Part shown: piece by piece, positions 1 to 64,000 of the stretch | Numbering within the stretch: the first letter of the stretch is position 1 | How the letters are laid out: every line of letters starts with the position of its first letter | Source: a virus | Virus record (IMG/VR): IMGVR_UViG_3300037264_003921 | Coordinates: 32,001 to 96,000 of that record | Reading direction: 5' to 3' (one strand) | Length of the DNA stretch: 64,000 nt | Notes under the pieces: model-generated | Told to the model about the DNA's origin: nothing | Database searches by the model: none | The model's input: the letters and a program-made list of their open reading frames with translations, nothing else | Program-made: the position numbers and the translations under genes

Positions 1-2
1 TC

Positions 3-1772
3 TTTTAACTCTATTTTACCATCATATGGGTCATCTGGTAAATCAAGTACAACATCGTTACCAGAGTCTATGACAGTATCACGAATCCCCTCAAACTCTT
101 CTCTTATCATATCAGCAGCGGCGGAGCCAATGCTGTGGCAACGGTCTATATATTTATTGATTTGATTGAAACAATCATCAAATCCGTCTTCCTTCAAGAA
201 AATATGCCCGTCAGTCTTCCAAGAAAGTAGTTCTTCTTGTAGCTCAATAGCATTCATCTTCTCTATCGGTGTATAGTCCTCAACAATTGGCTTACCAGCC
301 TTTTTAGATTCAGCAGCAGCTTTAGCCATCTCTGGCGCAACAGGGGCCTCAGCCGACGCCATAGCCATATCTGGTACTAATGCTTCTTCTTCTTCACCAC
401 CTAGATCTGGCAATGGTACTGGTGTTTCATCCTGTTCCTCTTCTGGCTCAACAGCCGCTTCATCTTTGTCATCAACGCCAGGCATTCTATCAAAGCCATC
501 AAGCGTTTGAATTCTATCAATGATTGTGTCCGAGATTCCAGCAAGTAACTCTTCTGTCTGATAAATGATATCAGTCGATGGTTCCTCAGTCTCAAGAGAG
601 CCAACCATGTGTTCAATATCTTGTACTAACTGATCCTGTCCATCAATATGCTTCAACACGTTTTTAATGACTTTCAACGACACTAAATATGCTTTCGCAC
701 GTGTTGAATCAATATCATTAGCTTCTGAGAACACTCCTTCAATAAAGACATTGTATGCAGAAGCAAAATCTTTTGATTCACCAAGGGCTTGTGCATTCGC
801 GAGCATATCTGGGCTCTGCGCCTTTTGCGCTGTCTTCGTCCAGCAGTCAACGATTGTGTCTTTATTCACTTTTAAGTTAGTCTTATACATCAATGTAGCA
901 ACATCTTCAATTAAGAATGAATTGAATTCAGACTGTGTTGCAAATGTTGACTCAACAAGTTTCGTCATTCCGGCTTTATTTAATAAACAGAATTCCTGCT
1001 CCTCGCGAAGGAATTTTGCTGCAACTTCAACAGCTTCAGAGACTTTATGTTCACAAACTAAACCGGCAATGTTCACTACAAATTTCTGGAATGTTGGTGA
1101 TTCGTATGCGCTTTCTGCAATCTCCCTCATACGTCTAGCCACTATTCTACGACGGGTTATCTCGTCGACTGGCAGCGTAAATGCGTCACCAGTTTCTGTA
1201 AAAACACCACGAACAACTTGGCCTTCCAATAATTCTACCTGATCTGCAACTGCATCTGAGAAGGCCTTGATTATCTTTGGTATTTTATCTTCTTCAATGA
1301 CATCAACTGTCGTCTTAATACGATGAACGTCACCGTCCCGTGTAGTAACTAATCCACTCTCAGGAATTACACGACTGCGGAAACGTTGTAATTCAATTTT
1401 ATTGAACACTTTTTCAGCAGATTTGAAATCAGATTCAGATATTGCTTCTACAAGATCTGTACAATTTTTATCAAATAAATCGGCTTTCTTTTCCTCAACA
1501 ACATTGACTCTTTTAATATTGTCAACAATGTAACGAGGACCATCTTTCTTGATATCGCCAACATAATATTCATTTGTCTTTGTGTCTTCGAATATCAAGC
1601 TTGCCGGATGCAAAGCCGTGAGCTTAAACGCACGCTTAGCCTCCTGACCTAGACGCTTTACAACATTTTCAAAGAAAACCACTTTGCTCTGCGCGGAATT
1701 ATTAATAGCACGCAGAAAATTCCTAGCATCCATATTGACAGACGCAGGAACCTTGTTCTGTTCAGTGCCCAT
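3..1772 (-). CDS. Acidic head-associated protein (possible prohead core/scaffold), 3' end beyond left window edge
   Basis: Absent from the ORF track because no stop lies inside the window. AGGAG precedes ATG at 1772 (MGTEQNKVPASVNMDARNFLRAINN...). Frame stays open to the edge, about 590 codons, with E/D/P-rich stretches. Directly downstream of the portal. Confidence 0.6.
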   Translation of the reverse strand, partial: MGTEQNKVPASVNMDARNFLRAINNSAQSKVVFFENVVKRLGQEAKRAFKLTALHPASLIFEDTKTNEYYVGDIKKDGPRYIVDNIKRVNVVEEKKADLFDKNCTDLVEAISESDFKSAEKVFNKIELQRFRSRVIPESGLVTTRDGDVHRIKTTVDVIEEDKIPKIIKAFSDAVADQVELLEGQVVRGVFTETGDAFTLPVDEITRRRIVARRMREIAESAYESPTFQKFVVNIAGLVCEHKVSEAVEVAAKFLREEQEFCLLNKAGMTKLVESTFATQSEFNSFLIEDVATLMYKTNLKVNKDTIVDCWTKTAQKAQSPDMLANAQALGESKDFASAYNVFIEGVFSEANDIDSTRAKAYLVSLKVIKNVLKHIDGQDQLVQDIEHMVGSLETEEPSTDIIYQTEELLAGISDTIIDRIQTLDGFDRMPGVDDKDEAAVEPEEEQDETPVPLPDLGGEEEEALVPDMAMASAEAPVAPEMAKAAAESKKAGKPIVEDYTPIEKMNAIELQEELLSWKTDGHIFLKEDGFDDCFNQINKYIDRCHSIGSAAADMIREEFEGIRDTVIDSGNDVVLDLPDDPYDGKIELK

Positions 1773-1851
1773 ATCTAAAAGACTCCTATAATAGTATTCA
1801 TCAATCTTCGTACTATTTTTGTTTCAGATATGTCAATTGATTGACATTAAA

Positions 1852-4800
1852 TTACAACGGTATATCAGCTGTTGTAATATCATCAGAAGGGCCTTTAGTA
1901 GTAGTACCTTCAGTTATGATTAATTTTACTGCATCTATTGCTGCTTTATGTTCTTCTTCTGAAATAGTTCTCTTAACTAACACATCAGACTGATTGGTCG
2001 GGCTTGGCAGATTGTCCAACTCCCCAGCATTCAATAAATACTCAAATGGGCTATTATATTGAACCGGGCTATCATTTTTATTGGCAGTAGTTTGCTTATT
2101 GTATTCCATAAGCACTTCTTTTTCAAGTTTATAGTCATATCCCTCAATCGGAAGCATATCTAATTCTTCTTCTGCAGATAAAGGTTCCCCAAGACCTAAC
2201 TCTTCAGGTTCTCCAAGACCTGGTTCTTCAGGTCCACCCAATCCAGGAAGTCCAGCAGGTCCAGGTAAAGGCAGTAAGCTCGGCTTATTGCCACCTCCGC
2301 CTCCTCCACCACCGCCTCCACCACTTTTTGGGGCGCTGGCATTCTGTTCAGCCTCTTTCTGCATCTGTTCAATTTCATCATCTGTCATGTTGCTAAACCG
2401 TTGCAGAATCCATTTATCTGGGAATAATTCAGTCCCCTTTAATTGATCTATAACATCGGCGCGCGAAGCCCATGTCTCTATTCTATATAATTCATCAATC
2501 GCGCTCGATGCAGTCATCCACAAATCAAACCCTCTAATTTCATCTGCTGAGAATCCACGCAATGCAAGATGAATAATCGCAACCTTCTTCAAGCCGATAG
2601 CAACTTCACGTTGAATCCATTGAACTGCTTTTGCGAATTCAGGTGCTACCTTAGACAGTGGCTCTGAATTACCTTCAGATGGTTCTCCAATACCAACACG
2701 TGAAAACGGTATTTTTAGTGCCGACACCATTTTCTTCTTGAAATATTCAATATCGGCAATCTGATCAAGATTTTCAGCCCCTGGCAGAGTATCAACTTCT
2801 GGACCAGTACCATCAGCTCTTTTTGGTAGCCATATATCATCCTCTTGGATGAGTGGAGACCAGCGTTCGTTAACATCGCCGCTGGCAGGATCGAATACTT
2901 TATGCTTTTTAAACTCGCGAGCTATAAGTTGGATATATTGTGGAACTTCCTTTGGGGGGATGTTTCCTACAGGGATCTTAAAGACGCGCTTTTCTGGAGC
3001 TCGCGTGTTTGCTAGCGGAATCCCATTCGCTATAAAATTATGCACCTCATCTTCAACTGTGATATCGTAGATATCATCTACTTCTATTTCTTCGACACCT
3101 AAAATTCTTTCATGTAATGGCGCTTCTTTCTTAGTGAAATAGAAAGCCCAGCATATGGTAGCAGGCATCGTACGACCTGTTTCATGATCAATAACATGGC
3201 CACCAAGCTTCTCTATTTTCCTAACCAATCCAGCAGTCCACCCAATTCTGTGAATTAATTCTTTTAAGTCTTCTATTAAACTCTGATTGCATGATTCTAC
3301 TTCATGGCCTTCAGTTTTGCCGTTTCTATACATGCGTCGCCATCCATCACCGTCAATATATCCGTCAATAAATGCTTCTTGAACATTACGCGGCGACGTA
3401 TAGACCCATGCTGGAATACGTTTATTAGCAGCACCTGGTATAAAACCATTTAATTTCATGAATTCTACAAACTTCTTAGAATAGACAAAATATGCTCCCA
3501 ATCGATGTCCATCATCTCGACCAAATGACACTGATCTAGTTATTTTTTCGAATAAAATCTTGTATTTATCATTAATTTCTTTATCATCACCAAGTGCAAA
3601 ACCAACTTCATGAGTACATCCAGTAGCGTGTTTTCTCTCAGACACAAATCCATCAGCAATCATAAATCCAAACCACTGCGCGAAATCTTCGTCTGCTACC
3701 TCAGGAAGATCATATTCATGAACGACATCACCACGATCATCATAGCTCCAATTGTCTCTGATTTCTAATAAGTTCTTATTGACACCAACTGTCTCACAAA
3801 TAACATCAGCATTCTTCAATGTCGCCCAATGATTACCACGTAAGAATCGATCTGAAGCCCTTTTTGAAATTCTTAACACACCAGCATCACTCCAAGACAA
3901 TGTACCAGCTCCAACTAATCCCGGCAGTCTAGCATATTTCTCAATCTCTGGCTTTTGGAGTTTGACATACTCTTTGTTATCAAGCCTTGGTAAGATGAAT
4001 CTATGACAATAATTCTTAGCAACAGTGTTGTCTAAAGCCTTTAAATCTTGCACATCAACAAACTTCTCACGATCATAATACCATTTACCATCTTTTTTAT
4101 ATGGATCTACTACCAAAATTGGGTGTGTCTTGTTGGCAAAAATTTCACGATGCTGTGAATAAATGCGATATATTTTATCCTTGCCATTATGCATCCAATT
4201 GACTACTTTGGTCTCACTCAATTTGCCATCACGACCATAACAATATATTGCATCACCGATCTTTAAATCCTTGATTTGTGTATGTCCACCTGGTGTCCAA
4301 ACACGGCTGTCTCCACGAAGACATAATCTATATATCAAAGCAGCATCTTCCATCAATCTAAGCTGTTTGAAATGTTTACGTGTACCATCCAAGATCGAGT
4401 TATGAACAACAACACCATCAGCTATGAAATTAGATGCATGATGGGCTACTTGTATGTCTGCCGTTGGACGTTTACCAATCTGCTCTATTGAAGTGATTGG
4501 CTCGAAGATTACATCTGTCCCAAATTTTGCAGACTCTTTTTTGCGAGCATTATATCCACGAGATCCACTTTTCCTTTGTACATGCCCACCAGCAGATCCA
4601 AATATGTCCGATTTATAGAAATATAATAACCATGAGTCTGATCGTTGATACTCTTTACCGTGGAAGACTACTCTATCATCTTGCCTAACCCGCTTTTCTG
4701 CATGCCCAGCTTTCCAACCTATTAAATGTAACAAAGCTTTAACATCTTTAATAAGTTCATAGTTACTTAATTCTAACTGATATCGATCGCAATCCCATTC

Positions 4801-6180
4801 ATCACGATTGACAGATCCATCACTATCAATTAAACCATCTATAAATGCAATCTGAACGGACTTTGGGCTATTATAAATCCACGCAGGAATGCGTTTATTA
4901 TGTGACCCCTGAATAAATCCACATTTAGATTCTAAGAAATTTGCTAGTTCTTTAGAACAAGTATTTGTCTGATCTTCAACTAATATGCTATGCGAGCCAC
5001 AGTTTTTATATGATGTCACCTTATTTGGGCTATATTCAGACAACAACTCTTTATAATAAGTGTTAGTATCATCATAGATGCCATTAGCAAACGTCACACC
5101 GACATTTTTGCCATTAGCCCGCTTCAGCCATCCATCACCAATCAAGAACCCAAACAATTTCGCGAAATTTTCATCAGCAATTACTTGTTTGTCACAAAGC
5201 TTGCCAAGCAATTGATGTTCTTTATTGGCGGTCGGCCTAGGAATGACCAGTTCGTCTCCAGCTTTAAGTTCATCGGCCCGTTTATAAACTAAATCCGCAA
5301 ACCATTTCTGGCCAAATTTAAATGATTTTTTAGACCATTCTCTGACTAAGACAGGATGATTACCACTGCAATTATTTTCATAATGTCTTGTACTGATTTT
5401 GAATATTTCTTTTTCTCCACTATGACAAGTGGCAGTTACTTTAGATGCAATTAGTTTGTTGTCATCAAATACAAAAACATCATCTCCAGCCTTAAAGTCT
5501 TCAATATTCTTGTATCCATGTGGAGTAAGGATTTTGGCACCAAACTCGCAACAACGGCCATATGGGTGATATATGTTTTCATAACTTGTCAATCTTAGAT
5601 GCATCACCTGCCATGGATGCATGAATGTCGGCTGTGATGCCATCTCATCCTGATAAAAGAACCCAACCAGATCGCCATGTTTTGTCTCAACCCTTGTAAA
5701 ATTATAGACATTCATATGCCGTATCGAGGCTATTCCATTCCGATTCTGTGTTGTGACAATTTCGGCAGGAAAGTCACCATATTTGCATAGATATCTGATC
5801 ATCGGCCGCAAAGAATTATCCACCATCAATGTATTATAAAATAAATCCTCGAGTTCCTTTTTAACACGTAGAGATTTAGATTTTATCAATAGGCTATGGT
5901 GTATCTCAGGATCTATTAAACTAGATTCATCAGCATACATGTCAAGAGCTAATGATATTTCACCAACTTGATCCTCTTGATCGAAATCCTTATATCTCTC
6001 TAATCTATTAATCTGTAAGTTAGTCTGTTCCAGCAATGAACTCTGCGTAGAGAAGTTCATGAACTCGCCAGCGGCTGATATCCTAGCAAGAGACGATTGG
6101 TCCTGGAATAGATTCTCAGAACGATATATATTGGCGGCCTTGAAAAATGCCGCTAATCTGTCAAATAGTTGCCAACTCAT
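1852..6180 (-). CDS. Portal protein (T4 gp20-like) containing two inteins; spliced product about 618 aa
   Basis: Joined exteins read PYGR|SILDGTRKHFKQLRLMEDAALIYRL|TRAPEKRVFKIPVGN, followed by EDDIWLP...VDTLPGAENLDQIADIEYFKKK..ALKIP, all hallmark gp20 motifs. Confidence 0.93.
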   Translation of the reverse strand: MSWQLFDRLAAFFKAANIYRSENLFQDQSSLARISAAGEFMNFSTQSSLLEQTNLQINRLERYKDFDQEDQVGEISLALDMYADESSLIDPEIHHSLLIKSKSLRVKKELEDLFYNTLMVDNSLRPMIRYLCKYGDFPAEIVTTQNRNGIASIRHMNVYNFTRVETKHGDLVGFFYQDEMASQPTFMHPWQVMHLRLTSYENIYHPYGRCCEFGAKILTPHGYKNIEDFKAGDDVFVFDDNKLIASKVTATCHSGEKEIFKISTRHYENNCSGNHPVLVREWSKKSFKFGQKWFADLVYKRADELKAGDELVIPRPTANKEHQLLGKLCDKQVIADENFAKLFGFLIGDGWLKRANGKNVGVTFANGIYDDTNTYYKELLSEYSPNKVTSYKNCGSHSILVEDQTNTCSKELANFLESKCGFIQGSHNKRIPAWIYNSPKSVQIAFIDGLIDSDGSVNRDEWDCDRYQLELSNYELIKDVKALLHLIGWKAGHAEKRVRQDDRVVFHGKEYQRSDSWLLYFYKSDIFGSAGGHVQRKSGSRGYNARKKESAKFGTDVIFEPITSIEQIGKRPTADIQVAHHASNFIADGVVVHNSILDGTRKHFKQLRLMEDAALIYRLCLRGDSRVWTPGGHTQIKDLKIGDAIYCYGRDGKLSETKVVNWMHNGKDKIYRIYSQHREIFANKTHPILVVDPYKKDGKWYYDREKFVDVQDLKALDNTVAKNYCHRFILPRLDNKEYVKLQKPEIEKYARLPGLVGAGTLSWSDAGVLRISKRASDRFLRGNHWATLKNADVICETVGVNKNLLEIRDNWSYDDRGDVVHEYDLPEVADEDFAQWFGFMIADGFVSERKHATGCTHEVGFALGDDKEINDKYKILFEKITRSVSFGRDDGHRLGAYFVYSKKFVEFMKLNGFIPGAANKRIPAWVYTSPRNVQEAFIDGYIDGDGWRRMYRNGKTEGHEVESCNQSLIEDLKELIHRIGWTAGLVRKIEKLGGHVIDHETGRTMPATICWAFYFTKKEAPLHERILGVEEIEVDDIYDITVEDEVHNFIANGIPLANTRAPEKRVFKIPVGNIPPKEVPQYIQLIAREFKKHKVFDPASGDVNERWSPLIQEDDIWLPKRADGTGPEVDTLPGAENLDQIADIEYFKKKMVSALKIPFSRVGIGEPSEGNSEPLSKVAPEFAKAVQWIQREVAIGLKKVAIIHLALRGFSADEIRGFDLWMTASSAIDELYRIETWASRADVIDQLKGTELFPDKWILQRFSNMTDDEIEQMQKEAEQNASAPKSGGGGGGGGGGGNKPSLLPLPGPAGLPGLGGPEEPGLGEPEELGLGEPLSAEEELDMLPIEGYDYKLEKEVLMEYNKQTTANKNDSPVQYNSPFEYLLNAGELDNLPSPTNQSDVLVKRTISEEEHKAAIDAVKLIITEGTTTKGPSDDITTADIPL
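3007..4323 (-). mobile_element. Intein 2 in portal, 439 aa, with LAGLIDADG homing endonuclease
   Basis: Starts CLRGDSRVWTPGG, block B ANKTHPIL, ends NFIANGIPLAN before Thr. Blocks WFGFMIADG and FIDGYIDGDG. Confidence 0.9.
4399..5553 (-). mobile_element. Intein 1 in portal, 385 aa, with LAGLIDADG homing endonuclease
   Basis: Starts CCEFGAKILTPHG, ends NFIADGVVVHN before Ser. LAGLIDADG-like blocks LFGFLIGDG and FIDGLIDSDG. Confidence 0.92.
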
Positions 6181-6217
6181 ACTTTATATATCTTCAACTC
6201 GATAATAGTAGTTTAAA

Positions 6218-8056
6218 TTATTTACGACGATATCTTATTGCATGTTTTTGTGGGACTACCATCTCACCCATTGCTCTAGCGCCAAGCTGATTTGTAAATT
6301 TCGCCAACTCTTGTGAAATTGTTAATTGTTTATTGTCATTTGATGCCACTGTCACAGGCATTAACAATCCATTAGCAGCGGCATATCCCTGTAGTTTTTG
6401 GTTGACATCAGGATCATGTAATTCAGGTCTAATCTCGACAGACCTGATCGGAATCAATCCTCCATCGGTAGGCGTAGAATGATTCATACCAATAAATACC
6501 AATGCCAATGCCATCACAAGATCGTCGGTGTTACCTTTACCAGGCTCGGCACCGGTTCGACCACCTTTTAAATGAACATATATAGACAATTCTTTATACA
6601 AACGCGATGATTTCAAAATAAAACCATCTTCACCAACATTGTCAGTCAATGTTTTATTCAACATTGGCTTTGTGGTGGTACTAGTATTAAAGCCAATATC
6701 CCCATATTTGCTCTCTTTATAGTACGAATTCTTTTTTGGACGTCTATATAAGTTCTGGTACATTAAATTTTCAAATAATTCTTGACATATTGTAACACCT
6801 ATGCCTGTACGCTCAACCACCATGAATGCATTGTTATACCATCTACCAATATAGTCAGCCATCGTAGCAAATACACGTGGCAGCACCTTAATCTGTAATT
6901 CAGCTACTTGTTCCTGCTCAGTAACATCCATCACTTCTATGGTGGAATAGTCATTAGCGTCACCACTCGACGTATCAACACCAACACAATATGTGTGTGG
7001 CGTAGCACCTCTAACCGGTAATTTCCATACCCATAGTCTATTCTCGAAGTCCAATATAGCTCGTTCATTTGTTGATGGATTGACGTAGTCTACCTTACTA
7101 ACAGTCTTATGTTCATTATTATGTTGATATATTGACGACTGGGTATGCAACAATGCTTGTCTGCTCAATACAGTATTGCCAGTACCCAAGAACTCTGCTA
7201 ACACTTCTTGTCTATACTTAGATGAATCACCCCTCTGCGTAAGCTGCCTATACTGATCCTCTAGCCATTTGCTCCAATATGGCCCATATTTCTCCACATC
7301 TTCAGGTGTTTCACATTTACGTATGCCAGCTGTTGGTGCTATCAATACGTCCTTCCCAGACAATTCATCAACAAATGACAACTTCCAATCCATGTCCCAC
7401 CAATTGATTGTGATTGGTTTGAAGTCATTAAGATTAGATTCTGCATCAGTCCATGTCTGCCAATACCAGTTTCCGATGCCTTTAACTGTGCTGATGACAA
7501 TGCAGTTACCACCATGTTGCAGAGTAGATGCGCCAGCCGACCACATCTGATCCATGTCAGGTATGAATGCAGCTTCGTCAATGATGTTAAGTGATGAAGC
7601 ATGTGAACGCAAAGTGTCTTTAGACGATGTTAAACTTATAATTCGTGATCCATTGCCAAATCCTACTTCATGCTCATTGTCAATTGTACGTGGCCATAAT
7701 TCTCTCATCCAATCTGGTAAATTGTCATGGATCGTCTTAACGTTCTTACGCAAAAAATCCATCGCATCTAAATCTCGCTTAGACACTATTAAGATCGTTT
7801 TTTGATTAAAAAACATTGCATACCACAATGCAAAGCTCCCTGAAACAGTAGAGATCCCTGACTGGCGTGTCTTCTTGAAAATAGTAAATCTATGTTTAAG
7901 GAATTCAGACAGGCATCGCTGCTGATACGAAAACAACTTAAACGGTATAATCCCAAGTTTAGGATGCTGAATTTTTCCAAATGAATTTAGGAAGAAAGAT
8001 GGACTACGCTGACAGCGTTGTATTATTTTCTTTGTTGTTGCGTCTATTCTAGGCAT
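6218..8056 (-). CDS. Terminase large subunit (T4 gp17-like)
   Basis: Q-motif LFSYQ, Walker A KTRQSGIST, Walker B IIDEAAF, nuclease motifs VGVDTSSG and DDLVMALA. Adjacent to portal. Confidence 0.93.
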   Translation of the reverse strand: MPRIDATTKKIIQRCQRSPSFFLNSFGKIQHPKLGIIPFKLFSYQQRCLSEFLKHRFTIFKKTRQSGISTVSGSFALWYAMFFNQKTILIVSKRDLDAMDFLRKNVKTIHDNLPDWMRELWPRTIDNEHEVGFGNGSRIISLTSSKDTLRSHASSLNIIDEAAFIPDMDQMWSAGASTLQHGGNCIVISTVKGIGNWYWQTWTDAESNLNDFKPITINWWDMDWKLSFVDELSGKDVLIAPTAGIRKCETPEDVEKYGPYWSKWLEDQYRQLTQRGDSSKYRQEVLAEFLGTGNTVLSRQALLHTQSSIYQHNNEHKTVSKVDYVNPSTNERAILDFENRLWVWKLPVRGATPHTYCVGVDTSSGDANDYSTIEVMDVTEQEQVAELQIKVLPRVFATMADYIGRWYNNAFMVVERTGIGVTICQELFENLMYQNLYRRPKKNSYYKESKYGDIGFNTSTTTKPMLNKTLTDNVGEDGFILKSSRLYKELSIYVHLKGGRTGAEPGKGNTDDLVMALALVFIGMNHSTPTDGGLIPIRSVEIRPELHDPDVNQKLQGYAAANGLLMPVTVASNDNKQLTISQELAKFTNQLGARAMGEMVVPQKHAIRYRRK

Positions 8057-8577
8057 TAGGTGGTGGATTCGTCAAGGAATTCAGGAGTTTTTAATAATTC
8101 AGCAAGGGCATCATTCGGCGTTATAGTATTATTTTGCATAAATATTTGAGTGCCCTTGCCAGCAGCCAGCAGTTTAGCAAGAGAGTCTAAGACTTTTACA
8201 GCATTTGTACTCGTCTCAGCTTTTGTGCGTAATGCAGCCACAAGCATTTCAACATATACACGAGGTGTTTGTGGCCCAAGTTGAACAGCATTGTATAAGA
8301 AAGAGATAGTGTCCTCTATTTGGTCACGGTCTGATCGATAGTTTCTGAGAATTTCATTTGCTGTATCTTTAAACCTATTAACTAAATCACGTATTTCATC
8401 AGTGTCTTCTGCTACATCATGTGTAACAGATACGGGCTTGCTGATATTAGTCTCAATTTCTGCTACGTCATGCGTAACAGGCACAGACTCATTGGTCTCA
8501 GCACCACCACTTACCAATGGATCAACAACATCACTTAATATATCTTTAAGATCTTCATTGTCCATTTTACATCCCAT
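8056..8577 (-). CDS. Hypothetical helical protein, possible terminase small subunit
   Basis: Overlaps the terL start. RVYVEMLVAALRTKAETSTNAVK resembles gp16-type helices. Evidence is mostly positional. Confidence 0.4.
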   Translation of the reverse strand: MGCKMDNEDLKDILSDVVDPLVSGGAETNESVPVTHDVAEIETNISKPVSVTHDVAEDTDEIRDLVNRFKDTANEILRNYRSDRDQIEDTISFLYNAVQLGPQTPRVYVEMLVAALRTKAETSTNAVKVLDSLAKLLAAGKGTQIFMQNNTITPNDALAELLKTPEFLDESTT

Positions 8578-9400
8578 TAAAATAATCTATCGATTCTTTA
8601 GCAACAGAATTCCTTAATAGTTCTCTAACACTATACAACCAGTCGAAATTTAAATTCATTGACTTATTGTTGTACAGCAATAGGTCATTTGCACATGAAA
8701 AACGATCATCAACAATCGTTATCATTCCATTTGAAACACCATTGTCACATTTCTGCCAGCCATTCATAGACATAGCCATCAACGTATCGATTGATTCATA
8801 TAGTAGTGCTTTATCTGCAATATTCTTAAAATCTTCCTCTTTGATTGTTTTTCCATTGTTGGTAGCATAGAAAGAGAATGCTTCATCAACTTCTGGCTTC
8901 GGCTGATGTCTAGATGCACGTTTCAACTTAGCCAATACTCTCTTAGCCGGGCTAGAACGACGATATCTATCACTCCCACGCATATGTTGTTTAGAACGTG
9001 GAGTCATATGCTTCCTAATGGCACGTTCTATAGAATTGTCATGCGATAATGGAGAGATTCCCTCATCAAATTGAGACAACGTATTGGATATATTGGTACT
9101 GCCTCTAGATTCTGTATCAATTCCATACAGTCCAAGCAATGTAATCTCTTCTTCCCAAGATCCTTTCCCCTTACGAACAAGATCTACTAATAATTGTATG
9201 ATGTTGTCATAAACGTCATTGTATGATGAATCAGATATGTCAATTTCCGACACAAAACTAGGGTCGCCATTTAGCATTTCATATGCCCCATGTATCTTAA
9301 CATCATCTATAATGACGTCTATAACGCCATGAGGCAACCCTATACCTACATATGCCCTATTCTGCACCTGGATCTTAGTCGATTTCTTCTTCTTCTCCAT
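8567..9400 (-). CDS. Hypothetical protein
   Basis: 277-aa ORF coupled to neighbours, with a basic patch RYRRSSPAKRVLAKLKR. Confidence 0.6.
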   Translation of the reverse strand: MEKKKKSTKIQVQNRAYVGIGLPHGVIDVIIDDVKIHGAYEMLNGDPSFVSEIDISDSSYNDVYDNIIQLLVDLVRKGKGSWEEEITLLGLYGIDTESRGSTNISNTLSQFDEGISPLSHDNSIERAIRKHMTPRSKQHMRGSDRYRRSSPAKRVLAKLKRASRHQPKPEVDEAFSFYATNNGKTIKEEDFKNIADKALLYESIDTLMAMSMNGWQKCDNGVSNGMITIVDDRFSCANDLLLYNNKSMNLNFDWLYSVRELLRNSVAKESIDYFNGM

Positions 9401-10136
9401 CTGAGTCCTTTTTAGATCCTCTTGGAAGTTTGGCTGGCTCCTGGTTAACTGGTGAATCTGTAAATTCGAAACTCCTTAATCTCATTTGCTTCAAGAATCC
9501 AGTCACCCGCTGACGAGATAATCCGCTGAGCTTTACAAGCTTACCAATTAGACCATCATATGGTTTTTCATCTTCCTGATATAACTTTTCCAGAGACTGT
9601 ATAATAGTTAACCCACAATCATCATATTTGCTCATATTATTGGCTTCTTTGATAAATCTGTCAAAAGCTGCACTATGTGGTTTAAACCTACACGTCAGAT
9701 GCCCTTTATATGTGCCATAATTCTTCTTATCACGCATTTCACGCTTGATGTGAGCTAATATTACGGTCTTGGCCACCTGACTCCAAAAATTAAACACTTT
9801 TGTATGTCCAGGGCTTGAATCAAATTTGTAAAGTACTTTTTCAATTTGACACCATCCAACCTGTATCAAATCCCCAAAACTAGATGGATCGTGACCTGGA
9901 TATATGTTATGGAAATTATGCGTCCTGATTATTTGACGCAATAATTCCATTGCATGTGACATAATCTCATCACGTAATACAACATCTGTGCATCCACCCT
10001 TAACATATTTAGTTAGCCTGTCTTCAACAAGAGCATTGTTGAAATAATAATTCTTCTCTTTTGCTTCGGCCTCTAAATCCACCACATTAGCTTGTTCGGC
10101 TACAACTTTAGATTTGTTTATCAGTTTTTTAGCCAT
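9375..10136 (-). CDS. Late-transcription sigma factor (T4 gp55-like)
   Basis: YYFNN start and KFD...VFNFWSQVAKTVILAHIKRE parallel the gp55 pattern HYVNN...NFD...FAYFTQI...RRIxKE. Confidence 0.7.
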   Translation of the reverse strand: MAKKLINKSKVVAEQANVVDLEAEAKEKNYYFNNALVEDRLTKYVKGGCTDVVLRDEIMSHAMELLRQIIRTHNFHNIYPGHDPSSFGDLIQVGWCQIEKVLYKFDSSPGHTKVFNFWSQVAKTVILAHIKREMRDKKNYGTYKGHLTCRFKPHSAAFDRFIKEANNMSKYDDCGLTIIQSLEKLYQEDEKPYDGLIGKLVKLSGLSRQRVTGFLKQMRLRSFEFTDSPVNQEPAKLPRGSKKDSDGEEEEID

Positions 10137-10224
10137 ATATTAGTTTCTTTATTTTATCAATTACTTAGCGATGATATTATACTTTCTTTAAAAACACCAA
10201 TCTTATCACATAATGAAGTCATTA

Positions 10225-11727
10225 TTACACCCTCGGCTTCCTAAACCTTGATGATATCAGTTTAGCCCCATCAACAACTACATCACAAAATACAACAGTG
10301 GATTTATATCCCATATCAACAACCGCTTTCAATTGGTTACGTGCATGTTTATACAAATAATGATTATTCAAGAACATAAAAGCAAACACTCGTGCCCATC
10401 CCTTATCGTTTACGCGTAAAGCGCGACCGCACTTCTGCTCATAGTCTGACCACAAATTACCACCACCACAAATTATTAAATTGTCAACTCCACCACGAAT
10501 ATCAAGGCCACGTTTTAATATCTTGCCACCTATCAGGCATTTAAGTTCACGACGCTCGAACATCTTTAAGTACTTCTGGCGAACAGTTTTTGATGTTTTG
10601 CCATATATAAAAACAGATCCTGGTATTACTTTTTCTAAAGTATGTCCAAGATCTTCGACATTGCCAGTATCAACCAAGATCAAGGTTGAATCATTTGGGA
10701 ATCCATTTATAATCTTTAATATTCGATTATGAAACTTTGGATTATCGATTATTTGTTCACGTTCAGCTATATCAAACGCCGTTTTGTCATCCTTGTGACC
10801 ATCCTCACCCATTGCAAACATGACAAATTTAATCGGTATAATCCGACCTAAAGCTTCTAAATCTCGCCTGTTTGCTTCATAAATCACAGAGCCAATATGT
10901 TCTTTTAGAATTAAATTTTCAACCGGACGTCTCTCATCAAATGGAGTAGCAGACAAGCCATATTTTCGACGTCCATTAAAATAATGTTTAAATAATGCCC
11001 TATATTGTTTGCTTACTGCTCTATCACATTCGTCAACAATTAACAAATCAGCTTTTTTCACTATCGCCTGAAATGTTTTAGCGTGTTTTAATCTTTTTGA
11101 ATATGCAGACGGATTTTTAAATTTAAATGATTCTGATGGTGAGCTTAATGATTGAATAGAACCAATAATGACACTCTGTCCATCCGGCGTTTCACCGCCA
11201 TAGAATAGCCCAACATCAAAAATGTCGCGCAATTTTAGTCGTTCCTTAATTTGCTCAATGACAATCCTCTGCTCAGCGATTACGACTGTCCGACAATTAA
11301 ACAGCTTTATGATACCAGCCGCTATTTCTGTTTTCCCAGCACCTGGTGGTAGTTTAAATAATCCAACTTCAACATCTGCCGATTTTTTAATTGCATCGAT
11401 TTGATATTGTTCAAGTGCTATATTAGAAAGCCAATTAGCATCAACTACAGTTCTATCTGGCACTGATATTTGTGGCCGCTCATCGATAACATCAAGTGGT
11501 ATATCCGCTGTTGTGCAAAACTCCTCAAGTTCTTGCAATAATGGTCTAGCAAGACGTTGTCGTTTAACGTCATATTTACGATAATATCCATCCCATGATT
11601 GCTGTGATGTGTCTATGAAATAAGCACGTGGATGTTTAACACTAAAATGATTAACAAGCTTAGGTTCTATACCAAGTGTAACTTGATCCAAGCATACCCA
11701 ATCATTATTAACGATTCTTGCTTGCAT
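10225..11727 (-). CDS. SF2 DNA helicase (UvsW-like)
   Basis: YQ motif, PPGAGKT, IVDECD, GLSATP, RGLDI, QKCGRALR. Confidence 0.88.
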   Translation of the reverse strand: MQARIVNNDWVCLDQVTLGIEPKLVNHFSVKHPRAYFIDTSQQSWDGYYRKYDVKRQRLARPLLQELEEFCTTADIPLDVIDERPQISVPDRTVVDANWLSNIALEQYQIDAIKKSADVEVGLFKLPPGAGKTEIAAGIIKLFNCRTVVIAEQRIVIEQIKERLKLRDIFDVGLFYGGETPDGQSVIIGSIQSLSSPSESFKFKNPSAYSKRLKHAKTFQAIVKKADLLIVDECDRAVSKQYRALFKHYFNGRRKYGLSATPFDERRPVENLILKEHIGSVIYEANRRDLEALGRIIPIKFVMFAMGEDGHKDDKTAFDIAEREQIIDNPKFHNRILKIINGFPNDSTLILVDTGNVEDLGHTLEKVIPGSVFIYGKTSKTVRQKYLKMFERRELKCLIGGKILKRGLDIRGGVDNLIICGGGNLWSDYEQKCGRALRVNDKGWARVFAFMFLNNHYLYKHARNQLKAVVDMGYKSTVVFCDVVVDGAKLISSRFRKPRV

Positions 11728-11798
11728 GCTTTATTTATCTAACATTAATAGACAACAGTATAATTAAACTAATTTATAGTTAAAATATAAAATATGAT

Positions 11799-12419
11799 AT
11801 GAAATTATTAAGAAAGCTATGGGCAGCTATTGATAAAAATGATATAAATTCTGTTTTGTCAATGTTAGGGCCAGACCCATTCAATGTTCAATCACAGAAA
11901 TTCATAAGTCAATATTGCAAAACAATAGGATTGAAAAAATTTGAGTTATTTTGTGAGTTGATCTTATCAAACAAATTATTAGACACAGCAATATTAGGTT
12001 ATATCATGTTAGGACATCGAAGCTATGACAAAAACGAACATGAAACAATGAGGAGAGCGTACAAAAAAACTATTGAGCTCGCCGAAGATAGAGTTGGTGC
12101 ACAAAAATGGTTATATGCTGCGTATTATTATTGGGCAAAACATGACCAAAACATTGAAACTAAAATAAATTGCATTCGTCTTTCGATTACAAAACCAGAT
12201 TATAGTGGATTTAGCCAATCACTAATCAATTCAAAATTCAAACGGGCTCTAGCTTGGTTGATAACATTTGGAGGACCTAAAGACAAAAAGATTATTGACA
12301 TTGGTTTTAAAAGATTTCATCGTATGATGGAGATTGGCAAAATTTCTAAAAAGAAATACGATGCTTTCATCAAATCAACAGATTATGCAAAGTGGTTCAT
12401 TAGCGACAAGAATCCATAA
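11799..12419 (+). CDS. Hypothetical protein
   Basis: 206-aa plus-strand ORF filling the gap between two minus-strand genes. Confidence 0.6.
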   Translation: MKLLRKLWAAIDKNDINSVLSMLGPDPFNVQSQKFISQYCKTIGLKKFELFCELILSNKLLDTAILGYIMLGHRSYDKNEHETMRRAYKKTIELAEDRVGAQKWLYAAYYYWAKHDQNIETKINCIRLSITKPDYSGFSQSLINSKFKRALAWLITFGGPKDKKIIDIGFKRFHRMMEIGKISKKKYDAFIKSTDYAKWFISDKNP

Positions 12420-15400
12420 TTACGGAGAGCACCCACCAAGAGACGTCCCACATGAAAGACATAACTTACACGGAAATTCTTGAATCAATTCGCTCCCACA
12501 TTTACTACATCCACGTCCTTTAGTGGCAGCTATAAATGTCCTCTGCCCCAATACAGATTCATTCTGTGATTTATGTCCGTTGCCATTGTGTCCATTCTTC
12601 CCATTTTTAATCATTCCACGGCGCACTTCATGCTCTGCTGGTATTTTCTTACAATAGGTTGTGTCGCCCTCGTACTCCAGCATGGCCAATTTAACAACCA
12701 AATCAGGGACGCTAGAGCAATATGTAATATATGGATGATCAGTACGGCCAGCAGGACCTCCCTCTTCATTCAAAAAACTGTCGGCAATTTCTTTTATTGG
12801 TTGGCCATATTGAATTGCATTAGACATGGATCTGCTCATCCATCTCATAGCCAATGTAAAATCTGGATTACTTTTGCCAACTTCAATCCAAATCTCAGCT
12901 AAACTACCATCTTCATATTCACCAAATTTAATGATGATCTTATGATGCCCCTGAGTTGTATAAATTGTAACTTCATGAGCAACCAGCTCACGTTTACGAG
13001 GTGGCCTACGTCTATCACCACGAAGGTACACTCTAGCGTCTTTACACGAATCGCTCCACCAACTCATATCAGTAGGGTTGTTAAGTGGTTGGCTTTGTTT
13101 AGATCCATCGCGATAGACAGCAAACCCTTTTATTCCACCTGGGCAGTAGCGAGTAGACCCCCTACCATCAAATGCCATCAGATACAAATTGCCAATATCA
13201 TCTTCGGTAGCTTCATTAGGTTCATTAACAGTTTTGCTGATAGCCCCACTGATAAATGGAGACACTGCTGAACACATTCTAACATGAGCCTCTGGATTAA
13301 TGAACCTCTTACCATATCCACTTCTATTAGCACAATCAAATATCGACAAATGCTCAGATCGTATATGTGGTGCTCCCTCAAGTGTGCCATACCCACAAAT
13401 CCATTTATTGGCTTCAATGTATTGTTCTTGTGTAAACTTTAAGGCAGTAAAAATATTCGTAGATTTTTTATCAATGTCAATCGCCTGTAGTGTGTCGTCT
13501 GACAATTTATACGGCATTAATGCATAACGCAACTGACTTACACCACTCAGATTAGCCTCTATTTCGTCTAAATCATCTACAGTAACACCGACATCAAGCA
13601 GAGATTGACGATTAATATATGGAGCGCCATCAAATGTGTTATTACCTAATACGTATATCATTATGTCGTCAACTTGAGAATCAGAGTAACCCAAATTCCG
13701 CAAACTAGTCTCAACAGACTCATTTACAATCTTCATAGAACCGCCACCAGATAAACGTTTAAATTTCACAATACCAAAATCTGGTTCAATGGCTGTGGTA
13801 TCACAGCCAAGTACAAGCCCTATAGTACCAGACGGTTGAATGACTGTAACAAATGCATTTCTATATCCAAATTTATCACCTTGTGTTATGGCATTATCCC
13901 ATGCTGCTTCAATTGTATTGGTCAATTCATCATTTATAAAACTGTGATCGATCGACCATGGCGTAACAGTGAGATTTCTAAATGAGAATGATTTTAATGA
14001 TTTACGCACAGATGCAGCACAATGATTTCGTAGTACTTGCTGCATGCAATCTTTGTTCGCTTCATAGCGAGGAAATGTTCCTAAAGTCCTAGCCATATCA
14101 GCACTTACGCTATAACATTCCGCTGTCATCAGAGAAGTGACAGCCGCAGATAGATGACATGCCTTATCACAATCATATTTGATTCCAGCCCTCATCAACA
14201 CAGCGCCGATCCCGGAATGCCCCAAACCAGTTGTACGATATTTAACAGTACCTTCTGCTAGTTGTTTGGTTGGTAATTGAGCGGCATTTATCGATATATC
14301 AAGTACCATCAACCAATGACGGCATGCAGCAATAAAATCCTTAATTTTAAGATCGCCGTTATCGTGGAATAGAGTTTGGAGATTTAAAGTAGCTAAATTA
14401 CAAGCCGTGTCGTCTAAGAATGTATATTCTAAACACGGGTTTGAAGTTTTAATTCTTCCATCAGACTTACAAGTATTCCAATCATTTATAATATCATCAT
14501 ACTGAACACCAGGATCGCCAGATTCCCAAGCAGCTTTTTTAATATATTGCCACAATTCTCTAGCCTTCATTCGTCTGATCACTTGTCCAGTTGTCCGAGC
14601 TGTCATATCCCACATGACATCACCAACGACTGCATCTAAAAATTTCTTAGATAGGCGTATTGAATTGTTGGAGTTTTGTCCTGATACTGTTTGATAAGCT
14701 TCTCCCTCCCATCCAGCATCAAAACCGCCAATTGCTAAGGCTTGAGTCTTTTTCTCTTCGATTCCTTTCCATAAAATAAATTCTGGTGCCTCTGGATGGT
14801 CTATATCAACAACCACCATCTTGGCAGCCTTTCGTTGTGAAGATCCTGATTTTACAACACCTGCTGACCTATCAAAGATTTTCAAGAAACTCATCAGCCC
14901 AGTGGCTGGGTTGCCACTACTCAACTTTTCAAATTTTGAACGAATAGCAGAAAAATTTGAGCCAGAGCCTCCACCAGAGACGAATGCTCTTGCTTCGCTT
15001 ACTATTCTATTAAATATGCCATCTTCTTCAAATAAACTGTCACCAACAGATTGTAAAAAGCACGCATGGATACCAGGATTTTCATATGTATTACTAGTTT
15101 CATTAGCGACACAAGTCTTTGGATCAGCTTTCCAGAATCCTTTCTTTTTCCCTGCATGTCCATATGCCCAGTAGACGCCACTATTAAACCATTGCGGGGT
15201 ATTAGGGGCAGCAATTTGGTTTATCAACATGTAGACTGATTCGTCATAAAAAATCTTCGCATCAGCCTCTTCATCGAAATATCCATACCACCAACCCCAA
15301 TAAGCCCAGAATCCAGCTAGTCTATGAAAAATCTGTTTTGTACTAGTCTCAGGCCCAAATTGACATCCATCAACAGGTGTAGAGCGCTGTAGCCAATCTG

Positions 15401-15650
15401 ATATCTGTTTGCCAGAAGGGGTTGATTCAGACACTTTAATGCTTTTACTAGGGACATTAGTTAACCTCAGGTATTTTGATAGGATTATATCCTGAGAGAT
15501 TTGAGACCAATGTGCTGGTATCTCAATGTTTTCTATCTTAAAAATGATTTCATTTGTGTTTTCATTTTTAATTGTGGTACTAACTTCTTTCCATTCAACA
15601 TAGCTAAATGGATCAATCCCATCTTCTGTAAAATGTCTAGCCAATTTCAT
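12420..15650 (-). CDS. nrdJ: Class II (adenosylcobalamin-dependent) ribonucleotide reductase
   Basis: APNTPQWFN, HACF, GGGSGSNFS, SNPCLEY..LDDTACNLA, PSGTIG, ISGAISKTVN, YRDGSK..QPL, and a C-terminal CxxC..CxxC. Confidence 0.93.
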   Translation of the reverse strand: MKLARHFTEDGIDPFSYVEWKEVSTTIKNENTNEIIFKIENIEIPAHWSQISQDIILSKYLRLTNVPSKSIKVSESTPSGKQISDWLQRSTPVDGCQFGPETSTKQIFHRLAGFWAYWGWWYGYFDEEADAKIFYDESVYMLINQIAAPNTPQWFNSGVYWAYGHAGKKKGFWKADPKTCVANETSNTYENPGIHACFLQSVGDSLFEEDGIFNRIVSEARAFVSGGGSGSNFSAIRSKFEKLSSGNPATGLMSFLKIFDRSAGVVKSGSSQRKAAKMVVVDIDHPEAPEFILWKGIEEKKTQALAIGGFDAGWEGEAYQTVSGQNSNNSIRLSKKFLDAVVGDVMWDMTARTTGQVIRRMKARELWQYIKKAAWESGDPGVQYDDIINDWNTCKSDGRIKTSNPCLEYTFLDDTACNLATLNLQTLFHDNGDLKIKDFIAACRHWLMVLDISINAAQLPTKQLAEGTVKYRTTGLGHSGIGAVLMRAGIKYDCDKACHLSAAVTSLMTAECYSVSADMARTLGTFPRYEANKDCMQQVLRNHCAASVRKSLKSFSFRNLTVTPWSIDHSFINDELTNTIEAAWDNAITQGDKFGYRNAFVTVIQPSGTIGLVLGCDTTAIEPDFGIVKFKRLSGGGSMKIVNESVETSLRNLGYSDSQVDDIMIYVLGNNTFDGAPYINRQSLLDVGVTVDDLDEIEANLSGVSQLRYALMPYKLSDDTLQAIDIDKKSTNIFTALKFTQEQYIEANKWICGYGTLEGAPHIRSEHLSIFDCANRSGYGKRFINPEAHVRMCSAVSPFISGAISKTVNEPNEATEDDIGNLYLMAFDGRGSTRYCPGGIKGFAVYRDGSKQSQPLNNPTDMSWWSDSCKDARVYLRGDRRRPPRKRELVAHEVTIYTTQGHHKIIIKFGEYEDGSLAEIWIEVGKSNPDFTLAMRWMSRSMSNAIQYGQPIKEIADSFLNEEGGPAGRTDHPYITYCSSVPDLVVKLAMLEYEGDTTYCKKIPAEHEVRRGMIKNGKNGHNGNGHKSQNESVLGQRTFIAATKGRGCSKCGSELIQEFPCKLCLSCGTSLGGCSP

Positions 15651-16291
15651 CTAATATGCTCCATAGATAATCCAATTGTAAGTAGATCCTCTCCCATGAC
15701 AGGCTTAATTTTATTAAACAAATTAACATCGCCTAAAATTTTGATCCTATTATTCAGTAATAACTCATCTGATGGAAATTCATATCTGTCGACTTGATGC
15801 AATAGATTCATCGCTTTACGGCAATTAACTGATATTGATATAAAGCTCAACCCTATCTCTCCAGATCTAAACCATTTTACCATATTAGCAAACCCATTTT
15901 TATTGGACCAAATCAAAACGTCAACAGCTACGCAGTTACCTACTTTTTTATTTATAAAGTCATTAGACCTTACGATATCATTTATTAGTGATTCAGTTTT
16001 TGTAATTTGTATATTAAGATAGCTATAGCATATTTTCAATATTGAGCCCATATTTAATAATGCCGTTCCTTTATTCAATAAATTATTTCTATCACCATAT
16101 CTAACAATTTCTCTAATTAATTCATACGTTATTAAATCATTGATTTTCCACTCTCTCACTTGTTCAATGAATTTATTAATCGAGCGATATGCATATGTTT
16201 TTGATGGGTCAGTGTTCCGTGGTAACCTGACATGGCGGCCAACGCTAAACATTGCCCGCCTATAGCATTCATAGACACTTTGTATATCCAA
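15647..16291 (-). CDS. Hypothetical protein, weak resemblance to T4 gp59 helicase loader
   Basis: 214 aa. SVYECY start and MVKWFRSGEIGLSFI are loosely gp59-like. Confidence 0.35.
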   Translation of the reverse strand: MDIQSVYECYRRAMFSVGRHVRLPRNTDPSKTYAYRSINKFIEQVREWKINDLITYELIREIVRYGDRNNLLNKGTALLNMGSILKICYSYLNIQITKTESLINDIVRSNDFINKKVGNCVAVDVLIWSNKNGFANMVKWFRSGEIGLSFISISVNCRKAMNLLHQVDRYEFPSDELLLNNRIKILGDVNLFNKIKPVMGEDLLTIGLSMEHIR

Positions 16292-16378
16292 AATTTAGCT
16301 CCAGAATTCTAAAATCATCAACATGTATATAATTAATGCTCGTTTATTTTTAACAAATTAATTACATGGAGACATCAA

Positions 16379-16645
16379 ATGGACGCAGCCAGTGAAATAC
16401 CACAGGACAACAATGTAGAGCCAAACAAACAAGATGGCATTAAAAAATCATTAGATAAAGAGATCAATGATATAGTTGGACAGTTCTTTAAAGATCGTGG
16501 CATAGAAAATGCCATAGTAATAGCTGTCAACCCTGAAGATAACAATATAGCACTATTTTATACGAATCATTTCTATGACGCCACACGACTATTAAATGAT
16601 GTTTATAAACAGTTTAAAGATCGTATTGAAAAAGAATTGTCTTAA
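16379..16645 (+). CDS. Hypothetical protein
   Basis: 88 aa with GGAG upstream. Confidence 0.6.
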   Translation: MDAASEIPQDNNVEPNKQDGIKKSLDKEINDIVGQFFKDRGIENAIVIAVNPEDNNIALFYTNHFYDATRLLNDVYKQFKDRIEKELS

Positions 16646-18315
16646 CGATCTGAAGCTCCACGCTCAAAGTAGAATTGTATTTTCTTTTCTCCAAGCGTAA
16701 TAAGTTCATTGAACCCAATTCCATTTGAACCAGCTTCAGCAAGTTTTTTAGTCGGAATCACATCATCGGTTGGTTGGAATATTGTAACAAATTTGACCCC
16801 AGAAACAGCTTGTATAGCTTCATATAAATTACTAAGATATAAACCGATACCCATATCAAAATTAGAGACATCAAAAAAATCATTGATCACTTTATTAACA
16901 GCTTCTCTTACTGTTCCAGCATCAGCCGTTCTACTTATTATAACATTAGTCCTAAGATCAATTGGTTTTATCTTGCCATCCAACACCCTAATCTCATCAG
17001 TCAAAACTGCAATTTCTGAGAAAAATTGTGTTAATCCCTGCTTTAATCCTGCACTCGGCACGACTGGTATGTGATCTGGGCCTTCAGCAAGCACATATAA
17101 TTCAACAATGTTTCTATTTATAAAATTAGCATCTAATATAGCAACAGCTTCTTCTATGGTAGCAGCCGAACGTACCAAGACTGCCAATGACTCAGAATTT
17201 TCAACTCCTGTACGTAATATTGCAACAGCACGTAACACTGATCCAAATACTGGATGTGTGAATGTTTTAGAAAGTTGTGCATAGTCTTCGCCAGTAGTTG
17301 CTGACCCAAGAGTAGCAGCCTCTTTTGGCGCACGAGCTTTAGCACTATCAAGACTTTCTTCATCAGTGCCACCAGAGCTTGGAGCTGGATTCCTGAAAAA
17401 CACTTCAACTGGTGCACTGACTGGTGCATCTGGAGTAACAGGGCGGGTTTCATTGATAAAATTAGCACCAATTCTACCGCGAATCCCGCCGCCAACTCTA
17501 TATCTAACTGTTATAATCTGGCCAGCGACTGGTGATTTTCCAGCAATATTGTCCCCGAACACTATTCTTGTTCTATCTTCAGAAAATCTAACCTCAAACA
17601 CTTCATCATTCGCACCAAATTTCTCTAAATTTTTAATCCTATGGAATGCAACAGTGTCGTTACCAGTCGTTACTTCAACTGTAATCGGATCGTCTAGGAC
17701 GTTTTTATCTAATATATCAACAATCTGACTGTGCCCACCGGCAGATTCCACAACAATTTGATCCGCAAATCGTCCTTCAATTCCGAATGCAATAACCCCT
17801 CTTTTACCTGTCGGAATTGTAATCTTACTATTAAAGTCACCTGGAGCTCTATATATTTCATATGTCAATGGCAACCCATCAGAGCCAGTAAGACTAAATC
17901 TCATACCAGATTGCATATTAACATTCGTCAAAGCAGGATTGTCTATCGTAACCTCAACATCAACAACAGCTGGTGTCGCTCTTTTAATCTCTTGATTGAT
18001 TAGACGCAAATGATTGATTACTGCTTCTTTTGTCTGAGCCGTTGGTAAAAACGATTCATCAGCTAATATATCACTACGCTGTGACAATATGTTACCAACA
18101 GCGGATACAAGTTCAGTAAACATAATAACGCCATTGCTGGCGACAAAATCATTGAAACTATCACTAAAATATGTCTTGATGTATTCAATAAGAGCCCGAC
18201 GCATTGTAACAAAGTCAAGAGCACTAAAATTAATCCTGCGCAGTTCTGCTGGAGCTAGAACAACACCAAACTCTTGTGGCTCTGTTGGTAGGTTAAATAT
18301 TGTTTTTTGTGTCAT
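16642..18315 (-). CDS. Baseplate wedge protein (T4 gp6 / baseplate J-like)
   Basis: INFSALDF...FNDF..SN, ESFLPTAQ, IVFGDNIAGK, YRVGGG..G, GGTDEES, ATTGEDY. Confidence 0.88.
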   Translation of the reverse strand: MTQKTIFNLPTEPQEFGVVLAPAELRRINFSALDFVTMRRALIEYIKTYFSDSFNDFVASNGVIMFTELVSAVGNILSQRSDILADESFLPTAQTKEAVINHLRLINQEIKRATPAVVDVEVTIDNPALTNVNMQSGMRFSLTGSDGLPLTYEIYRAPGDFNSKITIPTGKRGVIAFGIEGRFADQIVVESAGGHSQIVDILDKNVLDDPITVEVTTGNDTVAFHRIKNLEKFGANDEVFEVRFSEDRTRIVFGDNIAGKSPVAGQIITVRYRVGGGIRGRIGANFINETRPVTPDAPVSAPVEVFFRNPAPSSGGTDEESLDSAKARAPKEAATLGSATTGEDYAQLSKTFTHPVFGSVLRAVAILRTGVENSESLAVLVRSAATIEEAVAILDANFINRNIVELYVLAEGPDHIPVVPSAGLKQGLTQFFSEIAVLTDEIRVLDGKIKPIDLRTNVIISRTADAGTVREAVNKVINDFFDVSNFDMGIGLYLSNLYEAIQAVSGVKFVTIFQPTDDVIPTKKLAEAGSNGIGFNELITLGEKKIQFYFERGASDR

Positions 18316-18319
18316 ATAG

Positions 18320-18706
18320 TTAGGTTATTGTTGGACCAATTGGTATTGTTAGATCTAACTCAAGTATCTTGTTTGGATTATTAACCAAAGCTGCAAACAC
18401 TTTAATACGCAATTGAATGTCATCATTATCAATCAATACATCTGACACTTTAACTCTCGATTCTGATGTGCTTATCGCTCTGATTATAGACTGTCTTATA
18501 TTATTGATCGTAAATGTATCAATTGGTTCAAATAATGATCCTTTTAGGTCAGTACCAAAATCAGGCCTGAATACCCTCTCACCTGGTGTCGTCAACAACA
18601 GCTGCAGCAAATCATTTTTAATCAATCTTTCATCTGTTTGAACTGGCATAACAGATATATCAGTTAAAAATGGTGGATTAAACCCAAAAAACAACGATTT
18701 TGCCAT
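18320..18706 (-). CDS. Baseplate protein gp25/GPW-like
   Basis: IKNDLLQLLLTTPGERVFRPDFGT...ESRV. Confidence 0.9.
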   Translation of the reverse strand: MAKSLFFGFNPPFLTDISVMPVQTDERLIKNDLLQLLLTTPGERVFRPDFGTDLKGSLFEPIDTFTINNIRQSIIRAISTSESRVKVSDVLIDNDDIQLRIKVFAALVNNPNKILELDLTIPIGPTIT

Positions 18707-19419
18707 TATTTGACAAGCTCCGATACTTTAATAAGAGCATCAACAGCGGCCCTAGCAAGACCGTTCAAATTATTGACATTTTCAATTAGAGAGTCTCGCT
18801 CTATAAGTAAGTCATTTTCTCTAGCTAGTAGCTTACTAAGCATTTCATTATTATTAATTTCTTTTACGGCTGATATTATCTTCCTGATTTCATTTAGTCG
18901 TTTTTGATTCTCTATTATTGCAACCTGACCGTCATTTATCTGCGATTGCAATAATGCAACTTCATCTTCAAGTTCTTTCTTCCTTGAGACTGATGCTAAC
19001 ATAAGAATATCTATGTCATCTTGAGACAGCCCGGCATCCTTAAGATCAATAAGATTTGTATTGTGTTGTAAATCTATTTGTTTTGGAATTTGCGTTACAG
19101 TCGGCAAAACAATATCTTCTGTATCAAATTCTAACAACTCTCCTATACTAAACATTCTTTTATTGCTTCCTGGTTGTGTTTTATTAGCTTCAATCAACGT
19201 ATACATTAATTCACCAACAGCAGCACGTCTTAGAGAATCATCATTTGATTGTGGTGGGCGCTTCCTAGTCTCTTCAGCAACTGGTAATTGTACGATAAGA
19301 GCGTCTGATCGTTTAGGATCTTCATTTGATATAATAAATGTAATATTACCAGCGTCTTCTGGTTTCTCTGGAAGCTGGCCAGCACTTTGATATAAACCTG
19401 TTGGATGACGTATTATAAT
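18706..19419 (-). CDS. Coiled-coil baseplate-region protein; probably starts upstream of the track ORF at a non-AUG codon
   Basis: Frame is open for 71 codons upstream of ATG 19206 (IIIRHPTGLYQSAGQLPEKP...). AAGGTG precedes ATT/ATA at 19419/19416. Confidence 0.55.
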   Translation of the reverse strand: MIIRHPTGLYQSAGQLPEKPEDAGNITFIISNEDPKRSDALIVQLPVAEETRKRPPQSNDDSLRRAAVGELMYTLIEANKTQPGSNKRMFSIGELLEFDTEDIVLPTVTQIPKQIDLQHNTNLIDLKDAGLSQDDIDILMLASVSRKKELEDEVALLQSQINDGQVAIIENQKRLNEIRKIISAVKEINNNEMLSKLLARENDLLIERDSLIENVNNLNGLARAAVDALIKVSELVK

Positions 19420-19453
19420 ATTACACCTTGAATTTGGATATTATATTTTTGAT

Positions 19454-21988
19454 CTATATATTTGGAAACTTAGGAGTACCAACAAATTCAGGTCCAATAT
19501 CAAGTATTTCAATAGATTCAGATTTGATACTGCCACGATACTCAGCAACATCAGCCTTGTATGTCAATAAAGACGCATCTGAAACTGTCAATACTCTATA
19601 AATTATAGATTTCGATCCATATCTCTTCTGAGACAGCGCTGCTGCATCTGCTGCATCCTCTAAATTAATAGACAATGTCAGCTTATCTGCGTCTTTTTTG
19701 GGTGGCTCATTATTATTGTTTGCGAATGAATCTAATGCAAGACCAATTGACGCTATCTCATTTTGAAATTTAGTGCTAGTGCCATAGAATAATACTCCAT
19801 CACTACTTTCTAATGGATCAACAGGTTGTTGTGATGGATTGACAACAACGTCTGGCTCTTTAGATGGAGCAAATGGACTTGGTGGTGGAGGTGGAGGTGG
19901 TGGCGATGATGATGGCGGCATGCCAAATCCACCAGAACCGCCAGAGAATACTGTACTTGACACAGGTTTGGCTTGTGATTTATTTGGAGCACAATTACGT
20001 TCTATGTTAAATGGTAGTGGTTTCCTTGGTGTCACATCAATTGATTTTGGATCATGGGCAACACATTCAGTAGCAACACCAGCCGGTGCAGGCCCACACG
20101 GATCGCATGGAATTTGAATAACCTCATGCGTACCAAACATCGACACAACATTCAACCTACGCCCACGAATTTCCTGATTTGTCCCAACATGCCCAGCCTG
20201 CACAGTCCAGTGCGTACCAGCTGCCTCCATGCATATATCAGACCCAGCTTTGAGTGAGATACTTTTACCAGCTTTAAGCGATATATTCTCTTGAGCAATT
20301 ATCTCAACATCTGATTGTGCAAATATTTGTACTTTTTTGTTATTATTTCTAATCAATATTAATTGTTGTCCATCGTCAAGGGCAATATACATGTTGTTGT
20401 CTTTGCTACGCCATACAGCCCTGTTATGGTCTCGTGACATCCACATACCGCGATCGTCTGGACCAGTTGTCTCAGTAAAGCTAGCGCATGGGGCATCAGC
20501 ATCACGCATTTCAATACCCTGACCTTCTGGAGTTTTAACGCTGATATACTTATTAACATTGTCAAATTTTGCGTGGAAACTAGTGCGTTCAGGGTCGTGT
20601 GTCAGAGCAACTGTTCTAGAAAACTCATTATCTTTCGTACCTTTAAAATCTTCAGTAATTTTATTAGCTGTGTCTGTTGATACCATGACATAGCCCAATC
20701 TATCATTCAAATCTATAACCTTAGAGTCTGGTGTGAGTAACATCATTCTATTGGCCGGATCCTTATCATTAGCATCAAGCACGAACCCACGGCGGGTCTT
20801 CATAAGTATGCCGTTGCCACGCGGCCCATCTTTGGCTGTTGCATCAGTCTTATCAGAACCACGATCGTCTATAGCTATTTTATTACCATGTCTTGAAACC
20901 AATCTAATTTGACGTGCGTCCTCTTTGAATCCCTCTTCATTTTCACCATCAAGATCAGCACCTTTATCGGTTTTTAGTAGTTGTTTAATTTGTATGTCTT
21001 TTTGTGCGTCGTTACCTCTGTCAATAGATTGTATAACATGGCCGCCCTTCGTCCTTAATTTAATCCATCTCTCATCACGTTCCGACTCTTTAGAAACATC
21101 TATAGCTTTATCGTATTCACCAGGGCGATTTTTAGACCATCCAACATCTCTCATTTCAATCTTATGGCCGTATCTAGTCCTTATTTCGACACGTCGTTGA
21201 TCACGCCCCTTTGGTTCACCCTCATTAAAAAATTTCAACAAATATTTATGCCTGGCGATCTCAAAGCTTTCATCAGAAGAATGGTCACCTTTAAATTCGT
21301 TATTCCATTCATATCCAACATCACTCAATATCATTGTATGCCCATACTTTGTATGAAGAACAGCATACTTGACATCTGGATCGTTATGTTCAGGCGATTG
21401 GCTAGCTGCTTTAAAGGCCGATTTAGCTACAGCGTCTGTACCAGCTGACGCAGCTTCTTTAGCATGCTCTTTGGGGAAAAAACCAACAGAACTGATTGTA
21501 AAAAATGTGCCATATCTATCACGAACGCCAAAACTCATCGGCCTTTCATCTTTAGGTAGGTAGTTTTTGTCAAAATCATCAGGAGAGCCAGCTGATTCTC
21601 CTTTTTCATTAACAGCCAATGGTGTCACACCATGAACAGATTGCAATGGATAAAATTTTCTCCTAGTTGGTGATGCAGCACCAACCCATATTGGGGCATA
21701 TGGGTGGTTTTTTTCAAATTGTATAAATACAACATCCCCAATCATTGGTACCGCCCACCACCCATTTCCTTTACCACCTATTGGAAACGCTGGTGACGCC
21801 CACGGTAGTTCATCGCGCTTTACATCATTATTATGTAATTCTGGGATCCTGACTCTAATTCTACCAATTCTAAGAGGATCATTAGTCTCTTCTACGATTG
21901 CTCTATATAGACCATCAAAGCGGTCGAATAAATTTTCAGTCCTCGCTTTAAAGAACTTACCAAATACATAGTCTAAACCATCTCCCAT
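19454..21988 (-). CDS. Baseplate central spike (gp5/VgrG-like OB-fold plus beta-repeats) with poly-Pro linker and extra C-terminal domain
   Basis: GLYRAIVEETNDPLRIGRIRVRIP..LPWA..PMIGDVVFIQFE; repeats HTKYGH/RTRYGH/RTKGGH; SPPPPPPPPSP linker. Confidence 0.85.
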   Translation of the reverse strand: MGDGLDYVFGKFFKARTENLFDRFDGLYRAIVEETNDPLRIGRIRVRIPELHNNDVKRDELPWASPAFPIGGKGNGWWAVPMIGDVVFIQFEKNHPYAPIWVGAASPTRRKFYPLQSVHGVTPLAVNEKGESAGSPDDFDKNYLPKDERPMSFGVRDRYGTFFTISSVGFFPKEHAKEAASAGTDAVAKSAFKAASQSPEHNDPDVKYAVLHTKYGHTMILSDVGYEWNNEFKGDHSSDESFEIARHKYLLKFFNEGEPKGRDQRRVEIRTRYGHKIEMRDVGWSKNRPGEYDKAIDVSKESERDERWIKLRTKGGHVIQSIDRGNDAQKDIQIKQLLKTDKGADLDGENEEGFKEDARQIRLVSRHGNKIAIDDRGSDKTDATAKDGPRGNGILMKTRRGFVLDANDKDPANRMMLLTPDSKVIDLNDRLGYVMVSTDTANKITEDFKGTKDNEFSRTVALTHDPERTSFHAKFDNVNKYISVKTPEGQGIEMRDADAPCASFTETTGPDDRGMWMSRDHNRAVWRSKDNNMYIALDDGQQLILIRNNNKKVQIFAQSDVEIIAQENISLKAGKSISLKAGSDICMEAAGTHWTVQAGHVGTNQEIRGRRLNVVSMFGTHEVIQIPCDPCGPAPAGVATECVAHDPKSIDVTPRKPLPFNIERNCAPNKSQAKPVSSTVFSGGSGGFGMPPSSSPPPPPPPPSPFAPSKEPDVVVNPSQQPVDPLESSDGVLFYGTSTKFQNEIASIGLALDSFANNNNEPPKKDADKLTLSINLEDAADAAALSQKRYGSKSIIYRVLTVSDASLLTYKADVAEYRGSIKSESIEILDIGPEFVGTPKFPNI

Positions 21989-22000
21989 CTTTACCTCAAT

Positions 22001-22330
22001 TTATACATTAGGCAACACTATCCTAGCTACTGGTGCCTTAATCACAGAGCCAATATGTGGCCAATTTACAGGGTTCAATGGTTTATTAAACAGCACTATT
22101 ACCCAATCTAAAACAGGTGAATTATATATACTATTTGCTATTGCCCATGGTTTTCCGGCAAATTCATGTGTAATATTCACGGTAATAACATCATCTTGAT
22201 TCAAATTATTTGGATCTAAAAATGGGAATTTTTTCAATAATCCAAATGTTTCAATTCCACCATTTATTATTGGCTGTGAAAGTCTAAAGCGTGAATATGG
22301 TTCTTTTGCAATTGACATATTTAATACCAA
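22001..22330 (-). CDS. Baseplate wedge protein gp53-like
   Basis: GKPWAIANSIYNSPVLDWVIVLFN...GSVIKAP. Confidence 0.75.
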   Translation of the reverse strand: MVLNMSIAKEPYSRFRLSQPIINGGIETFGLLKKFPFLDPNNLNQDDVITVNITHEFAGKPWAIANSIYNSPVLDWVIVLFNKPLNPVNWPHIGSVIKAPVARIVLPNV

Positions 22331-22923
22331 TCAGTTGGAGGTTTATCTCGAAGCCCAGGGACATTCTGTTTCGGTGAGCCCACTGATGCGCCTCCAATTT
22401 TAGTCACAAGTGCCGCATTGATTTTTATTTTAGTCAATAACGGAAATGCACCAGTCCCATCTTTAATTATTGTGTCGCCATGACTTATTCCAATATCTAA
22501 CAGTCTAAAATCTGCAGGGCCATCGCTGCCACCAAAATGATCATAAATATGCATTCTAGCAAGAGGGATATTTTCAAGATCTTTTATGCTTCTATAGAAA
22601 TATGCTTTTAATTGTTTAGTAATTAACGAAATATATTTTGCAGTGAATTTATCACTACCAGTCACAATATATGTTAATTCAATAGACACACGTCTTGGGT
22701 TCGATCCCATCCATATTGCAAGTGGCTCATATGATGCAACCTCAGTTTCATTCCATATTGCTGCTTTAGTATCGTCAGTAACCCTTGGTGGAAATTGTAA
22801 TGGTAGTGGAAAACCGCCACCAAATGGAAACCCGCTGACTGGCAATGGGTGGGTAACTAATATAATCGAAGCATGCTTTGTGCTCGCAAGTTCTCTGTCT
22901 ATTGATTGTAATTGAAATGCCAT
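22321..22923 (-). CDS. Tail tube initiator / baseplate-tube junction protein (GpU-like)
   Basis: LQFPP..TD..AAIWN...EP...WMGSNPRRVSIEL. Lies between tape measure and gp53-like gene. Confidence 0.55.
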   Translation of the reverse strand: MAFQLQSIDRELASTKHASIILVTHPLPVSGFPFGGGFPLPLQFPPRVTDDTKAAIWNETEVASYEPLAIWMGSNPRRVSIELTYIVTGSDKFTAKYISLITKQLKAYFYRSIKDLENIPLARMHIYDHFGGSDGPADFRLLDIGISHGDTIIKDGTGAFPLLTKIKINAALVTKIGGASVGSPKQNVPGLRDKPPTDWY

Positions 22924-22929
22924 ATCATA

Positions 22930-25900
22930 TTACCATTGGTTAAGCATACTTGTCAAACTGCTTGCATCCTTATCTGATTTTGCCAATTTCGGGAGCCACG
23001 TCTTCAACAATTCAATTAATTGACCCATTGAAGACGAGTCACCGCCCATTTTATCGCCGATATTGTCAATTGCCTTTTTCATATCTTTAGTGCCAGTTAC
23101 CATTGCGTATTGTGCACGTTCGTCGCGTATTTTCCTAGCCGTATCTTCTGTTATTAGTGGTTTTCTAACTGGATCTGCTTTAAGTGTGAATGGACCTGAT
23201 GGGAATCCTGCGAATACACTATCTTCGCCTATAGACTTTTTGACTGCTTCAACTCGTAATGCAAGGTCTTCTAATACTGCAGCGGCTCTTTTGATCTCTT
23301 CTTTGCGCCCAAGAATCCCCTCAATGAATGGCTTAAAGACATCACCGATAGCACCGATCTTAACTAATGACCCAGACAATGATGATGCTGGCGTCGCTAT
23401 TGCTTTCATCGCAGCAGCAATTTCTTCAGCCTGTTTTAATGGGCTCTTTACACCGAATAATGATGCAATTCCGCCAGCAGCACCAACAACTGCTATCCCC
23501 ATAAGAGAAGCCATAAATGCTGTTATGCCAGCAGCTAAACTTATTAAAGCCAATCCAGCACCAGGACCAATCGACAACGCTGCCGATCCAATGTTTTGCA
23601 ATGCAACTCCGACTTTCTCAAGCACTGGACCAATTAATAGCCCCATCAATGAAGCAATAAACAACATTCCGAATCCTGCTAATATTGCTGGAGCGCTAAT
23701 AACTAATGCCGCCGCTAATACATATAGTCCCAAAGCTAGTGGATACATCAACAAAGTCATCGTGCCAATAATTGTAAGGAACATCCACCCGTCTGACAAC
23801 GCAACTTTAAATAATTCAGTAAAAGCTTTCACCATTAATGATATGCCAAAACTAGCCATCAAAACAGAAGCACCAATGGCTAAAAACACTAAAGACAATG
23901 GTAACAGTAATGGAGCAACAGCAACAGCAACTGGCCCCAACACAACAAGCGCAGCAGCCAACACATAAAACGCAGCAGCTGCAACAACTAAGCCAACAGC
24001 AGCACCAACCAGATCAGCAACACTAATACCAAATACTTTCATTGTAGCAGCAACAGCCAATAACGTACCACCGACTACTACCGCCAATAATCCAAGAGCG
24101 ATAATTCCTGGGAACACGCCTGGCGTTGTTCCCATGGCCCCAATTCCACCTGCCAAATTGGTAAAGAATGACTTCATACCGACACCACGTTCAGCAGTTA
24201 ATGATGATGTCGAATCTGCCATTACCTTCATACTACCTTTAAATATGTTGAACACACCCAGCATCCCTTTCACCGCGCCAACAGCTTTTGATATTGTCAC
24301 AAGAAATGCAACTCCCATTGCTGCAGCTATCATTGCCCCAAATATTGCTGAGGCTACTGTTGATTCTCTTATAAGTGTTATCATCTCAGTCAACACTGGA
24401 ACTATAACAGATCCTATTTGAGCAGCAACAGTCAATAATGGAGTTAACAACATTTTTAATTGTTCAGTTAGTGTTGCCGTTGCTTCTGAAAACTGAGCAT
24501 CTAGATTTTTCGTATCATCAAACGCTTGATAATATTCAGTTATTCCTTTACCAGCCTCGCTGGCTTTTTGGTCTAGCAGCATTAGTGACCCAGCAAATTG
24601 TTTATTAATTCCTAAAGCATCAGCAAGAGCACTCCTACTTAACTTGCCCTGTTTGCCTAACTCTTTAATTTTCGCACTAGCGGCCACTAAATACACATTC
24701 ATATTTTCTGTAGCTGTAGCATTTTCATCGAAAACAGCATTTACTTTAGCAAACCCTGCCACAGCTTTTAATGGGTCAGTGAGCAACGGCTGCAATTGTC
24801 CAATCATAGTCTGAAAATTACCACCAGCACCTTTGACAGCCCCAGATAGTTTAATCAATTCAACGGATAATTCAGCGGCATCCTGTGGATTGTATAAGAA
24901 AGACACCTCTAACATAGTATCATTAAATTGTGACATCATGCCAGATGCTTCTTGAGCTGACAGTCCACTACGTCTAATCGCACTCGCTATAGCCGTAAGA
25001 TTTTTAGTAGCTTGTTCAGAGCTGCCAATAAGAGCTACTATTCTTTTTTGATATAATGCTGTAATGTCACTAGAAATTCCAGTAATTTTAGAGAATTTAT
25101 AATTAACCTCAGCAAGTTTACTAATACGGTCCTTTGCTGAGAATCCTGCTTGTGCTAATGCTGTAAAAGTTGCAACAGCTTCATCAGATGATGCACCGAA
25201 TGACATCCGTAACTGATTTGACGATGCTATAAGTTCATTTGTTGTACCAATAGACCTAAACGTTGCTTTAGCATACGCATCTTGCATACTTACGACATTT
25301 TTAAAACCACTCCATAGATATAACACTACGGCTCCCATAACACCAAATTTCCCAGCAGCAGCACTAATGATCGAACCGAGGTGTTGAGTTTCTTTATTCA
25401 ACCCTTTGATGCCACCCATCACAGCAAGCATCATGTCTTTATGTGTACGCAGATTTTTTGTGTATTTGTCTATAAGTTGACTATTTTTAGTCACCTTTTG
25501 TGAAAAAGCAACAAATTTATCTTCAGTGATTTCGGTTAGTTCATCTTTATACTCTTTATGTGCTTTAATAAATCTGTGTATCTGTGCCTCAGCTGCCTGC
25601 TGCTGCTTCGCAACAGATTCCAATGCGTCACTATACGCTACGGTCGCTTGTTCTGATAGGAATGTTGCAGTATTACTATCAAGCGCCGTAACTTTATACT
25701 TCTCTTGAATATTGGCATAATTATCAAGCATCAGCGATAATTGTTCTTTAACTTTAATGAATTCTTCATCAGAAGATGTATCTCCTTGCGAAGCTTTTAT
25801 GGCTTGTGCGGCTTTGACAGCAATATTTTGTAAAGACTTGACTTTACCAATAAGCGAATCAACAGCATGCATCGCTGGCTCAAATTGCAACTTGAGTTCC

Positions 25901-25932
25901 AAGCCAAGAGCATATGTATTAATGTCTGGCAT
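22930..25932 (-). CDS. Tail tape measure protein
   Basis: 1000 aa, Ala/Gly-rich helical with long hydrophobic repeats, inside the tail module. Confidence 0.85.
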   Translation of the reverse strand: MPDINTYALGLELKLQFEPAMHAVDSLIGKVKSLQNIAVKAAQAIKASQGDTSSDEEFIKVKEQLSLMLDNYANIQEKYKVTALDSNTATFLSEQATVAYSDALESVAKQQQAAEAQIHRFIKAHKEYKDELTEITEDKFVAFSQKVTKNSQLIDKYTKNLRTHKDMMLAVMGGIKGLNKETQHLGSIISAAAGKFGVMGAVVLYLWSGFKNVVSMQDAYAKATFRSIGTTNELIASSNQLRMSFGASSDEAVATFTALAQAGFSAKDRISKLAEVNYKFSKITGISSDITALYQKRIVALIGSSEQATKNLTAIASAIRRSGLSAQEASGMMSQFNDTMLEVSFLYNPQDAAELSVELIKLSGAVKGAGGNFQTMIGQLQPLLTDPLKAVAGFAKVNAVFDENATATENMNVYLVAASAKIKELGKQGKLSRSALADALGINKQFAGSLMLLDQKASEAGKGITEYYQAFDDTKNLDAQFSEATATLTEQLKMLLTPLLTVAAQIGSVIVPVLTEMITLIRESTVASAIFGAMIAAAMGVAFLVTISKAVGAVKGMLGVFNIFKGSMKVMADSTSSLTAERGVGMKSFFTNLAGGIGAMGTTPGVFPGIIALGLLAVVVGGTLLAVAATMKVFGISVADLVGAAVGLVVAAAAFYVLAAALVVLGPVAVAVAPLLLPLSLVFLAIGASVLMASFGISLMVKAFTELFKVALSDGWMFLTIIGTMTLLMYPLALGLYVLAAALVISAPAILAGFGMLFIASLMGLLIGPVLEKVGVALQNIGSAALSIGPGAGLALISLAAGITAFMASLMGIAVVGAAGGIASLFGVKSPLKQAEEIAAAMKAIATPASSLSGSLVKIGAIGDVFKPFIEGILGRKEEIKRAAAVLEDLALRVEAVKKSIGEDSVFAGFPSGPFTLKADPVRKPLITEDTARKIRDERAQYAMVTGTKDMKKAIDNIGDKMGGDSSSMGQLIELLKTWLPKLAKSDKDASSLTSMLNQW

Positions 25933-27158
25933 TATACTTTCCTACTTGAAGCATCAAAATCTAATCTAGATAGATAGCAGTCTGTCGTCCATATACTACG
26001 AGTAACTACATGATGGAATCCATATACAAGCCACCTGCCACTAAGAAAATAAGGCTCCCCATCAATGTCTTTCCAGCTTACAGTTGCTGTTGCTACTCCA
26101 AGCTTACTACTATCATCAAACATATAGTCACCAGTCACTTTCAATCTCATGCGCATTACAAGATTCAACATATTCATGAATAAACCACGCGCACGACCAT
26201 CAACATATTTGCTATACTTTATTCCAATGTCGCCAGCACTGTGCTCTGGTATAGCCATAATACTTGTAGCCCACTTTTTCTCTGGTTTTTTAAACCCTTG
26301 GCTTTGCGTTATATCAACATTTGCCTTATTTGATGTGTTTTCGTCTTTGACTATCACAACCTGTTCGCTGGTATCTGTGATTTTATCTAGATATTCACCA
26401 GAGATTGCTGATATGCCAGAGGTGATCAATTTTGATTGTAGTGGGCTGATAAAATTATCAGCAAGCATTTCATAATATAAAACATCTTTGCCAGTATTGT
26501 CATTACGATTAAGATGATAAACTCCAAAATCATGTGGCTGTAAATCAGCTTGTTCTTTTATTATTAATTTCTCATCAACACTAGCAACAATCCAATGCGT
26601 CTTCTTAGGAGTCACACCAGCAGACCAGTCTAGTAACGACTTGATGAACGTCTTCGGATCCTGGCGCATCATCCACCAGATATTTTCCTTATTGTCGTCT
26701 GTCTCAGTTATCTCGAGCGCTATATTTGGAGCATATTCGTTTACAACTTTTGTTATCACTCCAGAGACATTACCTTTATATGCTTTACCATCAGCAATGC
26801 CCGCATTCAAATAAAAACTAGGCGGATCAACAGCGATGAATTCTAATTCGCCAGTCTCTTGGACACCACTAGCATTAAGCGTAGTCATAAATGCAATTCG
26901 CTCTTTTGTTTTATCCCCATTCACCCATTTAATTCTAAATTTAACCTTAGTTTCTTTTAGTCTGCCTTCTTTAAGATATCTCTTAGTGGATATATCTTTT
27001 AAAATATTAAAATATGGATCAGATATTGTCCCGCGTATGATATATCCACCATTTATAAAACTAGCCCATTCAAACTTAAGAAAATTAAATCCAATATCAG
27101 GCCCATCGGCTATTGATATCTCTACGGAAGGTGCATGCGTGGTTTTTGGTTCGCCCAT
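25932..27158 (-). CDS. Baseplate hub protein (gp27/GpD-like)
   Basis: C-terminal LKVTGD...YFLSGRWLVYGFHHVV...WTT resembles the GpD/gp27 end. Tail-module position. Confidence 0.65.
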   Translation of the reverse strand: MGEPKTTHAPSVEISIADGPDIGFNFLKFEWASFINGGYIIRGTISDPYFNILKDISTKRYLKEGRLKETKVKFRIKWVNGDKTKERIAFMTTLNASGVQETGELEFIAVDPPSFYLNAGIADGKAYKGNVSGVITKVVNEYAPNIALEITETDDNKENIWWMMRQDPKTFIKSLLDWSAGVTPKKTHWIVASVDEKLIIKEQADLQPHDFGVYHLNRNDNTGKDVLYYEMLADNFISPLQSKLITSGISAISGEYLDKITDTSEQVVIVKDENTSNKANVDITQSQGFKKPEKKWATSIMAIPEHSAGDIGIKYSKYVDGRARGLFMNMLNLVMRMRLKVTGDYMFDDSSKLGVATATVSWKDIDGEPYFLSGRWLVYGFHHVVTRSIWTTDCYLSRLDFDASSRKV

Positions 27159-27159
27159 A

Positions 27160-27480
27160 TTATAGTAGCTTCAAATCAAATGTTTTATCAACTTTAAGTC
27201 GGTCTTTCTTAAATTCTCGATATGTTTTATTATAACTCTTGATATTCTCTCTGAACCATTGGATCTTTTCGCCAGTTGACAATTTAGATAGCGTTGACAA
27301 TGCTTTGCGTATTCGTTCTATGTCATCTGTTGGGATGTCCTGACACAGTAGCCCAATATGTCTATCATCACGCTCTAACAACATTAATATTAAATAATAT
27401 TGTGATTTAGTGCCGACTTGATATTGGATCCATTGAAGTGTCATTCGACATTGTATCCATGAATATGTTTGATCTATCAA
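27160..27480 (-). CDS. Hypothetical protein
   Basis: 106-aa ORF packed between primase and hub gene. Confidence 0.5.
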   Translation of the reverse strand: MIDQTYSWIQCRMTLQWIQYQVGTKSQYYLILMLLERDDRHIGLLCQDIPTDDIERIRKALSTLSKLSTGEKIQWFRENIKSYNKTYREFKKDRLKVDKTFDLKLL

Positions 27481-27489
27481 TCCTACTAG

Positions 27490-28497
27490 CTATATCGTAG
27501 CTAATAGTCTATTGACGTGCACAGGCGTCGCTAGACCAACATTTGATTTAATATATCCATGTATATCATCACGCCACATCTCATTCCAGTCTTTATACGG
27601 ACGTGGTGGAATCACACATTTAATGTCTATATTGACCACAGATTGTATTAATTCAGCATTTTTTATTATCGACATCACACCTTCCCAATCTCTGTCAGGT
27701 GCCAAAACAACACAATCAGGTCCAAGAGCTCTGACCTTCTTCGCTTGTGGCAATCCCATACTAGCACCACCAGAGGAAACAGCTCCATCACCAATTGTCA
27801 TAGCATTGAAAATCGATTCAACAATAAACACTGACTGACTAGGTTCGGCATTATCAAAACCATACAGGAAACTCTCTTTACCAATCCCAGCAGTTTTTAG
27901 ATCTGGAAATTCGAACGTTTTACTATGAATTGATCTAGATTGCCAATACACTTGTATTCCATATTCATAATATGGAAAATATATCCTATCACCACCATAA
28001 TGCAAATCATGTTTACATGCAATCCCAAGCGTAATTCCTCTAGATTCAAGATAGCTCAATGCAATTTTTTGTATCTTGCTTGATGTGTTATTATCTCTAA
28101 ACGATTTAGAACCTGGTGGCATAGATACATCAGGTATAACATCGTCTTCTGGTTCATCAGAAACTTCTGAATGTGGATGTAATATCGATTTTAGATCAAC
28201 ATCCTGCCCACAGATTTCCTGTATGGCTTCATAGAAAGAAATATTTTTATACTTCTGCACGAATCGTATAAATGAACCGTCATGCTGTTGATGTCCGGGC
28301 CTCCAGTCGTGACAAACACCTTTTACAGTATTGACATTGAATTTAAAATTTATATCCCCATCAAATGGATTATTTAACAAAAGCTCGTCGCCATTATGGC
28401 GACGTTTATAGTCAAAATGCCTCCTGACCCAGTCCTCTATCTGTGACGACTTTAATATTATCCTATTTGATGTATTATACCCCATAGTTATTATCAA
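27490..28497 (-). CDS. DnaG-type DNA primase (TOPRIM)
   Basis: YLESRGI, RIYFP, YWQSR, FLYGFD, FIVESIFNA, LAPDRDWEG, KDWNE. Confidence 0.85.
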   Translation of the reverse strand: MIITMGYNTSNRIILKSSQIEDWVRRHFDYKRRHNGDELLLNNPFDGDINFKFNVNTVKGVCHDWRPGHQQHDGSFIRFVQKYKNISFYEAIQEICGQDVDLKSILHPHSEVSDEPEDDVIPDVSMPPGSKSFRDNNTSSKIQKIALSYLESRGITLGIACKHDLHYGGDRIYFPYYEYGIQVYWQSRSIHSKTFEFPDLKTAGIGKESFLYGFDNAEPSQSVFIVESIFNAMTIGDGAVSSGGASMGLPQAKKVRALGPDCVVLAPDRDWEGVMSIIKNAELIQSVVNIDIKCVIPPRPYKDWNEMWRDDIHGYIKSNVGLATPVHVNRLLATI

Positions 28498-28535
28498 TCA
28501 TTCCCAGCGTATGTTAGATACATTTAATTGTCATT

Positions 28536-29081
28536 ATGAGAAGAGAAACAAGCGCAGAATCATTCCATGTAGATGGCAAATTGCAATTATATGACGAACA
28601 TATCTATCGAACAGACGGTGGACAATTACTGATATTTATAGGCGATTCAGACAAATGGAAAGCCCCATATCCTGGTAAAACATGGGATAATCTATACGAT
28701 ACAGATTTATATAACATTGGGTTGTTTCGTCCTCAGTTTAAAATTTTACCATATCAAGTTATAGGACCAGCATACGAATGGTGCCGAACAGCATTTATAA
28801 AAAATAGCAATAAATTTAATGATTTAATCTTACATGAGAATTTCAATGCTGCATCTAAATTAGTAATCTTCCCAAAATGTGAAAATATAATCAATAATTA
28901 CAAACATTGTTCAATGAAATGCTGGTATCTTGATCTTGCGCAATCGATTATGCACAGTATAGAGCAATCTCAGCACATCATATCAAAACGACCATATAAA
29001 GAAATAATCGACATTCTCAATAGACAGCAGTCGTCACTACAGCAACTGCATATAGTTTATCATAATAAAATAAGTTGGTAG
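28536..29081 (+). CDS. Hypothetical protein
   Basis: 181-aa plus-strand ORF in an otherwise empty gap. Confidence 0.6.
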   Translation: MRRETSAESFHVDGKLQLYDEHIYRTDGGQLLIFIGDSDKWKAPYPGKTWDNLYDTDLYNIGLFRPQFKILPYQVIGPAYEWCRTAFIKNSNKFNDLILHENFNAASKLVIFPKCENIINNYKHCSMKCWYLDLAQSIMHSIEQSQHIISKRPYKEIIDILNRQQSSLQQLHIVYHNKISW

Positions 29082-29138
29082 GAGTTGTAATGAATTGTCG
29101 CTTGGCCAAAAATTAAGCGCAATATGCTATCTGAATGA

Positions 29139-29915
29139 CTATGTTATAGTCATTCTTAGATCATCCGAAGTACGCGTCTCTCCATTCGGAAGCAATAGCG
29201 TTATCCTATAAATATAAGTTCCAGCAAGAAACAAATTAGTGTCCAAAGTATATTGAACAACAAACGGGTTAGTTCTATAGGATCCCTGACGAACTCCCAT
29301 TCGACATTGAGCTTGATCGACTAATATTTCACAATTCTCAGTTGTAATACTTATCGTCGCTTGTAATTGTGGGATTATTGGAGCAATACGATTAAAATCA
29401 AAATCATAAAGTGGCAAAGGCATTAGCCCGACTTCTAAAGTCCTGATTTCTGGTTTTCTAAATATTCTATCAAGAGCTTCGAATCCTATCCGTGGAACAA
29501 CCAATCCGTCATCTAAGTAAAATCCCTCTGGAAATACAAAAAATTTATTACATTGCGAGTGCCATAATGTTTCATTATCTAAATCGAAATCAGAACCATT
29601 ACTTGGTCCTGGATCTGACCCTAAAAATCTCCATACATCAATGTACGCCGATGGAGCAACAAAATCTGATGGAATATCAAACACAATAGAAAACGCCCCT
29701 AGTTTATCAGCAACTGGGGTCAATGGTGCTGGATACGATGGGTCGTCAGGGCCGACAATTGGTATCTGCGCGACTAAGCTCTCAGGCTTTTCTGACCCTT
29801 GATATATATCAATTCTTCTTATCGCAAATGGGTCTGTCGGGATCCCATTCTTATAAAATGTTACATTTAGTTCTACTGGCCCGCCAGTGCTTGATGATAT
29901 TCTTGATGCTACCAT
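29139..29915 (-). CDS. Probable virion structural protein
   Basis: Beta-rich, 258 aa, preceded by CAAAGATA. Confidence 0.5.
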   Translation of the reverse strand: MVASRISSSTGGPVELNVTFYKNGIPTDPFAIRRIDIYQGSEKPESLVAQIPIVGPDDPSYPAPLTPVADKLGAFSIVFDIPSDFVAPSAYIDVWRFLGSDPGPSNGSDFDLDNETLWHSQCNKFFVFPEGFYLDDGLVVPRIGFEALDRIFRKPEIRTLEVGLMPLPLYDFDFNRIAPIIPQLQATISITTENCEILVDQAQCRMGVRQGSYRTNPFVVQYTLDTNLFLAGTYIYRITLLLPNGETRTSDDLRMTIT

Positions 29916-29951
29916 ATAGTCTTGCGTATCTTTGCTATCAAAAAATACGGA

Positions 29952-30161
29952 TTATATCGGCGGATTACCTGGGCTCTTTGGTATCTTGCCAGTGGCAGCT
30001 GCTGGCGCGGTAGTATTATCTCTCTTATGCTCTTTGTCGGCTCTTTTCAACCACCACTCTCTCTCTTCTGCTGTCATATTAAATTGTTCGTCTAAACTGA
30101 GATTGGCAAAATGTTTAAGCAGAAACGATTCTTCCATTAGATGTCCCCACTCATTTTCCAT
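29952..30161 (-). CDS. Small baseplate/tail assembly protein downstream of gp26-like gene
   Basis: FLLKHFANLSLDEQFNMTAEEREWWL matches the F.L..H...SL.E...M...ER pattern of the small ORF that follows gp26 in T4-like phages. Confidence 0.65.
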   Translation of the reverse strand: MENEWGHLMEESFLLKHFANLSLDEQFNMTAEEREWWLKRADKEHKRDNTTAPAAATGKIPKSPGNPPI

Positions 30162-31053
30162 CGCTTCTGGAGACCGTTGGGCGAAAAAAGCTCTCCGTAA
30201 TCGGAAGCTCCATTCTCATCTCATTAGAGCATGATATGCATTTTATAGTTATCGTAGTGTCTATACTAGGAGACGCTGTACGTAGAAATTCCCTTATTGT
30301 AGCAGTGTCAGATGCATGCATTCGATGGCTAATTAAATCCTTAATCTTAGACCGATCAGCAGATCCCATTGCTTCCATAACGAGCATATTAAGACTTTCC
30401 TCTAATGTGTCATCGATCGATTCAACTTGCCTATTTGGACCTTGGATCTTCTTGGTTGTCTTACGTGTATTGATCATAGCTTGCATATCATACCCACGCA
30501 TTAGACGTACTTTAACCCAAAATTCCGCACCGGCTTTTTTCGTTAAATGCGGTAGTACTACTTTAAACGGCTCTTCTCCTAGTTCTGGTTTTGGTCTATT
30601 AATTGTTTCTGACAATCTATTAAAATCATATTCATGTGTGCTTGCTTCACCACAATCTTCATTCGTACACTTCACGATGAATTCATATATATTGCCATAT
30701 GTGATGCCACGAAGATAATACAGTAAAAATACTCTATCTCCTGCCAATAGATTTAGTGGATCAAAATTTTGACCAGGAAATTTAACACATTTCTTAAATA
30801 AATGGTCGATCGACTTACCAGATTGGGCAAGACGTTGTGTAGCAAGAATCTTTTCAGCAGCTAAGCCCATAGGACGAACCTCAACACGACCATCTGGGAC
30901 TGCGCCATTATAATACAGTCCCTTACTTGGAAGAATAACTTCCTCCCATGGCATAACCTGGTCTTCAGGCATCCGTAACACTAAGTCAAGTAAATCTTGT
31001 GGCTTTGATTCTACTGGTTTGTCTTCTGACATATACAAACTCCTATGATTCAA
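30151..31053 (-). CDS. Baseplate hub / tail assembly chaperone (gp26-like)
   Basis: LPSKG..Y, VRPM...EKIL, DRVFLLYYLRGITYG, two Cys pairs, ...ESFFRP. Likely start MSEDK at 31032 after AGGAG. Confidence 0.75.
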   Translation of the reverse strand: MNHRSLYMSEDKPVESKPQDLLDLVLRMPEDQVMPWEEVILPSKGLYYNGAVPDGRVEVRPMGLAAEKILATQRLAQSGKSIDHLFKKCVKFPGQNFDPLNLLAGDRVFLLYYLRGITYGNIYEFIVKCTNEDCGEASTHEYDFNRLSETINRPKPELGEEPFKVVLPHLTKKAGAEFWVKVRLMRGYDMQAMINTRKTTKKIQGPNRQVESIDDTLEESLNMLVMEAMGSADRSKIKDLISHRMHASDTATIREFLRTASPSIDTTITIKCISCSNEMRMELPITESFFRPTVSRSDGK

Positions 31054-31089
31054 AATTATTTATCTATGATACTATTGTTGTAGCTTGGA

Positions 31090-31614
31090 TTATTGTGGCT
31101 GTGATGGAGCTTCAATCTCTGCCCAATCATATGACAATATCATGTTAATCAACTTTATCTCACTATTGTCATATGACAACTCACTGTGTGAAATGCTCTT
31201 CGGCCAACTATTCTTCAAAGTAAAAGTAGGCCCAGTTGATTCACCAACTCCATCTGTTAAAATAAAAGAGCTCGTTTTCTTGTAGTCATTAGCAGAATTT
31301 ATTCCTTCGCCGTTTGTATATACTTTATCTTGCCATGTCCTCATATCGCCTATCATACCCATCACATCATAAAATGACAGAGATACATCTTCCCAATTAA
31401 CTGTTTTAGCGAATTTGTATTTAATCGATGCACCGACAACAATCTCTTCTTCGATAGAAAATCCTGGTAATTGTATGCTTTTAGCGTATAACATCGTAGG
31501 CTTATTAATTAATCCCTCTCCAAGAGATGTGATACGCCACCGATGTGATCTGTGTGTAGTTACGGTAATTGACGCTTCTGATGATGCATCAGATCCAATG
31601 TTAAATCCAGGCAT
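31090..31614 (-). CDS. Tail tube-like protein 2 (gp19 family)
   Basis: MPGFNIG, HRW, WEDVSLSFYD, YKK, WPK.I..SELSY. Paralog of the adjacent tube gene. Confidence 0.8.
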   Translation of the reverse strand: MPGFNIGSDASSEASITVTTHRSHRWRITSLGEGLINKPTMLYAKSIQLPGFSIEEEIVVGASIKYKFAKTVNWEDVSLSFYDVMGMIGDMRTWQDKVYTNGEGINSANDYKKTSSFILTDGVGESTGPTFTLKNSWPKSISHSELSYDNSEIKLINMILSYDWAEIEAPSQPQ

Positions 31615-31662
31615 TTTATATAGTATTCCTATTGTTATGTCTGATAATAGGAATACTAATGT

Positions 31663-32196
31663 TTATTGATCTCTTGTAGCTCTATCGAAGCGCATAGTAA
31701 CTTCAACTAGTTGGATATCTGTATTTGTGTAATCAAGATCTCCCCAATTAGTCTGTTGTGGCCATACGCCTTTCAATGTCCATTGTTCAGATGTAGCACC
31801 TGTACCATCAGTCATTGACAGTTTCGCTTCTTTTTTATATGCTCCTGGTGTGGCAACTGATATAGGGCCTCCACCAGCACCAATGCCACTTGTCGTGACT
31901 GTTGTCACCCACTTAAACATCTGCTCTGATACATCTGGATTCTGTTCAGCGTCATACCATGCTAGGCTGATTGGCTCCCATGACTGTTTACCAGCGAAAT
32001 ATGCTTGCTCTTGGTCATGGTGCATTATTGCTTCTTCATATTTAAATTGCGGTCTAGACGCTTTTTGCAAAAACAGCAAAGCCTCACGCTGTATTGGACC
32101 AATTGTTTCAAATAGCCAACGATGTTTACGTCGAGTTTCTGTGACGTTGGATGGTTCGTTACCACCACCACCGCCTCCAATGTTAAATCCAGGCAC
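31663..32196 (-). CDS. Tail tube protein (gp19 family)
   Basis: RKHRWLF, ASRP, AGKQSWEPI, YKKE, WTLKGVWP..WGDLDY. AAGGAGG upstream; follows the sheath. Confidence 0.88.
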   Translation of the reverse strand: MPGFNIGGGGGGNEPSNVTETRRKHRWLFETIGPIQREALLFLQKASRPQFKYEEAIMHHDQEQAYFAGKQSWEPISLAWYDAEQNPDVSEQMFKWVTTVTTSGIGAGGGPISVATPGAYKKEAKLSMTDGTGATSEQWTLKGVWPQQTNWGDLDYTNTDIQLVEVTMRFDRATRDQ

Positions 32197-32334
32197 TTTA
32201 GCTTAGCCTCCTTAACCAAACATAAAAACGACATTATTGTCATTAATATTTTGATCAATGTATTTCATAATTACAGCATATTTTTGACGCGTGATGTATA
32301 AACAAATATTGCGATTGTAAGGTTGATTATATAC

Positions 32335-32367
32335 AGAAAGAGCCTGAGTATTACTACCCAGGCTCTT
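32335..32367 (-). terminator. Probable intrinsic terminator after the sheath gene
   Basis: Minus strand AAGAGCCTGGGTA-GTAA-TACTCAGGCTCTT followed by TCT, about 10 nt after the sheath stop. Confidence 0.6.
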
Positions 32368-32377
32368 GTAAATCTTA

Positions 32378-35221
32378 TTATACTGTACTGGCACCAACAA
32401 CGACCCCAGCCGCTGCAAGGACTTCTTCAGCAGCAAAACTCTGCTCTGTACGTAGAATCACCAAATTCAACACGATGAATTCAGCAGCGCGTGTTGGCTT
32501 TAGAAGAATTGCCACATGAAGTTCGTTTCTATCAATGCGTTCAGGCGTGTTATTAGTCGAATCGCATATTACCTTAAATGCCTGCAATCCCCTACGCGCC
32601 ATTATATCTTCAAGGAATGGGGTTATAGCAGACCTTACTTCTGCAAACAATAGCTTGTCTATCGGCTCAAACAAGAAGAATCTCAATAGGCGAACAAGAT
32701 TCTTCTTTAAGAATATCAATAACATACGCACATTTACTCGATCAAGAGCCGTCTGACGACGTTGTAGTGTTCTCTGTCCGAAAACCGTAATGCCATCCTG
32801 TGGGAATTTAACTATTGGATTGACAGCGTTGCCACTACCATACAATAGATCACGTTCACCTTGTGTAGCATTAAATTCAACATCAAGAGCTGTCAATAAA
32901 TGGCCTCTCTGTAATCCTGCTGGAGCAAACCACTGCTCACGCTCTCTTGCAGTTCTTGCAAAGACACTGGCCGCAAATCCTGATGGCGGAACGAATAATT
33001 CCTCACCTGAGAATTGGTTGAAGATCTTCAGCCATGGCCAATATAATGCGCCATAACTAGAATTAATAGCCGCAGAAAGGTCACTAAGCAGCATACCGTT
33101 ATGCCAATCAACAGCCTGTTGTGGCCTCAAGCCAAACGGACTATCAACTAGATAAAGCATATCCCCACGGCCTTCACACAACTGGAGTGCCTGACCAATT
33201 ACAGAGCCAGAGCTTACACCAGGAATGCATAGCAAATTAGTGTCGAATACTTCAGGATTCTGGAATGCAAATAAGCCAGTGGAAGTAGCTGGATTGCCAA
33301 TTATGGCACGATCAAGCTCTGAACTAAATACTGGATCCGTTGGAATACCATTAGCCTGGCCAGAGAATATTCTATTCGTAACAGGCGTTGGGTTACGGAC
33401 CTCAAAGCTTGGATCAGATGGATCATTATTCAAATATGATGGACGTGCTTCCCATTCAACAAATGGGTTACCATTTACACCACCTAACGTGCTTCCTGCA
33501 TTCAGGACGTTGGCAAGGTATCTAGCTTCACTTGAATCGAAGCTGAGATCGTCTACCCTATCAACCTCAACACCGCTCTGGAACACTCTAATTGAATATC
33601 TGTCACCAATACTATTAAACAATTCAACGGTCACCCTTAGTGGGTCTACCCATGTTCCTGGAGTCTTAGCAACTAGGAATCCAACTATATTTTCATAATA
33701 TGAAGTATCAGCCTCGCATGTATCACTTGCTGGATCAAGCTCACAGCTTAATGGTATTGATGGTGTTACTGTGCCAGGTGCTGGTAATGAAACACGTGGA
33801 TCAGAGAATCCACGGTAATTTCTAGTATACGGGAATGGAATGTCAAGCTCTTCAGCAAACTTTAAAGTTTTAATATATGAGAAGGTTGCTTGTATCTTCA
33901 AAATTGCCAATTTTACGTCATCAGATGAAATTATAACAACTCTCGACTCACCATCTGCAACTTGCAATGCGAAACTGTCATAATAACGGTTCCCAGCCTT
34001 GACGCCGCCAAGATTCAACGCATCAGAAACTTCAGTGGTGTCAAGAGTACCATTTGGAATAGACATTTCAAGATCAACAGTTGCATCAACACCTATCGAT
34101 GAAATCCTGACACGATTGTTCGCGTTATTGATTATATATGGACCAGGATCATTACTTAACAAATAGCTTCTTGGAATATCAAACACAAATTGTGAAACGC
34201 CAACTTCGAGAGCCCATGCTTCAATAGCCATTAGTTGTATACGATCGCCAGCTAGCTTTGTTACTATTTCAGGGATTCCGCCAACATTTTGGGCAAGATA
34301 GTCTTCACCGCTACCGACCAATACATTGAATGCATCAACAAACGTATCGGTGTCTGTGAATGATACTGTACCAAAAGAAAAACTTGGTGCTGCGCCACCT
34401 TGGACTGAAAAAGAGAAAGTTCTATTATCAGGACGAGTCTTAAACGAGAATGAATCATCAAGCTCAAGCGGGTTCGACCCAGTAACAACTATAGCAAATA
34501 TTAACCCACAATCATTATCGCCAGTGCCAACCAATATTGGTTCTGAAGTGCCCAACGTACCACTTTCTACAACGGCCCCTGAATTTGTCGTCACTCCATC
34601 ACTGTTTCTGACTATCTCAAATCTAGCATCATCCATCACCGATCCACTGCTAGGAGGTGGAGCCTGAGTGATTAATACAGTAAAACTATCATCAATAGCA
34701 TCTAAATAAGTGTCACTCAAACCAGCGCCGGTAAAATCTAATGTCGCAACAGTGATTTCTGATCCGCCATCGATATCAGTAAAACTTATATCGAATACAG
34801 AGCCATCATGGAATTCAAAAGGTGCATCAGCACTTGGTGTACGAAGCAATATGCGGCCATGATCAATACCTTTAAACAATGGGATACGACCCCATCCTTC
34901 AATTTTTAAACCACTCGTATCAATAGCGATGGCGGCAAGCTCATCTGGCTGGCCATCCTCGGCTTCAACACCTACTCGCAATATATATGCTTGATTGCCT
35001 TCTTCCATATAGTTAAGAACAGCGAATCCAAGAGAAGATTCTCTTATTGGCTCTCCAAATGTATCGATGAACTGCTGAGAATTTGACACAAATGTTGGGG
35101 TATTTACTGGACCTTTTTTGGCTGTTCCAATAAATACTGGCCTAAGCGGCCCAACTGCTGTTGGCAGTGCACTGAGGTCTATCTCTCGTGGAAAAACTCC
35201 CGGGGAAAGGAAAACCGCCAT
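32378..35221 (-). CDS. Tail sheath protein (gp18-like)
   Basis: FLSPGVFPREIDLS, GTAKKGP, SSYGALYWPW, WFAPAG..RG, FGQRTL, RVNVRML, NNTPERIDRNEL, PTRAAEFI. Confidence 0.95.
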   Translation of the reverse strand: MAVFLSPGVFPREIDLSALPTAVGPLRPVFIGTAKKGPVNTPTFVSNSQQFIDTFGEPIRESSLGFAVLNYMEEGNQAYILRVGVEAEDGQPDELAAIAIDTSGLKIEGWGRIPLFKGIDHGRILLRTPSADAPFEFHDGSVFDISFTDIDGGSEITVATLDFTGAGLSDTYLDAIDDSFTVLITQAPPPSSGSVMDDARFEIVRNSDGVTTNSGAVVESGTLGTSEPILVGTGDNDCGLIFAIVVTGSNPLELDDSFSFKTRPDNRTFSFSVQGGAAPSFSFGTVSFTDTDTFVDAFNVLVGSGEDYLAQNVGGIPEIVTKLAGDRIQLMAIEAWALEVGVSQFVFDIPRSYLLSNDPGPYIINNANNRVRISSIGVDATVDLEMSIPNGTLDTTEVSDALNLGGVKAGNRYYDSFALQVADGESRVVIISSDDVKLAILKIQATFSYIKTLKFAEELDIPFPYTRNYRGFSDPRVSLPAPGTVTPSIPLSCELDPASDTCEADTSYYENIVGFLVAKTPGTWVDPLRVTVELFNSIGDRYSIRVFQSGVEVDRVDDLSFDSSEARYLANVLNAGSTLGGVNGNPFVEWEARPSYLNNDPSDPSFEVRNPTPVTNRIFSGQANGIPTDPVFSSELDRAIIGNPATSTGLFAFQNPEVFDTNLLCIPGVSSGSVIGQALQLCEGRGDMLYLVDSPFGLRPQQAVDWHNGMLLSDLSAAINSSYGALYWPWLKIFNQFSGEELFVPPSGFAASVFARTAREREQWFAPAGLQRGHLLTALDVEFNATQGERDLLYGSGNAVNPIVKFPQDGITVFGQRTLQRRQTALDRVNVRMLLIFLKKNLVRLLRFFLFEPIDKLLFAEVRSAITPFLEDIMARRGLQAFKVICDSTNNTPERIDRNELHVAILLKPTRAAEFIVLNLVILRTEQSFAAEEVLAAAGVVVGASTV

Positions 35222-35269
35222 ATTATTCTCCTAATGCTTTATCATCATCATGTGTATATTTGCAATCAC

Positions 35270-36817
35270 CTATTTTTGCAACCATCTCACATAACGAAGC
35301 TTTTCTTTCCCAAGCACCTTATGCATCCCATATTTAATAGCATATTGATTTTCATCTAATTTAAGCCTAGCTGCATGATCCCACACAGTCTTCTTATGAT
35401 ACCAAGCGTTGTTAGCATCAACATACCAATAGTCAGGCTTTACAAACCCATCAAACTTCCATCCTGCAGCCCTATAGATTGTCCCTTCATGAGCATAAGT
35501 CGTATCGGCAAATGTATAGATCACCTTAACCAATGGCTTGTTACCTTTAATAAATCGTATAGCCTTTCCCAACAACATAGAAGCTAAATTCTTTTTTTGA
35601 TATTGTGGATGTATCACAAATCTAGTCAGCTCTAATGCATGTTTAGAAAGTACATTAAGGCGTTTAGCACTTTGCTCTCTTGTAGGATGAGAGAAAACGG
35701 CAGATGCAATAATTTTATTATTCAGCTTAGCAACATATCTAACTGAACCAAATCTGCCAATATTAGCCATATAATGGTACTTAGCAAACAAACTTCTTAA
35801 TTCATCTGTAACATCGGCGCATTCAAATATGATATCACTAAAGTTGAAATCAATGATTTCATATGGTTTATTAAGCCCAAGCTTTTCGCGAATAATATTT
35901 TCTACAAGTTGTCTACTACGGAACTCATAATCCCAAATTGCTAAAAGATCATAATCTTCACCAAAATAAGTTTTAAGGAATGTTGCTTTTGCATTATCAT
36001 TAGCTTGTTTGTTCTTTGTATAATGCCAATAGCCTTGGCATTCAATCATCAAATTTTTCTGCATCGACCCATGTTTCGGTATCTTGCAGTCGAATATATA
36101 GCCAGTAAAACGGCTATTCGTAGTAACAATTGGACCAACAGTGGTTTGAGCACCCTCAGCAAAGTATGGCACTTTAAGATCATCTAGTATTGAATATAAA
36201 GTTGTTTGTAGTGAAGACACTTTATTAGTATGCCACGAAGATAATCTAGCTTTATCCAGCACATTGATCATTTTGTTTCTATATTCAGGCGACTGCCAAA
36301 GCTCCTTTGAGCGCTTAGAAGCAGCAGCGTAATATTTAGACTCAGATCTAAGCTCATGCTGTCGTTTGGCATAATCCTTATCAGCCCAAGCTTTTTTGCT
36401 GGTGTTACTAATATTCGTTTTGCCTTTATCAGAGCGCCGCCAGTGTAATCTTCGTTCACGCTCACTAGCAGAACAATTTTCCCAACTACGTCGCTGGCTA
36501 TATGCTATTTTACGCTTTATATTATTATTATGGACTTTTGCTGCATAATCAGGATCATCATGCAAATTAGCAAATTTCTTGCAATATGTCGGGTCCTTAT
36601 ATATTGGATTTGCACGCGACTCAGCTGCAAGTATTGGTTTCAAGCATTTATTGCATACCCATTGACCAGGCCTACGACGCTTCCTACGCCGATAATTCCC
36701 AACAGTTGTGCTTAATACAGCATAGCAAACAGCACATTTTAGTGTCAAATATGCAGCACTATCCAAAGATGCTGGCTGTTCAATAACCTGCTGATCTACA
36801 ATGCCTTTAGATTTCAC
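35270..36817 (-). CDS. Zn-ribbon + basic helical repeats + Vsr/DUF559-like nuclease + Mom-like GNAT fusion
   Basis: CAVC..CNKC; FD..IECQGYWH..D..K..IWDYE; HY..ELTRF..NLAS..TFADTTYAHEGTIYRAAGW; PDYWY. Confidence 0.7.
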   Translation of the reverse strand: MKSKGIVDQQVIEQPASLDSAAYLTLKCAVCYAVLSTTVGNYRRRKRRRPGQWVCNKCLKPILAAESRANPIYKDPTYCKKFANLHDDPDYAAKVHNNNIKRKIAYSQRRSWENCSASERERRLHWRRSDKGKTNISNTSKKAWADKDYAKRQHELRSESKYYAAASKRSKELWQSPEYRNKMINVLDKARLSSWHTNKVSSLQTTLYSILDDLKVPYFAEGAQTTVGPIVTTNSRFTGYIFDCKIPKHGSMQKNLMIECQGYWHYTKNKQANDNAKATFLKTYFGEDYDLLAIWDYEFRSRQLVENIIREKLGLNKPYEIIDFNFSDIIFECADVTDELRSLFAKYHYMANIGRFGSVRYVAKLNNKIIASAVFSHPTREQSAKRLNVLSKHALELTRFVIHPQYQKKNLASMLLGKAIRFIKGNKPLVKVIYTFADTTYAHEGTIYRAAGWKFDGFVKPDYWYVDANNAWYHKKTVWDHAARLKLDENQYAIKYGMHKVLGKEKLRYVRWLQK

Positions 36818-36824
36818 ACTTTAT

Positions 36825-37094
36825 TTATTCTAAACTTCCTGATACAATCGATATCCTGCCAGCCTTTTGATGGTTAACAATTTGCTCACGTATCAAACGT
36901 GATACTGGAAACTTACCAGTCTTGCCACAATGCAGTATAACTGTCTGTTCGCCAATATAAAAATCGACACCATTTGGAGCTCTCAATTGGATCGATACTG
37001 GCTGATTAGTAGTCTTATTACATAATGTTACATATGCCAAGCTACTATTTTTAGCCTTTGTGATTTCCCTTTGTGTTATTGGTCTCTTTGCCAT
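36825..37094 (-). CDS. Small hypothetical tail-region protein
   Basis: 89 aa with GGAGGT RBS. Confidence 0.65.
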   Translation of the reverse strand: MAKRPITQREITKAKNSSLAYVTLCNKTTNQPVSIQLRAPNGVDFYIGEQTVILHCGKTGKFPVSRLIREQIVNHQKAGRISIVSGSLE

Positions 37095-37114
37095 CTTATA
37101 CCTCCAATTTATTT

Positions 37115-37954
37115 TTATTTAGCAGGTTTAAAAAATTCTTCATTTATAACACTTCGTAACGGCTCAACAGCTTCAAGGAATTTGCCAGTCCTTTCATGCA
37201 AAGAAGTAACTTTTCCAAGTACTGTTGGAAGTATTTTTTCCGGCAATGGTAACCACCCTTCCATTGTTACAGAAACATCATAACGCACTTTTGCTAATTC
37301 CTCAGCACCAATGTCAATATCTGAATTGTCTGTTGAGTCACCAAATCTTAGTTGAACATTACCACGTAACCCAGACTCATCATCTATTTTAAATTCAGCC
37401 AATGGATGGAATCTAGTCATAATCTGATGCATAATATATTCAACATCACGCTTTCGTTCGGTCCAGACCGATAGCGTATAATCAATTAAAGCAGGCCATG
37501 GACGATATGTTAGTATAATTTTTGAACCATCATCATGGGCGAATCGTCTAGTCATGTTAATATGTGGTGGACTAAATTTTTCCACATTGAAACGCCAGCC
37601 AGTACGGTTAATTGACATAACTGGCAATTTTATACGTCCAGATCTCAAATCTTGTTGCCATATTAATAAGGTTTTATCCCCACCAGCAATCCTTACAGTC
37701 AAATCTCGCACTGAATCTTGTGTTGGCACTTTAATGTCTTCAAAATATCTCTTCATTCCAGTATCCATTGAATAGAAACCACGCACAAGTACAGATCTAA
37801 TGTCTTCTGGTTGGTTGAGATTGACATCACTATTAGTTAATTCATCTTTCTCTACTAGGTCTGGTTGTGTTGGTAGTGTTGATGATATCAACGGAGCTCG
37901 CTCTGTAGCTAAGTTCTTATTTGATCGTGGCAAAAATGTGAAGTTGTGAATCAT
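37115..37954 (-). CDS. Tail terminator / sheath stabiliser (gp15-like)
   Basis: IKLPVMSINRTG, PWPALIDYTLSVWT...HQIMTRFHP, MEGWL. Confidence 0.78.
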   Translation of the reverse strand: MIHNFTFLPRSNKNLATERAPLISSTLPTQPDLVEKDELTNSDVNLNQPEDIRSVLVRGFYSMDTGMKRYFEDIKVPTQDSVRDLTVRIAGGDKTLLIWQQDLRSGRIKLPVMSINRTGWRFNVEKFSPPHINMTRRFAHDDGSKIILTYRPWPALIDYTLSVWTERKRDVEYIMHQIMTRFHPLAEFKIDDESGLRGNVQLRFGDSTDNSDIDIGAEELAKVRYDVSVTMEGWLPLPEKILPTVLGKVTSLHERTGKFLEAVEPLRSVINEEFFKPAK

Positions 37955-38373
37955 TACTTTGCCTTCGCTTTCATTCCACCAATACCAAGCGCTTTAATAA
38001 TACGATTCACATGATCGATGTTTTGCATTTCAACACGAATCTTTTGCCATGGCCTACCACCATATAATTCGTGCATACGGGCTGATTTATCGGCTTCTGT
38101 GTTAGGTGGTATATAAACAATCGCACGATCATTAACTATAAGTTTAGTAATAAACTTAGCAATTTCAGATGGTTGCATACTATCTAATGGCTGCTTGGTA
38201 TGTGGATTTTTCAGCGGATAGTACAACTGTTGGACACGTCTAATATAGTCCTCAATGACAGATGATTTTACATAATCAGACAATGAATCAATAACAGAGC
38301 GACCAGCCCTCATTATGTTGGTCTTAAGCTCTAATTCCAATTCATCGGCATTTTTTACATTTATTAACGGCAT
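37954..38373 (-). CDS. Hypothetical neck-region protein
   Basis: Coupled between gp14-like and gp15-like genes. Confidence 0.6.
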   Translation of the reverse strand: MPLINVKNADELELELKTNIMRAGRSVIDSLSDYVKSSVIEDYIRRVQQLYYPLKNPHTKQPLDSMQPSEIAKFITKLIVNDRAIVYIPPNTEADKSARMHELYGGRPWQKIRVEMQNIDHVNRIIKALGIGGMKAKAK

Positions 38374-38960
38374 TATTTAACTCTAACTTTCAATGTATCG
38401 TCACCAGTGATCAATTCACAAATTGCATTGACATATAACCATCTATATTGAAAAAATCCATCTTCTTTAGAATTCAAAATACGAAACATAAGAGGGCCAG
38501 TATCATATGGCGTTGGCAAATTATATGGTGCTTCTATCACATCACCAGGTTGTACCAACCTCTCATTTATAGACCCATCCATCATTAAACTCGCTCTCGA
38601 GAATACAACAGTTATTCTTAATGGTGTATCAACGCCCCATCTTGTTAATTCTGTCATCACTGGTTCTGGCTTGAAATAAGCTTTCATCTTTTTGCCAGCT
38701 CGATATATCGGGTCAGCATCCTCATCCCAAATTTCAAGCTCTTGTGAGTCACCCTTAGGTTCTTTTATAAATAGTGTAATCCATGCGCCTGAAATATTGA
38801 TCATTTCTTCAGCTAAACGTTCAGCGTATGCTATATCAGGCTTGCCATGATTATATGTTGATAATGGCGTGAATTGTTTTTCAACATCTGAGCGATGGTC
38901 TGGAATACTATCTATAGTAACAAATTGTTCACGCATTGCATCAAAGTTGTGTATTGCCAC
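38373..38960 (-). CDS. Neck / head completion protein (gp14-like)
   Basis: EMINISG...IWDED...MKAYF...LTRWGVD...PGDVI. Confidence 0.7.
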   Translation of the reverse strand: MAIHNFDAMREQFVTIDSIPDHRSDVEKQFTPLSTYNHGKPDIAYAERLAEEMINISGAWITLFIKEPKGDSQELEIWDEDADPIYRAGKKMKAYFKPEPVMTELTRWGVDTPLRITVVFSRASLMMDGSINERLVQPGDVIEAPYNLPTPYDTGPLMFRILNSKEDGFFQYRWLYVNAICELITGDDTLKVRVK

Positions 38961-38964
38961 AAAG

Positions 38965-38972
38965 TATATTTG
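38965..38972 (-). promoter_or_regulatory. Candidate late promoter CAAA[ATG]ATA (representative copy)
   Basis: Also at 1814-1821, 19444-19451, 29927-29934, 32279-32286, 35255-35262, 40957-40964, 44124-44131 and 45999-46006, each upstream of a structural or putative late gene. Confidence 0.6.
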
Positions 38973-38989
38973 GATAGGACTATTTTAAA

Positions 38990-39343
38990 CTATGCTCTAG
39001 GTGGTAGATCTTCAGGTGTGATGTTATCAAAATCAATTGTAGTTGGAATTGGATAAGTTGGGTCATCATTGTTACCAAGGCCGCCATCATACCAACCTGT
39101 TGATCCTTTTGTACGAAACACAATCATATCATAGATAAATTTAAATTCAACTTCTGGAAATCTTTCTATGAGCATTCTGATATCTGGAAAATTAGTAAAT
39201 CCGCCCATATAACCATGACTATCAAACCTCGTCGAACCAAAAGCATCATTGGCATCAACTAGATTTACAAGTTCATCATAAACATTGGCAATCAGATCTT
39301 GATTTTCAACAGATTTTATGTCATCTTCTCCCGGAATAGCCAT
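38990..39343 (-). CDS. Hypothetical protein
   Basis: 117-aa acidic ORF within the operon. Confidence 0.6.
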   Translation of the reverse strand: MAIPGEDDIKSVENQDLIANVYDELVNLVDANDAFGSTRFDSHGYMGGFTNFPDIRMLIERFPEVEFKFIYDMIVFRTKGSTGWYDGGLGNNDDPTYPIPTTIDFDNITPEDLPPRA

Positions 39344-39346
39344 TCT

Positions 39347-40582
39347 TTACCTTGTGATATTCTTTATCCTGCGCTGCACTGATTCAATCATGTTGCTAAT
39401 ATCATCATAATGCAATGAACTGGCAATAGTTGAGGCTTTTGTTAGTTCTGTCGGACTTAACAATTCAACATCAAATGGTTCACTAAATCCGGCGTTTTTA
39501 ACCATATAGTCACTCAATGCCACTTGAACAGGCAATTCATCAACGTCGCCCTCTACAGCTATCCTTCCAACTGCTGCATCCCACATGCTAGTCAGTTTTA
39601 TAGGACTCAAATCAATTTGTTTTTGTTGTTGTTGTTTCCCAATGACTGGAGGTGCCTTACCGCGTTCTTTAGCATACGTAACAATATCATCAAGGCTTAA
39701 TGTTTTGACAATATCAATAGCTCTTGTAAGATCCGTTGGCTCCATGAGATCAACATTAAATGGATATGGAAATCCATGTTTCATAGCAAGACATTCACCA
39801 ACAAGTGATGCTAGGTGAATATAGCTAGTTCTACCAGCCGCCAATTCTTGCATAGTCGCTTTCCACCGATCGCGGTTTTCTTCTTTGTGTTTAGCAATTA
39901 TTGTAGCTCTATCACGCCATCCATCTGGTTCATCAATTTCAACATTTACAGAGATAAACCAATTATTATCATGACCTGGCATTATCTTAAACCATCCAGG
40001 AGTCGTTGCATCCTTCATAAGCTCATTCCATTTTTTCGTAGCCTCATCTTGATCGTTTCCGAGTGAGCTTATGACAAATGTCACATCACGTTTTATATCA
40101 TATCCAGGGGCGTATTCAGCTATTTTAGACAGTACGCCCCTAAATTTCATACCAGTCATTTTTTGATGTGTAACACTTTCACCATATTTTCTTACTCTTT
40201 TGCCATGAGGCTTTAACTGACCATATGGCACTTTTAAGTCGCCAAATCCTTTATATGCCATTGGATTAAGATTAGATTCACGTAAGAATCCCCATAACCA
40301 ATCAACAAACGATATCCATGGTGGAGGATTGCTCATGCCAGTCGCTGATAATCCAGGCAATCCAATAATTTTCCATGCCCCAACATCCTCATCACCTTCA
40401 GCACCAAATCCAGTGGCTTCTCTCGACATAGCTTTATCAAAACCATATACACGTAAATATGATTCATACTCAGCATGTTTACCAGACAATACTTCCATTG
40501 CCACTATTGAATGTGGTTGTACACTTTCAAAAAGAATTAACCTAACGGCACGCCTTATATCATCAATGGTGCTCATTAGCAT
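39347..40582 (-). CDS. Hypothetical protein with C-terminal internal duplication, possible internal head protein
   Basis: IRRAVRLILFES start. Repeats GFPYPFNVDLMEPTDLTRA..LSLDDI and GFSEPFDVELLSPTELTKA..LHYDDI. Confidence 0.6.
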   Translation of the reverse strand: MLMSTIDDIRRAVRLILFESVQPHSIVAMEVLSGKHAEYESYLRVYGFDKAMSREATGFGAEGDEDVGAWKIIGLPGLSATGMSNPPPWISFVDWLWGFLRESNLNPMAYKGFGDLKVPYGQLKPHGKRVRKYGESVTHQKMTGMKFRGVLSKIAEYAPGYDIKRDVTFVISSLGNDQDEATKKWNELMKDATTPGWFKIMPGHDNNWFISVNVEIDEPDGWRDRATIIAKHKEENRDRWKATMQELAAGRTSYIHLASLVGECLAMKHGFPYPFNVDLMEPTDLTRAIDIVKTLSLDDIVTYAKERGKAPPVIGKQQQQKQIDLSPIKLTSMWDAAVGRIAVEGDVDELPVQVALSDYMVKNAGFSEPFDVELLSPTELTKASTIASSLHYDDISNMIESVQRRIKNITR

Positions 40583-40950
40583 AATCCTATTGGAAACGTA
40601 TCACATTCACCAGGTTTTGCTGCTGCCGTTGTTGGGGGCTTAGAAGGAGCAGCGTCTCTTAACAATTGATAAAAATCATCAATTGACATGCATATATTGC
40701 AACCAGGCCTTGTTGGGGGGCCAGCTGGTAAAACAAAAAACAATTTTCTTGGATTACTAAATGCCTCCAATGTTGCGTCTGGTATCGCCATCAATGCATC
40801 ACGTAATGTTATAGTAGAAGCATTACAATCCATATTAACAGCCAAAGAGGTAGCAGTAAATCCAGTCACAGGTTCACATCCAGGAATCGAAATCAAATTT
40901 CCTGACATGACCTCCAATTTATTTGCAATATTAATGGTATCGCTAATCAT
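40576..40950 (-). CDS. Hypothetical protein, probably late/virion
   Basis: 124 aa; CAAAGATA 6 nt upstream. Confidence 0.6.
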   Translation of the reverse strand: MISDTINIANKLEVMSGNLISIPGCEPVTGFTATSLAVNMDCNASTITLRDALMAIPDATLEAFSNPRKLFFVLPAGPPTRPGCNICMSIDDFYQLLRDAAPSKPPTTAAAKPGECDTFPIGLC

Positions 40951-41120
40951 GTAATATATCTTTGGTTACAAACACGTTCCACAATATATTATCACAGACA
41001 TGTCTACGTGCGGCTTCTATCAATAGTAAAAACTGCTGCCGCCTTCAAGAATCGACGAAAGATGCATAGAGTAGATTTGAGAGTATAGCTTTATAATTCA
41101 AACATAATCAATACATTTAA

Positions 41121-42584
41121 ATGTATTTTATACTTATGGACCTTAGTAATTATAAAACAAACGATATAATAGACATACAATGTAATAAATGCAATAAACC
41201 ATATTCTCGTAAAAAACGTAGTCTAATTAAAGCCATCAAAAAGCATAGAACATTTTTATGTGCCTCATGTATAATGTACATGCAATCTGATAAATTAAGT
41301 TACAGAATTAAACTATTAAATGCTGATCCTGAATGGCACCGCAAAGTATCAGATGGCGTACATCGTGCTCACATTGATGGAAAATTTAAAAATAAGTCGG
41401 CTATAGTCAAGGATAGATGGAAAACTAATCCAAAATCATTCAATATATCACAATCACCAGAACGTTCAGAACATATATCATCTTCATTGAAAAAACATTA
41501 TAAAGTTAAAGCCAACCGCGATAGAACCTCAACAATAAGCAAAAAATTATGGAAAGATCCAGCATATCGAGTTAGACGCGCCATATCTCTAGCAAAATCA
41601 TGTTCTACCAATGAATACAAATTAAAATTGTCCAATGCCAGTAAAAAGATGTGGAGTGATCCAAATTACAGAAGGAAAATTCAACAATCAGCCAGCCAAA
41701 ATACAACAAGCATTTTAGAGGATTTAGCTTTTAATTTAATAAAACAACTAGACCCATCATCTGAGCAATGGTTTAAACATGGTGGATGGACATTCGATAT
41801 ATATTCGCCAATGATGAATACATTAATAGAAATTAATGGAGACTATTTTCACTCAAAGCCTGAGACATTAAATAGAGATAAAATCAAAAAGGACTATTTT
41901 AATAAAAACTTAGCCAATAAATTTAACCTTGAATATATTAATGAATACGAATTTTATGCTATTGGCAAACTGAAAGATCGTATTAATAAAATATTCAAAA
42001 TCACAAATTCGCCATTGCTTGACTTTGAACTGTCAAATGTTGATGTAAAGATGTGTACTGACATCAGTAGTAAGACATTTTTAAGTAAATACCATTACTT
42101 ATCAAAATATCGATACGGTGTCCATATTGGTGCATTTCTTAATAGCGAATTAATTGCCGTAGCTGTCTTCTCGCCAATAACACGCCAAGAAACAGCTAAT
42201 CGATTAAAATTATCGTCAAATGAAATCATGGAATTATCTCGTCTATGCATCCATCCACAACGACATAAACTCAATTTTGCTAGTTGGTTTATTGCACATG
42301 CAACAAAATTATTAAAATCAACAAAAGAATTAAAGGCTTTAATCACCTTTGCCGACACAACACTAGGACATGATGGCACAATTTACAAAGCTGCAAATTG
42401 GCAGTATGATGGCGACACAAAGCCAACTTACTGGTACATTGATAATAATGGTCATTATTACCATAAAAAAAGCATATGGGACCAAGCATCACGTTTAAAA
42501 ATGACAGAAAATGCGTATGCAGAAAAATTTAGGCTAATTAAAATAAATGGCAAAAAATTACTACGCTTCATTAAAAAATTATAA
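41121..42584 (+). CDS. Second Zn-ribbon + helical repeats + Vsr/DUF559-like nuclease + Mom-like GNAT fusion
   Basis: CNKC..CASC; FDIY..IEINGDYFH..D..K; FLSKYHY..ELSRLC..NFAS..TFADTTLGHDGTIYKAANW; PTYWY. Confidence 0.72.
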   Translation: MYFILMDLSNYKTNDIIDIQCNKCNKPYSRKKRSLIKAIKKHRTFLCASCIMYMQSDKLSYRIKLLNADPEWHRKVSDGVHRAHIDGKFKNKSAIVKDRWKTNPKSFNISQSPERSEHISSSLKKHYKVKANRDRTSTISKKLWKDPAYRVRRAISLAKSCSTNEYKLKLSNASKKMWSDPNYRRKIQQSASQNTTSILEDLAFNLIKQLDPSSEQWFKHGGWTFDIYSPMMNTLIEINGDYFHSKPETLNRDKIKKDYFNKNLANKFNLEYINEYEFYAIGKLKDRINKIFKITNSPLLDFELSNVDVKMCTDISSKTFLSKYHYLSKYRYGVHIGAFLNSELIAVAVFSPITRQETANRLKLSSNEIMELSRLCIHPQRHKLNFASWFIAHATKLLKSTKELKALITFADTTLGHDGTIYKAANWQYDGDTKPTYWYIDNNGHYYHKKSIWDQASRLKMTENAYAEKFRLIKINGKKLLRFIKKL

Positions 42585-42601
42585 CTCAAATTATATAATA
42601 G

Positions 42602-43345
42602 ATGGCTATTTTAGGACCAGCACAACTGCCTGTTGTGCTGAAGACAGACAGTAATCCGCTTAAAATGCATGCCATTAGTCAATTGGGCCACCCGGTGGTC
42701 CTTGTTGAACTAATGGAACCGCAGATGGAACAAGTTTTAAGATCAACTGGTGATTGGATAGCTCAATATTTTCCATTAGAAGAACGTTACGCTTTTTTTA
42801 TGACACAGCCACTTCAAGCTGAATATCCATTACCTGATGGCGCATATTGGATTAGGAATGTTAAATGGGACCCAGCTACTACCCGCATTGACGACATCTT
42901 CGGTGCAGAATCATTCCTATTCAACATCGGAAATATCTCAGGTATCCAAAATATATTGACAGATTACCACCTTCTTCAAGCATATAGAAAGTTTAGCCAA
43001 AGAATTTTAGGTAATGAAGGCCAGTGGGAGTTTAAAGTTGAGTCGAATACAATTAGATTGTTCCCAGTTCCAAAGGGCTCTTTCCCAGTCGTTGTCGAAT
43101 ATCTTCCATCTGTTACCGAATTTAAATCGCCACAAGCACGTGAAATCACATATCGTGCATTTTTGGCTCGTATGAAAGAAGCACTCGGCCACGCTAGACG
43201 CAAATTTGGTGGCATCCCAGGCCCTGATGGATCAACCATCAACTTTGATGGGGAGGCTTTAGTAAACGAAGGGCGCGAAGAGTATGAGAAAGCTCAACAG
43301 GATGCCATCTTACTTGGTGAGCCCTTGGGTCCTTATGTTTGGTAA
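42602..43345 (+). CDS. Neck protein (gp13-like head-tail adaptor)
   Basis: QLGHPVVLVELMEPQM; LARMKEALGHARRKFGGIPGPDG..NFDGEAL. Confidence 0.78.
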   Translation: MAILGPAQLPVVLKTDSNPLKMHAISQLGHPVVLVELMEPQMEQVLRSTGDWIAQYFPLEERYAFFMTQPLQAEYPLPDGAYWIRNVKWDPATTRIDDIFGAESFLFNIGNISGIQNILTDYHLLQAYRKFSQRILGNEGQWEFKVESNTIRLFPVPKGSFPVVVEYLPSVTEFKSPQAREITYRAFLARMKEALGHARRKFGGIPGPDGSTINFDGEALVNEGREEYEKAQQDAILLGEPLGPYVW

Positions 43346-43366
43346 AATATTAAACTAATTTTAAGT

Positions 43367-43627
43367 TTAAATATTTAAAGTTTTAAATAATGAGCCATCA
43401 GCATTAAATAAAGAGACAGTGCCAAATAAATCATCTGGTTTTGCCAATTTCAAATCTTTCAACGTCGCTATAGCTAATACTCTCAATTCTCCAGAATCAG
43501 AAATAGGCACATCATATTCAGGCGCACCAATTTGATGCTTCTCAGTATGGTCGAATTCGAAAGTTTCAAATTCAGCCGTCGTTTTCTTACTAAAGTCGTT
43601 ATCCAGTTCTATTATTGCTAAATACAT
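43367..43627 (-). CDS. Hypothetical protein
   Basis: 86-aa ORF. Confidence 0.55.
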   Translation of the reverse strand: MYLAIIELDNDFSKKTTAEFETFEFDHTEKHQIGAPEYDVPISDSGELRVLAIATLKDLKLAKPDDLFGTVSLFNADGSLFKTLNI

Positions 43628-43831
43628 TTGATCATCATCACTAAGATTATTATTGATTAGACCGAAATGCTGACTAAGTCCACCAAACGACTACTCAACC
43701 CATAATGGGATTATTTTACCACCAATTGGAATCATACCTTCTTTTGTCTTAGCTTCGAAACTACGGCCAGCAACCCATTTATAAACTATCTTATTCAACT
43801 GCTCATATAAAACTGACAATTGCATGACGGT

Positions 43832-44119
43832 CTACTTTATTGATCTATTAAAGTCTTGTGAATTTAGTTTCAATACTGAGTCTAAATAAACTATTTCGCC
43901 ATTTGGTAGTTCAAATAGCATCTTATCAGCAGTATAATGATTGCCACCAACCGACACACCAGTTGGTGATACAACGACTTGGTCAATTTTTATCAGCTTC
44001 TTATCAGCCTTACCACGTCTATCACGTTCTTCTTGTGTATCTAATGGCTCTACATTACCCCAATCTGCAAAACTCTCATCAGCTTCCATTAACTCAGCAA
44101 TTTTATCAGTAATTGACAT
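43832..44119 (-). CDS. Hypothetical protein, possible late/internal protein
   Basis: MSITDKIAELMEADE start; CAAAAATA 4 nt upstream. Confidence 0.6.
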   Translation of the reverse strand: MSITDKIAELMEADESFADWGNVEPLDTQEERDRRGKADKKLIKIDQVVVSPTGVSVGGNHYTADKMLFELPNGEIVYLDSVLKLNSQDFNRSIK

Positions 44120-44122
44120 ATA

Positions 44123-44692
44123 TTATTTTTGAGACGCAAGCATTCCAAATAGCTGTTTCATCAATTCATCGCTGATTTTATAAATTGAACACAGAGCAAG
44201 AACTTGTTCTGGCTTATAGTTAATACCAATTCGATTATGATACTTCAACATCCTTCTAGCGGTTCTTTCTGGCCAGATTATGTTCTCAACATACAAATCA
44301 GACATACCAGATTCTAAGGCTTCTGCAGCTTGGCTGGTGATTTCATTATACCCACTATCATACAAATTACACATAACCACAGACATATCATGTAATTCAT
44401 GCGGTTTATCAAAATACCAACATATATCAAACCTATCATCGTCATACACTAGATTATATGCCTTAATATATGCATCGTCATTATTAAAATAAAAATCTAA
44501 ATCTTTAGTTTTATAGCCTAAATGATATGCTAGTGCAGCGCCTCCACTAATAATGCCACCATAATCAAATAATTGACGAATTGTCGATGTTAATTGTAAC
44601 TCATGCTTGATTAATGGTCGTTTGGTAAGTGACACCAATCTGTTTACACGATTAGACGTAGCTAGCCTAAGATCTTTGCTGACAGAATTCAT
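44123..44692 (-). CDS. Nucleotidyltransferase-fold protein
   Basis: ISGGAA...KDLDFYF (GG plus DxD); later HD and ERTARRMLKY, as in PolyA/CCA-like phage NTases. Confidence 0.65.
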   Translation of the reverse strand: MNSVSKDLRLATSNRVNRLVSLTKRPLIKHELQLTSTIRQLFDYGGIISGGAALAYHLGYKTKDLDFYFNNDDAYIKAYNLVYDDDRFDICWYFDKPHELHDMSVVMCNLYDSGYNEITSQAAEALESGMSDLYVENIIWPERTARRMLKYHNRIGINYKPEQVLALCSIYKISDELMKQLFGMLASQK

Positions 44693-44985
44693 CTATTCGT
44701 GTGGACCATGTGGCCGACCATATGGATCTGGCGGCACAGGTGGTACATCGCTCGCACGTATTTTAGCACGTTGGGCGAGATGTGGAGGTCCCCATACGCT
44801 ATACATCTATGTTCAATCGCCTTAGCAATTAAATTACCGTCAAGCCCGAAGATTCTCCCCACATTTTCAACTTCCTTGACTGCATCAGTCAGTGGTTTAT
44901 TGTAATCCCATTCACTACCAATTAATGCTTGTGATGATAATTGTGATGGTGTTGTTATTGATCTAGGTGGTGACTGATCTTCATT

Positions 44986-45408
44986 TCGGCAGCAGGCACA
45001 CGAGTGCGAAGATCATTTGTCCTCCTTATGGATATATTCGGTGAGAGCTTCTTCGAGTAGTCCCATTCGCTTGCTTAAGGCTGTTGCAAGCTCTACGTCC
45101 GTGGGAAAGGGAGGCGCACGGTGGATGAATGTAGCAAGCGCAGTCCCTAGTGAGTGAGTACCGTACAATGCGAGGTACTTGTCAAGCAGTGCCATGGTTC
45201 GTTTCCTCCTTTGCCGCAGCGAGCGAGGTGGCGGGCAGGTGCCACAGTACCACGTCGCGTATTGTTGCGTTCATATAGGTATGACGACGAGCAACGGAAT
45301 CTGTTTCATCGAAAATTCGGTGAGAAGTGGCAGGTGGTAGGCGTTACTGTCAGGTAACGGCGGCCGGTCGAGGAGCTGGGAGAGGGTCGTCCCTACATGA
45401 TGCGGGAG
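44986..45408. other. GC-rich foreign insert A
   Basis: Line 45181-45240 is 38/60 G+C against AT-rich flanks. Sharp junctions; contains AAGGAGG-led ORFs. Confidence 0.7.
45013..45195 (-). CDS. 60-aa protein carried on insert A
   Basis: AAAGGAGG-aaacgaacc-ATG. Stop overlaps another AAGGAGG-led ATG. Confidence 0.6.
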   Translation of the reverse strand: MALLDKYLALYGTHSLGTALATFIHRAPPFPTDVELATALSKRMGLLEEALTEYIHKEDK

Positions 45409-45457
45409 CATAATTTTAGCAAGATTTTCAATAAAATCGTCCATTTAGTTATCCTAA

Positions 45458-45994
45458 CTATTGTGGGAAACCCATAAATCCTTTTAGATTTGGCAACTGT
45501 CCATATTTAACACCATTATAGCTGATATAGAATATGTCGATCCCAGGAGATGCAGTCTCTAGTGCTACTTTCAAATCAGCAACGTCATTTTGATTTTTAG
45601 TAGTAGGCAAATCCCCCCATCCCTGTGTTCCCTGCACTGGCGTCATAACAGACGTTTTCTCAGCATCCGTTGAACCACTATGTATGATTTTCGCAGTTGG
45701 TACAACTGGTGGGCGTGTAGAATCAGAGCTAGCCACAAATCCAACAATAGTCAGACGTGCGGGTGCTTGCCCAACTTGTGGTACGAACAATACGGGTGCT
45801 GCAACATTAAATCCAGCATCGATCAAATCATCTTCAACTTTTTGTGCTTTCTTCTCTAAATCTCTATGGTACTCGGCTTTGCGGCCGAACGCTCTTGATG
45901 GAACAACTTTTGCATATGCTACGAATGGTTCATATTTAGTGCCTTGAGGCCCACTAAGAGCTGGCATTCTTGTAGATGTAGAATAAAGTGTCAT
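45458..45994 (-). CDS. Hypothetical protein, probably late/virion
   Basis: 178 aa; CAAATATA 4 nt upstream. Confidence 0.65.
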   Translation of the reverse strand: MTLYSTSTRMPALSGPQGTKYEPFVAYAKVVPSRAFGRKAEYHRDLEKKAQKVEDDLIDAGFNVAAPVLFVPQVGQAPARLTIVGFVASSDSTRPPVVPTAKIIHSGSTDAEKTSVMTPVQGTQGWGDLPTTKNQNDVADLKVALETASPGIDIFYISYNGVKYGQLPNLKGFMGFPQ

Positions 45995-46073
45995 ATATTA
46001 TATTTGATGATACTATCAAAATTATGATAGACGAAATTTCCGCCCATTCCTATATTGTGCCAGTCCGCACAAA

Positions 46074-46331
46074 TTAACACACACACGATAGCGCTGATAT
46101 CGATGACGACGAAATGGATATGGGATTTGTCCGAGCCACTTCTAAAATATGCTTATGTAGATCTTGGCTTGAACGACCTCGCCCTAATGAATCGTAACAA
46201 ACGCGACAAGCCAATTCACTCAACTGCTCATATTGAGTGCCGATCATTTGACCATCAGATGGCTTATCCATTTCTTCAGGAATTAAAACTTCGCCGCCAT
46301 CATACACCAATTTAGCAATAATATGTTCCAC
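46074..46331 (-). pseudogene. thyX: N-terminal fragment of flavin-dependent thymidylate synthase
   Basis: LSELACRVCYDS...HKHILEV matches the ThyX N-terminus. The sequence breaks just before the expected GHxSxxEH, and there is no RHR motif. Confidence 0.65.
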
Positions 46332-46396
46332 AATTGCTAAAATACATGTTTAGATATAGTTTGGGCCAGCAATTTCTGCTGGCCCATCCCATTCAG

Positions 46397-46783
46397 TTAT
46401 ACTGATCTCAACTCGTCGTGTAGATCATCAGTGAGAGACCCAACCTTCTTGAGTAAGAAGATGTCCCTGCCGATACGCTTCGGCATCGCCAAATCGGCGA
46501 TACCAACAACTGCCTGCGCAGCTGTCACTACATCACGTAATTCACGAACTATTGGTAACCCAACTCTGTTATTGTCAACAGATGTCGTTACGATGTCATC
46601 CGATGCATCACGGGTTTCCGTAACCAGATCCTCATGACCTGGAACCGACATGACTGCTCCACGCATGCCAGGGAATCCCAGCAATGGAAGAATCGCCTCA
46701 TGACGTAGATCCTGACGATACGCACGTACGGTGTATTCCACCGAAATCAGTGTGTTCGCTGGTTGACTTGCCATTAATATCAC
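46397..46783 (-). CDS. Hypothetical protein, probably highly expressed; likely start MASQP at 46774
   Basis: AGGAGGTGA RBS; 10-bp-stem hairpin at 46362-46386 downstream. Confidence 0.65.
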   Translation of the reverse strand: MILMASQPANTLISVEYTVRAYRQDLRHEAILPLLGFPGMRGAVMSVPGHEDLVTETRDASDDIVTTSVDNNRVGLPIVRELRDVVTAAQAVVGIADLAMPKRIGRDIFLLKKVGSLTDDLHDELRSV

Positions 46784-46853
46784 CTCCTAAACGGCTAAGA
46801 GCCACAATGGCTCTGTCCTACTGTAAATTTGACTAAATATTATTAAAATACCG

Positions 46854-47243
46854 TTAAGGTTTAGATGCGCGTTCTCTTATATGAACAGTTTCAATAGATT
46901 TAATATTGTGTACCGTCATACCATCACCAATTAAGGAATCACATTCTATAATAATGGCGATCTCAGGATGCTTTAAAGATTCAAACAATTTCTTAGCATC
47001 ATCAAATAACTCTATGTCAGCAATTATTTCATCATTAAATAATCTTATATCATTCACTTTATGTGTAATGATTCCATCAACTGAATTAAAAGTCATTCTA
47101 TCAAAGATGCCACCAAATACCTGCCCACCACTCAATCTACGCCTAAGATCCTCATCCTTTAATGCAGATTCAATCGTTGCTTTCGGATATAAATTACCAC
47201 GGCTTGTTGGAAAGTCTACATATATTCCAGAGCCAATTATCAT
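46854..47243 (-). CDS. Degenerate prohead-protease (gp21)-like protein
   Basis: SRGNLYPKATIE...VFG...ITHKV....DEIIADIELFD parallels gp21 NGRIYP..GELDH..VSH..G..EILD. No SSRG catalytic motif. Confidence 0.45.
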   Translation of the reverse strand: MIIGSGIYVDFPTSRGNLYPKATIESALKDEDLRRRLSGGQVFGGIFDRMTFNSVDGIITHKVNDIRLFNDEIIADIELFDDAKKLFESLKHPEIAIIIECDSLIGDGMTVHNIKSIETVHIRERASKP

Positions 47244-47277
47244 CTAATCTCTCGTATTATATTCGTCTATGGCAATA

Positions 47278-48426
47278 TTAGTCAACAAATATATAGTCAT
47301 TATGATTTGGACCTGTCCCAATCATTACAACTGGTATACCTGCGGTCTCTTCCATCTTATCAATAAATTTTCTAACCTTAATTGGCAGTTTATTAAACTG
47401 CGTTCTGCCGCCATGCATCTGATACGCAGACCAGTCAATATATTGTGGAAAATTTAATATCTGTTTAGTAGCCCCGCAGAATGAAGCGGATTCTTTAAGC
47501 AATTGCCATGAGAATGTAAACACACGTCTAATCTTCTTAGTAACTGTGGTACGTTCTTTTTCTGCCAACACTGATATCTCTGATTCAGGCATACCAGCTT
47601 CCCTGCCAATCTGATCCCATGTTAATTCATGTTGATCAGACATACAATCACCAGAGTATCCAGTTTGTTTCCCATCTCTATAATTATTACCAACACGAAT
47701 AGGGAATGTTCTGACGTTTAGATACACGTCACCAACCATATTTGGTAATATGCCAAGATCAGAATATGCTTGTTGTGGTGTGCAGTCTCTGAACGTACAA
47801 TATGGATAGTGTGTGCCATGATTGACAGATAAAGCAAATCCTTGTGATACTTCATGCATAATTGAGTGCCCATCGCTTAACGTTCTGCGCACAGTATCAA
47901 CAAATTGCATAGGCGTCAAAGTACTCATAACGTCGCTAGCTAACGTTGTCTCCGGTCTGCGCATTGATTTCTCTGAAAATGCAGCTCCTGAGCCAGACAT
48001 TGTTGAAGAAACTCTTTCTGTTGATTGAGATCCATTAGGAGATTCAATATCAATATGCCGCTGGCTCATAATAACAGCGCGTTGATGGATTTTGACAAGT
48101 TTATCATTTATTTTATAGCCAGTTTGTTCAAGTTCCTTATTAAATTGTTCAATCATAAATCCAGATCCTGGACCAACAAATAAATTCAAATTGCTAAATC
48201 TGTCTGCTTTAGTCTTATGAAGAATCGCTGAAGTTGGAACTACTTTTGCAACAAATTTGACATTACCATCTAATCCATCAATGATGGCAGTATGTCCAGC
48301 ATTTGCATAATTACATGTTGAAACATTATTAATATTATATATATCAACAAGCCGCGTTGATGCAGCTCCTTTTGCAGAGCTACCCCAGGCTGAGTCAACA
48401 ATACAATTAAGTTTACCCTTTTGCAT
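47278..48426 (-). CDS. purZ: Adenylosuccinate-synthetase-family enzyme with PurZ signatures
   Basis: WGSSAKG (Ser where PurA has catalytic Asp), NAGHT, QGFALS..YPYCT.RD, RTFPIRVG, DQHELTW, TTVTKKIRRVFTFS, LNFPQY, GTGP. Confidence 0.78.
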   Translation of the reverse strand: MQKGKLNCIVDSAWGSSAKGAASTRLVDIYNINNVSTCNYANAGHTAIIDGLDGNVKFVAKVVPTSAILHKTKADRFSNLNLFVGPGSGFMIEQFNKELEQTGYKINDKLVKIHQRAVIMSQRHIDIESPNGSQSTERVSSTMSGSGAAFSEKSMRRPETTLASDVMSTLTPMQFVDTVRRTLSDGHSIMHEVSQGFALSVNHGTHYPYCTFRDCTPQQAYSDLGILPNMVGDVYLNVRTFPIRVGNNYRDGKQTGYSGDCMSDQHELTWDQIGREAGMPESEISVLAEKERTTVTKKIRRVFTFSWQLLKESASFCGATKQILNFPQYIDWSAYQMHGGRTQFNKLPIKVRKFIDKMEETAGIPVVMIGTGPNHNDYIFVD

Positions 48427-48512
48427 AATCCCTCCTGCCTACTGTATGAAATGCTTTACCATATTTAGCGAGTGTTTCATTAATATCTACATTCACTCAT
48501 TGTGTACAGTAA

Positions 48513-48857
48513 TTATAACTTGGATGCATGATCAATTGACATACGGAATGGCCAACACCTCCAACAGCGTGTGCATCGAACGGCCTTCCTGCCGTCGCGG
48601 GTAAACCGGTGTGAACAGGGGCTTGATCCGTCCGGGATGATATAGCCCTTGGCGTCCAAATGCACTGGCCATAACTCTTCGACCCATTCCTTCGCCTTAC
48701 AACCCATCCATTGGCATTCACGACGATAGCCGCCGCCGACAAATTCCTCGATGGCATACCACTGACTCCATGCATGGTGAATAGTGCCATTGGTGCATCG
48801 CTTAAGACGCTTTTTCTTGTTCACCTTACGCATGCCCATGAGATATTCTCTTATCAC
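48513..48857 (-). CDS. Cys/His-rich protein lying mostly on GC-rich insert C (about 48541-48840)
   Basis: Two C..H..RxCxx(x)C-like units. Line 48541-48600 is 37/60 G+C. Confidence 0.5.
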   Translation of the reverse strand: MIREYLMGMRKVNKKKRLKRCTNGTIHHAWSQWYAIEEFVGGGYRRECQWMGCKAKEWVEELWPVHLDAKGYIIPDGSSPCSHRFTRDGRKAVRCTRCWRCWPFRMSIDHASKL

Positions 48858-48860
48858 AAT

Positions 48861-49604
48861 TCATAGACATTTAATGTATTTGGCCTGCCAGCCATTTTTA
48901 GACGTCGCCAAAGCAACATATTTGTCAACTAATGATTCTGGAACGTTATCCTTAATCCATTTTCTCTCGATCCATTTGAATCCAGCTTTTTTCAAAAACT
49001 CTTTTTGCAAATTAAAATCGGCATCGTCAAAATTAGGCTTGCCACTAAACCAGGCTTCAACCTTACAACGTGGCTCATTCATAATCTTCATAGCATGTTC
49101 TAAATTGTGCTTCGCCGCTAACTCACAACATGTTAATGCATCCCATAATGCTCTATGTCTCCTACCTGAATCTACGCCATAATCAACAGCAAGGTGTTGT
49201 AGTCTTGTTGAATTAACATTACCAACAATCTTTTCATGTGGTAAATCATTTTTAGTGCATATCCATGGCAACGATAAAAACTCTGGCCACCTCTTTGTTA
49301 TTAATCCTTTATCATAATCTTTATTATGTGCAACAATAACCACTGGTTTATAATGCTCTACTAATTTCCATGGATTAAATTCACAACTATAACCATTATT
49401 AGATACGTCACGTTTAATTTTGTGTATAACTTCCGCTTCATTTGACCATTTTGTTGTTTTAAGAATATCAGAATGCATTGCTACAACCTGACTGTGGGTC
49501 GTATCATATACGACCATGCCGATCTCTACTATTTCATCAACATCAATGTTGAGACCAGTGCTCTCTACGTCAACAGATAAAATAATCATTAACCACAAAG
49601 CCAA
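48861..49604 (-). CDS. DEDDh 3'-5' exonuclease (DnaQ-like)
   Basis: DVESTGL, EIVEIG, VAHNKDYD, WICT, HRALWDA. Confidence 0.88.
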   Translation of the reverse strand: MALWLMIILSVDVESTGLNIDVDEIVEIGMVVYDTTHSQVVAMHSDILKTTKWSNEAEVIHKIKRDVSNNGYSCEFNPWKLVEHYKPVVIVAHNKDYDKGLITKRWPEFLSLPWICTKNDLPHEKIVGNVNSTRLQHLAVDYGVDSGRRHRALWDALTCCELAAKHNLEHAMKIMNEPRCKVEAWFSGKPNFDDADFNLQKEFLKKAGFKWIERKWIKDNVPESLVDKYVALATSKNGWQAKYIKCL

Positions 49605-49614
49605 TTATATCGTT

Positions 49615-50046
49615 TTAATTCCATGGAATTTTCTCCACCCAATGTTGTGGGACCCATAATAATGACCCATCATTAAACTCGACACGATAATGCTTGTGGT
49701 CTCGTTTAGTTACTCTAGCTGGTTCCATATATTTTACATGTTCTTTATTAATTACTATAATCCATGTACCCTCATTGAGTTCTGGGATTTGTGTTTTAAA
49801 AACTGGTATTCTATTGACTATCGCCAATTCACTATTTGACAGTCTGGCCCAAAACAAATTTGTGCATTTTATGCATATGATCGGTACATAGCCAACCTTC
49901 TCCCATGAAGAAGATACAGCTTTATTTTGCACATTACAAAATGGACAATTGAAATCGTCTGTTATAGACTCATTTGACATCTGGACCCAACGTGTCGACG
50001 GCTTTTTCTTTGGCTGGCTCTTGCGTTTTTTGCGTTTCTTGCTCAT
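49615..50046 (-). CDS. Zn-ribbon protein with SH3-like C-terminus
   Basis: CPFC..CIKC; basic N-terminus; YRVEFNDG..LWVP. Confidence 0.55.
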   Translation of the reverse strand: MSKKRKKRKSQPKKKPSTRWVQMSNESITDDFNCPFCNVQNKAVSSSWEKVGYVPIICIKCTNLFWARLSNSELAIVNRIPVFKTQIPELNEGTWIIVINKEHVKYMEPARVTKRDHKHYRVEFNDGSLLWVPQHWVEKIPWN

Positions 50047-50689
50047 TATAAAACCTAATTATATTACTAGCTTGGTTTAGATTAACATCAAATCGCATAT
50101 TTCTATCAGATTTAAATGCTTCAATTGTCTCATATGTCACATTACATGATATCTTTATCGGAGTAACGATCTTATTACGAACAACAGCAATCGCTTTCTT
50201 ATGATCCTCCAATCCAACGCCATTCTTCAATGTATATGGATCTAATCTAACCCAATTACATGGATATTTCACAATGGCATCAATATGCTGTTCAGATATA
50301 CCACGGCCATAAGACCCAACTATCCATCTAATTTCAGCAACTGGGTTCACAGATTTTAAAAATTCAGAAATTAATCTAACTTCATTGTCAATCTCTTTCC
50401 CAGTATGGCCATTTGAATACATTATATCGAATCCATCCGCAGCCAACGCATCCTCAGAAAGATCACGCAATTTTTGCATTGCAAAATTCTTGCCATCAGG
50501 ATAGTCAATAACAGCAATAATTTTATACTTACCACGTTTTGAAACCCTATCAGCGATAAATGGGGCAACTAAGCTAGGCACAGTAACTATTGCAGGGCAA
50601 CTGTGTTTAAATACAAATGCGCCAACACGTACTGGATTTACCATTTTATCTAAAGCATTTAATTCTAATCGTGTAGTAATTTGCAACAT
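49970..50689 (-). CDS. DeoC (deoxyribose-phosphate aldolase)-like TIM barrel, divergent
   Basis: AIVTVP, AVIDYPDG (cf. TVIGFPLG), ADGFDIM (cf. ADEIDMV), IKIS (cf. VKAS). Confidence 0.55.
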   Translation of the reverse strand: MLQITTRLELNALDKMVNPVRVGAFVFKHSCPAIVTVPSLVAPFIADRVSKRGKYKIIAVIDYPDGKNFAMQKLRDLSEDALAADGFDIMYSNGHTGKEIDNEVRLISEFLKSVNPVAEIRWIVGSYGRGISEQHIDAIVKYPCNWVRLDPYTLKNGVGLEDHKKAIAVVRNKIVTPIKISCNVTYETIEAFKSDRNMRFDVNLNQASNIIRFYNEQETQKTQEPAKEKAVDTLGPDVK

Positions 50690-51264
50690 TTCTTTTCCTT
50701 TTCATTTGTAAAACCATCATAACATACTGAAAACCATTTCAATGGGTCCATCTTAATACTGCCATTATCCAATTTATCAACATGCCCAATTAATTGATCC
50801 CATGTTCTGAAAAACACATGATCCATATCTTGTGGCGTTGAAAACCTCTGTAATACCCATGTTGATGCAATCCCATCTGGCATACAAAATAAGACTGGTT
50901 TATCTATATCAGCTGCTAGATATATCTCTTCGAACGTGCCTGCGGTATACTTAATTGGCATCCAACATATAATCCAATCAGCAGACGACACCATTTTCAA
51001 ACAAACTTGACGTAATTCTTTATTTGCATCGAATACATCATTTATTGTTATCCCAACAGGCTCACCATTTAGACTTTTACGATATAATTTTGGGTCTACT
51101 TTTGAAATATCAGACAACCAACTAGGTTTAACTAATGGATCATATACTTTGACATTATATTTTAATAAACTACTAGTTATTTGGGTACGCCAATCTTTTG
51201 CATGGTCATCATGTTCAACTGGACCTGCTAAATATACTCGCGTGCCACCCAATAAATTCCCCAT
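50665..51264 (-). CDS. Nucleoside 2-deoxyribosyltransferase / dNMP N-glycosidase family protein
   Basis: VYLAGP, WR, VYDP, MVSSADWII, GTFEEIYLA, KPV. Confidence 0.78.
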   Translation of the reverse strand: MGNLLGGTRVYLAGPVEHDDHAKDWRTQITSSLLKYNVKVYDPLVKPSWLSDISKVDPKLYRKSLNGEPVGITINDVFDANKELRQVCLKMVSSADWIICWMPIKYTAGTFEEIYLAADIDKPVLFCMPDGIASTWVLQRFSTPQDMDHVFFRTWDQLIGHVDKLDNGSIKMDPLKWFSVCYDGFTNEKEKKCCKLLHD

Positions 51265-51293
51265 ACAGCTATTTACGCAGTATAGATACTTAG

Positions 51294-51464
51294 TTATGGC
51301 ATTTCGTTCTTAGTACTTTCTCCAGGTTTATTCTTCTTTTTAAATCCCTGACCAAGCATAAACTTTGGGTACTTTACTTTCTGTTCGTGATGTTGAGTGC
51401 CGCCGCCATGTGCCCCTTTGCTACTGTGCTTTGATTTACCAAAATTCACCTTTTTTTCTGCCAT
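51294..51464 (-). CDS. 56-aa basic Lys/Gly/His-rich protein (below ORF-track cutoff)
   Basis: GAGGT-aatt-ATG; MAEKKVNFGKSKHSSKGAHGGG...; fills the intergenic gap. Confidence 0.6.
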   Translation of the reverse strand: MAEKKVNFGKSKHSSKGAHGGGTQHHEQKVKYPKFMLGQGFKKKNKPGESTKNEMP

Positions 51465-51472
51465 AATTACCT

Positions 51473-52444
51473 CTATTCTATAGTTTTTAATTCATTCAAT
51501 ATTATATCTACAGCTGTCTTCTGATCAAGTTTGCCAAAATACTCAGCAAACTTATATTTATTATATGATGAACAAAAAAATATCTTCTGTCGTTCTTCAG
51601 GTGTCAGTACATTTACAGCTGACATATAACTTTCTGCCTCACTATCAAATCGTTTTAGACGTACATCATTAGCTACATCTGGGTTTTGTCCATAAAAATG
51701 TAACTTACCACTCACAGAACACATATCGACACCAAAGATGTAAATTTTATCATATTGCATCCAAACAGCTGTTTGAATATTTGCATATGTTGATGATCTA
51801 CCAACATGATACCCTCTTACTAGATCTCTAGAAAACCCCTTTCCAGATAAACTCTTTATCAAAACTTGGTTCTTATGTGGTGCTCGCACAGATGACGCAT
51901 TTAATGTAGTACCATTATATTTTTCCCATATTTGTTTATTCCTTGTATATTGACTCTGATCGCAAAATGCCCAATAGCGTGATGGCCATATTCTGCTATC
52001 TGGTCTATTAATACACATTATGTCTATTTTCTTGTTATCTTTCAACTTTTCCAATGGCGCTTCAAGAACAGATGGTCCACATGCTACAATCACTAATATT
52101 CTACCACGCCCAATGCCACGCAATCCTTCAATCGCTGCTCTAAATTGCGCTACTCTATTTGAATTGAGCCTATTTACACTACTGCTTATTAGACGTGGTT
52201 TATGTTCTCTTATTGGGAAGTTTACTCTAACATCTCTCTTTTGCTTAGGCTGCTGTTTGATTATTGGTTTCGCAGCTTTAACCAACACTACCTGTGGCAC
52301 TCTTGGTTGTATAATTTTTTGTTCAATATTTTGAGTCCTATTCGGTTTATTAACTTTAATGTGGACTCTCTGAATTGGTAGTTTATTCAATGATCTATAA
52401 TTATGTGCCACAAAATATCTTTGGCATAAATTACAACCAACCAA
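51473..52444 (-). CDS. DUF115/Maf-like (GT42-related) glycosyltransferase-fold protein
   Basis: IVACGPSV, IMCIN, YWAFCD, SSTY..IQTAVWMQYDKIYIFGVDM, HFYG. Confidence 0.7.
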   Translation of the reverse strand: MVGCNLCQRYFVAHNYRSLNKLPIQRVHIKVNKPNRTQNIEQKIIQPRVPQVVLVKAAKPIIKQQPKQKRDVRVNFPIREHKPRLISSSVNRLNSNRVAQFRAAIEGLRGIGRGRILVIVACGPSVLEAPLEKLKDNKKIDIMCINRPDSRIWPSRYWAFCDQSQYTRNKQIWEKYNGTTLNASSVRAPHKNQVLIKSLSGKGFSRDLVRGYHVGRSSTYANIQTAVWMQYDKIYIFGVDMCSVSGKLHFYGQNPDVANDVRLKRFDSEAESYMSAVNVLTPEERQKIFFCSSYNKYKFAEYFGKLDQKTAVDIILNELKTIE

Positions 52445-52479
52445 TCACCGTAAGTTGTATAAAATAATAGTATTAATAA

Positions 52480-52869
52480 TTAATTTTCATTAACCTCTAC
52501 AGTATGGTCGCCAACAAGCCTCTTCTTAAGATTAGCTAAAACAACTTTTCTACGTGATTCTTTATTCATTTTAGAATATAAATGTCTAAATACCGTAGTA
52601 GTCAAAAGATTAAAAACTGGGGCACGACCAGGAGTAAATTTCAACCTCCCATCACTTATTTTGGCAATTGTAAGAACAAATGCCTCATGGGCAAACTCGT
52701 GGTGTTCATCCTCATCGTGTGGATGAAAATGTATAGCAACACCATAGCATATTTTATATATGCCATCAAGCAAATGTTTCCAAGATTCTTCATTATGGTT
52801 ATCAAGCCATTTTGTCCAATGCTCTTCAAGCAATTTAGAGTCTACATAGTACTTTTTAATACTTGCCAT
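52480..52869 (-). CDS. Short gp55-like sigma (region 2 only)
   Basis: KYYVDS start; KFTPGRAPVFNLLTTTVFRHLYSKMNKE parallels the 9375-10136 protein. Confidence 0.55.
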   Translation of the reverse strand: MASIKKYYVDSKLLEEHWTKWLDNHNEESWKHLLDGIYKICYGVAIHFHPHDEDEHHEFAHEAFVLTIAKISDGRLKFTPGRAPVFNLLTTTVFRHLYSKMNKESRRKVVLANLKKRLVGDHTVEVNEN

Positions 52870-52926
52870 ATCGTTGCTCCTGTGATATTGTAGGCATCTA
52901 ACTCAAATACATTTATTGGAGGAAAC

Positions 52927-54054
52927 ATGGGCGGACAACTTGCACGGTTATTCTTACGTGGATCATTGATGAGTGATACAGCAAAATTGCTAACAAAGAG
53001 TGAAATCTCAATGGTTGAATCCTTAATGAAGGAAGCATGGGACGATCCAGCCCTCCAAAGCCAAAAAATGGAGTTCTGCCTCGCATTAGGTAGAACCATA
53101 GGTAATGAATATAAAGACATAGAAGCTGGCAAAGCCGATGCATTAATCACATTTTGGAAAGCAGCATTACTCGTGCTGTTTCATGAATCGAAACAATGCA
53201 AGAATCAATCATGCAAAAAACATCACATCACCACACACATAAAAATAGATAAATGCATTGACTGTGGTAGCGATCTTATAATTAAATGGTCTCCAAAACC
53301 TCAAATTGCAGAAGATCCAATAAAGCGGAAAAAGTTTTTCCAAGCCGTTATGTTTAACTATCTTCGTCAAATTTTTAGGGAGAATAAACCACCTTCTATG
53401 AAAAACATACAAACAGAAGACGGAGCAGCAACTGATGTTGCAACAAAAGTTATTACATCAATTATTGACAAACTTAAAAATGTCCAATACACAACAGAAA
53501 ACACTGACGATGACCACCACATAATTCATTGTGAAACATCACTAATACCACTTAAAACAATAAAACAAATCGCTGATATAAAATCCGAATTTGAGCAACA
53601 TGGAGTACAAATAACTGTTGACTGGGCTACAATCGATATTGTGTCGGCTCTTGAGGTTCCACCTATAATAAGTTATGCGATTATTAATAAAGTATATACT
53701 AAATTTACAAGCCTAGATAATAGTGCATCAAACGACTCAGACTATAATTTCAAAGACATATACGAGCATAAAGCAATTTCAATAGCCGATGAAAAAACAC
53801 AACAGGACGAGTCAGACCTCAATGAGTCATTAAGGGTAGTTCGTAGTAGATTGTCAGATGCAGCACAAAAATTATTTGATGTTATCGTAGACACACCAGA
53901 TGATTATATCAATAAGTTCAAAACAAGCAAATTACATAAATCGCATTTAGCAGCATATTTTGGAGTAGACCAGAAAGAAATAGACTCCCTAAAAGAAAGT
54001 ATCAAACTTCATTGTCTTGCTGTAGATATTGGAACAAATGACGATCATGTATGA
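52927..54054 (+). CDS. Sigma-factor-like protein with Zn-ribbon insertion
   Basis: Region-2-like FFQAVMFNYLRQIFRE, region-3-like TSLD, region-4-like RLSDAAQKLF..HLAAYFGVDQKEI; CKNQSC..CIDC insert. Confidence 0.5.
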   Translation: MGGQLARLFLRGSLMSDTAKLLTKSEISMVESLMKEAWDDPALQSQKMEFCLALGRTIGNEYKDIEAGKADALITFWKAALLVLFHESKQCKNQSCKKHHITTHIKIDKCIDCGSDLIIKWSPKPQIAEDPIKRKKFFQAVMFNYLRQIFRENKPPSMKNIQTEDGAATDVATKVITSIIDKLKNVQYTTENTDDDHHIIHCETSLIPLKTIKQIADIKSEFEQHGVQITVDWATIDIVSALEVPPIISYAIINKVYTKFTSLDNSASNDSDYNFKDIYEHKAISIADEKTQQDESDLNESLRVVRSRLSDAAQKLFDVIVDTPDDYINKFKTSKLHKSHLAAYFGVDQKEIDSLKESIKLHCLAVDIGTNDDHV

Positions 54055-54104
54055 TATAAACAATCAGAAAGACGAGCATAAGCTATGCAGGTAACAGATG
54101 TTTA

Positions 54105-54143
54105 CATTTCACGCTTGATGTGAGCTAATATTACGGTCTTGGC
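54105..54143 (+). repeat. Exact 39-bp direct copy of 9735-9773 (inside the gp55-like sigma gene)
   Basis: catttcacgcttgatgtgagctaatattacggtcttggc occurs identically at both places, 44,370 bp apart. Confidence 0.95.
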
Positions 54144-54182
54144 ATATGAAGCAGTCGGTGATACGATGAAGAAGGTGAAGCG

Positions 54183-54287
54183 ATGGGAAATATGAAGCGG
54201 TGCGAGTGTGGCCGATGGATGCGGATTGTGCATGAGCTGGGCCAATCCTATTGGAAGTGCATCTGCGGAAAAGTGGAGTCGCTTTAG
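54183..54287 (+). CDS. 34-aa Zn-ribbon microprotein
   Basis: AAGGTGAA RBS; MGNMKRCECGRWMRIVHELGQSYWKCICGKVESL. Confidence 0.55.
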   Translation: MGNMKRCECGRWMRIVHELGQSYWKCICGKVESL

Positions 54288-54367
54288 GTTTGAAAGGTGA
54301 ACAGGATGAACGACACAGCGAAGCACACGGGTATAAGGTGAGGCCTCTTTGATTCGTCGGAGGAAAG

Positions 54368-54475
54368 ATGGAAGATAACCTGAAAAAGTGTTGCCCGGAG
54401 TGCGGGGGATTCATGATGTTCAACGTGAACTGGTATTGGATTTGCCCCATCGACGGGACGCGACTACAGGCTTGA
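54368..54475 (+). CDS. 35-aa CPxCG Zn-finger microprotein
   Basis: GGAGG RBS; MEDNLKKCCPECGGFMMFNVNWYWICPIDGTRLQA. Confidence 0.6.
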   Translation: MEDNLKKCCPECGGFMMFNVNWYWICPIDGTRLQA

Positions 54476-54619
54476 TTCGAAAGGTGAACAGGATGGACGA
54501 CGAAAAGCGCGATGCGATGCAATGGAAGGCGCAGATGCGCCCGATCACCTGTGCCGGAATCACGACGGATCTGGACGGGGCGAATGTCAGCCCTACGTGG
54601 AAAGACAACGCCTTAAGAG

Positions 54620-55147
54620 TTAATAATTAACCTTACTACGTTCATAATATCCACCAGAGATACTAGGCCCAATTCTTCCACTACGTGGAGAAATTGGCAT
54701 GGACACCTGTGACGTTGGTTGGATTACACCGCTCTTATTTGCAGCCATCACTTTCGTAACAAATTCTATGATCTCTGATGGCGATTTTTGCATTGTTGCA
54801 ACACTAGACGGTGTTGGACCATATATAGATCTTTGGAATTCAGACATATTATTATGCGACGAATCACCAAGTGACATTCTGTGTGTTCCAAGAACGAACA
54901 TATTCCATCCAACAACAACCTGACCAGTAGCAGGATTTAAATCCTTAACATATGGCACAATTTCAACTTTACTAACTAATTCTGGGACACGAACAGCAAC
55001 ATCCTGCAACATTGGTGCATATATTGGCCGATTAAAATTGTCAAATCCTTTATCTTCAACAAAATACCTAGTTAAAGACCTCTTTATTAGTTCTGTATTT
55101 AATGCACGCCTAATATTTTCTACAAGATCTCTATCATTTGACAGCAT
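54620..55147 (-). CDS. Hypothetical protein
   Basis: 175 aa, follows the gp46-like gene. Confidence 0.65.
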   Translation of the reverse strand: MLSNDRDLVENIRRALNTELIKRSLTRYFVEDKGFDNFNRPIYAPMLQDVAVRVPELVSKVEIVPYVKDLNPATGQVVVGWNMFVLGTHRMSLGDSSHNNMSEFQRSIYGPTPSSVATMQKSPSEIIEFVTKVMAANKSGVIQPTSQVSMPISPRSGRIGPSISGGYYERSKVNY

Positions 55148-55160
55148 ATAATATATTTTA

Positions 55161-57302
55161 TTAACTTACTATTCGTGAAAAGCCATCGATATCTTGCAAT
55201 ACTGTTATCTGATTTGAGAATTGATCCGCCATTTCAGCTTTATGACTTATAACCAATATAGTATCGGGCTTATCAGGACGATCACCAGAGAAATCATTAT
55301 GAATGACATCAACAAATGCCCTAACTCCATGCTGATCAAGACTACCATCTATTTCATCTAAAACCATCACATTACACTGCTGGCCATACATCGAGATATA
55401 TAAATCATATATTGCAAACATTATGGCAAGATCTATCCGTTTTTGCTGCCCACCGGAATGAAAGTCATAATCCCATTTTGATGTCTCTATAGATAATGTT
55501 GATGTAAATCTCAACTGTAAGTCGCATTCAAAAGCATTAAGATAATATTCTATTCGCTGATTGAGATATCCGACTAATTCCGATATTACAAACATTTTAA
55601 TTTTATTTCTATCATGATAACTACGTCTAATATATTCATATTGTTTTATTAAATTGTCGAATTTTGTAATATTTAATAATGTATCACTTAATTTATTTTG
55701 TGAATCATTCAAATCACATAGAAATGTTGACTTAATGTCTAAATATGGATTCTGCCTACTACTTTCTTCGGCAATACGCTCATCTAGGTCTGTAATTGAT
55801 TTGTGAATTTCAGAATATCGTAAGTGCACCCGCTCGGCATTCATTAATCCAATTTCAACATCATCTAGTTTTATCTCTTCACTTAGCTCATGTACTAAAT
55901 CTAAAATCCGTGAATTAACATCAATAAGTTTAGTCTTATAATCTAATTTTTGTGATATTTTATCATCTATGTCGGCAATTTCTAATTTAATGCTATTCTT
56001 ATCATTAAGTGTTCTAATCGCTTCATCGACAGTCATTGATGGCCTATTAATGATTATATCCTTTATCATAGCCATAATAGATGCAATTGCTTTGTTGATT
56101 TTTTCCAACTTAGAACACAATTCTGGCAGTTTGTCAACATATGGTTTACATAAGTCAGTTGTGTGTTCATTTGTAATAAGCTGTTGGCACGATGGGCATT
56201 TTGTCCCATTCTTGTTATTCCATTCAAATATCGTTTCATTTGTTGATGTAATGTCTTGTTTGATCTTACGTTGTTCTAACACAAAAATAGACAATTTGCT
56301 GTTCAGGTCATTGTAGAGATTAACTAATCTGTCAGCATTTTTATGTGATTCAACTAATTCATTAACGTCTACAACTTTGATTGTATCGAATTTAGTCTTA
56401 TAATTTACTAAAGATCTCTTTAGTCTTTCTATATCTATATTAAGTTGTGTTAATGCGGTGTCAGCCTTTAATAACTTGATCTTATTGTCTGATAATTTTG
56501 TTATTTTTTGTTTATATATTAAATAGTTAGATTTTATCAGTTCTAAATCTGGCAACACAATCGTCAATGCTTCATCATTGAGCTTCTTTATCTGTGCTTT
56601 AAAATGTATGGTCTTATTAGATCTTTCTTGTTCAAATCCTTCAATCTTTTGCTCAGCATGTGATGCTTGATCTGTGAGTCTTTTAATGTCATTTTTAAAT
56701 ATATCAGCAACAGCACACAATTTCTGCTGCTCTATTTCTATAGCTGTCCGTTTTTCTTTAGCTATATCACCCCACACGTTAAGTCTATTAAGACCAAGCA
56801 TCCTTTCAAGGGCTGATTTTCTTTTGACATCGCTCATATCTAAAAACGATTGTGTACGTTGCCCAAAGAACATACTTGATGTAAATATTTCGTAATCAAG
56901 ATTGAATAATTTATTCAATAATTGTTGTGCATTTTTATTCGTCGATAATGTTATATCCTTACCATCTTTATTAATTAATAGATCATCATGTCCGTTTAGA
57001 TTCCTGGTGCGGGTTATTGTCCATCCATCAGTTGTTGTTATTCGAACATAACATTCTTTTTTAGTCGTAAAATTTATTACTTTATCGCCTGGTGATGATT
57101 TTCTCGGCGTTCTTCCAAAGAGACACCATATTATAGCAATGGTTATCCCTGATTTACCTGTACCATTAGACTCATCAGGCCGACCATCTTTACTTCCAAT
57201 AATCAATACAGGCCCTAAAGATAATAAATCTAATGATGACTCATAGTCGCCATAACTTAAAAAGTTAGACCATTCTAGTTTATTTATGCGTAATATGGCC
57301 AT
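55161..57302 (-). CDS. Rad50/SbcC-like ATPase (T4 gp46-like)
   Basis: NFLSYG, SNGTGKS, coiled coil with CPSC hook, SGGQ, VLDEIDGSLD, VISH. Confidence 0.93.
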   Translation of the reverse strand: MAILRINKLEWSNFLSYGDYESSLDLLSLGPVLIIGSKDGRPDESNGTGKSGITIAIIWCLFGRTPRKSSPGDKVINFTTKKECYVRITTTDGWTITRTRNLNGHDDLLINKDGKDITLSTNKNAQQLLNKLFNLDYEIFTSSMFFGQRTQSFLDMSDVKRKSALERMLGLNRLNVWGDIAKEKRTAIEIEQQKLCAVADIFKNDIKRLTDQASHAEQKIEGFEQERSNKTIHFKAQIKKLNDEALTIVLPDLELIKSNYLIYKQKITKLSDNKIKLLKADTALTQLNIDIERLKRSLVNYKTKFDTIKVVDVNELVESHKNADRLVNLYNDLNSKLSIFVLEQRKIKQDITSTNETIFEWNNKNGTKCPSCQQLITNEHTTDLCKPYVDKLPELCSKLEKINKAIASIMAMIKDIIINRPSMTVDEAIRTLNDKNSIKLEIADIDDKISQKLDYKTKLIDVNSRILDLVHELSEEIKLDDVEIGLMNAERVHLRYSEIHKSITDLDERIAEESSRQNPYLDIKSTFLCDLNDSQNKLSDTLLNITKFDNLIKQYEYIRRSYHDRNKIKMFVISELVGYLNQRIEYYLNAFECDLQLRFTSTLSIETSKWDYDFHSGGQQKRIDLAIMFAIYDLYISMYGQQCNVMVLDEIDGSLDQHGVRAFVDVIHNDFSGDRPDKPDTILVISHKAEMADQFSNQITVLQDIDGFSRIVS

Positions 57303-57314
57303 ATTTTAATGCTA

Positions 57315-58409
57315 CTACGACATCTCACCGTCTTGCTCTTCAGTAGATGCTATACGTTCAATACCGTCTTCTACTATTTGTTTATTCAGATTTAATACTT
57401 CATTCGTATCAATATTTTCTGGCATATCATGTTTTATCCATTGTTCAAATAACACAGATCCATCCCCAAGATTTGATTTTGTCACATTTGATATGCTAGT
57501 ATCTTCTTCTTGTTTGGTCTTCATCCATTTTACTACTTTGGCACCATTCGACAATATTTTATTGCGTAATTCAGTCAATTCATTACTAGTATAATCTCTA
57601 GATAAACATACTCTAATATGATTATCGCGTACATTAATCTTCTCTACATCAGAGTCAACACACGTAATATAATCAGGAGCATGCTCCTGATTAGGTAATA
57701 ATAGTTTACCTACATCAAATGTTTTAATAAACTTGTGGTCCATTGTCTCAGTATCAAATTCAATGAACCCATGGTCAACTAACCCTTCATCAAATCTGAA
57801 TGGTATTGGACTTCCAGTGTACCATGTTTTATCACCAACTTTTTGATGGCAATGAAAATGCCCAGAATATATCCTATGAAATTTAGTCTGTGAAAAATCA
57901 ACAACACTCCAATGTTTTAATAAAAAACATTCATTAAGCGATGCTCCAGCTACTCCAATATGCGTCAATAACACATCTTTATCAGTTGCCTTTGACTCTA
58001 TCGCCTTCACAACTTCCATATATGCAGATTCATAATGAACAAATGGCAATATCCAAAATTTAACACCACCATATTGAAGAGCTTTCACATCCTCTATTAT
58101 TGTTACAACTCTACTAAGTGGTCTAACAGAATTAACTTCCCATGAGTTCTTAAGATACATATCATGGTTGCCAGGAAAGACTGCCCATTCTTGATTATAA
58201 TTTTTTTCAGTGTCATCAAAAAAGTCATATGCAGTTGTCAACACCTGAATATTCAGGCTAGTCCTATCATGAAACAAATCACCAAGGACTATGACAACAC
58301 CAATATCATTTTTAGATGCATATTCTCTTATGACTTTAGATGCCCACAACGAATGTTCTAATTTATTCGGGACACCAAAATGAATATCAGATGTAAGAAT
58401 TAAACGCAT
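57315..58409 (-). CDS. Mre11/SbcD-like nuclease (T4 gp47-like)
   Basis: SDIHFG, LGDLFH, GNHD, GHFH, YTGSP. Confidence 0.93.
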   Translation of the reverse strand: MRLILTSDIHFGVPNKLEHSLWASKVIREYASKNDIGVVIVLGDLFHDRTSLNIQVLTTAYDFFDDTEKNYNQEWAVFPGNHDMYLKNSWEVNSVRPLSRVVTIIEDVKALQYGGVKFWILPFVHYESAYMEVVKAIESKATDKDVLLTHIGVAGASLNECFLLKHWSVVDFSQTKFHRIYSGHFHCHQKVGDKTWYTGSPIPFRFDEGLVDHGFIEFDTETMDHKFIKTFDVGKLLLPNQEHAPDYITCVDSDVEKINVRDNHIRVCLSRDYTSNELTELRNKILSNGAKVVKWMKTKQEEDTSISNVTKSNLGDGSVLFEQWIKHDMPENIDTNEVLNLNKQIVEDGIERIASTEEQDGEMS

Positions 58410-58434
58410 TTATTAATGAAATACTGCAACAACA

Positions 58435-59028
58435 TTATTTATACTTGCCTTCTCTAAACCATTTTGTTGCAGCCCACTTTTCGCCGCTTTTAACTGGTAG
58501 CGATGCGTGCATCATATTTCTATCTATAATCCCATTAATCGAATTTCTGAATAGTATTGCTAGTCCAGTTTGTGGTGAAATTTTTATGCCAAGTTTTGAA
58601 AACAATAATTCGCCACCATCGTCAACATTATTCAGATACATACTTACAGTAAATGTACGCTGACCTCCCCTGCTTAATGATTTTAAAGAACTTTTAAACA
58701 TAGGATCAAACCAATCATAATGTTGTTTATATTCCTCACCAGATCCATATTTTAATATTTGGATGCCCTCACTATTATCGATTGGCATTTTGATCATAGA
58801 TGATATCCTATCCTCTATTGACGATATAATATCATCAAATCCATTATTAAAAAATGCAGCACTGCTACTTCTATAATCAGTTATTATACCATCCCCAGTT
58901 GCATAATCAACAACTGATGATTTTACCAATTTCGTGCGTGCTAGATTTATTAAATGGGTGCATTCTTCATTGCTTAAGAATTTTTTTATAGTCCATATAT
59001 TAGCATATTGTGTTACACGTTCTATCAT
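58435..59028 (-). CDS. 2OG-Fe(II) prolyl 4-hydroxylase-like oxygenase
   Basis: FLSNEEC, EGIQILKY, YKQHYDWF, GGQR..T..YLN.V..GGE, HASLPV..GEKW.ATKW. Confidence 0.88.
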   Translation of the reverse strand: MIERVTQYANIWTIKKFLSNEECTHLINLARTKLVKSSVVDYATGDGIITDYRSSSAAFFNNGFDDIISSIEDRISSMIKMPIDNSEGIQILKYGSGEEYKQHYDWFDPMFKSSLKSLSRGGQRTFTVSMYLNNVDDGGELLFSKLGIKISPQTGLAILFRNSINGIIDRNMMHASLPVKSGEKWAATKWFREGKYK

Positions 59029-61760
59029 GCTTCAGCACACTGATCTATACTCTTATCTATTGCAAAATGAACAAATAATATATTCCTAATCCCACAATCA
59101 TTATCTTCACATGGATTAAAACCAGTAACAATCTGATCAGCTGCCGAGATCATAAACGTATCGAAATTAAGCTCTGTATTAAATGGTAACACAATATCAT
59201 AATCACCAGGCGTACCATCATCTGTTACAGACCCAATAACTGGGATCCCAGTCTCATCATCTTCTGGTATGACAAAACTCCCATTACCCTGTTTTAATGC
59301 TACAGTGTACAATGCTACATTTGATAGGCTTCCACTTATTGATGCAAGTGAAAACACTCCATTCCTATCACCACTCGGTTTTCCTAATGGCAAATTTCTT
59401 GGAATAACTCCTGATATTATTGGCCCATTTGAAAACATCTTCTGTTGATTATCAAACACCATTAAACAACCAACATCACCGCTAGAGCTACCAATAATTC
59501 CAAAATTCATCCACATGAATCTATCATTAGACACAGTCGGTTTAAATAAGTTGATGGCATCTACAGTCCCAGATGATATAGCAGAACTTAGATCAGCTGC
59601 ATATGTATTAACATCAAATCCCGTCGACACTTCAACTTTAATTGTTTCACCTGACATAAACCATGATACAATCTCATCATCGTTAATCATAATGCTTTGA
59701 GCAGAAAAATCAGATGCCGTTACAGCGCCACCAACATTTGAAAATATGATCGTATCATCAATTGGGTCAAATATTATTCTTAATGTCTGTGACGTAGATG
59801 ATTTTACACCAGTCAATATTATTACAGGCAGCCCATCCCATACGCCAGATGCTAATGTAACAAAGCTATCAGTTATATTAACATCATCAAACGTTGTTGA
59901 AAATGATGACATTGACAATGATGGCCAATTCACTGTTAATTTAGCAAGCTTCAATTCACCAGAATCAGAAAAGGCATAATAAATAGAATTTCCATCAGAT
60001 AATGGTTTTGTTTCAAGCAATTCACCATTTGCAAATGGGTTAGTTAGTTCTAATTCATTATATCCAGAAACCGTATCATTTAATTTCTGTAATTTGACAT
60101 GCAGATCCACGCCAGACCCAGACCCTGCGATTCCTATTATTAGTCCACTTTCATGATATACTGCATTCTCAATAAACTCAGATTCATTTGATGATGTATA
60201 ATTACATGAATAAATAGCATCCCTACCATCAATAGATGTGTCTGTTGCTGGTGGTGCAACCTGTGCAATATTTAAACATTTACCAAAAACATACGGAAAA
60301 TCAACACCAGCGTGTCTATTGATAGTTTTCATCATTACATTAAGAACACCAATTTTATTCTCTGATTGTTTTATCTGACAGTTAATTGGTGGGAAACAAT
60401 CACCAAATATATCAATATTATCGACGCTCGCGTCCTCTAATCTAACTAATAATTCTGGCATTGTTATTGTCAGTTTATCAGATGAACTCAGTGTTGCACC
60501 ATGCGATGTTGGTATGAATAGCCTAATAAAATTAGTGCCTTGTAATGCAACCAAAAACACAGAGCCATCCCAATCATTTAAAACTGTAGATTCTACATCA
60601 GCGATTATACCTTTAGTAATGTCAAATAATATTGATCTCTGACTATCAAACGGATTTGATGAATCTGCAATAAAATCACCGTCACCAACTATATCCGTCA
60701 TTAATAAATCAAACATTGTTCCATTTGAATCACTACTAGGAAATTCCCCACTACCATGGAATTCTATCTTAAATTCTGGTATTACATTACATTGTCCATC
60801 TTGAGTCAATAATTTTTTATCAGATGAGTATACTCTTATATGTCTAATTGTCGGCAATGTAGGTGTTCCATAATCATCAATTATAGCGGTGCCAATTGTT
60901 ATATCATTTCTCTGTAGCTCTACAATTCCACCATTAACCATTTCAGATGAATTATCATTATCATAAAATATCTGTTGCCTGTTTTTCACAAAAAACAATT
61001 CATTGCTGCTTATAATCCGCGATCCAATAATGATTTTATATTCAGTATTATTACCTAAGAATAAATTTTCATCATTAAAATAGACACTAACATGCGATAC
61101 GGATGAATCATCATAATTTTTTGTAATTATAGCTTTATTGCCTATATTCCATACATCGACTGATTCAGATAATTCACTAACACTTGCAATTGACACACCA
61201 TTTCTATCATATGCAATTGTAATATTACCATATAAGTTTGTTGTATTATAGTTATCCGATACAAGAGATTTTGGATTTAAATCACTAAATAGGTCTATTT
61301 CAATCGCACCATCGCCTTGTGATGGACCCATATTATTAATGCCAATAGCCCATAAACTTATAGTATTATAAGAAGAATCATCGGAAGATTTCAATGACCC
61401 TTGATATAATACGCGATATCTATCATTATTATCTTTCGTACCGATAAACAGCAACCCATTATTAAATCTATCGCTGCGAACTAACTTACCGCTATCAGCA
61501 ATTGATTGTGTCACGGTACATGATCCAGATTGTGCAAAATATGTCCCATTACCAAATGGTCCATCTATTGTAACATTCTGCGTCTGAAATTCTAAATCTT
61601 TTATTGTTATTAAGATATTACCATCTAATTGATCAATCGCCGATGGCAACACAGACCCAACTCTATTATCATGAACATCAATCCGTATACGATTAGTACG
61701 ATGTGCAAGAATGTCAGCTTCTTTCACTAAAAATCTAGACATAAATTCACCATTTATCAT
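59025..61760 (-). CDS. Large acidic beta-rich protein, probable virion/fibre component
   Basis: 911 aa, S/D/G/I-rich; coupled to neighbours by ATGA overlaps. Confidence 0.6.
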   Translation of the reverse strand: MINGEFMSRFLVKEADILAHRTNRIRIDVHDNRVGSVLPSAIDQLDGNILITIKDLEFQTQNVTIDGPFGNGTYFAQSGSCTVTQSIADSGKLVRSDRFNNGLLFIGTKDNNDRYRVLYQGSLKSSDDSSYNTISLWAIGINNMGPSQGDGAIEIDLFSDLNPKSLVSDNYNTTNLYGNITIAYDRNGVSIASVSELSESVDVWNIGNKAIITKNYDDSSVSHVSVYFNDENLFLGNNTEYKIIIGSRIISSNELFFVKNRQQIFYDNDNSSEMVNGGIVELQRNDITIGTAIIDDYGTPTLPTIRHIRVYSSDKKLLTQDGQCNVIPEFKIEFHGSGEFPSSDSNGTMFDLLMTDIVGDGDFIADSSNPFDSQRSILFDITKGIIADVESTVLNDWDGSVFLVALQGTNFIRLFIPTSHGATLSSSDKLTITMPELLVRLEDASVDNIDIFGDCFPPINCQIKQSENKIGVLNVMMKTINRHAGVDFPYVFGKCLNIAQVAPPATDTSIDGRDAIYSCNYTSSNESEFIENAVYHESGLIIGIAGSGSGVDLHVKLQKLNDTVSGYNELELTNPFANGELLETKPLSDGNSIYYAFSDSGELKLAKLTVNWPSLSMSSFSTTFDDVNITDSFVTLASGVWDGLPVIILTGVKSSTSQTLRIIFDPIDDTIIFSNVGGAVTASDFSAQSIMINDDEIVSWFMSGETIKVEVSTGFDVNTYAADLSSAISSGTVDAINLFKPTVSNDRFMWMNFGIIGSSSGDVGCLMVFDNQQKMFSNGPIISGVIPRNLPLGKPSGDRNGVFSLASISGSLSNVALYTVALKQGNGSFVIPEDDETGIPVIGSVTDDGTPGDYDIVLPFNTELNFDTFMISAADQIVTGFNPCEDNDCGIRNILFVHFAIDKSIDQCAEA

Positions 61761-64000
61761 GCGAATACAACCTTAGTAAATGGTGGTGAAGGACATGCCC
61801 CTGGATCAAATGAGCCTGTAACGCTAACTGTCATAGTGTCTGTATTTAGTACTGCATCAGTTACAGTTATATCAACAGATGATGACAATACAGTAACTAA
61901 CGCTCCATTCAAATTGCCAGTTAAGAGTCCTAGAGATACCGTTAATGGTAATGTACCAACTGTCACAGTAAACGAGTATGGTGGAACGCCACCAGTTGCA
62001 CTAGCCCATGCCGGTACTGAGATAGAACCGCCAATACAACCCTGTACTGGCAATGTCAGTGATAATTGTAGCGCCGCTGGTGGAGGCGGTGGAGGCGGTG
62101 GAAGTGATGGTGGCGGCGATGATAGAGTAGTGGTAGGCGACTGTGGAGTCTCTACATTTTCGAATCCTACGAAAGAAAATCCAGATGGTACTGTAGGTTG
62201 TGTCGGCTCTGGTGGTCCAACAGAACCTGGTGTCGGCTCTGGCGGTGGTTCAACAGTACCTGGTGGTGGTAGTTGTGAAACTGGCGGGTCAGGTATACCA
62301 GGACCGCCACCAGTTGGACACACACACTGCACTGATGTCTCAACCTTATATCCTCTACAACAATTTATTTGATCCTCATTAACGATTAATTTTAACGCAA
62401 ATGTCTTCTTTGGACAGAATGACTCTTCGTTGCCATTGACAAACCCAGTATCTCCCGAAAATTCATATGTGATTGGCATATTACCAGACTTCACATCATC
62501 ATTTATAGATGCTTTTGTCTTAACCTGACAATTATCAACATATCCTGGTTTATTACGCTGTTCTTTACATAGTTCATCATCAAATGAAACTTTTACTGTA
62601 ACCTTCCAGCCACCAGCTACGCTTATTTGTTCATTAAATTGATCAACACTACCACCTATCACACTAGAAACAGATCCTGAAGACAATGGGCCGTTCGGGC
62701 AATTAATTGGAGGTAATGTAAAACCACCATTCTGTAACTCAAATGCAATTGGAGAATCACATTCGCAAAAGTCCAATCCAGGAGATCCAGTTAAATGAGG
62801 TTCAAACGTTACAGGTGGGTCAATCTTACCACTAATACCACATGTATTGTCACCAATATTAGGACACCAGAAAAAGTCTTCTTCACAACATTGTTCTGGC
62901 GGTCTTGGATCTGTTGCAATCTTAAACATATATCTTGGATTTACTCTTTCGAACCAATTAAATCTACGCACATTATAATGTCCAGCGTCACAACAGTCAG
63001 GTGTTGGAGTCCATGCAGGTAAGTCAAGCTTCGGCTGAATAAATTCATCGGGAATAAATTTAAATTTTCCAATGTCCTTACATTGCTTAGATGTCACGCT
63101 AACAGCAACAAGTGATGCTTTGTCTATTTTGCCCATAGGCATCACACCACTATGTAACAAATTAAATGAGCATACGTCTTCGAACATCGGCTTTTTAACA
63201 AACAAAACGTTGTCAGTCGTAAATGGTTTTCTTAATGACACCATAGCATCAGTAGACCGCAACAACGGATCATCAAAAAATTGTTCAATTATTTGAAAAA
63301 AACTACTGCCATTATCGCCTTTCTCGCCTTTTAGACCAATCTGCCTAGCTTTATACTTCCATGTTCCTATATCATCAGCACCAGATGTAAATCTTATTGT
63401 TCCAGATAAATGTTGAGTAACCACATCATATGTCATGATTAATGATGACATCTCTACTTCAGGACTATCTTCAAACTGGATTACTGTAACCTCATCAGTA
63501 TCACCAATTGGGATTAACAGTTCAAGTATTGTTATATCACTTCTAAAAATCCTCAATGATATGCGTGTGTCTAATGGCGTTGAAACTGTAGTTTCAAACC
63601 TTAATTCATTGTCCTCAGCAAATATTGGATCTAAAAATTTTTCATTGCCAGCTTTAATTCCATCACGTCCTTGTTTCCCTTGAAGGCCTATTTTCCCTTT
63701 AGGACCCCTACAACATGTTTTCGTAATTTTAGACAACATCCTTGCCCTATCAATTTCTACCCTTAACTTATTTTGTGATTCAGGATAGAACCGTACTAAA
63801 TCATCTGACGAATAAAAGAAATAAAAATATGGTGACAACCCATCAACATCTATTTTAAATTGGTCGAATTTAACACCATTTTTTATCAGCTTGTTGATTA
63901 AATTTAGTTTCTCAAATATTTTAGGTGTGATGATACCTGGATTTTCTTGTGAAACTATTGGAGGAGTTTGTATTATGCCATGATATATCCAAGTACGCTC
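61757..64000 (-). CDS. Probable virion/fibre protein with collagen-like triplets, Cys clusters, Pro-rich linker and Ig-like C-terminus; 5' end beyond right edge
   Basis: Frame stays open from 64000. GPKGKIGLQGKQGRDG, GLKGEKGDNG, PPPPPPPP; ASATGGVPPYSF..GTLP resembles a He_PIG-type Ig domain. Confidence 0.7.
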   Translation of the reverse strand, partial: ERTWIYHGIIQTPPIVSQENPGIITPKIFEKLNLINKLIKNGVKFDQFKIDVDGLSPYFYFFYSSDDLVRFYPESQNKLRVEIDRARMLSKITKTCCRGPKGKIGLQGKQGRDGIKAGNEKFLDPIFAEDNELRFETTVSTPLDTRISLRIFRSDITILELLIPIGDTDEVTVIQFEDSPEVEMSSLIMTYDVVTQHLSGTIRFTSGADDIGTWKYKARQIGLKGEKGDNGSSFFQIIEQFFDDPLLRSTDAMVSLRKPFTTDNVLFVKKPMFEDVCSFNLLHSGVMPMGKIDKASLVAVSVTSKQCKDIGKFKFIPDEFIQPKLDLPAWTPTPDCCDAGHYNVRRFNWFERVNPRYMFKIATDPRPPEQCCEEDFFWCPNIGDNTCGISGKIDPPVTFEPHLTGSPGLDFCECDSPIAFELQNGGFTLPPINCPNGPLSSGSVSSVIGGSVDQFNEQISVAGGWKVTVKVSFDDELCKEQRNKPGYVDNCQVKTKASINDDVKSGNMPITYEFSGDTGFVNGNEESFCPKKTFALKLIVNEDQINCCRGYKVETSVQCVCPTGGGPGIPDPPVSQLPPPGTVEPPPEPTPGSVGPPEPTQPTVPSGFSFVGFENVETPQSPTTTLSSPPPSLPPPPPPPPAALQLSLTLPVQGCIGGSISVPAWASATGGVPPYSFTVTVGTLPLTVSLGLLTGNLNGALVTVLSSSVDITVTDAVLNTDTMTVSVTGSFDPGACPSPPFTKVVFA

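Follow-up and report, generated by a model that had tools for sequence, protein, structure and literature searches.

Core genes and variable sites of the locus

The window analyzed here is a 64-kb stretch of the genome of an uncultured large myovirus, represented by a 125,263-bp (125-kb) fragment with an overall G+C content of 37.8%. Four relatives (G001 to G004; 645,943 bp in total), one of them a complete 370-kb jumbo phage, are syntenic with this genome (G000) and distant from it, with SbcC identities of 50-54% (38% for G004); SbcC identity to cultured phages is ~24%. The order of 18 core genes, from 39347 to 58409, is collinear in G001-G003 and mostly so in G004. Four of the gaps between them differ in every genome, and the remaining core-gene gaps are <170 bp in G001-G003. 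A tRNA scan and an Rfam search of the 64-kb window returned no tRNA and no Rfam family, respectively.

Site A is bounded by a conserved 247-aa gene on its far side (42602-43345, + strand; 86-88% identity in G001-G003) and by a conserved 178-aa gene (45458-45994, - strand; 42-57% identity in all four relatives), and spans 2112 bp here versus 98, 870, 1523, and 1803 bp in the relatives. The 247-aa gene is inverted, together with an HNH/Mom-domain gene (41121-42584), compared to the orientation in the relatives; a second HNH/Mom-domain gene lies at 35270-36817. The next variable site, which contains interval B, measures 402 bp here versus 207-2605 bp in the relatives. Site C is flanked by a conserved PurZ-like adenylosuccinate-synthetase homologue (47278-48426, - strand; phrog_1211, E 3.1e-50; 68% identity in G003) and a conserved exonuclease-like gene (48861-49604, - strand; phrog_192, E 1.3e-22; 54-57% identity in G001-G003), and is 434 bp long here versus 36, 40, and 91 bp in G001-G003. 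Site D is the tail-to-tail junction between a 375-aa gene (+ strand, ending at 54054) and a 175-aa gene (- strand, ending at 54620). This gap is 565 bp long (G+C 0.503) here, 8 bp in G002, where the stop codons of both flanking genes overlap, and 214, 347, and 1466 bp in G003, G004, and G001, with contents that are unrelated to D and not GC-rich. Since SbcC and SbcD adjoin the D site in all five genomes regardless of what fills it, the proximity of gp46/47, which a preliminary description of this DNA had taken as a clue to DNA capture, is uninformative.

That description had listed four GC-rich patches, A to D, whose G+C content we ranked at the coordinates given there against all same-length windows of the 125,263-bp genome. 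Patches A (44986-45408; G+C 0.551, z 3.9), C (48541-48840; 0.540, z 3.4), and D (54144-54619; 0.525, z 3.5) fell within the top 0.1-0.4%, with 0.11%, 0.39%, and 0.22% of windows being equally high, and the flanking line 53941-54000, described as ~37% G+C, measured 0.367. Interval B (46025-46135), by contrast, has a G+C content of 0.45 (z 1.15), which 13% of windows equal, and does not qualify as a GC-rich patch. Two further GC-rich stretches, at 44639-44864 and 46358-46818, had not been listed. G+C at third codon positions (GC3) was 0.51-0.69 in patch ORFs versus 0.23-0.30 in nine neighbouring core genes.

We looked for repeats bracketing the patches and for terminal inverted repeats and found none, nor did any patch ORF match a transposase, integrase, or endonuclease domain in Pfam or PHROG, in agreement with the earlier observation that transposases and inverted repeats are lacking. 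Promoter-like sites occurred at chance level (51 found, 48.9 expected), as did terminator-like sites (4 found, 7.5 expected), and neither kind could be attributed to a patch. Among 78 intergenic segments, no 9-mer was present in more than six, and the recurrent ones were AT-rich, -10-like words only.

Gene content of the patches

Patch A encodes a single intact ORFan of 60 aa (A1; 45013-45195, - strand; GC3 0.51) with an AAGGAGG motif (45205-45211) 9 nt upstream of its ATG; A1 retrieved only itself among 5.8 billion proteins and had no homologue in IMG/VR or the four relatives. To its left, an 11-codon ORF (44981-45016, - strand), which is preceded by AAGGAGG at 45021-45027 and joined to the preceding ORF by an ATGA overlap, is truncated where the GC-rich DNA ends. 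At the right edge lies a chimeric 57-aa ORF (A2; 45271-45444, - strand) whose G+C content runs 0.27, 0.37, 0.53, 0.63, 0.70 and onward in 30-nt steps, such that roughly the first 12 codons are AT-rich and native-looking (27% GC in the first 30 nt) and the remainder is GC-rich and foreign (53-70%). A2 had no match in Pfam or PHROG and none in a protein atlas search. Beyond patch A, one of the additional GC-rich stretches contains a 57-codon ORF with a GTG start (44689-44862, - strand; G+C 0.506, GC3 0.64), whose reading frame continues upstream as far as 45009 without meeting a start codon, and whose stop overlaps the start of an AT-rich 189-aa ORF (44123-44692). No homologue of it was found in the four relatives or among longer proteins.

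Interval B falls within a lineage-specific 85-aa ORF (46074-46331, - strand) that is not GC-rich (GC 0.42, GC3 0.34) and has no homologue in the four relatives. The second additional stretch corresponds to a 128-aa gene (46397-46783, - strand) with homologues in all four relatives (46-59% identity), and vertical inheritance rules it out as a foreign patch. In these relatives it exceeds the G+C content of its own genome (0.575/0.44, 0.478/0.368, 0.518/0.408, and 0.52/0.454), and its GC3 is just 0.44-0.45.

Patch C is a complete Cys-rich gene (48513-48857, - strand; GC3 0.58) encoding 108 aa from the ATG at 48839 or 114 aa from the GTG at 48857, and it is inserted with the exonuclease stop codon (48861) on one side and the 86-bp PurZ-like leader on the other. 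Its product belongs to a small, rare, metagenome-only family (member P0002: 41% identity, E 5.6e-15) with invariant residues C15, H22, W24, W27, Y38, R40, C42, G46, C47, L56, and P58. A search of 1.84 billion representatives gave five non-self matches at E <= 1e-3, four of them small proteins with the Cys/His/Trp motif. Judging from this conservation, C is a real gene for a small Cys/His-rich protein that presumably binds zinc. The closest homologue is encoded on an 11-kb contig of uniformly high G+C (59% overall, 56-64% throughout) with densely packed, small, co-oriented ORFs, one of ten tested having a PHROG match. This contig lends indirect support to the earlier suggestion that the Cys-rich peptides of C and D, which are evident in the translations, resemble the early region of another virus.

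Patch D in its entirety (54055-54630, + strand) encodes two Cys-pair peptides of ~35 aa and one 45-aa peptide. The 34-aa ORF D1 (54183-54287, + strand; GC3 0.69) has two Cys pairs (CxC ... CxC) and a weak match to DUF1922 (E 0.0019) that is short of the family cut-off; the 35-aa ORF D3 (54368-54475, + strand; GC3 0.69) carries CCPEC ... C, and BLASTP detected no similarity between the two. Each of two copies of a 26-nt repeat (54289-54314 and 54476-54501, + strand; identical at 24 of 26 positions) starts an ORF: copy 1, consisting of a ribosome-binding site, ATG, and two codons, begins an 11-codon ORF (54306-54341), and copy 2 begins the 45-aa ORF D4 (54493-54630, + strand). As had been described, the tiny ORFs are led by Shine-Dalgarno sequences in D as in A, those in D being preceded by GAAGGTGAAG, GGAGGAAAG, and two copies of GAAAGGTGAACAGG. 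The last codons of D4 lie in AT-rich native DNA (33% GC in the last 30 nt), and 11 nt of this ORF are shared with the end of the 175-aa gene, whose protein product ends in ...YYERSKVNY here versus ...YYEKNRPV in G002 and ...YYEKSRPV in G003. The edge-cut ORFs of the preliminary description are thus recognizable in the 11-codon ORF of A and in the composition switches within A2 and D4. To judge from their sequence, A and D resemble pieces, seemingly cut at random, of operons in which small genes are tightly packed.

A 39-nt stretch (54105-54143, + strand) that forms the left edge of the GC-rich DNA in D is an exact copy of positions 9735-9773; no longer dispersed exact repeat occurs in the 125-kb genome, and none of 100 shuffles gave a match. 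The source (- strand) is a run of 13 in-frame codons (AKTVILAHIKREM) from the best-conserved block of a 253-aa ORF (9375-10136) with a weak sigma-factor family match (phrog_351, E 0.0055), and the copy in D is antisense to this gene. G001 has the same AKTVILAHIKREM peptide, whereas G002 deviates at one of 13 residues and G004 at three of 13, and the DNA mismatches in G001, G002, and G004 number 8, 8, and 12 of 39 positions. The two loci share no similarity outside the 39 nt, and the copy shows no visible micro-homology at either end. It stands out as an oddity of this insert.

Foreign origin and competing explanations

A search of the four relatives (645,943 bp) with 11 ORFs from the patch sites (eight in or beside the patches and three AT-rich neighbours) gave no match at E <= 0.01 and two sub-threshold ones at E 0.075-0.096, and patch-site DNA gave a single, chance-size match of 19 nt. 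By their sequence, A, C, and D are foreign DNA, being absent from all four syntenic relatives and alien in synonymous-site composition; conservation in all relatives, one of the findings that the preliminary description had named as counting against capture, was not seen. With relatives this distant, parsimony alone does not separate insertion from four independent losses, and the junctions are placed only approximately. We consider it very probable that A, C, D, and 44689-44862 are recently acquired foreign DNA at permissive, recurrently used sites in a hypervariable region. The patches are ordinary gene pick-up at insertion hot spots, with no special capture system.

The contig stems from a metagenome assembly, in which reads of the host or another phage could have been stitched in, and the contigs of a second assembly break at 54103/54114 (a 22,093-nt contig covers 43000-54103 and a 14,025-nt contig covers 54114-56000). 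This second assembly derives from a sequencing run that is probably the source sample and hence is not independent data. However, the 22,093-nt contig spans both junctions of A and of C with zero differences, contrary to the chimeric assembly envisaged earlier, and the break coincides exactly with the 39-nt repeat, whose unitig has about twice the depth (28.7) of its flanks (14.7-15.6). The words of the Logan run index are 31 letters long, shorter than this repeat. The left D junction is bridged by two short unitigs whose depths (9 + 7.2) together come to about the genome depth, and the sole alternative route in the graph would split the 253-aa ORF and disrupt synteny, leaving a chimera highly improbable. 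It is rather less remote, yet still improbable, that the patches are ancestral genes lost by the four relatives, with a G+C content that reflects protein composition or selection. The relatives are indeed distant, and the 128-aa gene is GC-elevated yet vertically conserved in the group; however, that gene does not reach the GC3 of the patch ORFs, whose excess lies at synonymous sites, the composition of the edge ORFs switches in mid-frame, and as many as four genomes would need independent losses at three sites.

Site-specific or homology-guided cassette shuffling, by PeSL-like cassettes, T4-type mini-circles, or HNH/Mom-type homing-endonuclease co-conversion, is the least improbable of the alternatives, although we regard it as unlikely. 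The same four intergenic sites carry differing cargo across the five genomes, the C insert runs exactly from gene boundary to gene boundary, HNH/Mom-domain genes lie nearby, the block adjoining site A is inverted, and differential ORFans of T4-type phages are mostly flanked by PeSLs, as far as the available part of that account describes (Arbiol et al. 2010, PMC2839356). Against this stand the missing flanking repeat family, the chance-level promoter and terminator scans, the lack of endonuclease domains in patch ORFs, and the edge-cut ORFs of A and D, which a cassette mechanism would not leave behind. A dedicated capture or "memory" system that records pieces of competitors in a spacer-like manner, also proposed previously, would fit several short foreign pieces inside 10 kb and the spacer-like length of the 39-nt copy. 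We judge it very unlikely: no repeat units, leader, or array structure was found at the patches and no Cas-like or integrase-like gene adjoins them, the pieces are 0.2-0.6 kb long and hold translatable genes preceded by ribosome-binding sites, the product of C is a member of a conserved family, and the 39-mer comes from the phage's own gene rather than from a competitor.

Donors, route of entry, and comparison with known systems

The acquired pieces derive from donors with a higher G+C content than this phage, probably other phages or mobile elements that belong to the same GC-rich host community. Searches of 50,697 phage records, IMG/VR, and protein collections yielded no donor for A, C, or D, and 401 Planctomycetota genomes gave three short matches (27-54 nt; E 4.5e-5 to 8.9e-4 per genome) that are weak after 401 tests. 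A sister patch outside the window (98412-98816 of the 125-kb genome; GC 0.60, GC3 0.79) carries an IscA-like gene (PF01521, Fe-S_biosyn; E 6.8e-16). A Planctomycetales MAG contig (64% GC) matches it at 88.7% identity over 335 nt and at 91.8% over a further 49 nt, from ~10 nt before the ATG to the stop codon. This nucleotide identity indicates that pick-up of host-type DNA does occur, and in at least this case the donor was probably the bacterial host lineage itself, a Planctomycetales-like one. The proposal that 0.1-0.5-kb pieces are captured from co-infecting elements or the host is partly supported, by the foreignness of A, C, and D and by the sister patch, and B drops out of it.

We infer that illegitimate recombination, either non-homologous or micro-homologous, would insert pieces of ~0.2-0.6 kb into the phage genome as it replicates, at gene boundaries, where insertions do no harm. 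Selection and deletion would then trim some pieces to one exact gene, as in C and the IscA-like gene, and A and D, with their cut edge ORFs, would still be raw fragments. The suggestion that break repair was involved is conjectural; the 39-nt self-copy where D meets its left flank would fit such a process but is no proof of it. Filler DNA or templated insertions occur at illegitimate-recombination and break-repair junctions, and an exact copy of a distant sequence of the same genome, located exactly at a native/foreign junction, resembles them. Unlike filler DNA, however, the copy shows no visible micro-homology at its ends, and it is in codon register and stems from the best-conserved block of the gene that supplied it, neither of which a random template switch predicts.

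Classical phage morons carry their own promoter and terminator. Like morons and host-derived auxiliary metabolic genes, the patches are extra genes of atypical composition between conserved ones, and the IscA-like patch holds a gene of host type cut down to a ribosome-binding site and ORF; unlike classical morons, the patches have no assignable promoter or terminator, and A and D are not tidy single-gene units. By analogy with most small accessory phage genes, the products of the inserts would likely serve in host takeover or inter-element conflict. As far as the available parts of two accounts describe them (PMC2839356; Comeau et al. 2014, PMC4122927), the hyperplastic regions (HPRs) of T4-type myoviruses are also core blocks interrupted by short variable sites, at intergenic positions, that hold small ORFans differing between relatives, with SbcC/SbcD (gp46/47-like) genes nearby. 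In contrast with those HPRs, the inserts here have no flanking PeSL-like promoter/stem-loop repeats, three of the fills exceed the G+C content of the genome by 14 to 17 points, two are raw fragments with cut ORFs, and this phage is only distantly related to T4-type phages.

Genome-wide, 23 ORFs have a GC3 of at least 0.42, and 20 of these have no homologue in the relatives; ten of the 23 fall within the initial 6.1 kb, beside nine tRNA genes, and are probably not genes. Most lineage-specific ORFs are not GC-rich (median GC3 0.31 for 65 unique ORFs versus 0.28 for 111 conserved ORFs), indicating that GC-rich donors account for only a minority of gene turnover in this genome.

Patch composition and absence from relatives

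In a genome-wide G+C scan of the kind proposed in the preliminary description, we ranked each candidate interval against all windows of the same length in the 125,263-bp genome, whose overall G+C content is 37.8%. Patch A (44986-45408; G+C 0.551, z 3.9), patch C (48541-48840; 0.540, z 3.4) and patch D (54144-54619; 0.525, z 3.5) stood out as outliers, with 0.11%, 0.39% and 0.22% of windows equally high, respectively. Four GC-rich patches had been claimed, but patch B (46025-46135) reached a G+C content of 0.45 (z 1.15) that was equaled by 13% of windows; for a flanking line (53941-54000; 0.367, z -0.15) this fraction was 58%. A 150-nt scan also flagged 44639-44864 and 46358-46818 within the same interval, and a further GC-rich stretch (61937-62379, maximum 0.573) lies inside a 693-aa ORF (61757-63838). 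The patch ORFs had third-position G+C contents (GC3) of 0.51-0.69, compared with 0.23-0.30 in adjoining core genes, so their synonymous-site composition is unlike that of the resident genome. RNA genes do not account for the patches, because the window contains neither a tRNA gene nor an Rfam family at the gathering threshold; all 10 tRNA genes of the genome lie within its first 15 kb, outside the window.

The genome is that of a myovirus, based on PHROG matches to terminase, portal, tail sheath, baseplate, ribonucleotide reductase, helicase, SbcC/SbcD (gp46/47-like) and a PurZ-like enzyme. We found no close cultured phage (0 megablast matches for 43000-56000), and SbcC was ~24% identical to its best matches among cultured phages. 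IMG/VR held four syntenic relatives, namely three fragments (G001-G003) with SbcC 50-54% identical and one complete genome of 370,804 bp bounded by direct terminal repeats (G004). Since G004 is complete at this length and syntenic, the window's contig is a fragment of a jumbo-phage-type genome.

From 39347 to 58409, 18 core genes keep their collinear order in G001-G003 and largely do so in G004; the gaps between them are <170 bp in G001-G003, apart from four sites that are variable in all the genomes. The C site, between the exonuclease (exo) and PurZ genes, measures 434 bp (GC 0.475) in the window and 36, 40 and 91 bp in the relatives keeping this junction (3/3), while the D site, between the 375-aa and 175-aa genes, measures 565 bp (GC 0.503) compared with 8 (G002, where the stop codons overlap), 214, 347 and 1466 bp. 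The A site, between the 247-aa and 178-aa genes, spans 2112 bp compared with 98 (G001), 870, 1523 and 1803 bp, and the B site, between the 178-aa and 128-aa genes, spans 402 bp compared with 207-2605 bp. The relatives' fills are unrelated to those of the window and have a G+C content no higher than that of their own genomes; none of 11 ORFs from the variable sites had a match at E <= 0.01 in 645,943 bp of the four relatives. Patches A, C and D are thus absent at the same site in syntenic relatives and are lineage-specific. The GC-rich 128-aa gene (46397-46783), in contrast, was inherited vertically, because every one of the four relatives has a conserved homologue and each homologue is G+C-elevated.

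Taken together, A, C and D are genuine foreign patches specific to this lineage, B does not qualify as one, and another GC-rich stretch proved to be a conserved gene. The three patches are best read as accessory DNA acquired laterally, at sites of repeated insertion in a hypervariable region. Four intergenic sites have been reused across five genomes, with three fills still recognizably foreign, which makes the patches a clean, composition-dated example of accessory-gene renewal in a large uncultured phage. Features of this kind are known (T4-type hyperplastic regions, morons, auxiliary genes derived from hosts); the phage group is new, and the known picture of phage genome plasticity is unchanged.

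Contents and possible sources of the patches

Patch A, on the strand that carries the local genes, resembles a piece of a densely packed operon. The first ~12 codons of A2 (45271-45444) are AT-rich and native-like, while the remainder is 53-70% GC. The next ORF, A1 (45013-45195), is a complete 60-aa ORF with AAGGAGG 9 nt 5' of its ATG, and a third ORF, which likewise has AAGGAGG and overlaps its predecessor by ATGA, ends after 11 codons exactly at the boundary of the GC-rich DNA. These mid-ORF composition switches and the 11-codon stop bear out the earlier observation of tiny ORFs cut at the edges of A and D. A2, A1 and the downstream frame share one frame with two TGA codons between them; we dropped TGA read-through as an explanation because TGA serves as a stop codon in core genes (e.g., 54052-54054) and a strong ribosome-binding site precedes A1 itself. 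Taken in full, site A consists of AT-rich lineage-specific ORFs (43367-44692), a GC-rich ORF (44689-44862), an AT-rich spacer and patch A, and this mosaic suggests several separate events. Word-based protein searches with A1 and with ORF 44689-44862 returned self or nothing, an IMG/VR scan with A1 yielded nothing, and A2 had no usable match in Protein Atlas.

Patch D occupies a tail-to-tail junction, on the + strand and following the 375-aa gene. It carries D1 (54183-54287), a 34-aa ORF with two CxC pairs, a second ORF of 11 codons, D3 (54368-54475), a 35-aa ORF with CCPEC...C, and D4 (54493-54630), a 45-aa ORF that continues into AT-rich DNA as far as the end of the 175-aa gene, which it overlaps; the final three residues encoded by this gene differ from those in the relatives. 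A 26-nt element comprising a ribosome-binding site and ATG occurs twice in D (24/26 identical) and starts two of its ORFs. D1 and D3 gave no BLASTP alignment and were rejected as paralogues, this element being the only sequence shared.

Patch C is one complete gene encoding 108 aa from an ATG at 48839, called identically in a public protein collection, and sits between the stop codon of the exonuclease gene and an AT-rich 86-bp PurZ leader. It alone among the three patches has relatives. A word-based protein search found nothing beyond self. Run exhaustively against 1.84 billion representatives, HMMER returned five non-self matches at E <= 1e-3, four of them small proteins with an invariant C..H.W..W...Y.R.C...GC...L.P pattern. 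Together with the CxC pairs of D1 and the CCPEC...C of D3, this pattern agrees with the Cys-rich peptides described earlier for C and D. The closest homologue is 41% identical and encoded on a metagenome contig of 11 kb, at 56-64% G+C throughout (59% overall), whose dense, small, co-oriented ORFs, with a PHROG match in 1 of 10 tested, fit a GC-rich phage or mobile element. Scanning the C-family alignment and PurZ against IMG/VR yielded nothing. The predicted structure of C, from a 4-sequence alignment, had a mean pLDDT of 59.9 and 0 Foldseek matches in the PDB at E <= 0.001.

This 41%-identical homologue was the only lead to a donor, none being found for A or D. Near and distant DNA searches (the region, A and D) and the C protein gave no match in 50,697 phage records, and 44600-54700 had only three short DNA matches (27-54 nt) in 401 Planctomycetota genomes, none convincing for A, C or D. 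A sister patch beyond the window was more informative. This GC-rich piece at 98412-98816 of the record (613-1017 of its stretch L055; window coordinate 66412-66816; G+C 0.60, GC3 0.79) carries an IscA/HesB-type gene that is 88.7% identical over 335 nt, and 91.8% over a further 49 nt, to a Planctomycetales MAG contig (64% G+C), with similarity running from ~10 nt before the ATG to the stop codon. The phage copy lacks an 81-nt His-rich linker, matches PF01521 at 58.9 bits (cut-off 26.3) and ends in ...GNCGCGKSFST with the CGCG motif present, as predicted for an A-type Fe-S carrier (IscA/HesB). Given this identity to MAG DNA, the genome does acquire host-type DNA of such size and trims it to a gene, and the sister patch is a usable pointer to the host of a jumbo-phage group that lacks cultured members. 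Patch D had no DNA match in the MAG itself, nor did the C protein have one in 20 genomes of the MAG's order. The sister patch adjoins a peptide deformylase gene. Elsewhere in the record, 123392-123565 (593-766 of stretch L056) is a lineage-specific 57-aa ORF (GC 0.61) with a below-cut-off HTH_38 match (E 3.2e-5).

Patch junctions and modes of insertion

Cut ORFs at the edges of the patches point to random fragments having been joined in illegitimately where insertion is tolerated, at positions such as the D site, where two genes meet tail to tail, and the A and C sites, which lie at gene boundaries; some inserts may have been trimmed afterwards. A transposon, IS or MITE would predict a different structure: repeat and domain searches found no inverted repeats at the patch ends, target duplications or second patch copies in the genome, and no transposase, integrase or endonuclease domains in the patch ORFs, as the preliminary description had noted for transposases, terminal inverted repeats and target duplications. 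A homing-endonuclease gene or group I intron was rejected on the lack of Rfam hits in the window and of HNH, GIY-YIG or LAGLIDADG domains in the patch ORFs. The spacer-like memory or dedicated capture system suggested earlier gained no evidence, since the inserts form no array, are not separated by a conserved repeat, measure 0.2-0.6 kb and are coding. Proximity to gp46/47 had likewise been taken as a hint of break repair, but the SbcC/SbcD adjacency is uninformative on mechanism because it is conserved whatever fills site D.

In T4-type PeSL shuffling, as outlined in PMC2839356, conserved ~100-bp cassettes of promoter and stem-loop flank differential ORFans. The patch borders here, in contrast, have no repeat family, and only AT-rich intergenic 9-mers recur. 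A classical moron is flanked by its own promoter and factor-independent terminator; consensus scans, whose motifs may not be the phage's own, gave chance-level counts of 51 promoter-like sites (48.9 expected) and 4 terminator-like sites (7.5 expected), none bracketing a patch. Chimeric assembly is also unlikely, because contigs of a second, independently built assembly, from the sequencing run that is probably the source of the record (run X1), span the junctions: a 22,093-nt contig covers both A and C junctions with 0 differences, and a 14,025-nt contig covers the right junction of D. The alternative path through a 39-nt repeat at D would split a 253-aa ORF and break synteny. Contigs of this run, which drop rare variants, showed no alternative joint (empty-site allele) at the A, C and D junctions. 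Some of them match parts of the PurZ-like gene (47348-47858), 51457 and 53664 at 90-99% identity and then diverge, so related phages coexist in the sample.

The 39-nt repeat was traced from a second-assembly contig break at 54103/54114. Positions 54105-54143, at the edge of D, are an exact direct copy of 9735-9773 and the longest dispersed exact repeat in the genome, with sharp ends and flanks without similarity. Unitig depths (repeat 28.7, two left-junction unitigs 9 and 7.2, flanks 14.7-15.6) fit two real copies. The source spans 13 codons in frame (AKTVILAHIKREM), within the best-conserved block of the 253-aa ORF (9375-10136); this ORF has a weak sigma-factor match (phrog_351, E 0.0055) and may resemble sigma region 2. 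In the relatives the peptide is unchanged or nearly so, with differences at 8-12 of the 39 nucleotides, so the copy is recent or actively maintained. At D it lies antisense to the source gene, where the patch-D transcription unit has its 5' edge.

Templated filler at a repair junction and an antisense regulator are both candidate explanations. One reading, which we consider improbable, is that this codon-register copy is no passive scar and is either a trans-acting antisense element tuning a key transcription gene or a template-switching (copy-choice) footprint. As an antisense element, it would let the acquired cassette, or the phage itself, tune the sigma-like gene; as a template-switching footprint, it would show how this jumbo-phage lineage stitches in foreign DNA. 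RNA structure at 54055-54185 gave no sign (z -0.36; local fold unremarkable), other patch edges had only chance-size self-matches of 11-16 nt, and a scan of the 39-mer against IMG/VR returned nothing. The edge-cut fragments of A and D and this self-copy are junction evidence seldom preserved in phage genomes and could constrain the recombination mechanism should closer relatives come to light; the two observations most worth retaining are the self-copy and the link to Planctomycetales.

Further features of the genome

Just 3' of the conserved 128-aa gene, a perfect 9-bp hairpin (GGGCCAGCA / TGCTGGCCC; 46363-46385) may be a putative terminator without a T-run. The conserved 247-aa gene, together with an upstream HNH and Mom-domain gene (41121-43345, + strand), is inverted as a block relative to G001-G004. 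Its product is 86-88% identical in the relatives, with a weak head-tail adaptor match. Among further loci compared, the gene is split near residue 100-110 in L014 (2.1 kb) and L015 (1.6 kb), its neighbors in L013 and L014 are HNH/Mom genes, and it looks like a homing-endonuclease target. A second HNH/Mom-domain paralogue lies at 35270-36817 (- strand).

Outside the window, ARAGORN places a tRNA with a CTA anticodon (amber-reading, labeled Pyl) at 14631-14704 of the record (- strand), as one of 10 tRNA genes of the phage; with code 11 the coding density reaches 95%, which does not point to general TAG recoding. Within the window, a 1442-aa ORF (1852-6180, - strand) has a portal protein as its C-terminal part and earlier parts matching terminase, ribonucleotide-reductase and endonuclease PHROGs, a pattern that would fit one or more inteins; a GC-rich stretch (2149-2439) falls inside it. 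The PurZ-like adenylosuccinate-synthetase homologue (47278-48426, - strand; phrog_1211, E 3.1e-50) is 32-36% identical to genes of phiVC8-type, ZP6 and other phages and hints at 2-aminoadenine DNA in a jumbo-phage-type genome. A 68% homologue occupies the same site in G003, G001 and G002 have only 28-31% homologues, and the G004 copy lies elsewhere.

What the first reader, a model, noticed from the sequence alone, without database searches (positions are those of the whole stretch)
47278..48426. PurZ-signature synthetase in a giant T4-like myophage: possible Z-genome or novel purine
Seen: GSSAKG with Ser at the PurA catalytic Asp position, PIRV, TTVTKKIRRVFTFS, and LNFPQY lacking the GTP-specifying Asp. 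Known: these substitutions separate PurZ (dGMP + Asp + ATP, leading to 2-aminoadenine) from PurA and from GTP-using PurZ0. The Z-genome phages I know of are much smaller sipho/podoviruses. Further deviations (GSSAKG vs GSTGKG, EVSQG vs EGAQG, CTFRD vs CTSRD, SSTMSG) could mean a shifted substrate. Inference: this phage may make dZTP or another N6-derived purine.
Basis: partly seen in the sequence, partly recalled or inferred. Interest (0 to 1): 0.85.

Follow-up and report, generated by a model that had tools for sequence, protein, structure and literature searches.

The report
PurZ-type gene in huge phage
A fragment of an uncultured phage of roughly 370 kb carries an intact, divergent relative of PurZ, the enzyme small phages use to replace adenine with 2-aminoadenine (Z) in DNA, so this giant phage probably makes Z-DNA too, though no chemistry has been measured.

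Summary

- **Residues:** it has Ser where PurA has the catalytic Asp. It keeps every dGMP-pocket and ATP-base residue described for S-2L and phiVC8 PurZ (PMC8342488).
- **Phylogeny:** it lies in a well-supported clade of its own (22 tips, 100/96), separate from the clade holding the four characterised PurZ (96/98) and from PurZ0.
- **Family cut-off:** it scores below NCBIfam's PurZ cut-off (196 against 300 bits).
- **Distribution:** the clade occurs on 50 IMG/VR contigs of up to 436 kb. No GenBank phage record is more than 36% identical.
- **Own record:** it is a 125-kb fragment, 34% complete, of a contractile-tailed phage with a split DnaE-type polymerase.
- **Helper genes:** datZ and mazZ are not adjacent. 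Instead an NDT-superfamily gene and a DERA-fold gene lie upstream, a block shared by 18 of 51 loci. PurB is phage-encoded in 11 of 28 related records.

Z-DNA is likely but untested, and a palindrome-avoidance test proved uninformative. The scan has made the same finding before on other DNA: 34 notes in at least 21 genomes.

The parts
47278..48426 (-). PurZ-type succino-amino-deoxyadenylate synthetase homologue, 382 aa (P0001)
   Evidence: ORF. PF00709 87.6 bits. NCBIfam PurZ NF038379 is the best model at 196.2 bits, below its cut-off of 300. PDB phiVC8 PurZ 1.6e-32. Substrate-contact residues conserved. Sits in a clade of its own.
48861..49604 (-). DEDDh-type 3'-5' exonuclease, 247 aa, two genes upstream of PurZ on the same strand
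   Evidence: PF00929 RNase_T 5.6e-9. phrog_192 'DNA polymerase exonuclease subunit' 1.3e-22. NCBIfam 3'-5' exonuclease and epsilon-like models score below their cut-offs. tblastn finds it upstream of PurZ in 4 of 50 related loci, and ORF clustering in 6 of 51 loci including the window's own.
49615..50046 (-). 143-aa zinc-ribbon-like ORF. It overlaps the next gene by 77 nt as called, so its start is uncertain.
   Evidence: ORF. Weak PF05129 match, 0.0015, below cut-off. tblastn match upstream of PurZ in 6 of 50 loci.
49970..50689 (-). 239-aa protein with a deoxyribose-5-phosphate aldolase (DERA/DeoC) fold. No sequence family.
   Evidence: No Pfam or PHROG family apart from one sub-cut-off PCNA_N match, 0.0075. 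AlphaFold2 on 16 sequences gives pLDDT 91.9 and pTM 0.86. The 31 Foldseek PDB rows printed (ranks to 49) are DERA or aldolase entries, best 6d33_A at E 1e-11, TM 0.74/0.78. Orthologues lie upstream of PurZ in 18 of 51 loci. Invariant K73, F110, R148, N183.
50665..51264 (-). NDT-superfamily protein, 199 aa, resembling nucleoside 2-deoxyribosyltransferases and nucleotide N-glycosidases
   Evidence: PF15891 36.0 bits (cut-off 30) and PF05014 29.2 bits (cut-off 28.8). A profile of 13 orthologues hits CMP N-glycosidase 4jen at 6e-8, then NDTs and MilB/BlsM. Invariant Y11 and E113. An NDT-like ORF lies within 6 kb upstream of PurZ in 15 of 51 loci.
51473..52444 (-). 323-aa conserved protein at the head of the block. 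Only weak glycosyltransferase-like matches, role unknown.
   Evidence: PF01973 MptE-like 23.8 bits, below its cut-off of 34.6. phrog_4603 6e-6. WaaZ TIGR04437 24.5 bits, far below 200. Found upstream of PurZ in 16 of 50 loci by tblastn; the matching ORF cluster spans 16 of 51 loci, the window's own among them.

Best explanation
The gene encodes a working PurZ-type enzyme of a separate, huge-phage branch of the family.

**Proposed pathway**
1. The enzyme condenses dGMP with aspartate, using ATP or dATP, to give N6-succino-2-amino-dAMP.
2. An adenylosuccinate lyase (PurB) turns this into dZMP. The lyase is the host's here, and phage-encoded in many relatives.
3. Host kinases make dZTP.
4. The phage's DnaE-type replisome puts 2-aminoadenine (Z) into the genome opposite T.

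**Shown:** the fold family, the conserved substrate-contact residues, the clade, its spread in huge phages, and the gene neighbourhood.

**Inferred:**
- the substrates;
- that Z reaches virion DNA, and how completely;
- that the upstream NDT-superfamily protein removes dAMP as an N-glycosidase in the manner of DmtZ;
- that the DERA-fold protein handles the released deoxyribose 5-phosphate;
- that the DEDDh exonuclease proofreads for the replisome.
For: **The enzyme itself**
- Ser16 sits at the PurA Asp13 position, as in 245 of 248 aligned rows. The three exceptions are E. coli PurA, one gapped row and one misaligned row.
- Of the 8 dGMP-base-pocket positions of S-2L PurZ, 7 are identical and invariant in 32 of 32 clade members. 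The eighth, Y21, contacts through its backbone; it is W in the query, and W or H in the clade (residue list from PMC8342488, section 7).
- T293 matches S-2L T273 and phiVC8 T262, where PurA has Gly. V245 and a still longer insertion after it match the deoxy-selecting loop (PMC8342488, section 8).
- The ATP-base residues N325, F326, Q328 and Y329 are kept. N325, F326 and Y329 are invariant, and Q328 holds in 31 of 32. Both PurZ0 rows have Asp at the Q328 position.
- The best family model is NCBIfam PurZ (196 bits, against 158 for archaeal-type PurA). The best solved structure is phiVC8 PurZ.

**The tree**
- With E. coli PurA as root, PurZ0 splits off first. The query's clade and the characterised PurZ clade lie together in a group with SH-aLRT 95-97.

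**Selection and spread**
- 120 of the 120 homologues listed have E of 1.8e-100 or less, at 41-70% identity.
- There are 50 IMG/VR loci. Of the 27 whole records searched, 12 are at least 90% complete, at 160-436 kb.

**The pathway around it**
- A Lyase_1 gene occurs in 11 of 28 of these records. Both of the two tested pass the purB equivalog cut-off (348.6 and 473.8 against 326.2), one of them in the closest relative.
- NDT-family enzymes have recently been tied to Z synthesis: DmtZ, a dAMP hydrolase/transferase (PMC12884076, sections 21-23), and NDT on dZ-enriched contigs (bioRxiv 10.1101/2025.10.22.683976, section 11).
- Here an NDT-like gene with invariant catalytic Tyr and Glu lies 2.2 kb upstream of PurZ, and within 6 kb upstream in 15 of 51 loci.
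Against: - No member of this clade has been assayed. The clade is separate from every characterised PurZ.
- The score is below NCBIfam's PurZ cut-off.
- An archaeal-type PurA structure scores almost as well as phiVC8 PurZ (111.6 against 116.2 bits). Overall similarity therefore does not decide; only the residues and the tree do.
- The classical helpers are not adjacent and are not universal:
  - The own record has no HD (PF01966) or MazG match.
  - Among the 12 near-complete relatives, HD is found in 7, HD_3 in 5 and MazG in 2.
- The own HD_3 protein is 22 kb away and 19% identical to S-2L DatZ. It has F and R where DatZ has W20 and I22.
- The only phage-database match of the NDT-like protein is LR756511.1, a huge phage with no PF00709 gene. 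That family is therefore not tied to PurZ alone.
- The DERA-fold protein seems to have Arg where DERA has its Schiff-base Lys. I inferred this from strand order, not from a superposition.
- A restriction-site avoidance test could not tell Z phages from others.
- The record is only 34% complete.
Confidence: 0.65

Rival explanations
1. The enzyme does make the 2-amino-dAMP precursor, but Z is not the final or complete genomic base. It could be only partly incorporated. It could serve mainly to drain dATP and dGMP pools. Or it could be modified further on DNA, for example by the Mom-family enzyme these phages carry.
For: - A protein with a Mom-family C-terminal domain lies in the window at 35270-36817.
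- Proteins of the same ORF cluster lie directly beside PurZ in 8 of 51 loci. Only one of them, L015:11118-12818, was put to Pfam and matched the Mom family.
- dATP-clearing genes are patchy among complete relatives.
- S-2L PurZ also acts as a dATPase (PMC8342488, abstract and section 7).
Against: - In every characterised case PurZ goes with full A-to-Z replacement (abstracts of PMC8342488 and PMC12884076).
- No evidence here shows that a Mom-family enzyme acts on Z.
- The Mom-like gene is 10 kb from PurZ in this window.
Confidence: 0.17
2. The enzyme has a different nucleotide substrate (IMP, GMP or dIMP). Together with PurB it would act as an auxiliary purine-salvage pair that raises (d)AMP supply, or it would make another N6-derived purine.
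For: - The clade is distinct and unassayed.
- PurB is co-encoded in 11 of 28 records, as a PurA/PurB pair would be.
- Second-shell changes: A18 for Gly, S140 for Gly, W14 for Phe/Tyr.
Against: - The catalytic Asp of PurA is absent in all 32 clade members.
- T293 and the S16 pocket that accommodate the 2-amino group are invariant.
- The V245 loop insertion that excludes ribose is present and longer.
- K298 stands where PurA has the Arg (R303) that binds the ribose O2' (PMC8342488, section 8).
Confidence: 0.12
3. The gene is a decaying or non-functional copy acquired from a small Z phage.
For: None found, beyond the lack of adjacent datZ and mazZ.
Against: - The frame is intact and full-length: all 31 other members of alignment A1 align with it end to end at 46-71% identity, with 60 invariant columns that include the catalytic set.
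- Synteny is conserved in 18 loci.
- No GenBank phage is more than 36% identical.
Confidence: 0.02

Closest known systems
PurZ of Vibrio phage phiVC8 (PDB 6FM1/6FKO/6TNH) and cyanophage S-2L (PDB 7ODX); also Acinetobacter phage SH-Ab 15497 and Salmonella phage PMBT28
   Same: - Same fold family.
- Ser at the PurA Asp13 position.
- Same dGMP pocket.
- Same Thr-rich aspartate loop (TTVTK).
- Same ATP-type N-F-x-Q/N-Y site.
- Same loop insertion after the conserved Val.
   Different: - About 33-34% identity by tblastn.
- A separate, well-supported clade.
- Below the NCBIfam PurZ cut-off.
- P-loop GSSAKG instead of GSTGKG.
- Carried by a phage of about 370 kb with contractile-tail genes and a DnaE-type polymerase, not a 39-48 kb phage with DpoZ or PrimPol.
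- datZ and mazZ are not adjacent.
PurZ0 of Gordonia phage Archimedes and Arthrobacter phage Beethoven. That PDB 7VF6 is a PurZ0 is recalled and taken from an earlier scan note, not shown by a call.
   Same: - Ser at the Asp13 position.
- Ala in the P-loop (GSEAKG against GSSAKG).
- An NDT-family partner enzyme in the genome (DmtZ in PurZ0 phages, PMC12884076).
   Different: - PurZ0 keeps the GTP-type Asp and has Met where the query has F326.
- It branches off before the query's group in all three trees.
- 7vf6 scores only 3.1e-16.
PurA (adenylosuccinate synthetase) of E. coli, and the short archaeal type (PDB 2D7U/5K7X; that these are Pyrococcus horikoshii is recalled)
   Same: - Same superfamily.
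- Same P-loop Lys, His45 and Gln195.
- The same aspartate chemistry is expected.
   Different: PurA has, where the query differs:
- the catalytic Asp, against Ser;
- Gly, against T293;
- a GTP-binding Asp, against Q328;
- Arg303, against K298.
DmtZ, an NDT-superfamily dAMP hydrolase/transferase of PurZ0 phages (PMC12884076). Relevant to the upstream gene at 50665-51264.
   Same: - NDT superfamily.
- Catalytic Tyr near the N-terminus and the G-T/S-x-x-E nucleophile are invariant.
- An acidic residue (E17) stands six residues after the Tyr, where DmtZ has Asp12. I read this by eye against the paper's numbering.
- Linked to a PurZ-type gene.
   Different: - No DmtZ sequence was aligned here.
- tblastn against 50,697 phage records found only LR756511.1, so the protein is not close to any DmtZ in GenBank phages.
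- It is not fused to a Dut domain.
- Its activity is unknown.

Membership tests
Adenylosuccinate synthetase superfamily (Pfam PF00709) | Score above the Pfam gathering cut-off | tested here: met
   87.6 bits against 27.
PurZ (NCBIfam NF038379, succino-amino-deoxyadenylate synthase) | Score above the curated cut-off of 300 bits | tested here: not met
   196.2 bits. It is the best-scoring model but falls below the cut-off.
PurZ | Ser in place of the catalytic Asp13 of PurA | tested here: met
   S16. Ser holds in 32 of 32 clade members and in 245 of 248 aligned rows.
PurZ | [quoted passage not shown] | tested here: met
   W14-G15-S16, T293 and V245 with a longer insertion. All but W14 are invariant in the clade, where position 14 is W or H.
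PurZ (ATP-using) as against PurZ0 or PurA (GTP-using) | N-F-x-Q/N-Y at the nucleotide-base site, with no Asp | tested here: met
   N325, F326, Q328 and Y329. PurZ0 has M and D at the F326 and Q328 positions, and E. coli PurA has V and D.
PurZ | Falls inside the clade of experimentally characterised PurZ | tested here: not met
   Careful IQ-TREE run on 65 rows. The query clade has 22 tips (100/96) and the characterised clade 22 tips (96/98). The join of the two is unresolved (17/79), and the bootstrap had not fully settled.
PurZ | Z-cluster context: datZ (HD) and mazZ or DUF550 next to purZ | tested here: not met
   - No PF01966 or PF03819 match in the own record.
- One HD_3 protein lies 22 kb away and lacks W20/I22.
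- The PF04447 search was uninformative because its control rang nowhere.
PurZ | Catalyses dGMP + Asp + (d)ATP to the succino product; virion DNA contains dZ | not testable with these tools
   Needs an enzyme assay and nucleoside analysis.
DERA/DeoC class I aldolase (for the 239-aa neighbour) | TIM-barrel DERA fold | tested here: met
   The 31 Foldseek PDB rows printed (ranks to 49) are DERA or aldolase entries, with TM 0.62-0.75 and E down to 1e-11.
DERA/DeoC class I aldolase (for the 239-aa neighbour) | Schiff-base Lys on strand 6 (E. coli K167; position recalled) | tested here: inconclusive
   An invariant R148 ends predicted strand 6, and K179 lies on strand 7. This was mapped by strand order only, with no residue-level superposition. 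No sequence-level DERA match was found.
NDT superfamily (for the 199-aa neighbour) | Pfam cut-off, plus the catalytic Tyr and Glu | tested here: met
   PF15891 36.0 bits against 30, and PF05014 29.2 against 28.8. Y11 and E113 are invariant in 13 of 13 sequences.

The most novel reading that the evidence does not exclude
A lineage of 160-436 kb phages, represented here by a contractile-tailed phage with a DnaE-type (Pol III alpha) polymerase, replicates Z-substituted genomes. In place of DatZ and MazZ it would use a different adenine-clearing module: an NDT-superfamily dAMP N-glycosidase, a DERA-fold protein that may lack the canonical Schiff-base lysine, a stand-alone DEDDh proofreader, and often its own PurB. 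A Mom-family enzyme beside purZ in some members may modify the amino-purine further. That would make Z-DNA compatible with a third polymerase family and raise the known size limit of Z genomes about five-fold.
Probability: 0.3. Interest if true: 0.85.

Novelty: new variant of a known kind. Interest (0 to 1): 0.6.

Why it matters
In the papers I could read, and among the characterised phages fetched here (39-48 kb), Z genomes belong to small phages that replicate with DpoZ (family A) or PrimPol.

If this clade is active, several things follow:
- Complete or partial A-to-Z replacement exists in phages about ten times larger, with Pol III-type replisomes.
- The accessory steps (dATP/dAMP removal, dGMP supply, the lyase step) have been solved in yet another way. 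This extends the 'functional convergence' picture of PMC12884076.
- The clade offers new enzymes for making Z-DNA in vitro: a divergent PurZ, a phage PurB, an NDT-like N-glycosidase, and a replisome that tolerates Z.
- Huge-phage contigs in metagenomes that carry this gene may be under-represented or mis-handled by restriction-based or signal-based methods.

Tried and rejected
**1. Palindrome-avoidance test for protection of A:T sites**

I computed observed/expected counts for 6-bp palindromes under a maximal-order Markov model.

| Genome group | GC-only palindromes O/E | A/T-containing palindromes O/E | A/T palindromes at Poisson p<1e-3 |
|---|---|---|---|
| Own genome | 0.46 (23/50.5) | 0.94 (2152/2286) | 0 of 51 testable |
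| Five other PurZ+ huge phages | 0.27-0.88 | 0.90-0.97 | 0, 2, 5, 0 and 9 of 55-56 |
| Two PurZ-less huge phages (100 kb each) | 0.27 and 0.08 | 0.74 and 0.87 | 16/49 and 5/43 |

- This looked supportive. The calibration on three known Z phages then gave 0.77 (PMBT28, 6/33 significant), 0.91 and 0.92.
- Those values overlap both groups, so I treat the test as uninformative.
- It fits the abstract of PMC12944874 (search listing only), which says 47% of tested restriction enzymes still cut dZ DNA.

**2.** The search for related loci with the single protein found nothing. The alignment A1 was needed.

**3.** The PF04447 (DUF550) search gave 0 of 28, but the control rang in no genome, so it says nothing.

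**4.** I asked whether the 245-aa protein upstream of PurZ in the other 18 loci is related to the DERA-fold protein. hhalign gave probability 0.3%, so they are unrelated.

**5.** A profile of the DERA-fold family against PDB sequences gave no meaningful hit.

**6.** megablast of 6 kb around the gene against 50,697 phage records found no match.

**7.** Promoter-like sites around the block are at chance level (37 against 36.4). One terminator-like site lies at 46047-46027 (-).

**8.** Literature. I found no paper linking PurZ or 2-aminoadenine with jumbo or huge phages. The searches were:
- 'PurZ'+'jumbo'
- 'PurZ'+'diaminopurine'+'myovir'
- 'adenylosuccinate synthetase'+'huge phages'
- '2-aminoadenine'+'jumbo phage'
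- 'find' look-ups inside PMC12884076, the bioRxiv preprint and PMC13128860

[quoted passage not shown] Such lists, and the closed supplements of all these papers, may already include this clade.

**9.** I did not run complex prediction, read laying, the look-up of sequencing runs or the protein-atlas search.

**Rows dropped:** the trees used only proteins of 335-430 aa, so intein-bearing forms of about 750-1200 aa and fragments were left out. The 65-row set held 56 hand-picked proteins: 51 of the 120 representatives plus five close homologues.
Full report
**What is there.** The window holds a single intact ORF at 47278-48426 on the minus strand, 382 aa. The protein belongs to the adenylosuccinate synthetase superfamily:
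- PF00709, 87.6 bits against a cut-off of 27.
- PHROG 1211 '2-aminooxy adenylosuccinate synthetase', 3e-50.

Among solved structures the best match is the 363-residue chain of 6FM1/6FKO/6TNH (1.6e-32), which PMC8342488 names as phiVC8 PurZ. S-2L PurZ (7ODX) follows at 1.3e-27. A short archaeal-type PurA (2D7U/5K7X) scores almost the same as phiVC8 PurZ (3.8e-31), so overall similarity does not decide the question. NCBIfam ranks its PurZ model first (196.2 bits) ahead of archaeal-type PurA (157.8). Both are below their cut-offs of 300 and 368.

**Residues.** I aligned 248 sequences: 240 homologues of 330-460 aa, plus eight references translated from annotated records. The position of PurA's catalytic Asp holds Ser in 245 rows. 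The three exceptions are E. coli PurA, one gapped row and one misaligned row.

I then mapped the contacts listed for the S-2L PurZ crystal structure (PMC8342488, sections 7 and 8, read) and the residues ranked in bioRxiv 10.1101/2025.10.22.683976 (section 8, read). The query keeps the following:
- the dGMP base pocket (G15, S16, N42, A43, T142, Q195, V245, with W14 for the backbone-contacting Tyr/Phe);
- R156, T211 and R244;
- the aspartate loop T293-T294-V295-T296-K297;
- R300, W270 and P242;
- the adenine-binding N325, F326, Q328 and Y329.

Nearly all of these are invariant in the 32-sequence clade alignment A1. PurZ0 has Met and Asp, and E. coli PurA has Val and Asp, where the query has F326 and Q328. 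By every published determinant this is an ATP-type PurZ.

- GSSAKG (52 rows) and GSSGKG (89 rows) are the commonest P-loops of the Ser-type family.
- The F of CTFRD is at a site that is S in phiVC8 and A in S-2L.

**Phylogeny.** Three trees rooted on E. coli PurA agree. PurZ0 leaves first. In the two quick trees the remaining Ser-type proteins form a supported group (SH-aLRT 95 and 97). In the finished IQ-TREE run on 65 rows:
- the query's clade has 22 tips at UFBoot 100 / SH-aLRT 96;
- the clade holding phiVC8, S-2L, SH-Ab 15497 and PMBT28 PurZ has 22 tips at 96/98;
- the order among these clades is unresolved (17/79), and the bootstrap had not fully settled.

The protein is therefore a member of the PurZ-like radiation, but of a branch with no characterised member.

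**Who carries it.** The window lies in a 125,263-bp IMG/VR contig that CheckV rates 34% complete.
- Structural genes: tail sheath, baseplate wedge and hub, a gp17-type terminase, and a long portal ORF with insertions. Outside the window there is a gp32-like SSB.
- Nearest terminases: those of two uncultured huge phages, LR756508.1 (484 kb) and LR756511.1 (595 kb), at about 30% identity. Neither has a PF00709 gene.
- Replication genes outside the window: a Pol III alpha (DnaE-type) split into two ORFs, a 380-aa PolA-domain protein, and DnaB. There is no PolB.
- No GenBank phage record holds a protein more than 36% identical (199 of 50,697 records matched).
- In metagenomes the clade is large. 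921 proteins have E of 1e-10 or less, and the 120 listed are at 41-70% identity on contigs up to 428,825 bp.
- In the 50%-clustered library, 211 representatives have E of 1e-30 or less. Several are about 750-1200 aa and match in two or three stretches, which I read as intein-bearing forms without checking.
- An IMG/VR scan with the clade alignment returned 50 loci on contigs of 16.9-436 kb. Of the 27 records searched whole, 12 are at least 90% complete, at 160-436 kb.

**Pathway context.** The own record has no HD (PF01966) or MazG match. It does have one HD_3/YfbR-like protein at record positions 102461-103063, beyond the window. That protein is 19% identical to S-2L DatZ and has F and R at DatZ's specificity positions W20 and I22 (positions from section 10 of the preprint).

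Across the 27-28 records, the counts are:

| Family | Records with a match | Of the 12 near-complete records |
|---|---|---|
| HD (PF01966) | 10 of 27 | 7 |
| HD_3 (PF13023) | 8 of 28 | 5 |
| MazG (PF03819) | 3 of 27 | 2 |
| NDT (PF05014) | 11 of 28 | 5 |
| Lyase_1 (PF00206) | 11 of 28 | 4 |

Both Lyase_1 genes that I examined pass NCBIfam's purB equivalog cut-off. One of them comes from the closest relative of this phage. The papers read here describe the lyase step as host-encoded (introduction of the preprint).

**Neighbourhood.** I clustered the ORFs within about 6 kb of PurZ in 51 loci. Two conserved contexts emerged.

The window's type (18 loci) reads, on one strand:
1. a 323-aa protein;
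2. an NDT-like protein;
3. a 239-aa protein;
4. sometimes a zinc-ribbon ORF and a DEDDh exonuclease;
5. PurZ.

Details on these genes:
- The 239-aa protein has no sequence family apart from one sub-cut-off PCNA_N match. It folds with pLDDT 91.9 into a DERA-like TIM barrel, and the 31 Foldseek PDB rows printed are DERA or aldolase entries. This confirms a lead from an earlier scan note. Its invariant R148 seems to sit where DERA has the Schiff-base Lys, so a plain aldolase role is doubtful (inference).
- The NDT-like proteins come in two sub-types, 15 of 51 loci together. They share an invariant Tyr and Glu. Their profile hits CMP N-glycosidase and NDT structures.
- This matters because NDT-family enzymes were tied to Z synthesis only recently. 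DmtZ hydrolyses dAMP and transfers deoxyribose 5-phosphate to Z (PMC12884076, sections 21-23). NDT domains are enriched on dZ contigs (preprint, section 11).

The other context (18 loci) has an unrelated 245-aa protein upstream and ThyX downstream.

A Mom-family fusion protein lies directly beside PurZ in 8 loci. In this window it is at 35270-36817.

**An attempted indirect test.** If A:T pairs were protected, A/T-containing restriction palindromes should escape avoidance while GC-only ones should not. The own genome fits that pattern: 0.94 against 0.46, with GCCGGC, GGCGCC, GGGCCC and CCGCGG absent. Two PurZ-less huge phages avoid A/T palindromes more strongly (0.74 and 0.87). Three known Z phages span 0.77-0.92, so the measure does not discriminate and I give it no weight.

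**Verdict.**
- The PurZ reading is supported at the level of residues and family.
- The 'shifted substrate' reading is not supported.
- The Z genome remains an inference. I put it at about 0.65 for the whole chain, and higher for the enzyme's chemistry alone.
- The thing is a new branch and a new genomic setting of a known system.
- The four searches and three in-paper look-ups found no paper describing it. Closed supplements and large homology lists may contain it.
- This scan has already reported the same kind of finding on other DNA: 34 notes in at least 21 genomes.

Noticed in passing
window 35270-36817 (-): A 515-aa protein whose C-terminal third matches the Mom DNA-modification family (phrog_1384, 1.4e-28). 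Its N-terminal part matches HNH and homing-endonuclease families. The same kind of protein lies directly beside PurZ in 8 of 51 related loci; L015:11118-12818 has Pfam Mom PF25680 plus HTH domains.
   Followed up: partly
L072 5001-6871 (Sorangium sp. So ce131 chromosome) and L071 (Chondromyces apiculatus DSM 436): Two myxobacterial genomes hold a PurZ-type gene 39-40% identical to the query, in DNA of 65-67% GC. In Sorangium it is followed at once by a 253-aa protein with a C-terminal dUTPase domain (3.5e-30), and an ERCC4 nuclease lies nearby. This resembles a PurZ plus Dut-type pair in a prophage or chromosome.
   Followed up: partly
record positions 103932-105341 and 106732-108933 (beyond the window; L062 7932-9341 and 10732-12933): The DnaE-type Pol III alpha is split into two ORFs about 1.4 kb apart: PHP plus the start of the NTPase domain, then the rest plus fingers and HhH. 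An earlier scan note suggests an intein remnant between the fragments.
   Followed up: no
window 1852-6180 (-): The portal ORF is 1442 aa, but the portal family matches only residues 1057-1283. The rest matches terminase, endonuclease and RNR families weakly, which suggests inteins or homing-endonuclease insertions. The RNR large subunit at 12420-15650 is also long, at 1076 aa.
   Followed up: no
whole record G000 (125 kb): The GC-only 6-bp palindromes GCCGGC, GGCGCC, GGGCCC and CCGCGG are absent, although 3.7-7.0 copies of each are expected. Non-palindromic GC-only hexamers are at O/E 1.03. This looks like restriction avoidance.
   Followed up: partly
L066 802-2205 (closest relative's contig) and 10 other related records: Phage-encoded adenylosuccinate lyase (purB, above the NCBIfam equivalog cut-off) occurs in huge phages that carry this PurZ clade: 11 of 28 records have a Lyase_1 gene, and both of the two checked are purB.
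   Followed up: partly
record positions 101277-102062 (beyond the window) and window 51473-52444 (-): A DAHP-synthetase-I-family protein (1.4e-41; possibly KDO-8-phosphate-synthase-like, which is my guess) sits next to the HD_3 gene. A protein with faint WaaZ/KDO-transferase-like matches sits in the PurZ block. Whether the two are linked is unknown.
   Followed up: no
proteins P0121-P0129, P0137, P0138, P0142 and P0259: Many representatives of this PurZ clade are 730-1200 aa and match the query in two or three separate stretches. I take this as intein insertions in the PurZ gene; I did not check them.
   Followed up: no

Follow-up and report, generated by a model that had tools for sequence, protein, structure and literature searches.

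An ectopic perfect copy of a sigma-like gene segment whose source adjoins a predicted intein homing site in a T4-like phage contig

Described systems closest to the locus

One-sided homing in phage T4 leads to illegitimate break repair with extensive degradation and has been suggested as a route to ectopic sites, in the account given in PMC2988022; the products of one-sided intron homing are there attributed to Parker, Belisle and Belfort (1999), and the illegitimate products are summarised as having junctions at microhomologies. To go by that account, the locus described here resembles the T4 system in several respects: the phage is of the T4 type, a conserved gene contains a homing-endonuclease target, exon- or extein-adjacent DNA is newly joined to heterologous DNA, ends are trimmed by nucleases before they are joined, and a route to ectopic sites is proposed. 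The T4 observations differ in that they come from laboratory crosses with group I introns and GIY-YIG or HNH enzymes, and in their microhomology junctions, whereas here a LAGLIDADG intein is found only in relatives, the ectopic sequence is a 40-nt extein fragment without an intein, and the joints have no microhomology. The event itself was observed in the T4 crosses, while here we infer it.

Templated or 'filler' insertions at repaired breaks are best described for eukaryotic end joining. They resemble the present case in being short exact copies from the same genome between two unrelated joints, but the enzymology would here be of the T4 type rather than of the Ku or Pol-theta type, and literature searches on these themes listed no description of a filler insertion in a phage. 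In the hyperplastic regions of T4-type phages, promoter-stem-loop cassettes shuffle genes. There, as here, foreign small genes are inserted in variable intergenic slots; the cassettes are however regulatory repeats present in many copies, whereas here one internal piece of a coding sequence has been copied once.

Antisense repressors of phages include the CI RNA of P4. Another is the c4 RNA of P1 and P7 (Citron and Schuster 1990, cited in PMC12197685). Repressors of the c4 type have in common with the present locus a repeated genome segment through which one phage RNA becomes complementary to a different mRNA from that phage. They are conserved, processed and structured RNAs with short complements in loops, in part as described in PMC12197685, whereas the segment studied here has neither structure nor conservation and consists of 39 nt of raw coding sequence.

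The window is the whole stretch of 64,000 nt that was analysed, bases 32001-96000 of a 125,263-nt IMG/VR virus contig that is by estimate ~34% complete. The phage is T4-like by its portal gene (PF07230, E 4.5e-62), its large terminase and its gp46- and gp47-like genes. An earlier account made from the letters of the window, the sequence-only reading, had pointed out a segment shared between two distant places and had offered two explanations for it, an antisense or guide element timing a sigma cascade, or self-derived filler captured together with a GC-rich insert.

The repeat pair and the slot that holds the copy

The segments at 9735-9773 and 54105-54143 are identical letter for letter and on the same strand, in a direct comparison as well as in the repeat search, where they make up family D3, so the exact match claimed by the sequence-only reading is confirmed. 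The bases that abut the two copies differ (G at 9734 and A at 54104; C at 9774 and A at 54144), and no similarity was found in the 60-nt flanks on either side of both copies. The pair scores E 6e-14 in a self-BLAST of the whole 125,263-nt contig, which is far beyond chance; the sole longer self-match, of 69 nt at 93%, belongs to a local repeat that lies outside the window, and the remaining matches are at most 27 nt. The 39-nt pair is the only long dispersed repeat in the contig. The sequence-only reading had also suggested a search for other self-copies of 25-45 bp beside GC-rich inserts, and none is present in the 125 kb. Further GC-rich islands are found at 44700-48860 of the window among AT-rich genes, with up to 57% GC in segments of 200 nt and with short, mostly minus-strand ORFs; no short self-copy borders these islands.

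The ectopic copy (54105-54143, plus strand), which was recovered by the repeat search, by self-BLAST and in the run contigs, lies where it had been placed earlier. The plus-strand 375-aa ORF ends at 54054 and the copy begins at 54105, 50 nt past the stop, and it forms the left border of the GC-rich insert, the GC content being 34% at 54055-54104 and 52.5% at 54144-54619, with the change at the right end of the copy. Together these parts form a mosaic of 565 nt (54055-54619) with three pieces at 34%, 43.6% and 52.5% GC, of which the copy is the middle one. Piece 1 (54055-54104), delimited by base composition, is 50 nt long, and the rest of the contig contains no match to it of at least 13 nt. 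Piece 3 (54144-54619, plus strand) is 476 nt long and appears foreign by base composition and ORFs. It encodes two paralogous zinc-ribbon mini-ORFs of 34-35 aa (54183-54287 and 54368-54475), each followed by a 17-nt RBS-plus-ATG motif found in the repeat search (54292-54308 and 54479-54495), and an orphan ORF of 45 aa (54493-54630), all on the plus strand. As the contig represents ~34% of the genome, pieces 1 and 3 could be copies of parts that lie beyond it.

The right wall of the slot is a conserved minus-strand gene of 175 aa (54620-55147), recognised by its ORF and homologues and convergent with the 375-aa gene. Its homologues adjoin a gp46-like gene at two loci, L012 in the relative G001 and L057 in the relative G002, the relatives compared having about 60-70% protein identity. 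In G002 the corresponding 174-aa and convergent 370-aa genes overlap by 4 nt, which makes an empty site, and in G001 the same slot is filled by genes of 204 aa and 278 aa. Since the slot is empty in one relative, filled otherwise in the second and occupied by a three-piece insertion of 565 nt here, the copy is one component of a mosaic that entered an insertion hot spot between convergent conserved genes.

No donor was found for the GC-rich piece. Two sequence-pattern scans of genome contigs gave 0 matches, and the piece resembles neither what fills the slot in G001 nor, beyond the copy itself, the inteins of two relatives described below (L010 and L011). A nucleotide search of 52400-55400 against GenBank phages gave no match. 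The 17-nt motif was tried as a pointer to the donor and was discarded as chance, the motif being present at 29 viral loci with none of the matches extending past 21 nt. A group I or II intron, or a remnant of one, was rejected as no ribozyme covariance model matched the piece, and a search of both strands of 53900-54750 against Rfam gave nothing at E 5 or better except one irrelevant lncRNA row; tRNA scans of the region gave nothing. A CRISPR spacer or mini-array was dismissed as no repeat is common to the flanks of the copy, and a role as recombination substrate was dismissed as deletion between the direct repeats would cost 44 kb of essential genes. The two mini-ORFs are paralogues inside a duplicated module of roughly 187 nt. 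The second of them, ORF2, matches only repeat units in four long, unrelated-looking proteins, and a 1306-aa protein of a representative library has up to 21 repeat units that match it (E 8e-28), the Pfam matches of this protein looking spurious. For ORF3 no relatives except itself were found. Some intergenic stretches upstream of the window (G000:C1 ~2300-2430 and 14450-14700) are tRNA-like, with T-arm-like motifs of the GGTTCGAATCC type on the minus strand.

Support for the junctions was sought among Logan k=31 contigs, where two runs contain the stretch, the DNA run X1, which is the probable source run and hence not independent of the contig, and the RNA-library run X2 from another study. 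In X1 a 22-kb contig terminates at 54103, the repeat forms a 39-nt unitig with a depth of 28.7, a 14-kb contig (depth 14.7) extends from 54114 across the GC-rich part to past 55000, and a 17-kb contig (depth 14.9) exits the repeat into the sigma flank. Both junctions are present at about 15x, with the repeat node at about twice that depth. A contig of X2 is identical over 54122-54292 and contains the right junction, which is thus held independently of X1.

The copy does not stem from an error of assembly. Metagenome assemblers may mis-join contigs that share k-mers, and the k=31 contigs are unable to phase a 39-nt repeat; the flanks are paired by way of the original assembly, the intactness of the sigma ORF and the synteny of the relatives. 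A contig mis-joined at the shared 39-mer is nevertheless hardly credible, since the junction k-mers and the repeat node have the depths given above, the right junction also occurs in a run from another study, and a crossed pairing would disrupt both the conserved sigma ORF and the adjacency of the 375-aa and 175-aa genes that is common to two relatives. The chimera that the sequence-only reading had wished to see checked is therefore not supported by the re-assembly of X1, by X2 or by the gene order of the relatives.

The left junction in X1 is a bubble, where one unitig is exact over 54074-54134 (depth 9) and the other arm covers 54074-54133 with one differing letter (depth 7.2). A further unitig of 31 nt, which is a single k-mer with a depth of 21, has a first letter that mismatches the A of the window at 54104. 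Its depth is close to 14.9 + 7.2, and for a single k-mer to stand apart, two paths must lead into it. Most simply, ~44% of the X1 population would carry G at 54104, as at 9734, the window representing the A allele. With this second allele the identity would extend to 9734 and the copy would be 40 nt; if the G allele is real, the original copy had a length of 40 nt or more and its edge is beginning to vary. A meaningful framing of the copy as exactly 13 codons was considered and has lost its weight, because with a 40-nt allele the framing of the 39-mer is incidental. The polymorphic base beside the copy (depths 9 and 7.2) fits a drifting scar. In X2, five letters at the left end of the contig do not align to 54117-54121, which may be a variant or a tip error, and most of the 3' part of the 375-aa gene, 53602-54121 and the 175-aa gene are without cover, which at a depth of 2-4 is uninformative.

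The sigma-like genes and the predicted homing site

The source of the copy is a minus-strand gene of 253 aa (9375-10136), identified by its ORF, weak sigma-70 profile matches and AF2/Foldseek comparison. The source segment (9735-9773, minus strand) consists of 13 codons for aa 122-134 (AKTVILAHIKREM) and falls, by alignment and invariant columns, in the most conserved block of the protein. Its description as part of a minus-strand sigma-like protein in the sequence-only reading holds, the sigma-likeness coming from weak profiles and fold. The match to the sigma-70 region-2 profile covers aa 54-137 with E 0.0057, at a score of 16 bits against a curated cut-off of 42.9. The AF2 model, built on six sequences, has a pLDDT of 64.5, and sigma factors dominate among the Foldseek PDB matches listed for it, with a best E of 0.04 and a TM of about 0.3. 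The protein is thus described here as sigma-like, and not as the late, gp55-like sigma of the sequence-only reading. Relatives are found at nine viral loci with 62-72% identity. Neither the 253-aa protein nor the 375-aa protein has a tblastn match among GenBank phages, and phmmer and profile searches of PDB sequences gave nothing meaningful.

The conserved gene upstream of the copy (52927-54054, plus strand) was characterised by its ORF, AF2 model and structural alignment. It encodes the 375-aa protein, which has 31 homologues, on contigs of up to 384 kb, that are called hypothetical where a source name is given. Its AF2 model (pLDDT 77.9) aligns in VIA-align with sigma region 4 over aa 292-370 (2h27_D; Z 7.6, rmsd 3.2, 67 aligned) and with the SigE N-terminal domain, sigma region 2, over aa 24-155 (8b3z_A; Z 5.8), both Z values being middling by the tool's own note. 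The match to RpoD_Cterm has an E of 0.0085. A four-Cys zinc ribbon (C91, C96, C110 and C113, all invariant) and a ferredoxin-like (alpha/beta) domain lie between the sigma-2-like and sigma-4-like ends, and the protein is probably sigma-like, with the zinc ribbon and the alpha/beta domain as insertions.

A degenerate pattern for the source peptide was found once each in seven viral and four metagenome contigs, always within the sigma homologue. The sigma DNA of G001 gave only the self-match when compared with its own contig, and that of G002 gave the self-match and two matches of 14-19 nt with E 0.76, which are due to chance. No second sigma copy was found in any examined relative (11 contigs scanned, and own-gene searches in G001 and G002), and the proposed co-variation of the copy with its target thus finds no counterpart in these relatives. 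The sigma genes of the relatives match the segment at 28-32 of the 39 nt and differ at 7-11, mostly at synonymous positions. Because the relatives share only 28-32 of the 39 nt and are without a second copy, the copy is recent, lineage-specific and derived from the sigma gene of its own lineage. The argument of the sequence-only reading that zero mismatches imply a recent origin is supported by the 7-11 positions at which the relatives differ.

Of the nine viral loci that contain a sigma relative, L010 and L011 have a tblastn match that is split in two blocks. The loci contain single continuous ORFs, of 637 aa and 706 aa, with an intein exactly between W118 and S119 in the numbering of the window protein. 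The intein of L010 is 387 aa (...FNMW/CVSPD...SHN/SQV) and that of L011 is 444 aa (...FNMF/CVVPD...VSN/SQI), the slashes marking the intein ends. Both have the features that define an intein, with Cys at the start, Asn at the end preceded by His or Ser, Ser at +1 and a continuous ORF. Pfam searches identify Intein_splicing (PF14890; E 1.6e-10 and 9.2e-11), which is a Hint splicing domain, and LAGLIDADG_3 (PF14528). Intein and/or LAGLIDADG Pfam domains are found in all homologues longer than 442 aa (34/34), and the C-extein alignment restarts at residue 119 in 22 of these. Other breaks among the 34 are located at approximately residue 96 in five, and one has a further break near residue 173.

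The boundary between W118 and S119 is the predicted main homing site of the sigma family. Its equivalent in the minus-strand gene of the window, placed by the split tblastn matches, the continuous ORFs and Pfam, is at 9782-9783 (9783/9782 on the plus strand), and the source segment ends at 9773, 9 nt off. The sigma allele of the window is intein-less, and no intein-bearing sigma allele was seen in run X1. The end of the fragment that is proximal to the site (9773) is also the end joined to foreign GC-rich DNA (54143/54144). The chance that a random 40-nt segment ends 9 nt or less from any of the six known intein sites in 125 kb is ~0.004, a rough post hoc estimate made with no formal test. The proximity of an intein site to the source segment is new and goes beyond the sequence-only reading.

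Explanations of the copy

The best explanation may be that illegitimate break repair left the copy behind, with cleavage by a homing endonuclease as the plausible trigger, and the probability of this explanation is estimated at roughly 0.55. A co-infecting, intein-bearing relative would supply a LAGLIDADG homing endonuclease that cuts the sigma allele, which should be cleavable because it is intein-less. The cut end would then be trimmed by a few bases. Breaks in a T4-type infection would be processed by gp46/47 and repaired by recombination-dependent replication, and an end could occasionally be joined to heterologous DNA or extended on it, by end capture or by priming on a foreign template. 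Such a product would land in the variable slot, with the sigma gene intact in the surviving lineage, and any duplex that plus-strand RNA formed with the sigma mRNA would be a by-product. It is the break, the role of the endonuclease and the order of these events that we infer. A selected function need not be assumed, and an incidental effect of the pairing with the sigma mRNA is possible.

Several observations at the locus agree with a repair scar of this origin. The junctions are novel and without extended homology in otherwise syntenic DNA, and the copied DNA adjoins a predicted endonuclease target (9 nt from W118/S119). The domains in the 34 long homologues and in L010 and L011 suggest that the endonuclease circulates in relatives, co-infection being assumed. 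No microhomology is seen at either joint, with zero shared bases at both borders, which is a departure from the scars expected of such repair. Two novel joints are required for the 40-nt fragment and four for the complete mosaic, and no single known pathway predicts exactly such an outcome. The link to the intein site was made post hoc. The same mosaic, sharp junctions and variable slot fit equally well with a templated patch that has nothing to do with inteins, where a break or a stalled fork at the slot was followed by template switching that copied 40 nt, the nearness of the intein site being a coincidence that arises as both the copy and the site favour a highly conserved block. That X1 showed no intein-bearing allele speaks for such a patch; against it are the low chance (~0.004 by the rough estimate above) of lying within 9 nt of the dominant intein site and the fact that conservation at the protein level gives a polymerase no reason to choose that DNA. 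The intein-free patch is considered a good deal less probable, though it is the most serious of the competing explanations.

A selected antisense regulator is improbable. Plus-strand RNA, coming from read-through of the 375-aa gene or forming the 5' leader of the mini-ORF cassette, would in that case pair over 39 nt with the sigma mRNA and time or damp the sigma cascade, the pairing over region-2 codons leading to duplex cleavage or a block of translation. The geometry claimed for this by the sequence-only reading is correct, as the copy is complementary to the minus-strand sigma mRNA at 39/39 nt with perfect identity; no terminator-like site is found in 52300-55300, the ORFs that follow share the strand of the copy and are provided with RBS motifs, and 54122-54442, with 22 nt of the copy, is matched without differences by contigs of the X2 RNA library. 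Phage repressors that act through short complementary segments are also known, such as the c4 RNA of P1 and P7 in the description of PMC12197685. The orientation of the copy and its overlap with an RNA-library contig count against a pure scar. However, the orientation alone had a prior of 50%, the X2 contigs are strandless and may come from DNA carry-over, and read-through from convergent minus-strand genes is equally likely. The slots of G001 and G002 are without the copy and the 11 scanned contigs gave only the match of the sigma gene itself, the region 54040-54200 folds at -30.4 kcal/mol against a mean of -30.7 for shuffled sequences (z 0.09), no Rfam family and no enriched promoter motif are found, and 39 nt is far beyond the need of a trans-acting RNA and resembles raw copied DNA. 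It is similarly improbable that a working trans-antisense module, one that silences the target, was built in one step by the copying of a piece of the target gene, with a homing-endonuclease break providing the raw material.

A function at the DNA or protein level has very little to recommend it. The copy could act as a decoy for the extended recognition region of the intein endonuclease, being from the C-extein side near the homing site, but it is without the insertion or cleavage point itself. Alternatively, a minus-strand ORF could mimic the sigma region-2 helix, and in a 74-aa ORF at 54102-54326 the 13 sigma residues do form the very C-terminus, directly before the stop. This ORF is however antisense to plus-strand ORFs that are preceded by an RBS, its composition is junk-like and its stop codon is lost in the putative G allele; neither function is accompanied by conservation. 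Between the two explanations of the sequence-only reading, self-derived filler is favoured over the antisense regulator. It is the better supported by the mosaic in a variable slot, the sharp borders, the absence from relatives and the polymorphic edge, and it plausibly gains a specific cause in the neighbouring intein homing site.

Promoter and terminator predictions around the copy were not above the expectation from shuffled sequences. The T4 late motif has 12 occurrences, none of them intergenic, and k-mer enrichment gave no clean motif upstream of genes. An 11-mer (AATACTATTAT, at most 1 mismatch) is located upstream of three minus-strand genes including the portal gene (1788-1798, 6202-6212 and 52464-52474, minus strand); it is not enriched (5 matches against 4.2 expected) and may belong to a promoter. 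At 54139-54167 (plus strand) the junction between the copy and the GC-rich piece is spanned by a sigma-70-like -35/-10 pair with extended TG, and sites of this kind are no more frequent in the region than chance predicts.

If the scar explanation is true, the locus is a natural footprint of T4 laboratory genetics, and homing-endonuclease breaks do more than spread introns and inteins, in that they also supply short pieces of conserved genes to illegitimate joints, through which foreign DNA enters the variable slots in the genomes of large phages. Two known sources of plasticity, selfish endonucleases and hyperplastic intergenic slots, would thereby be linked. Further cases could be searched for as short exact self-copies whose source adjoins an intein or intron site. 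A regulatory role would be more striking; what speaks for it at present is the geometry.

The uncultured T4-like jumbo lineage possesses a sigma-like gene family that is heavily targeted by inteins. The family (P0037-P0070) is an intein hot spot with at least two and possibly three sites, at about residues 96, 118 and 173, and several of its proteins of ~1100-1200 aa contain two inteins. The portal gene (1852-6180, minus strand, 1442 aa), which is adjoined by the T4-type large terminase gene (6218-8056), is interrupted by two intein/homing-endonuclease modules with Intein_splicing in two stretches, LAGLIDADG_3, Hom_end and Hint, which indicates that inteins are active in this lineage. A helicase homologue at 23-1447 (plus strand) of L010 has an apparent mini-intein within the DExD motif, where the translation reads ...VDE/CVHEM...LLVHN/CDKAS..., as compared with VDECDRAV in the helicase of the window (10225-11727).
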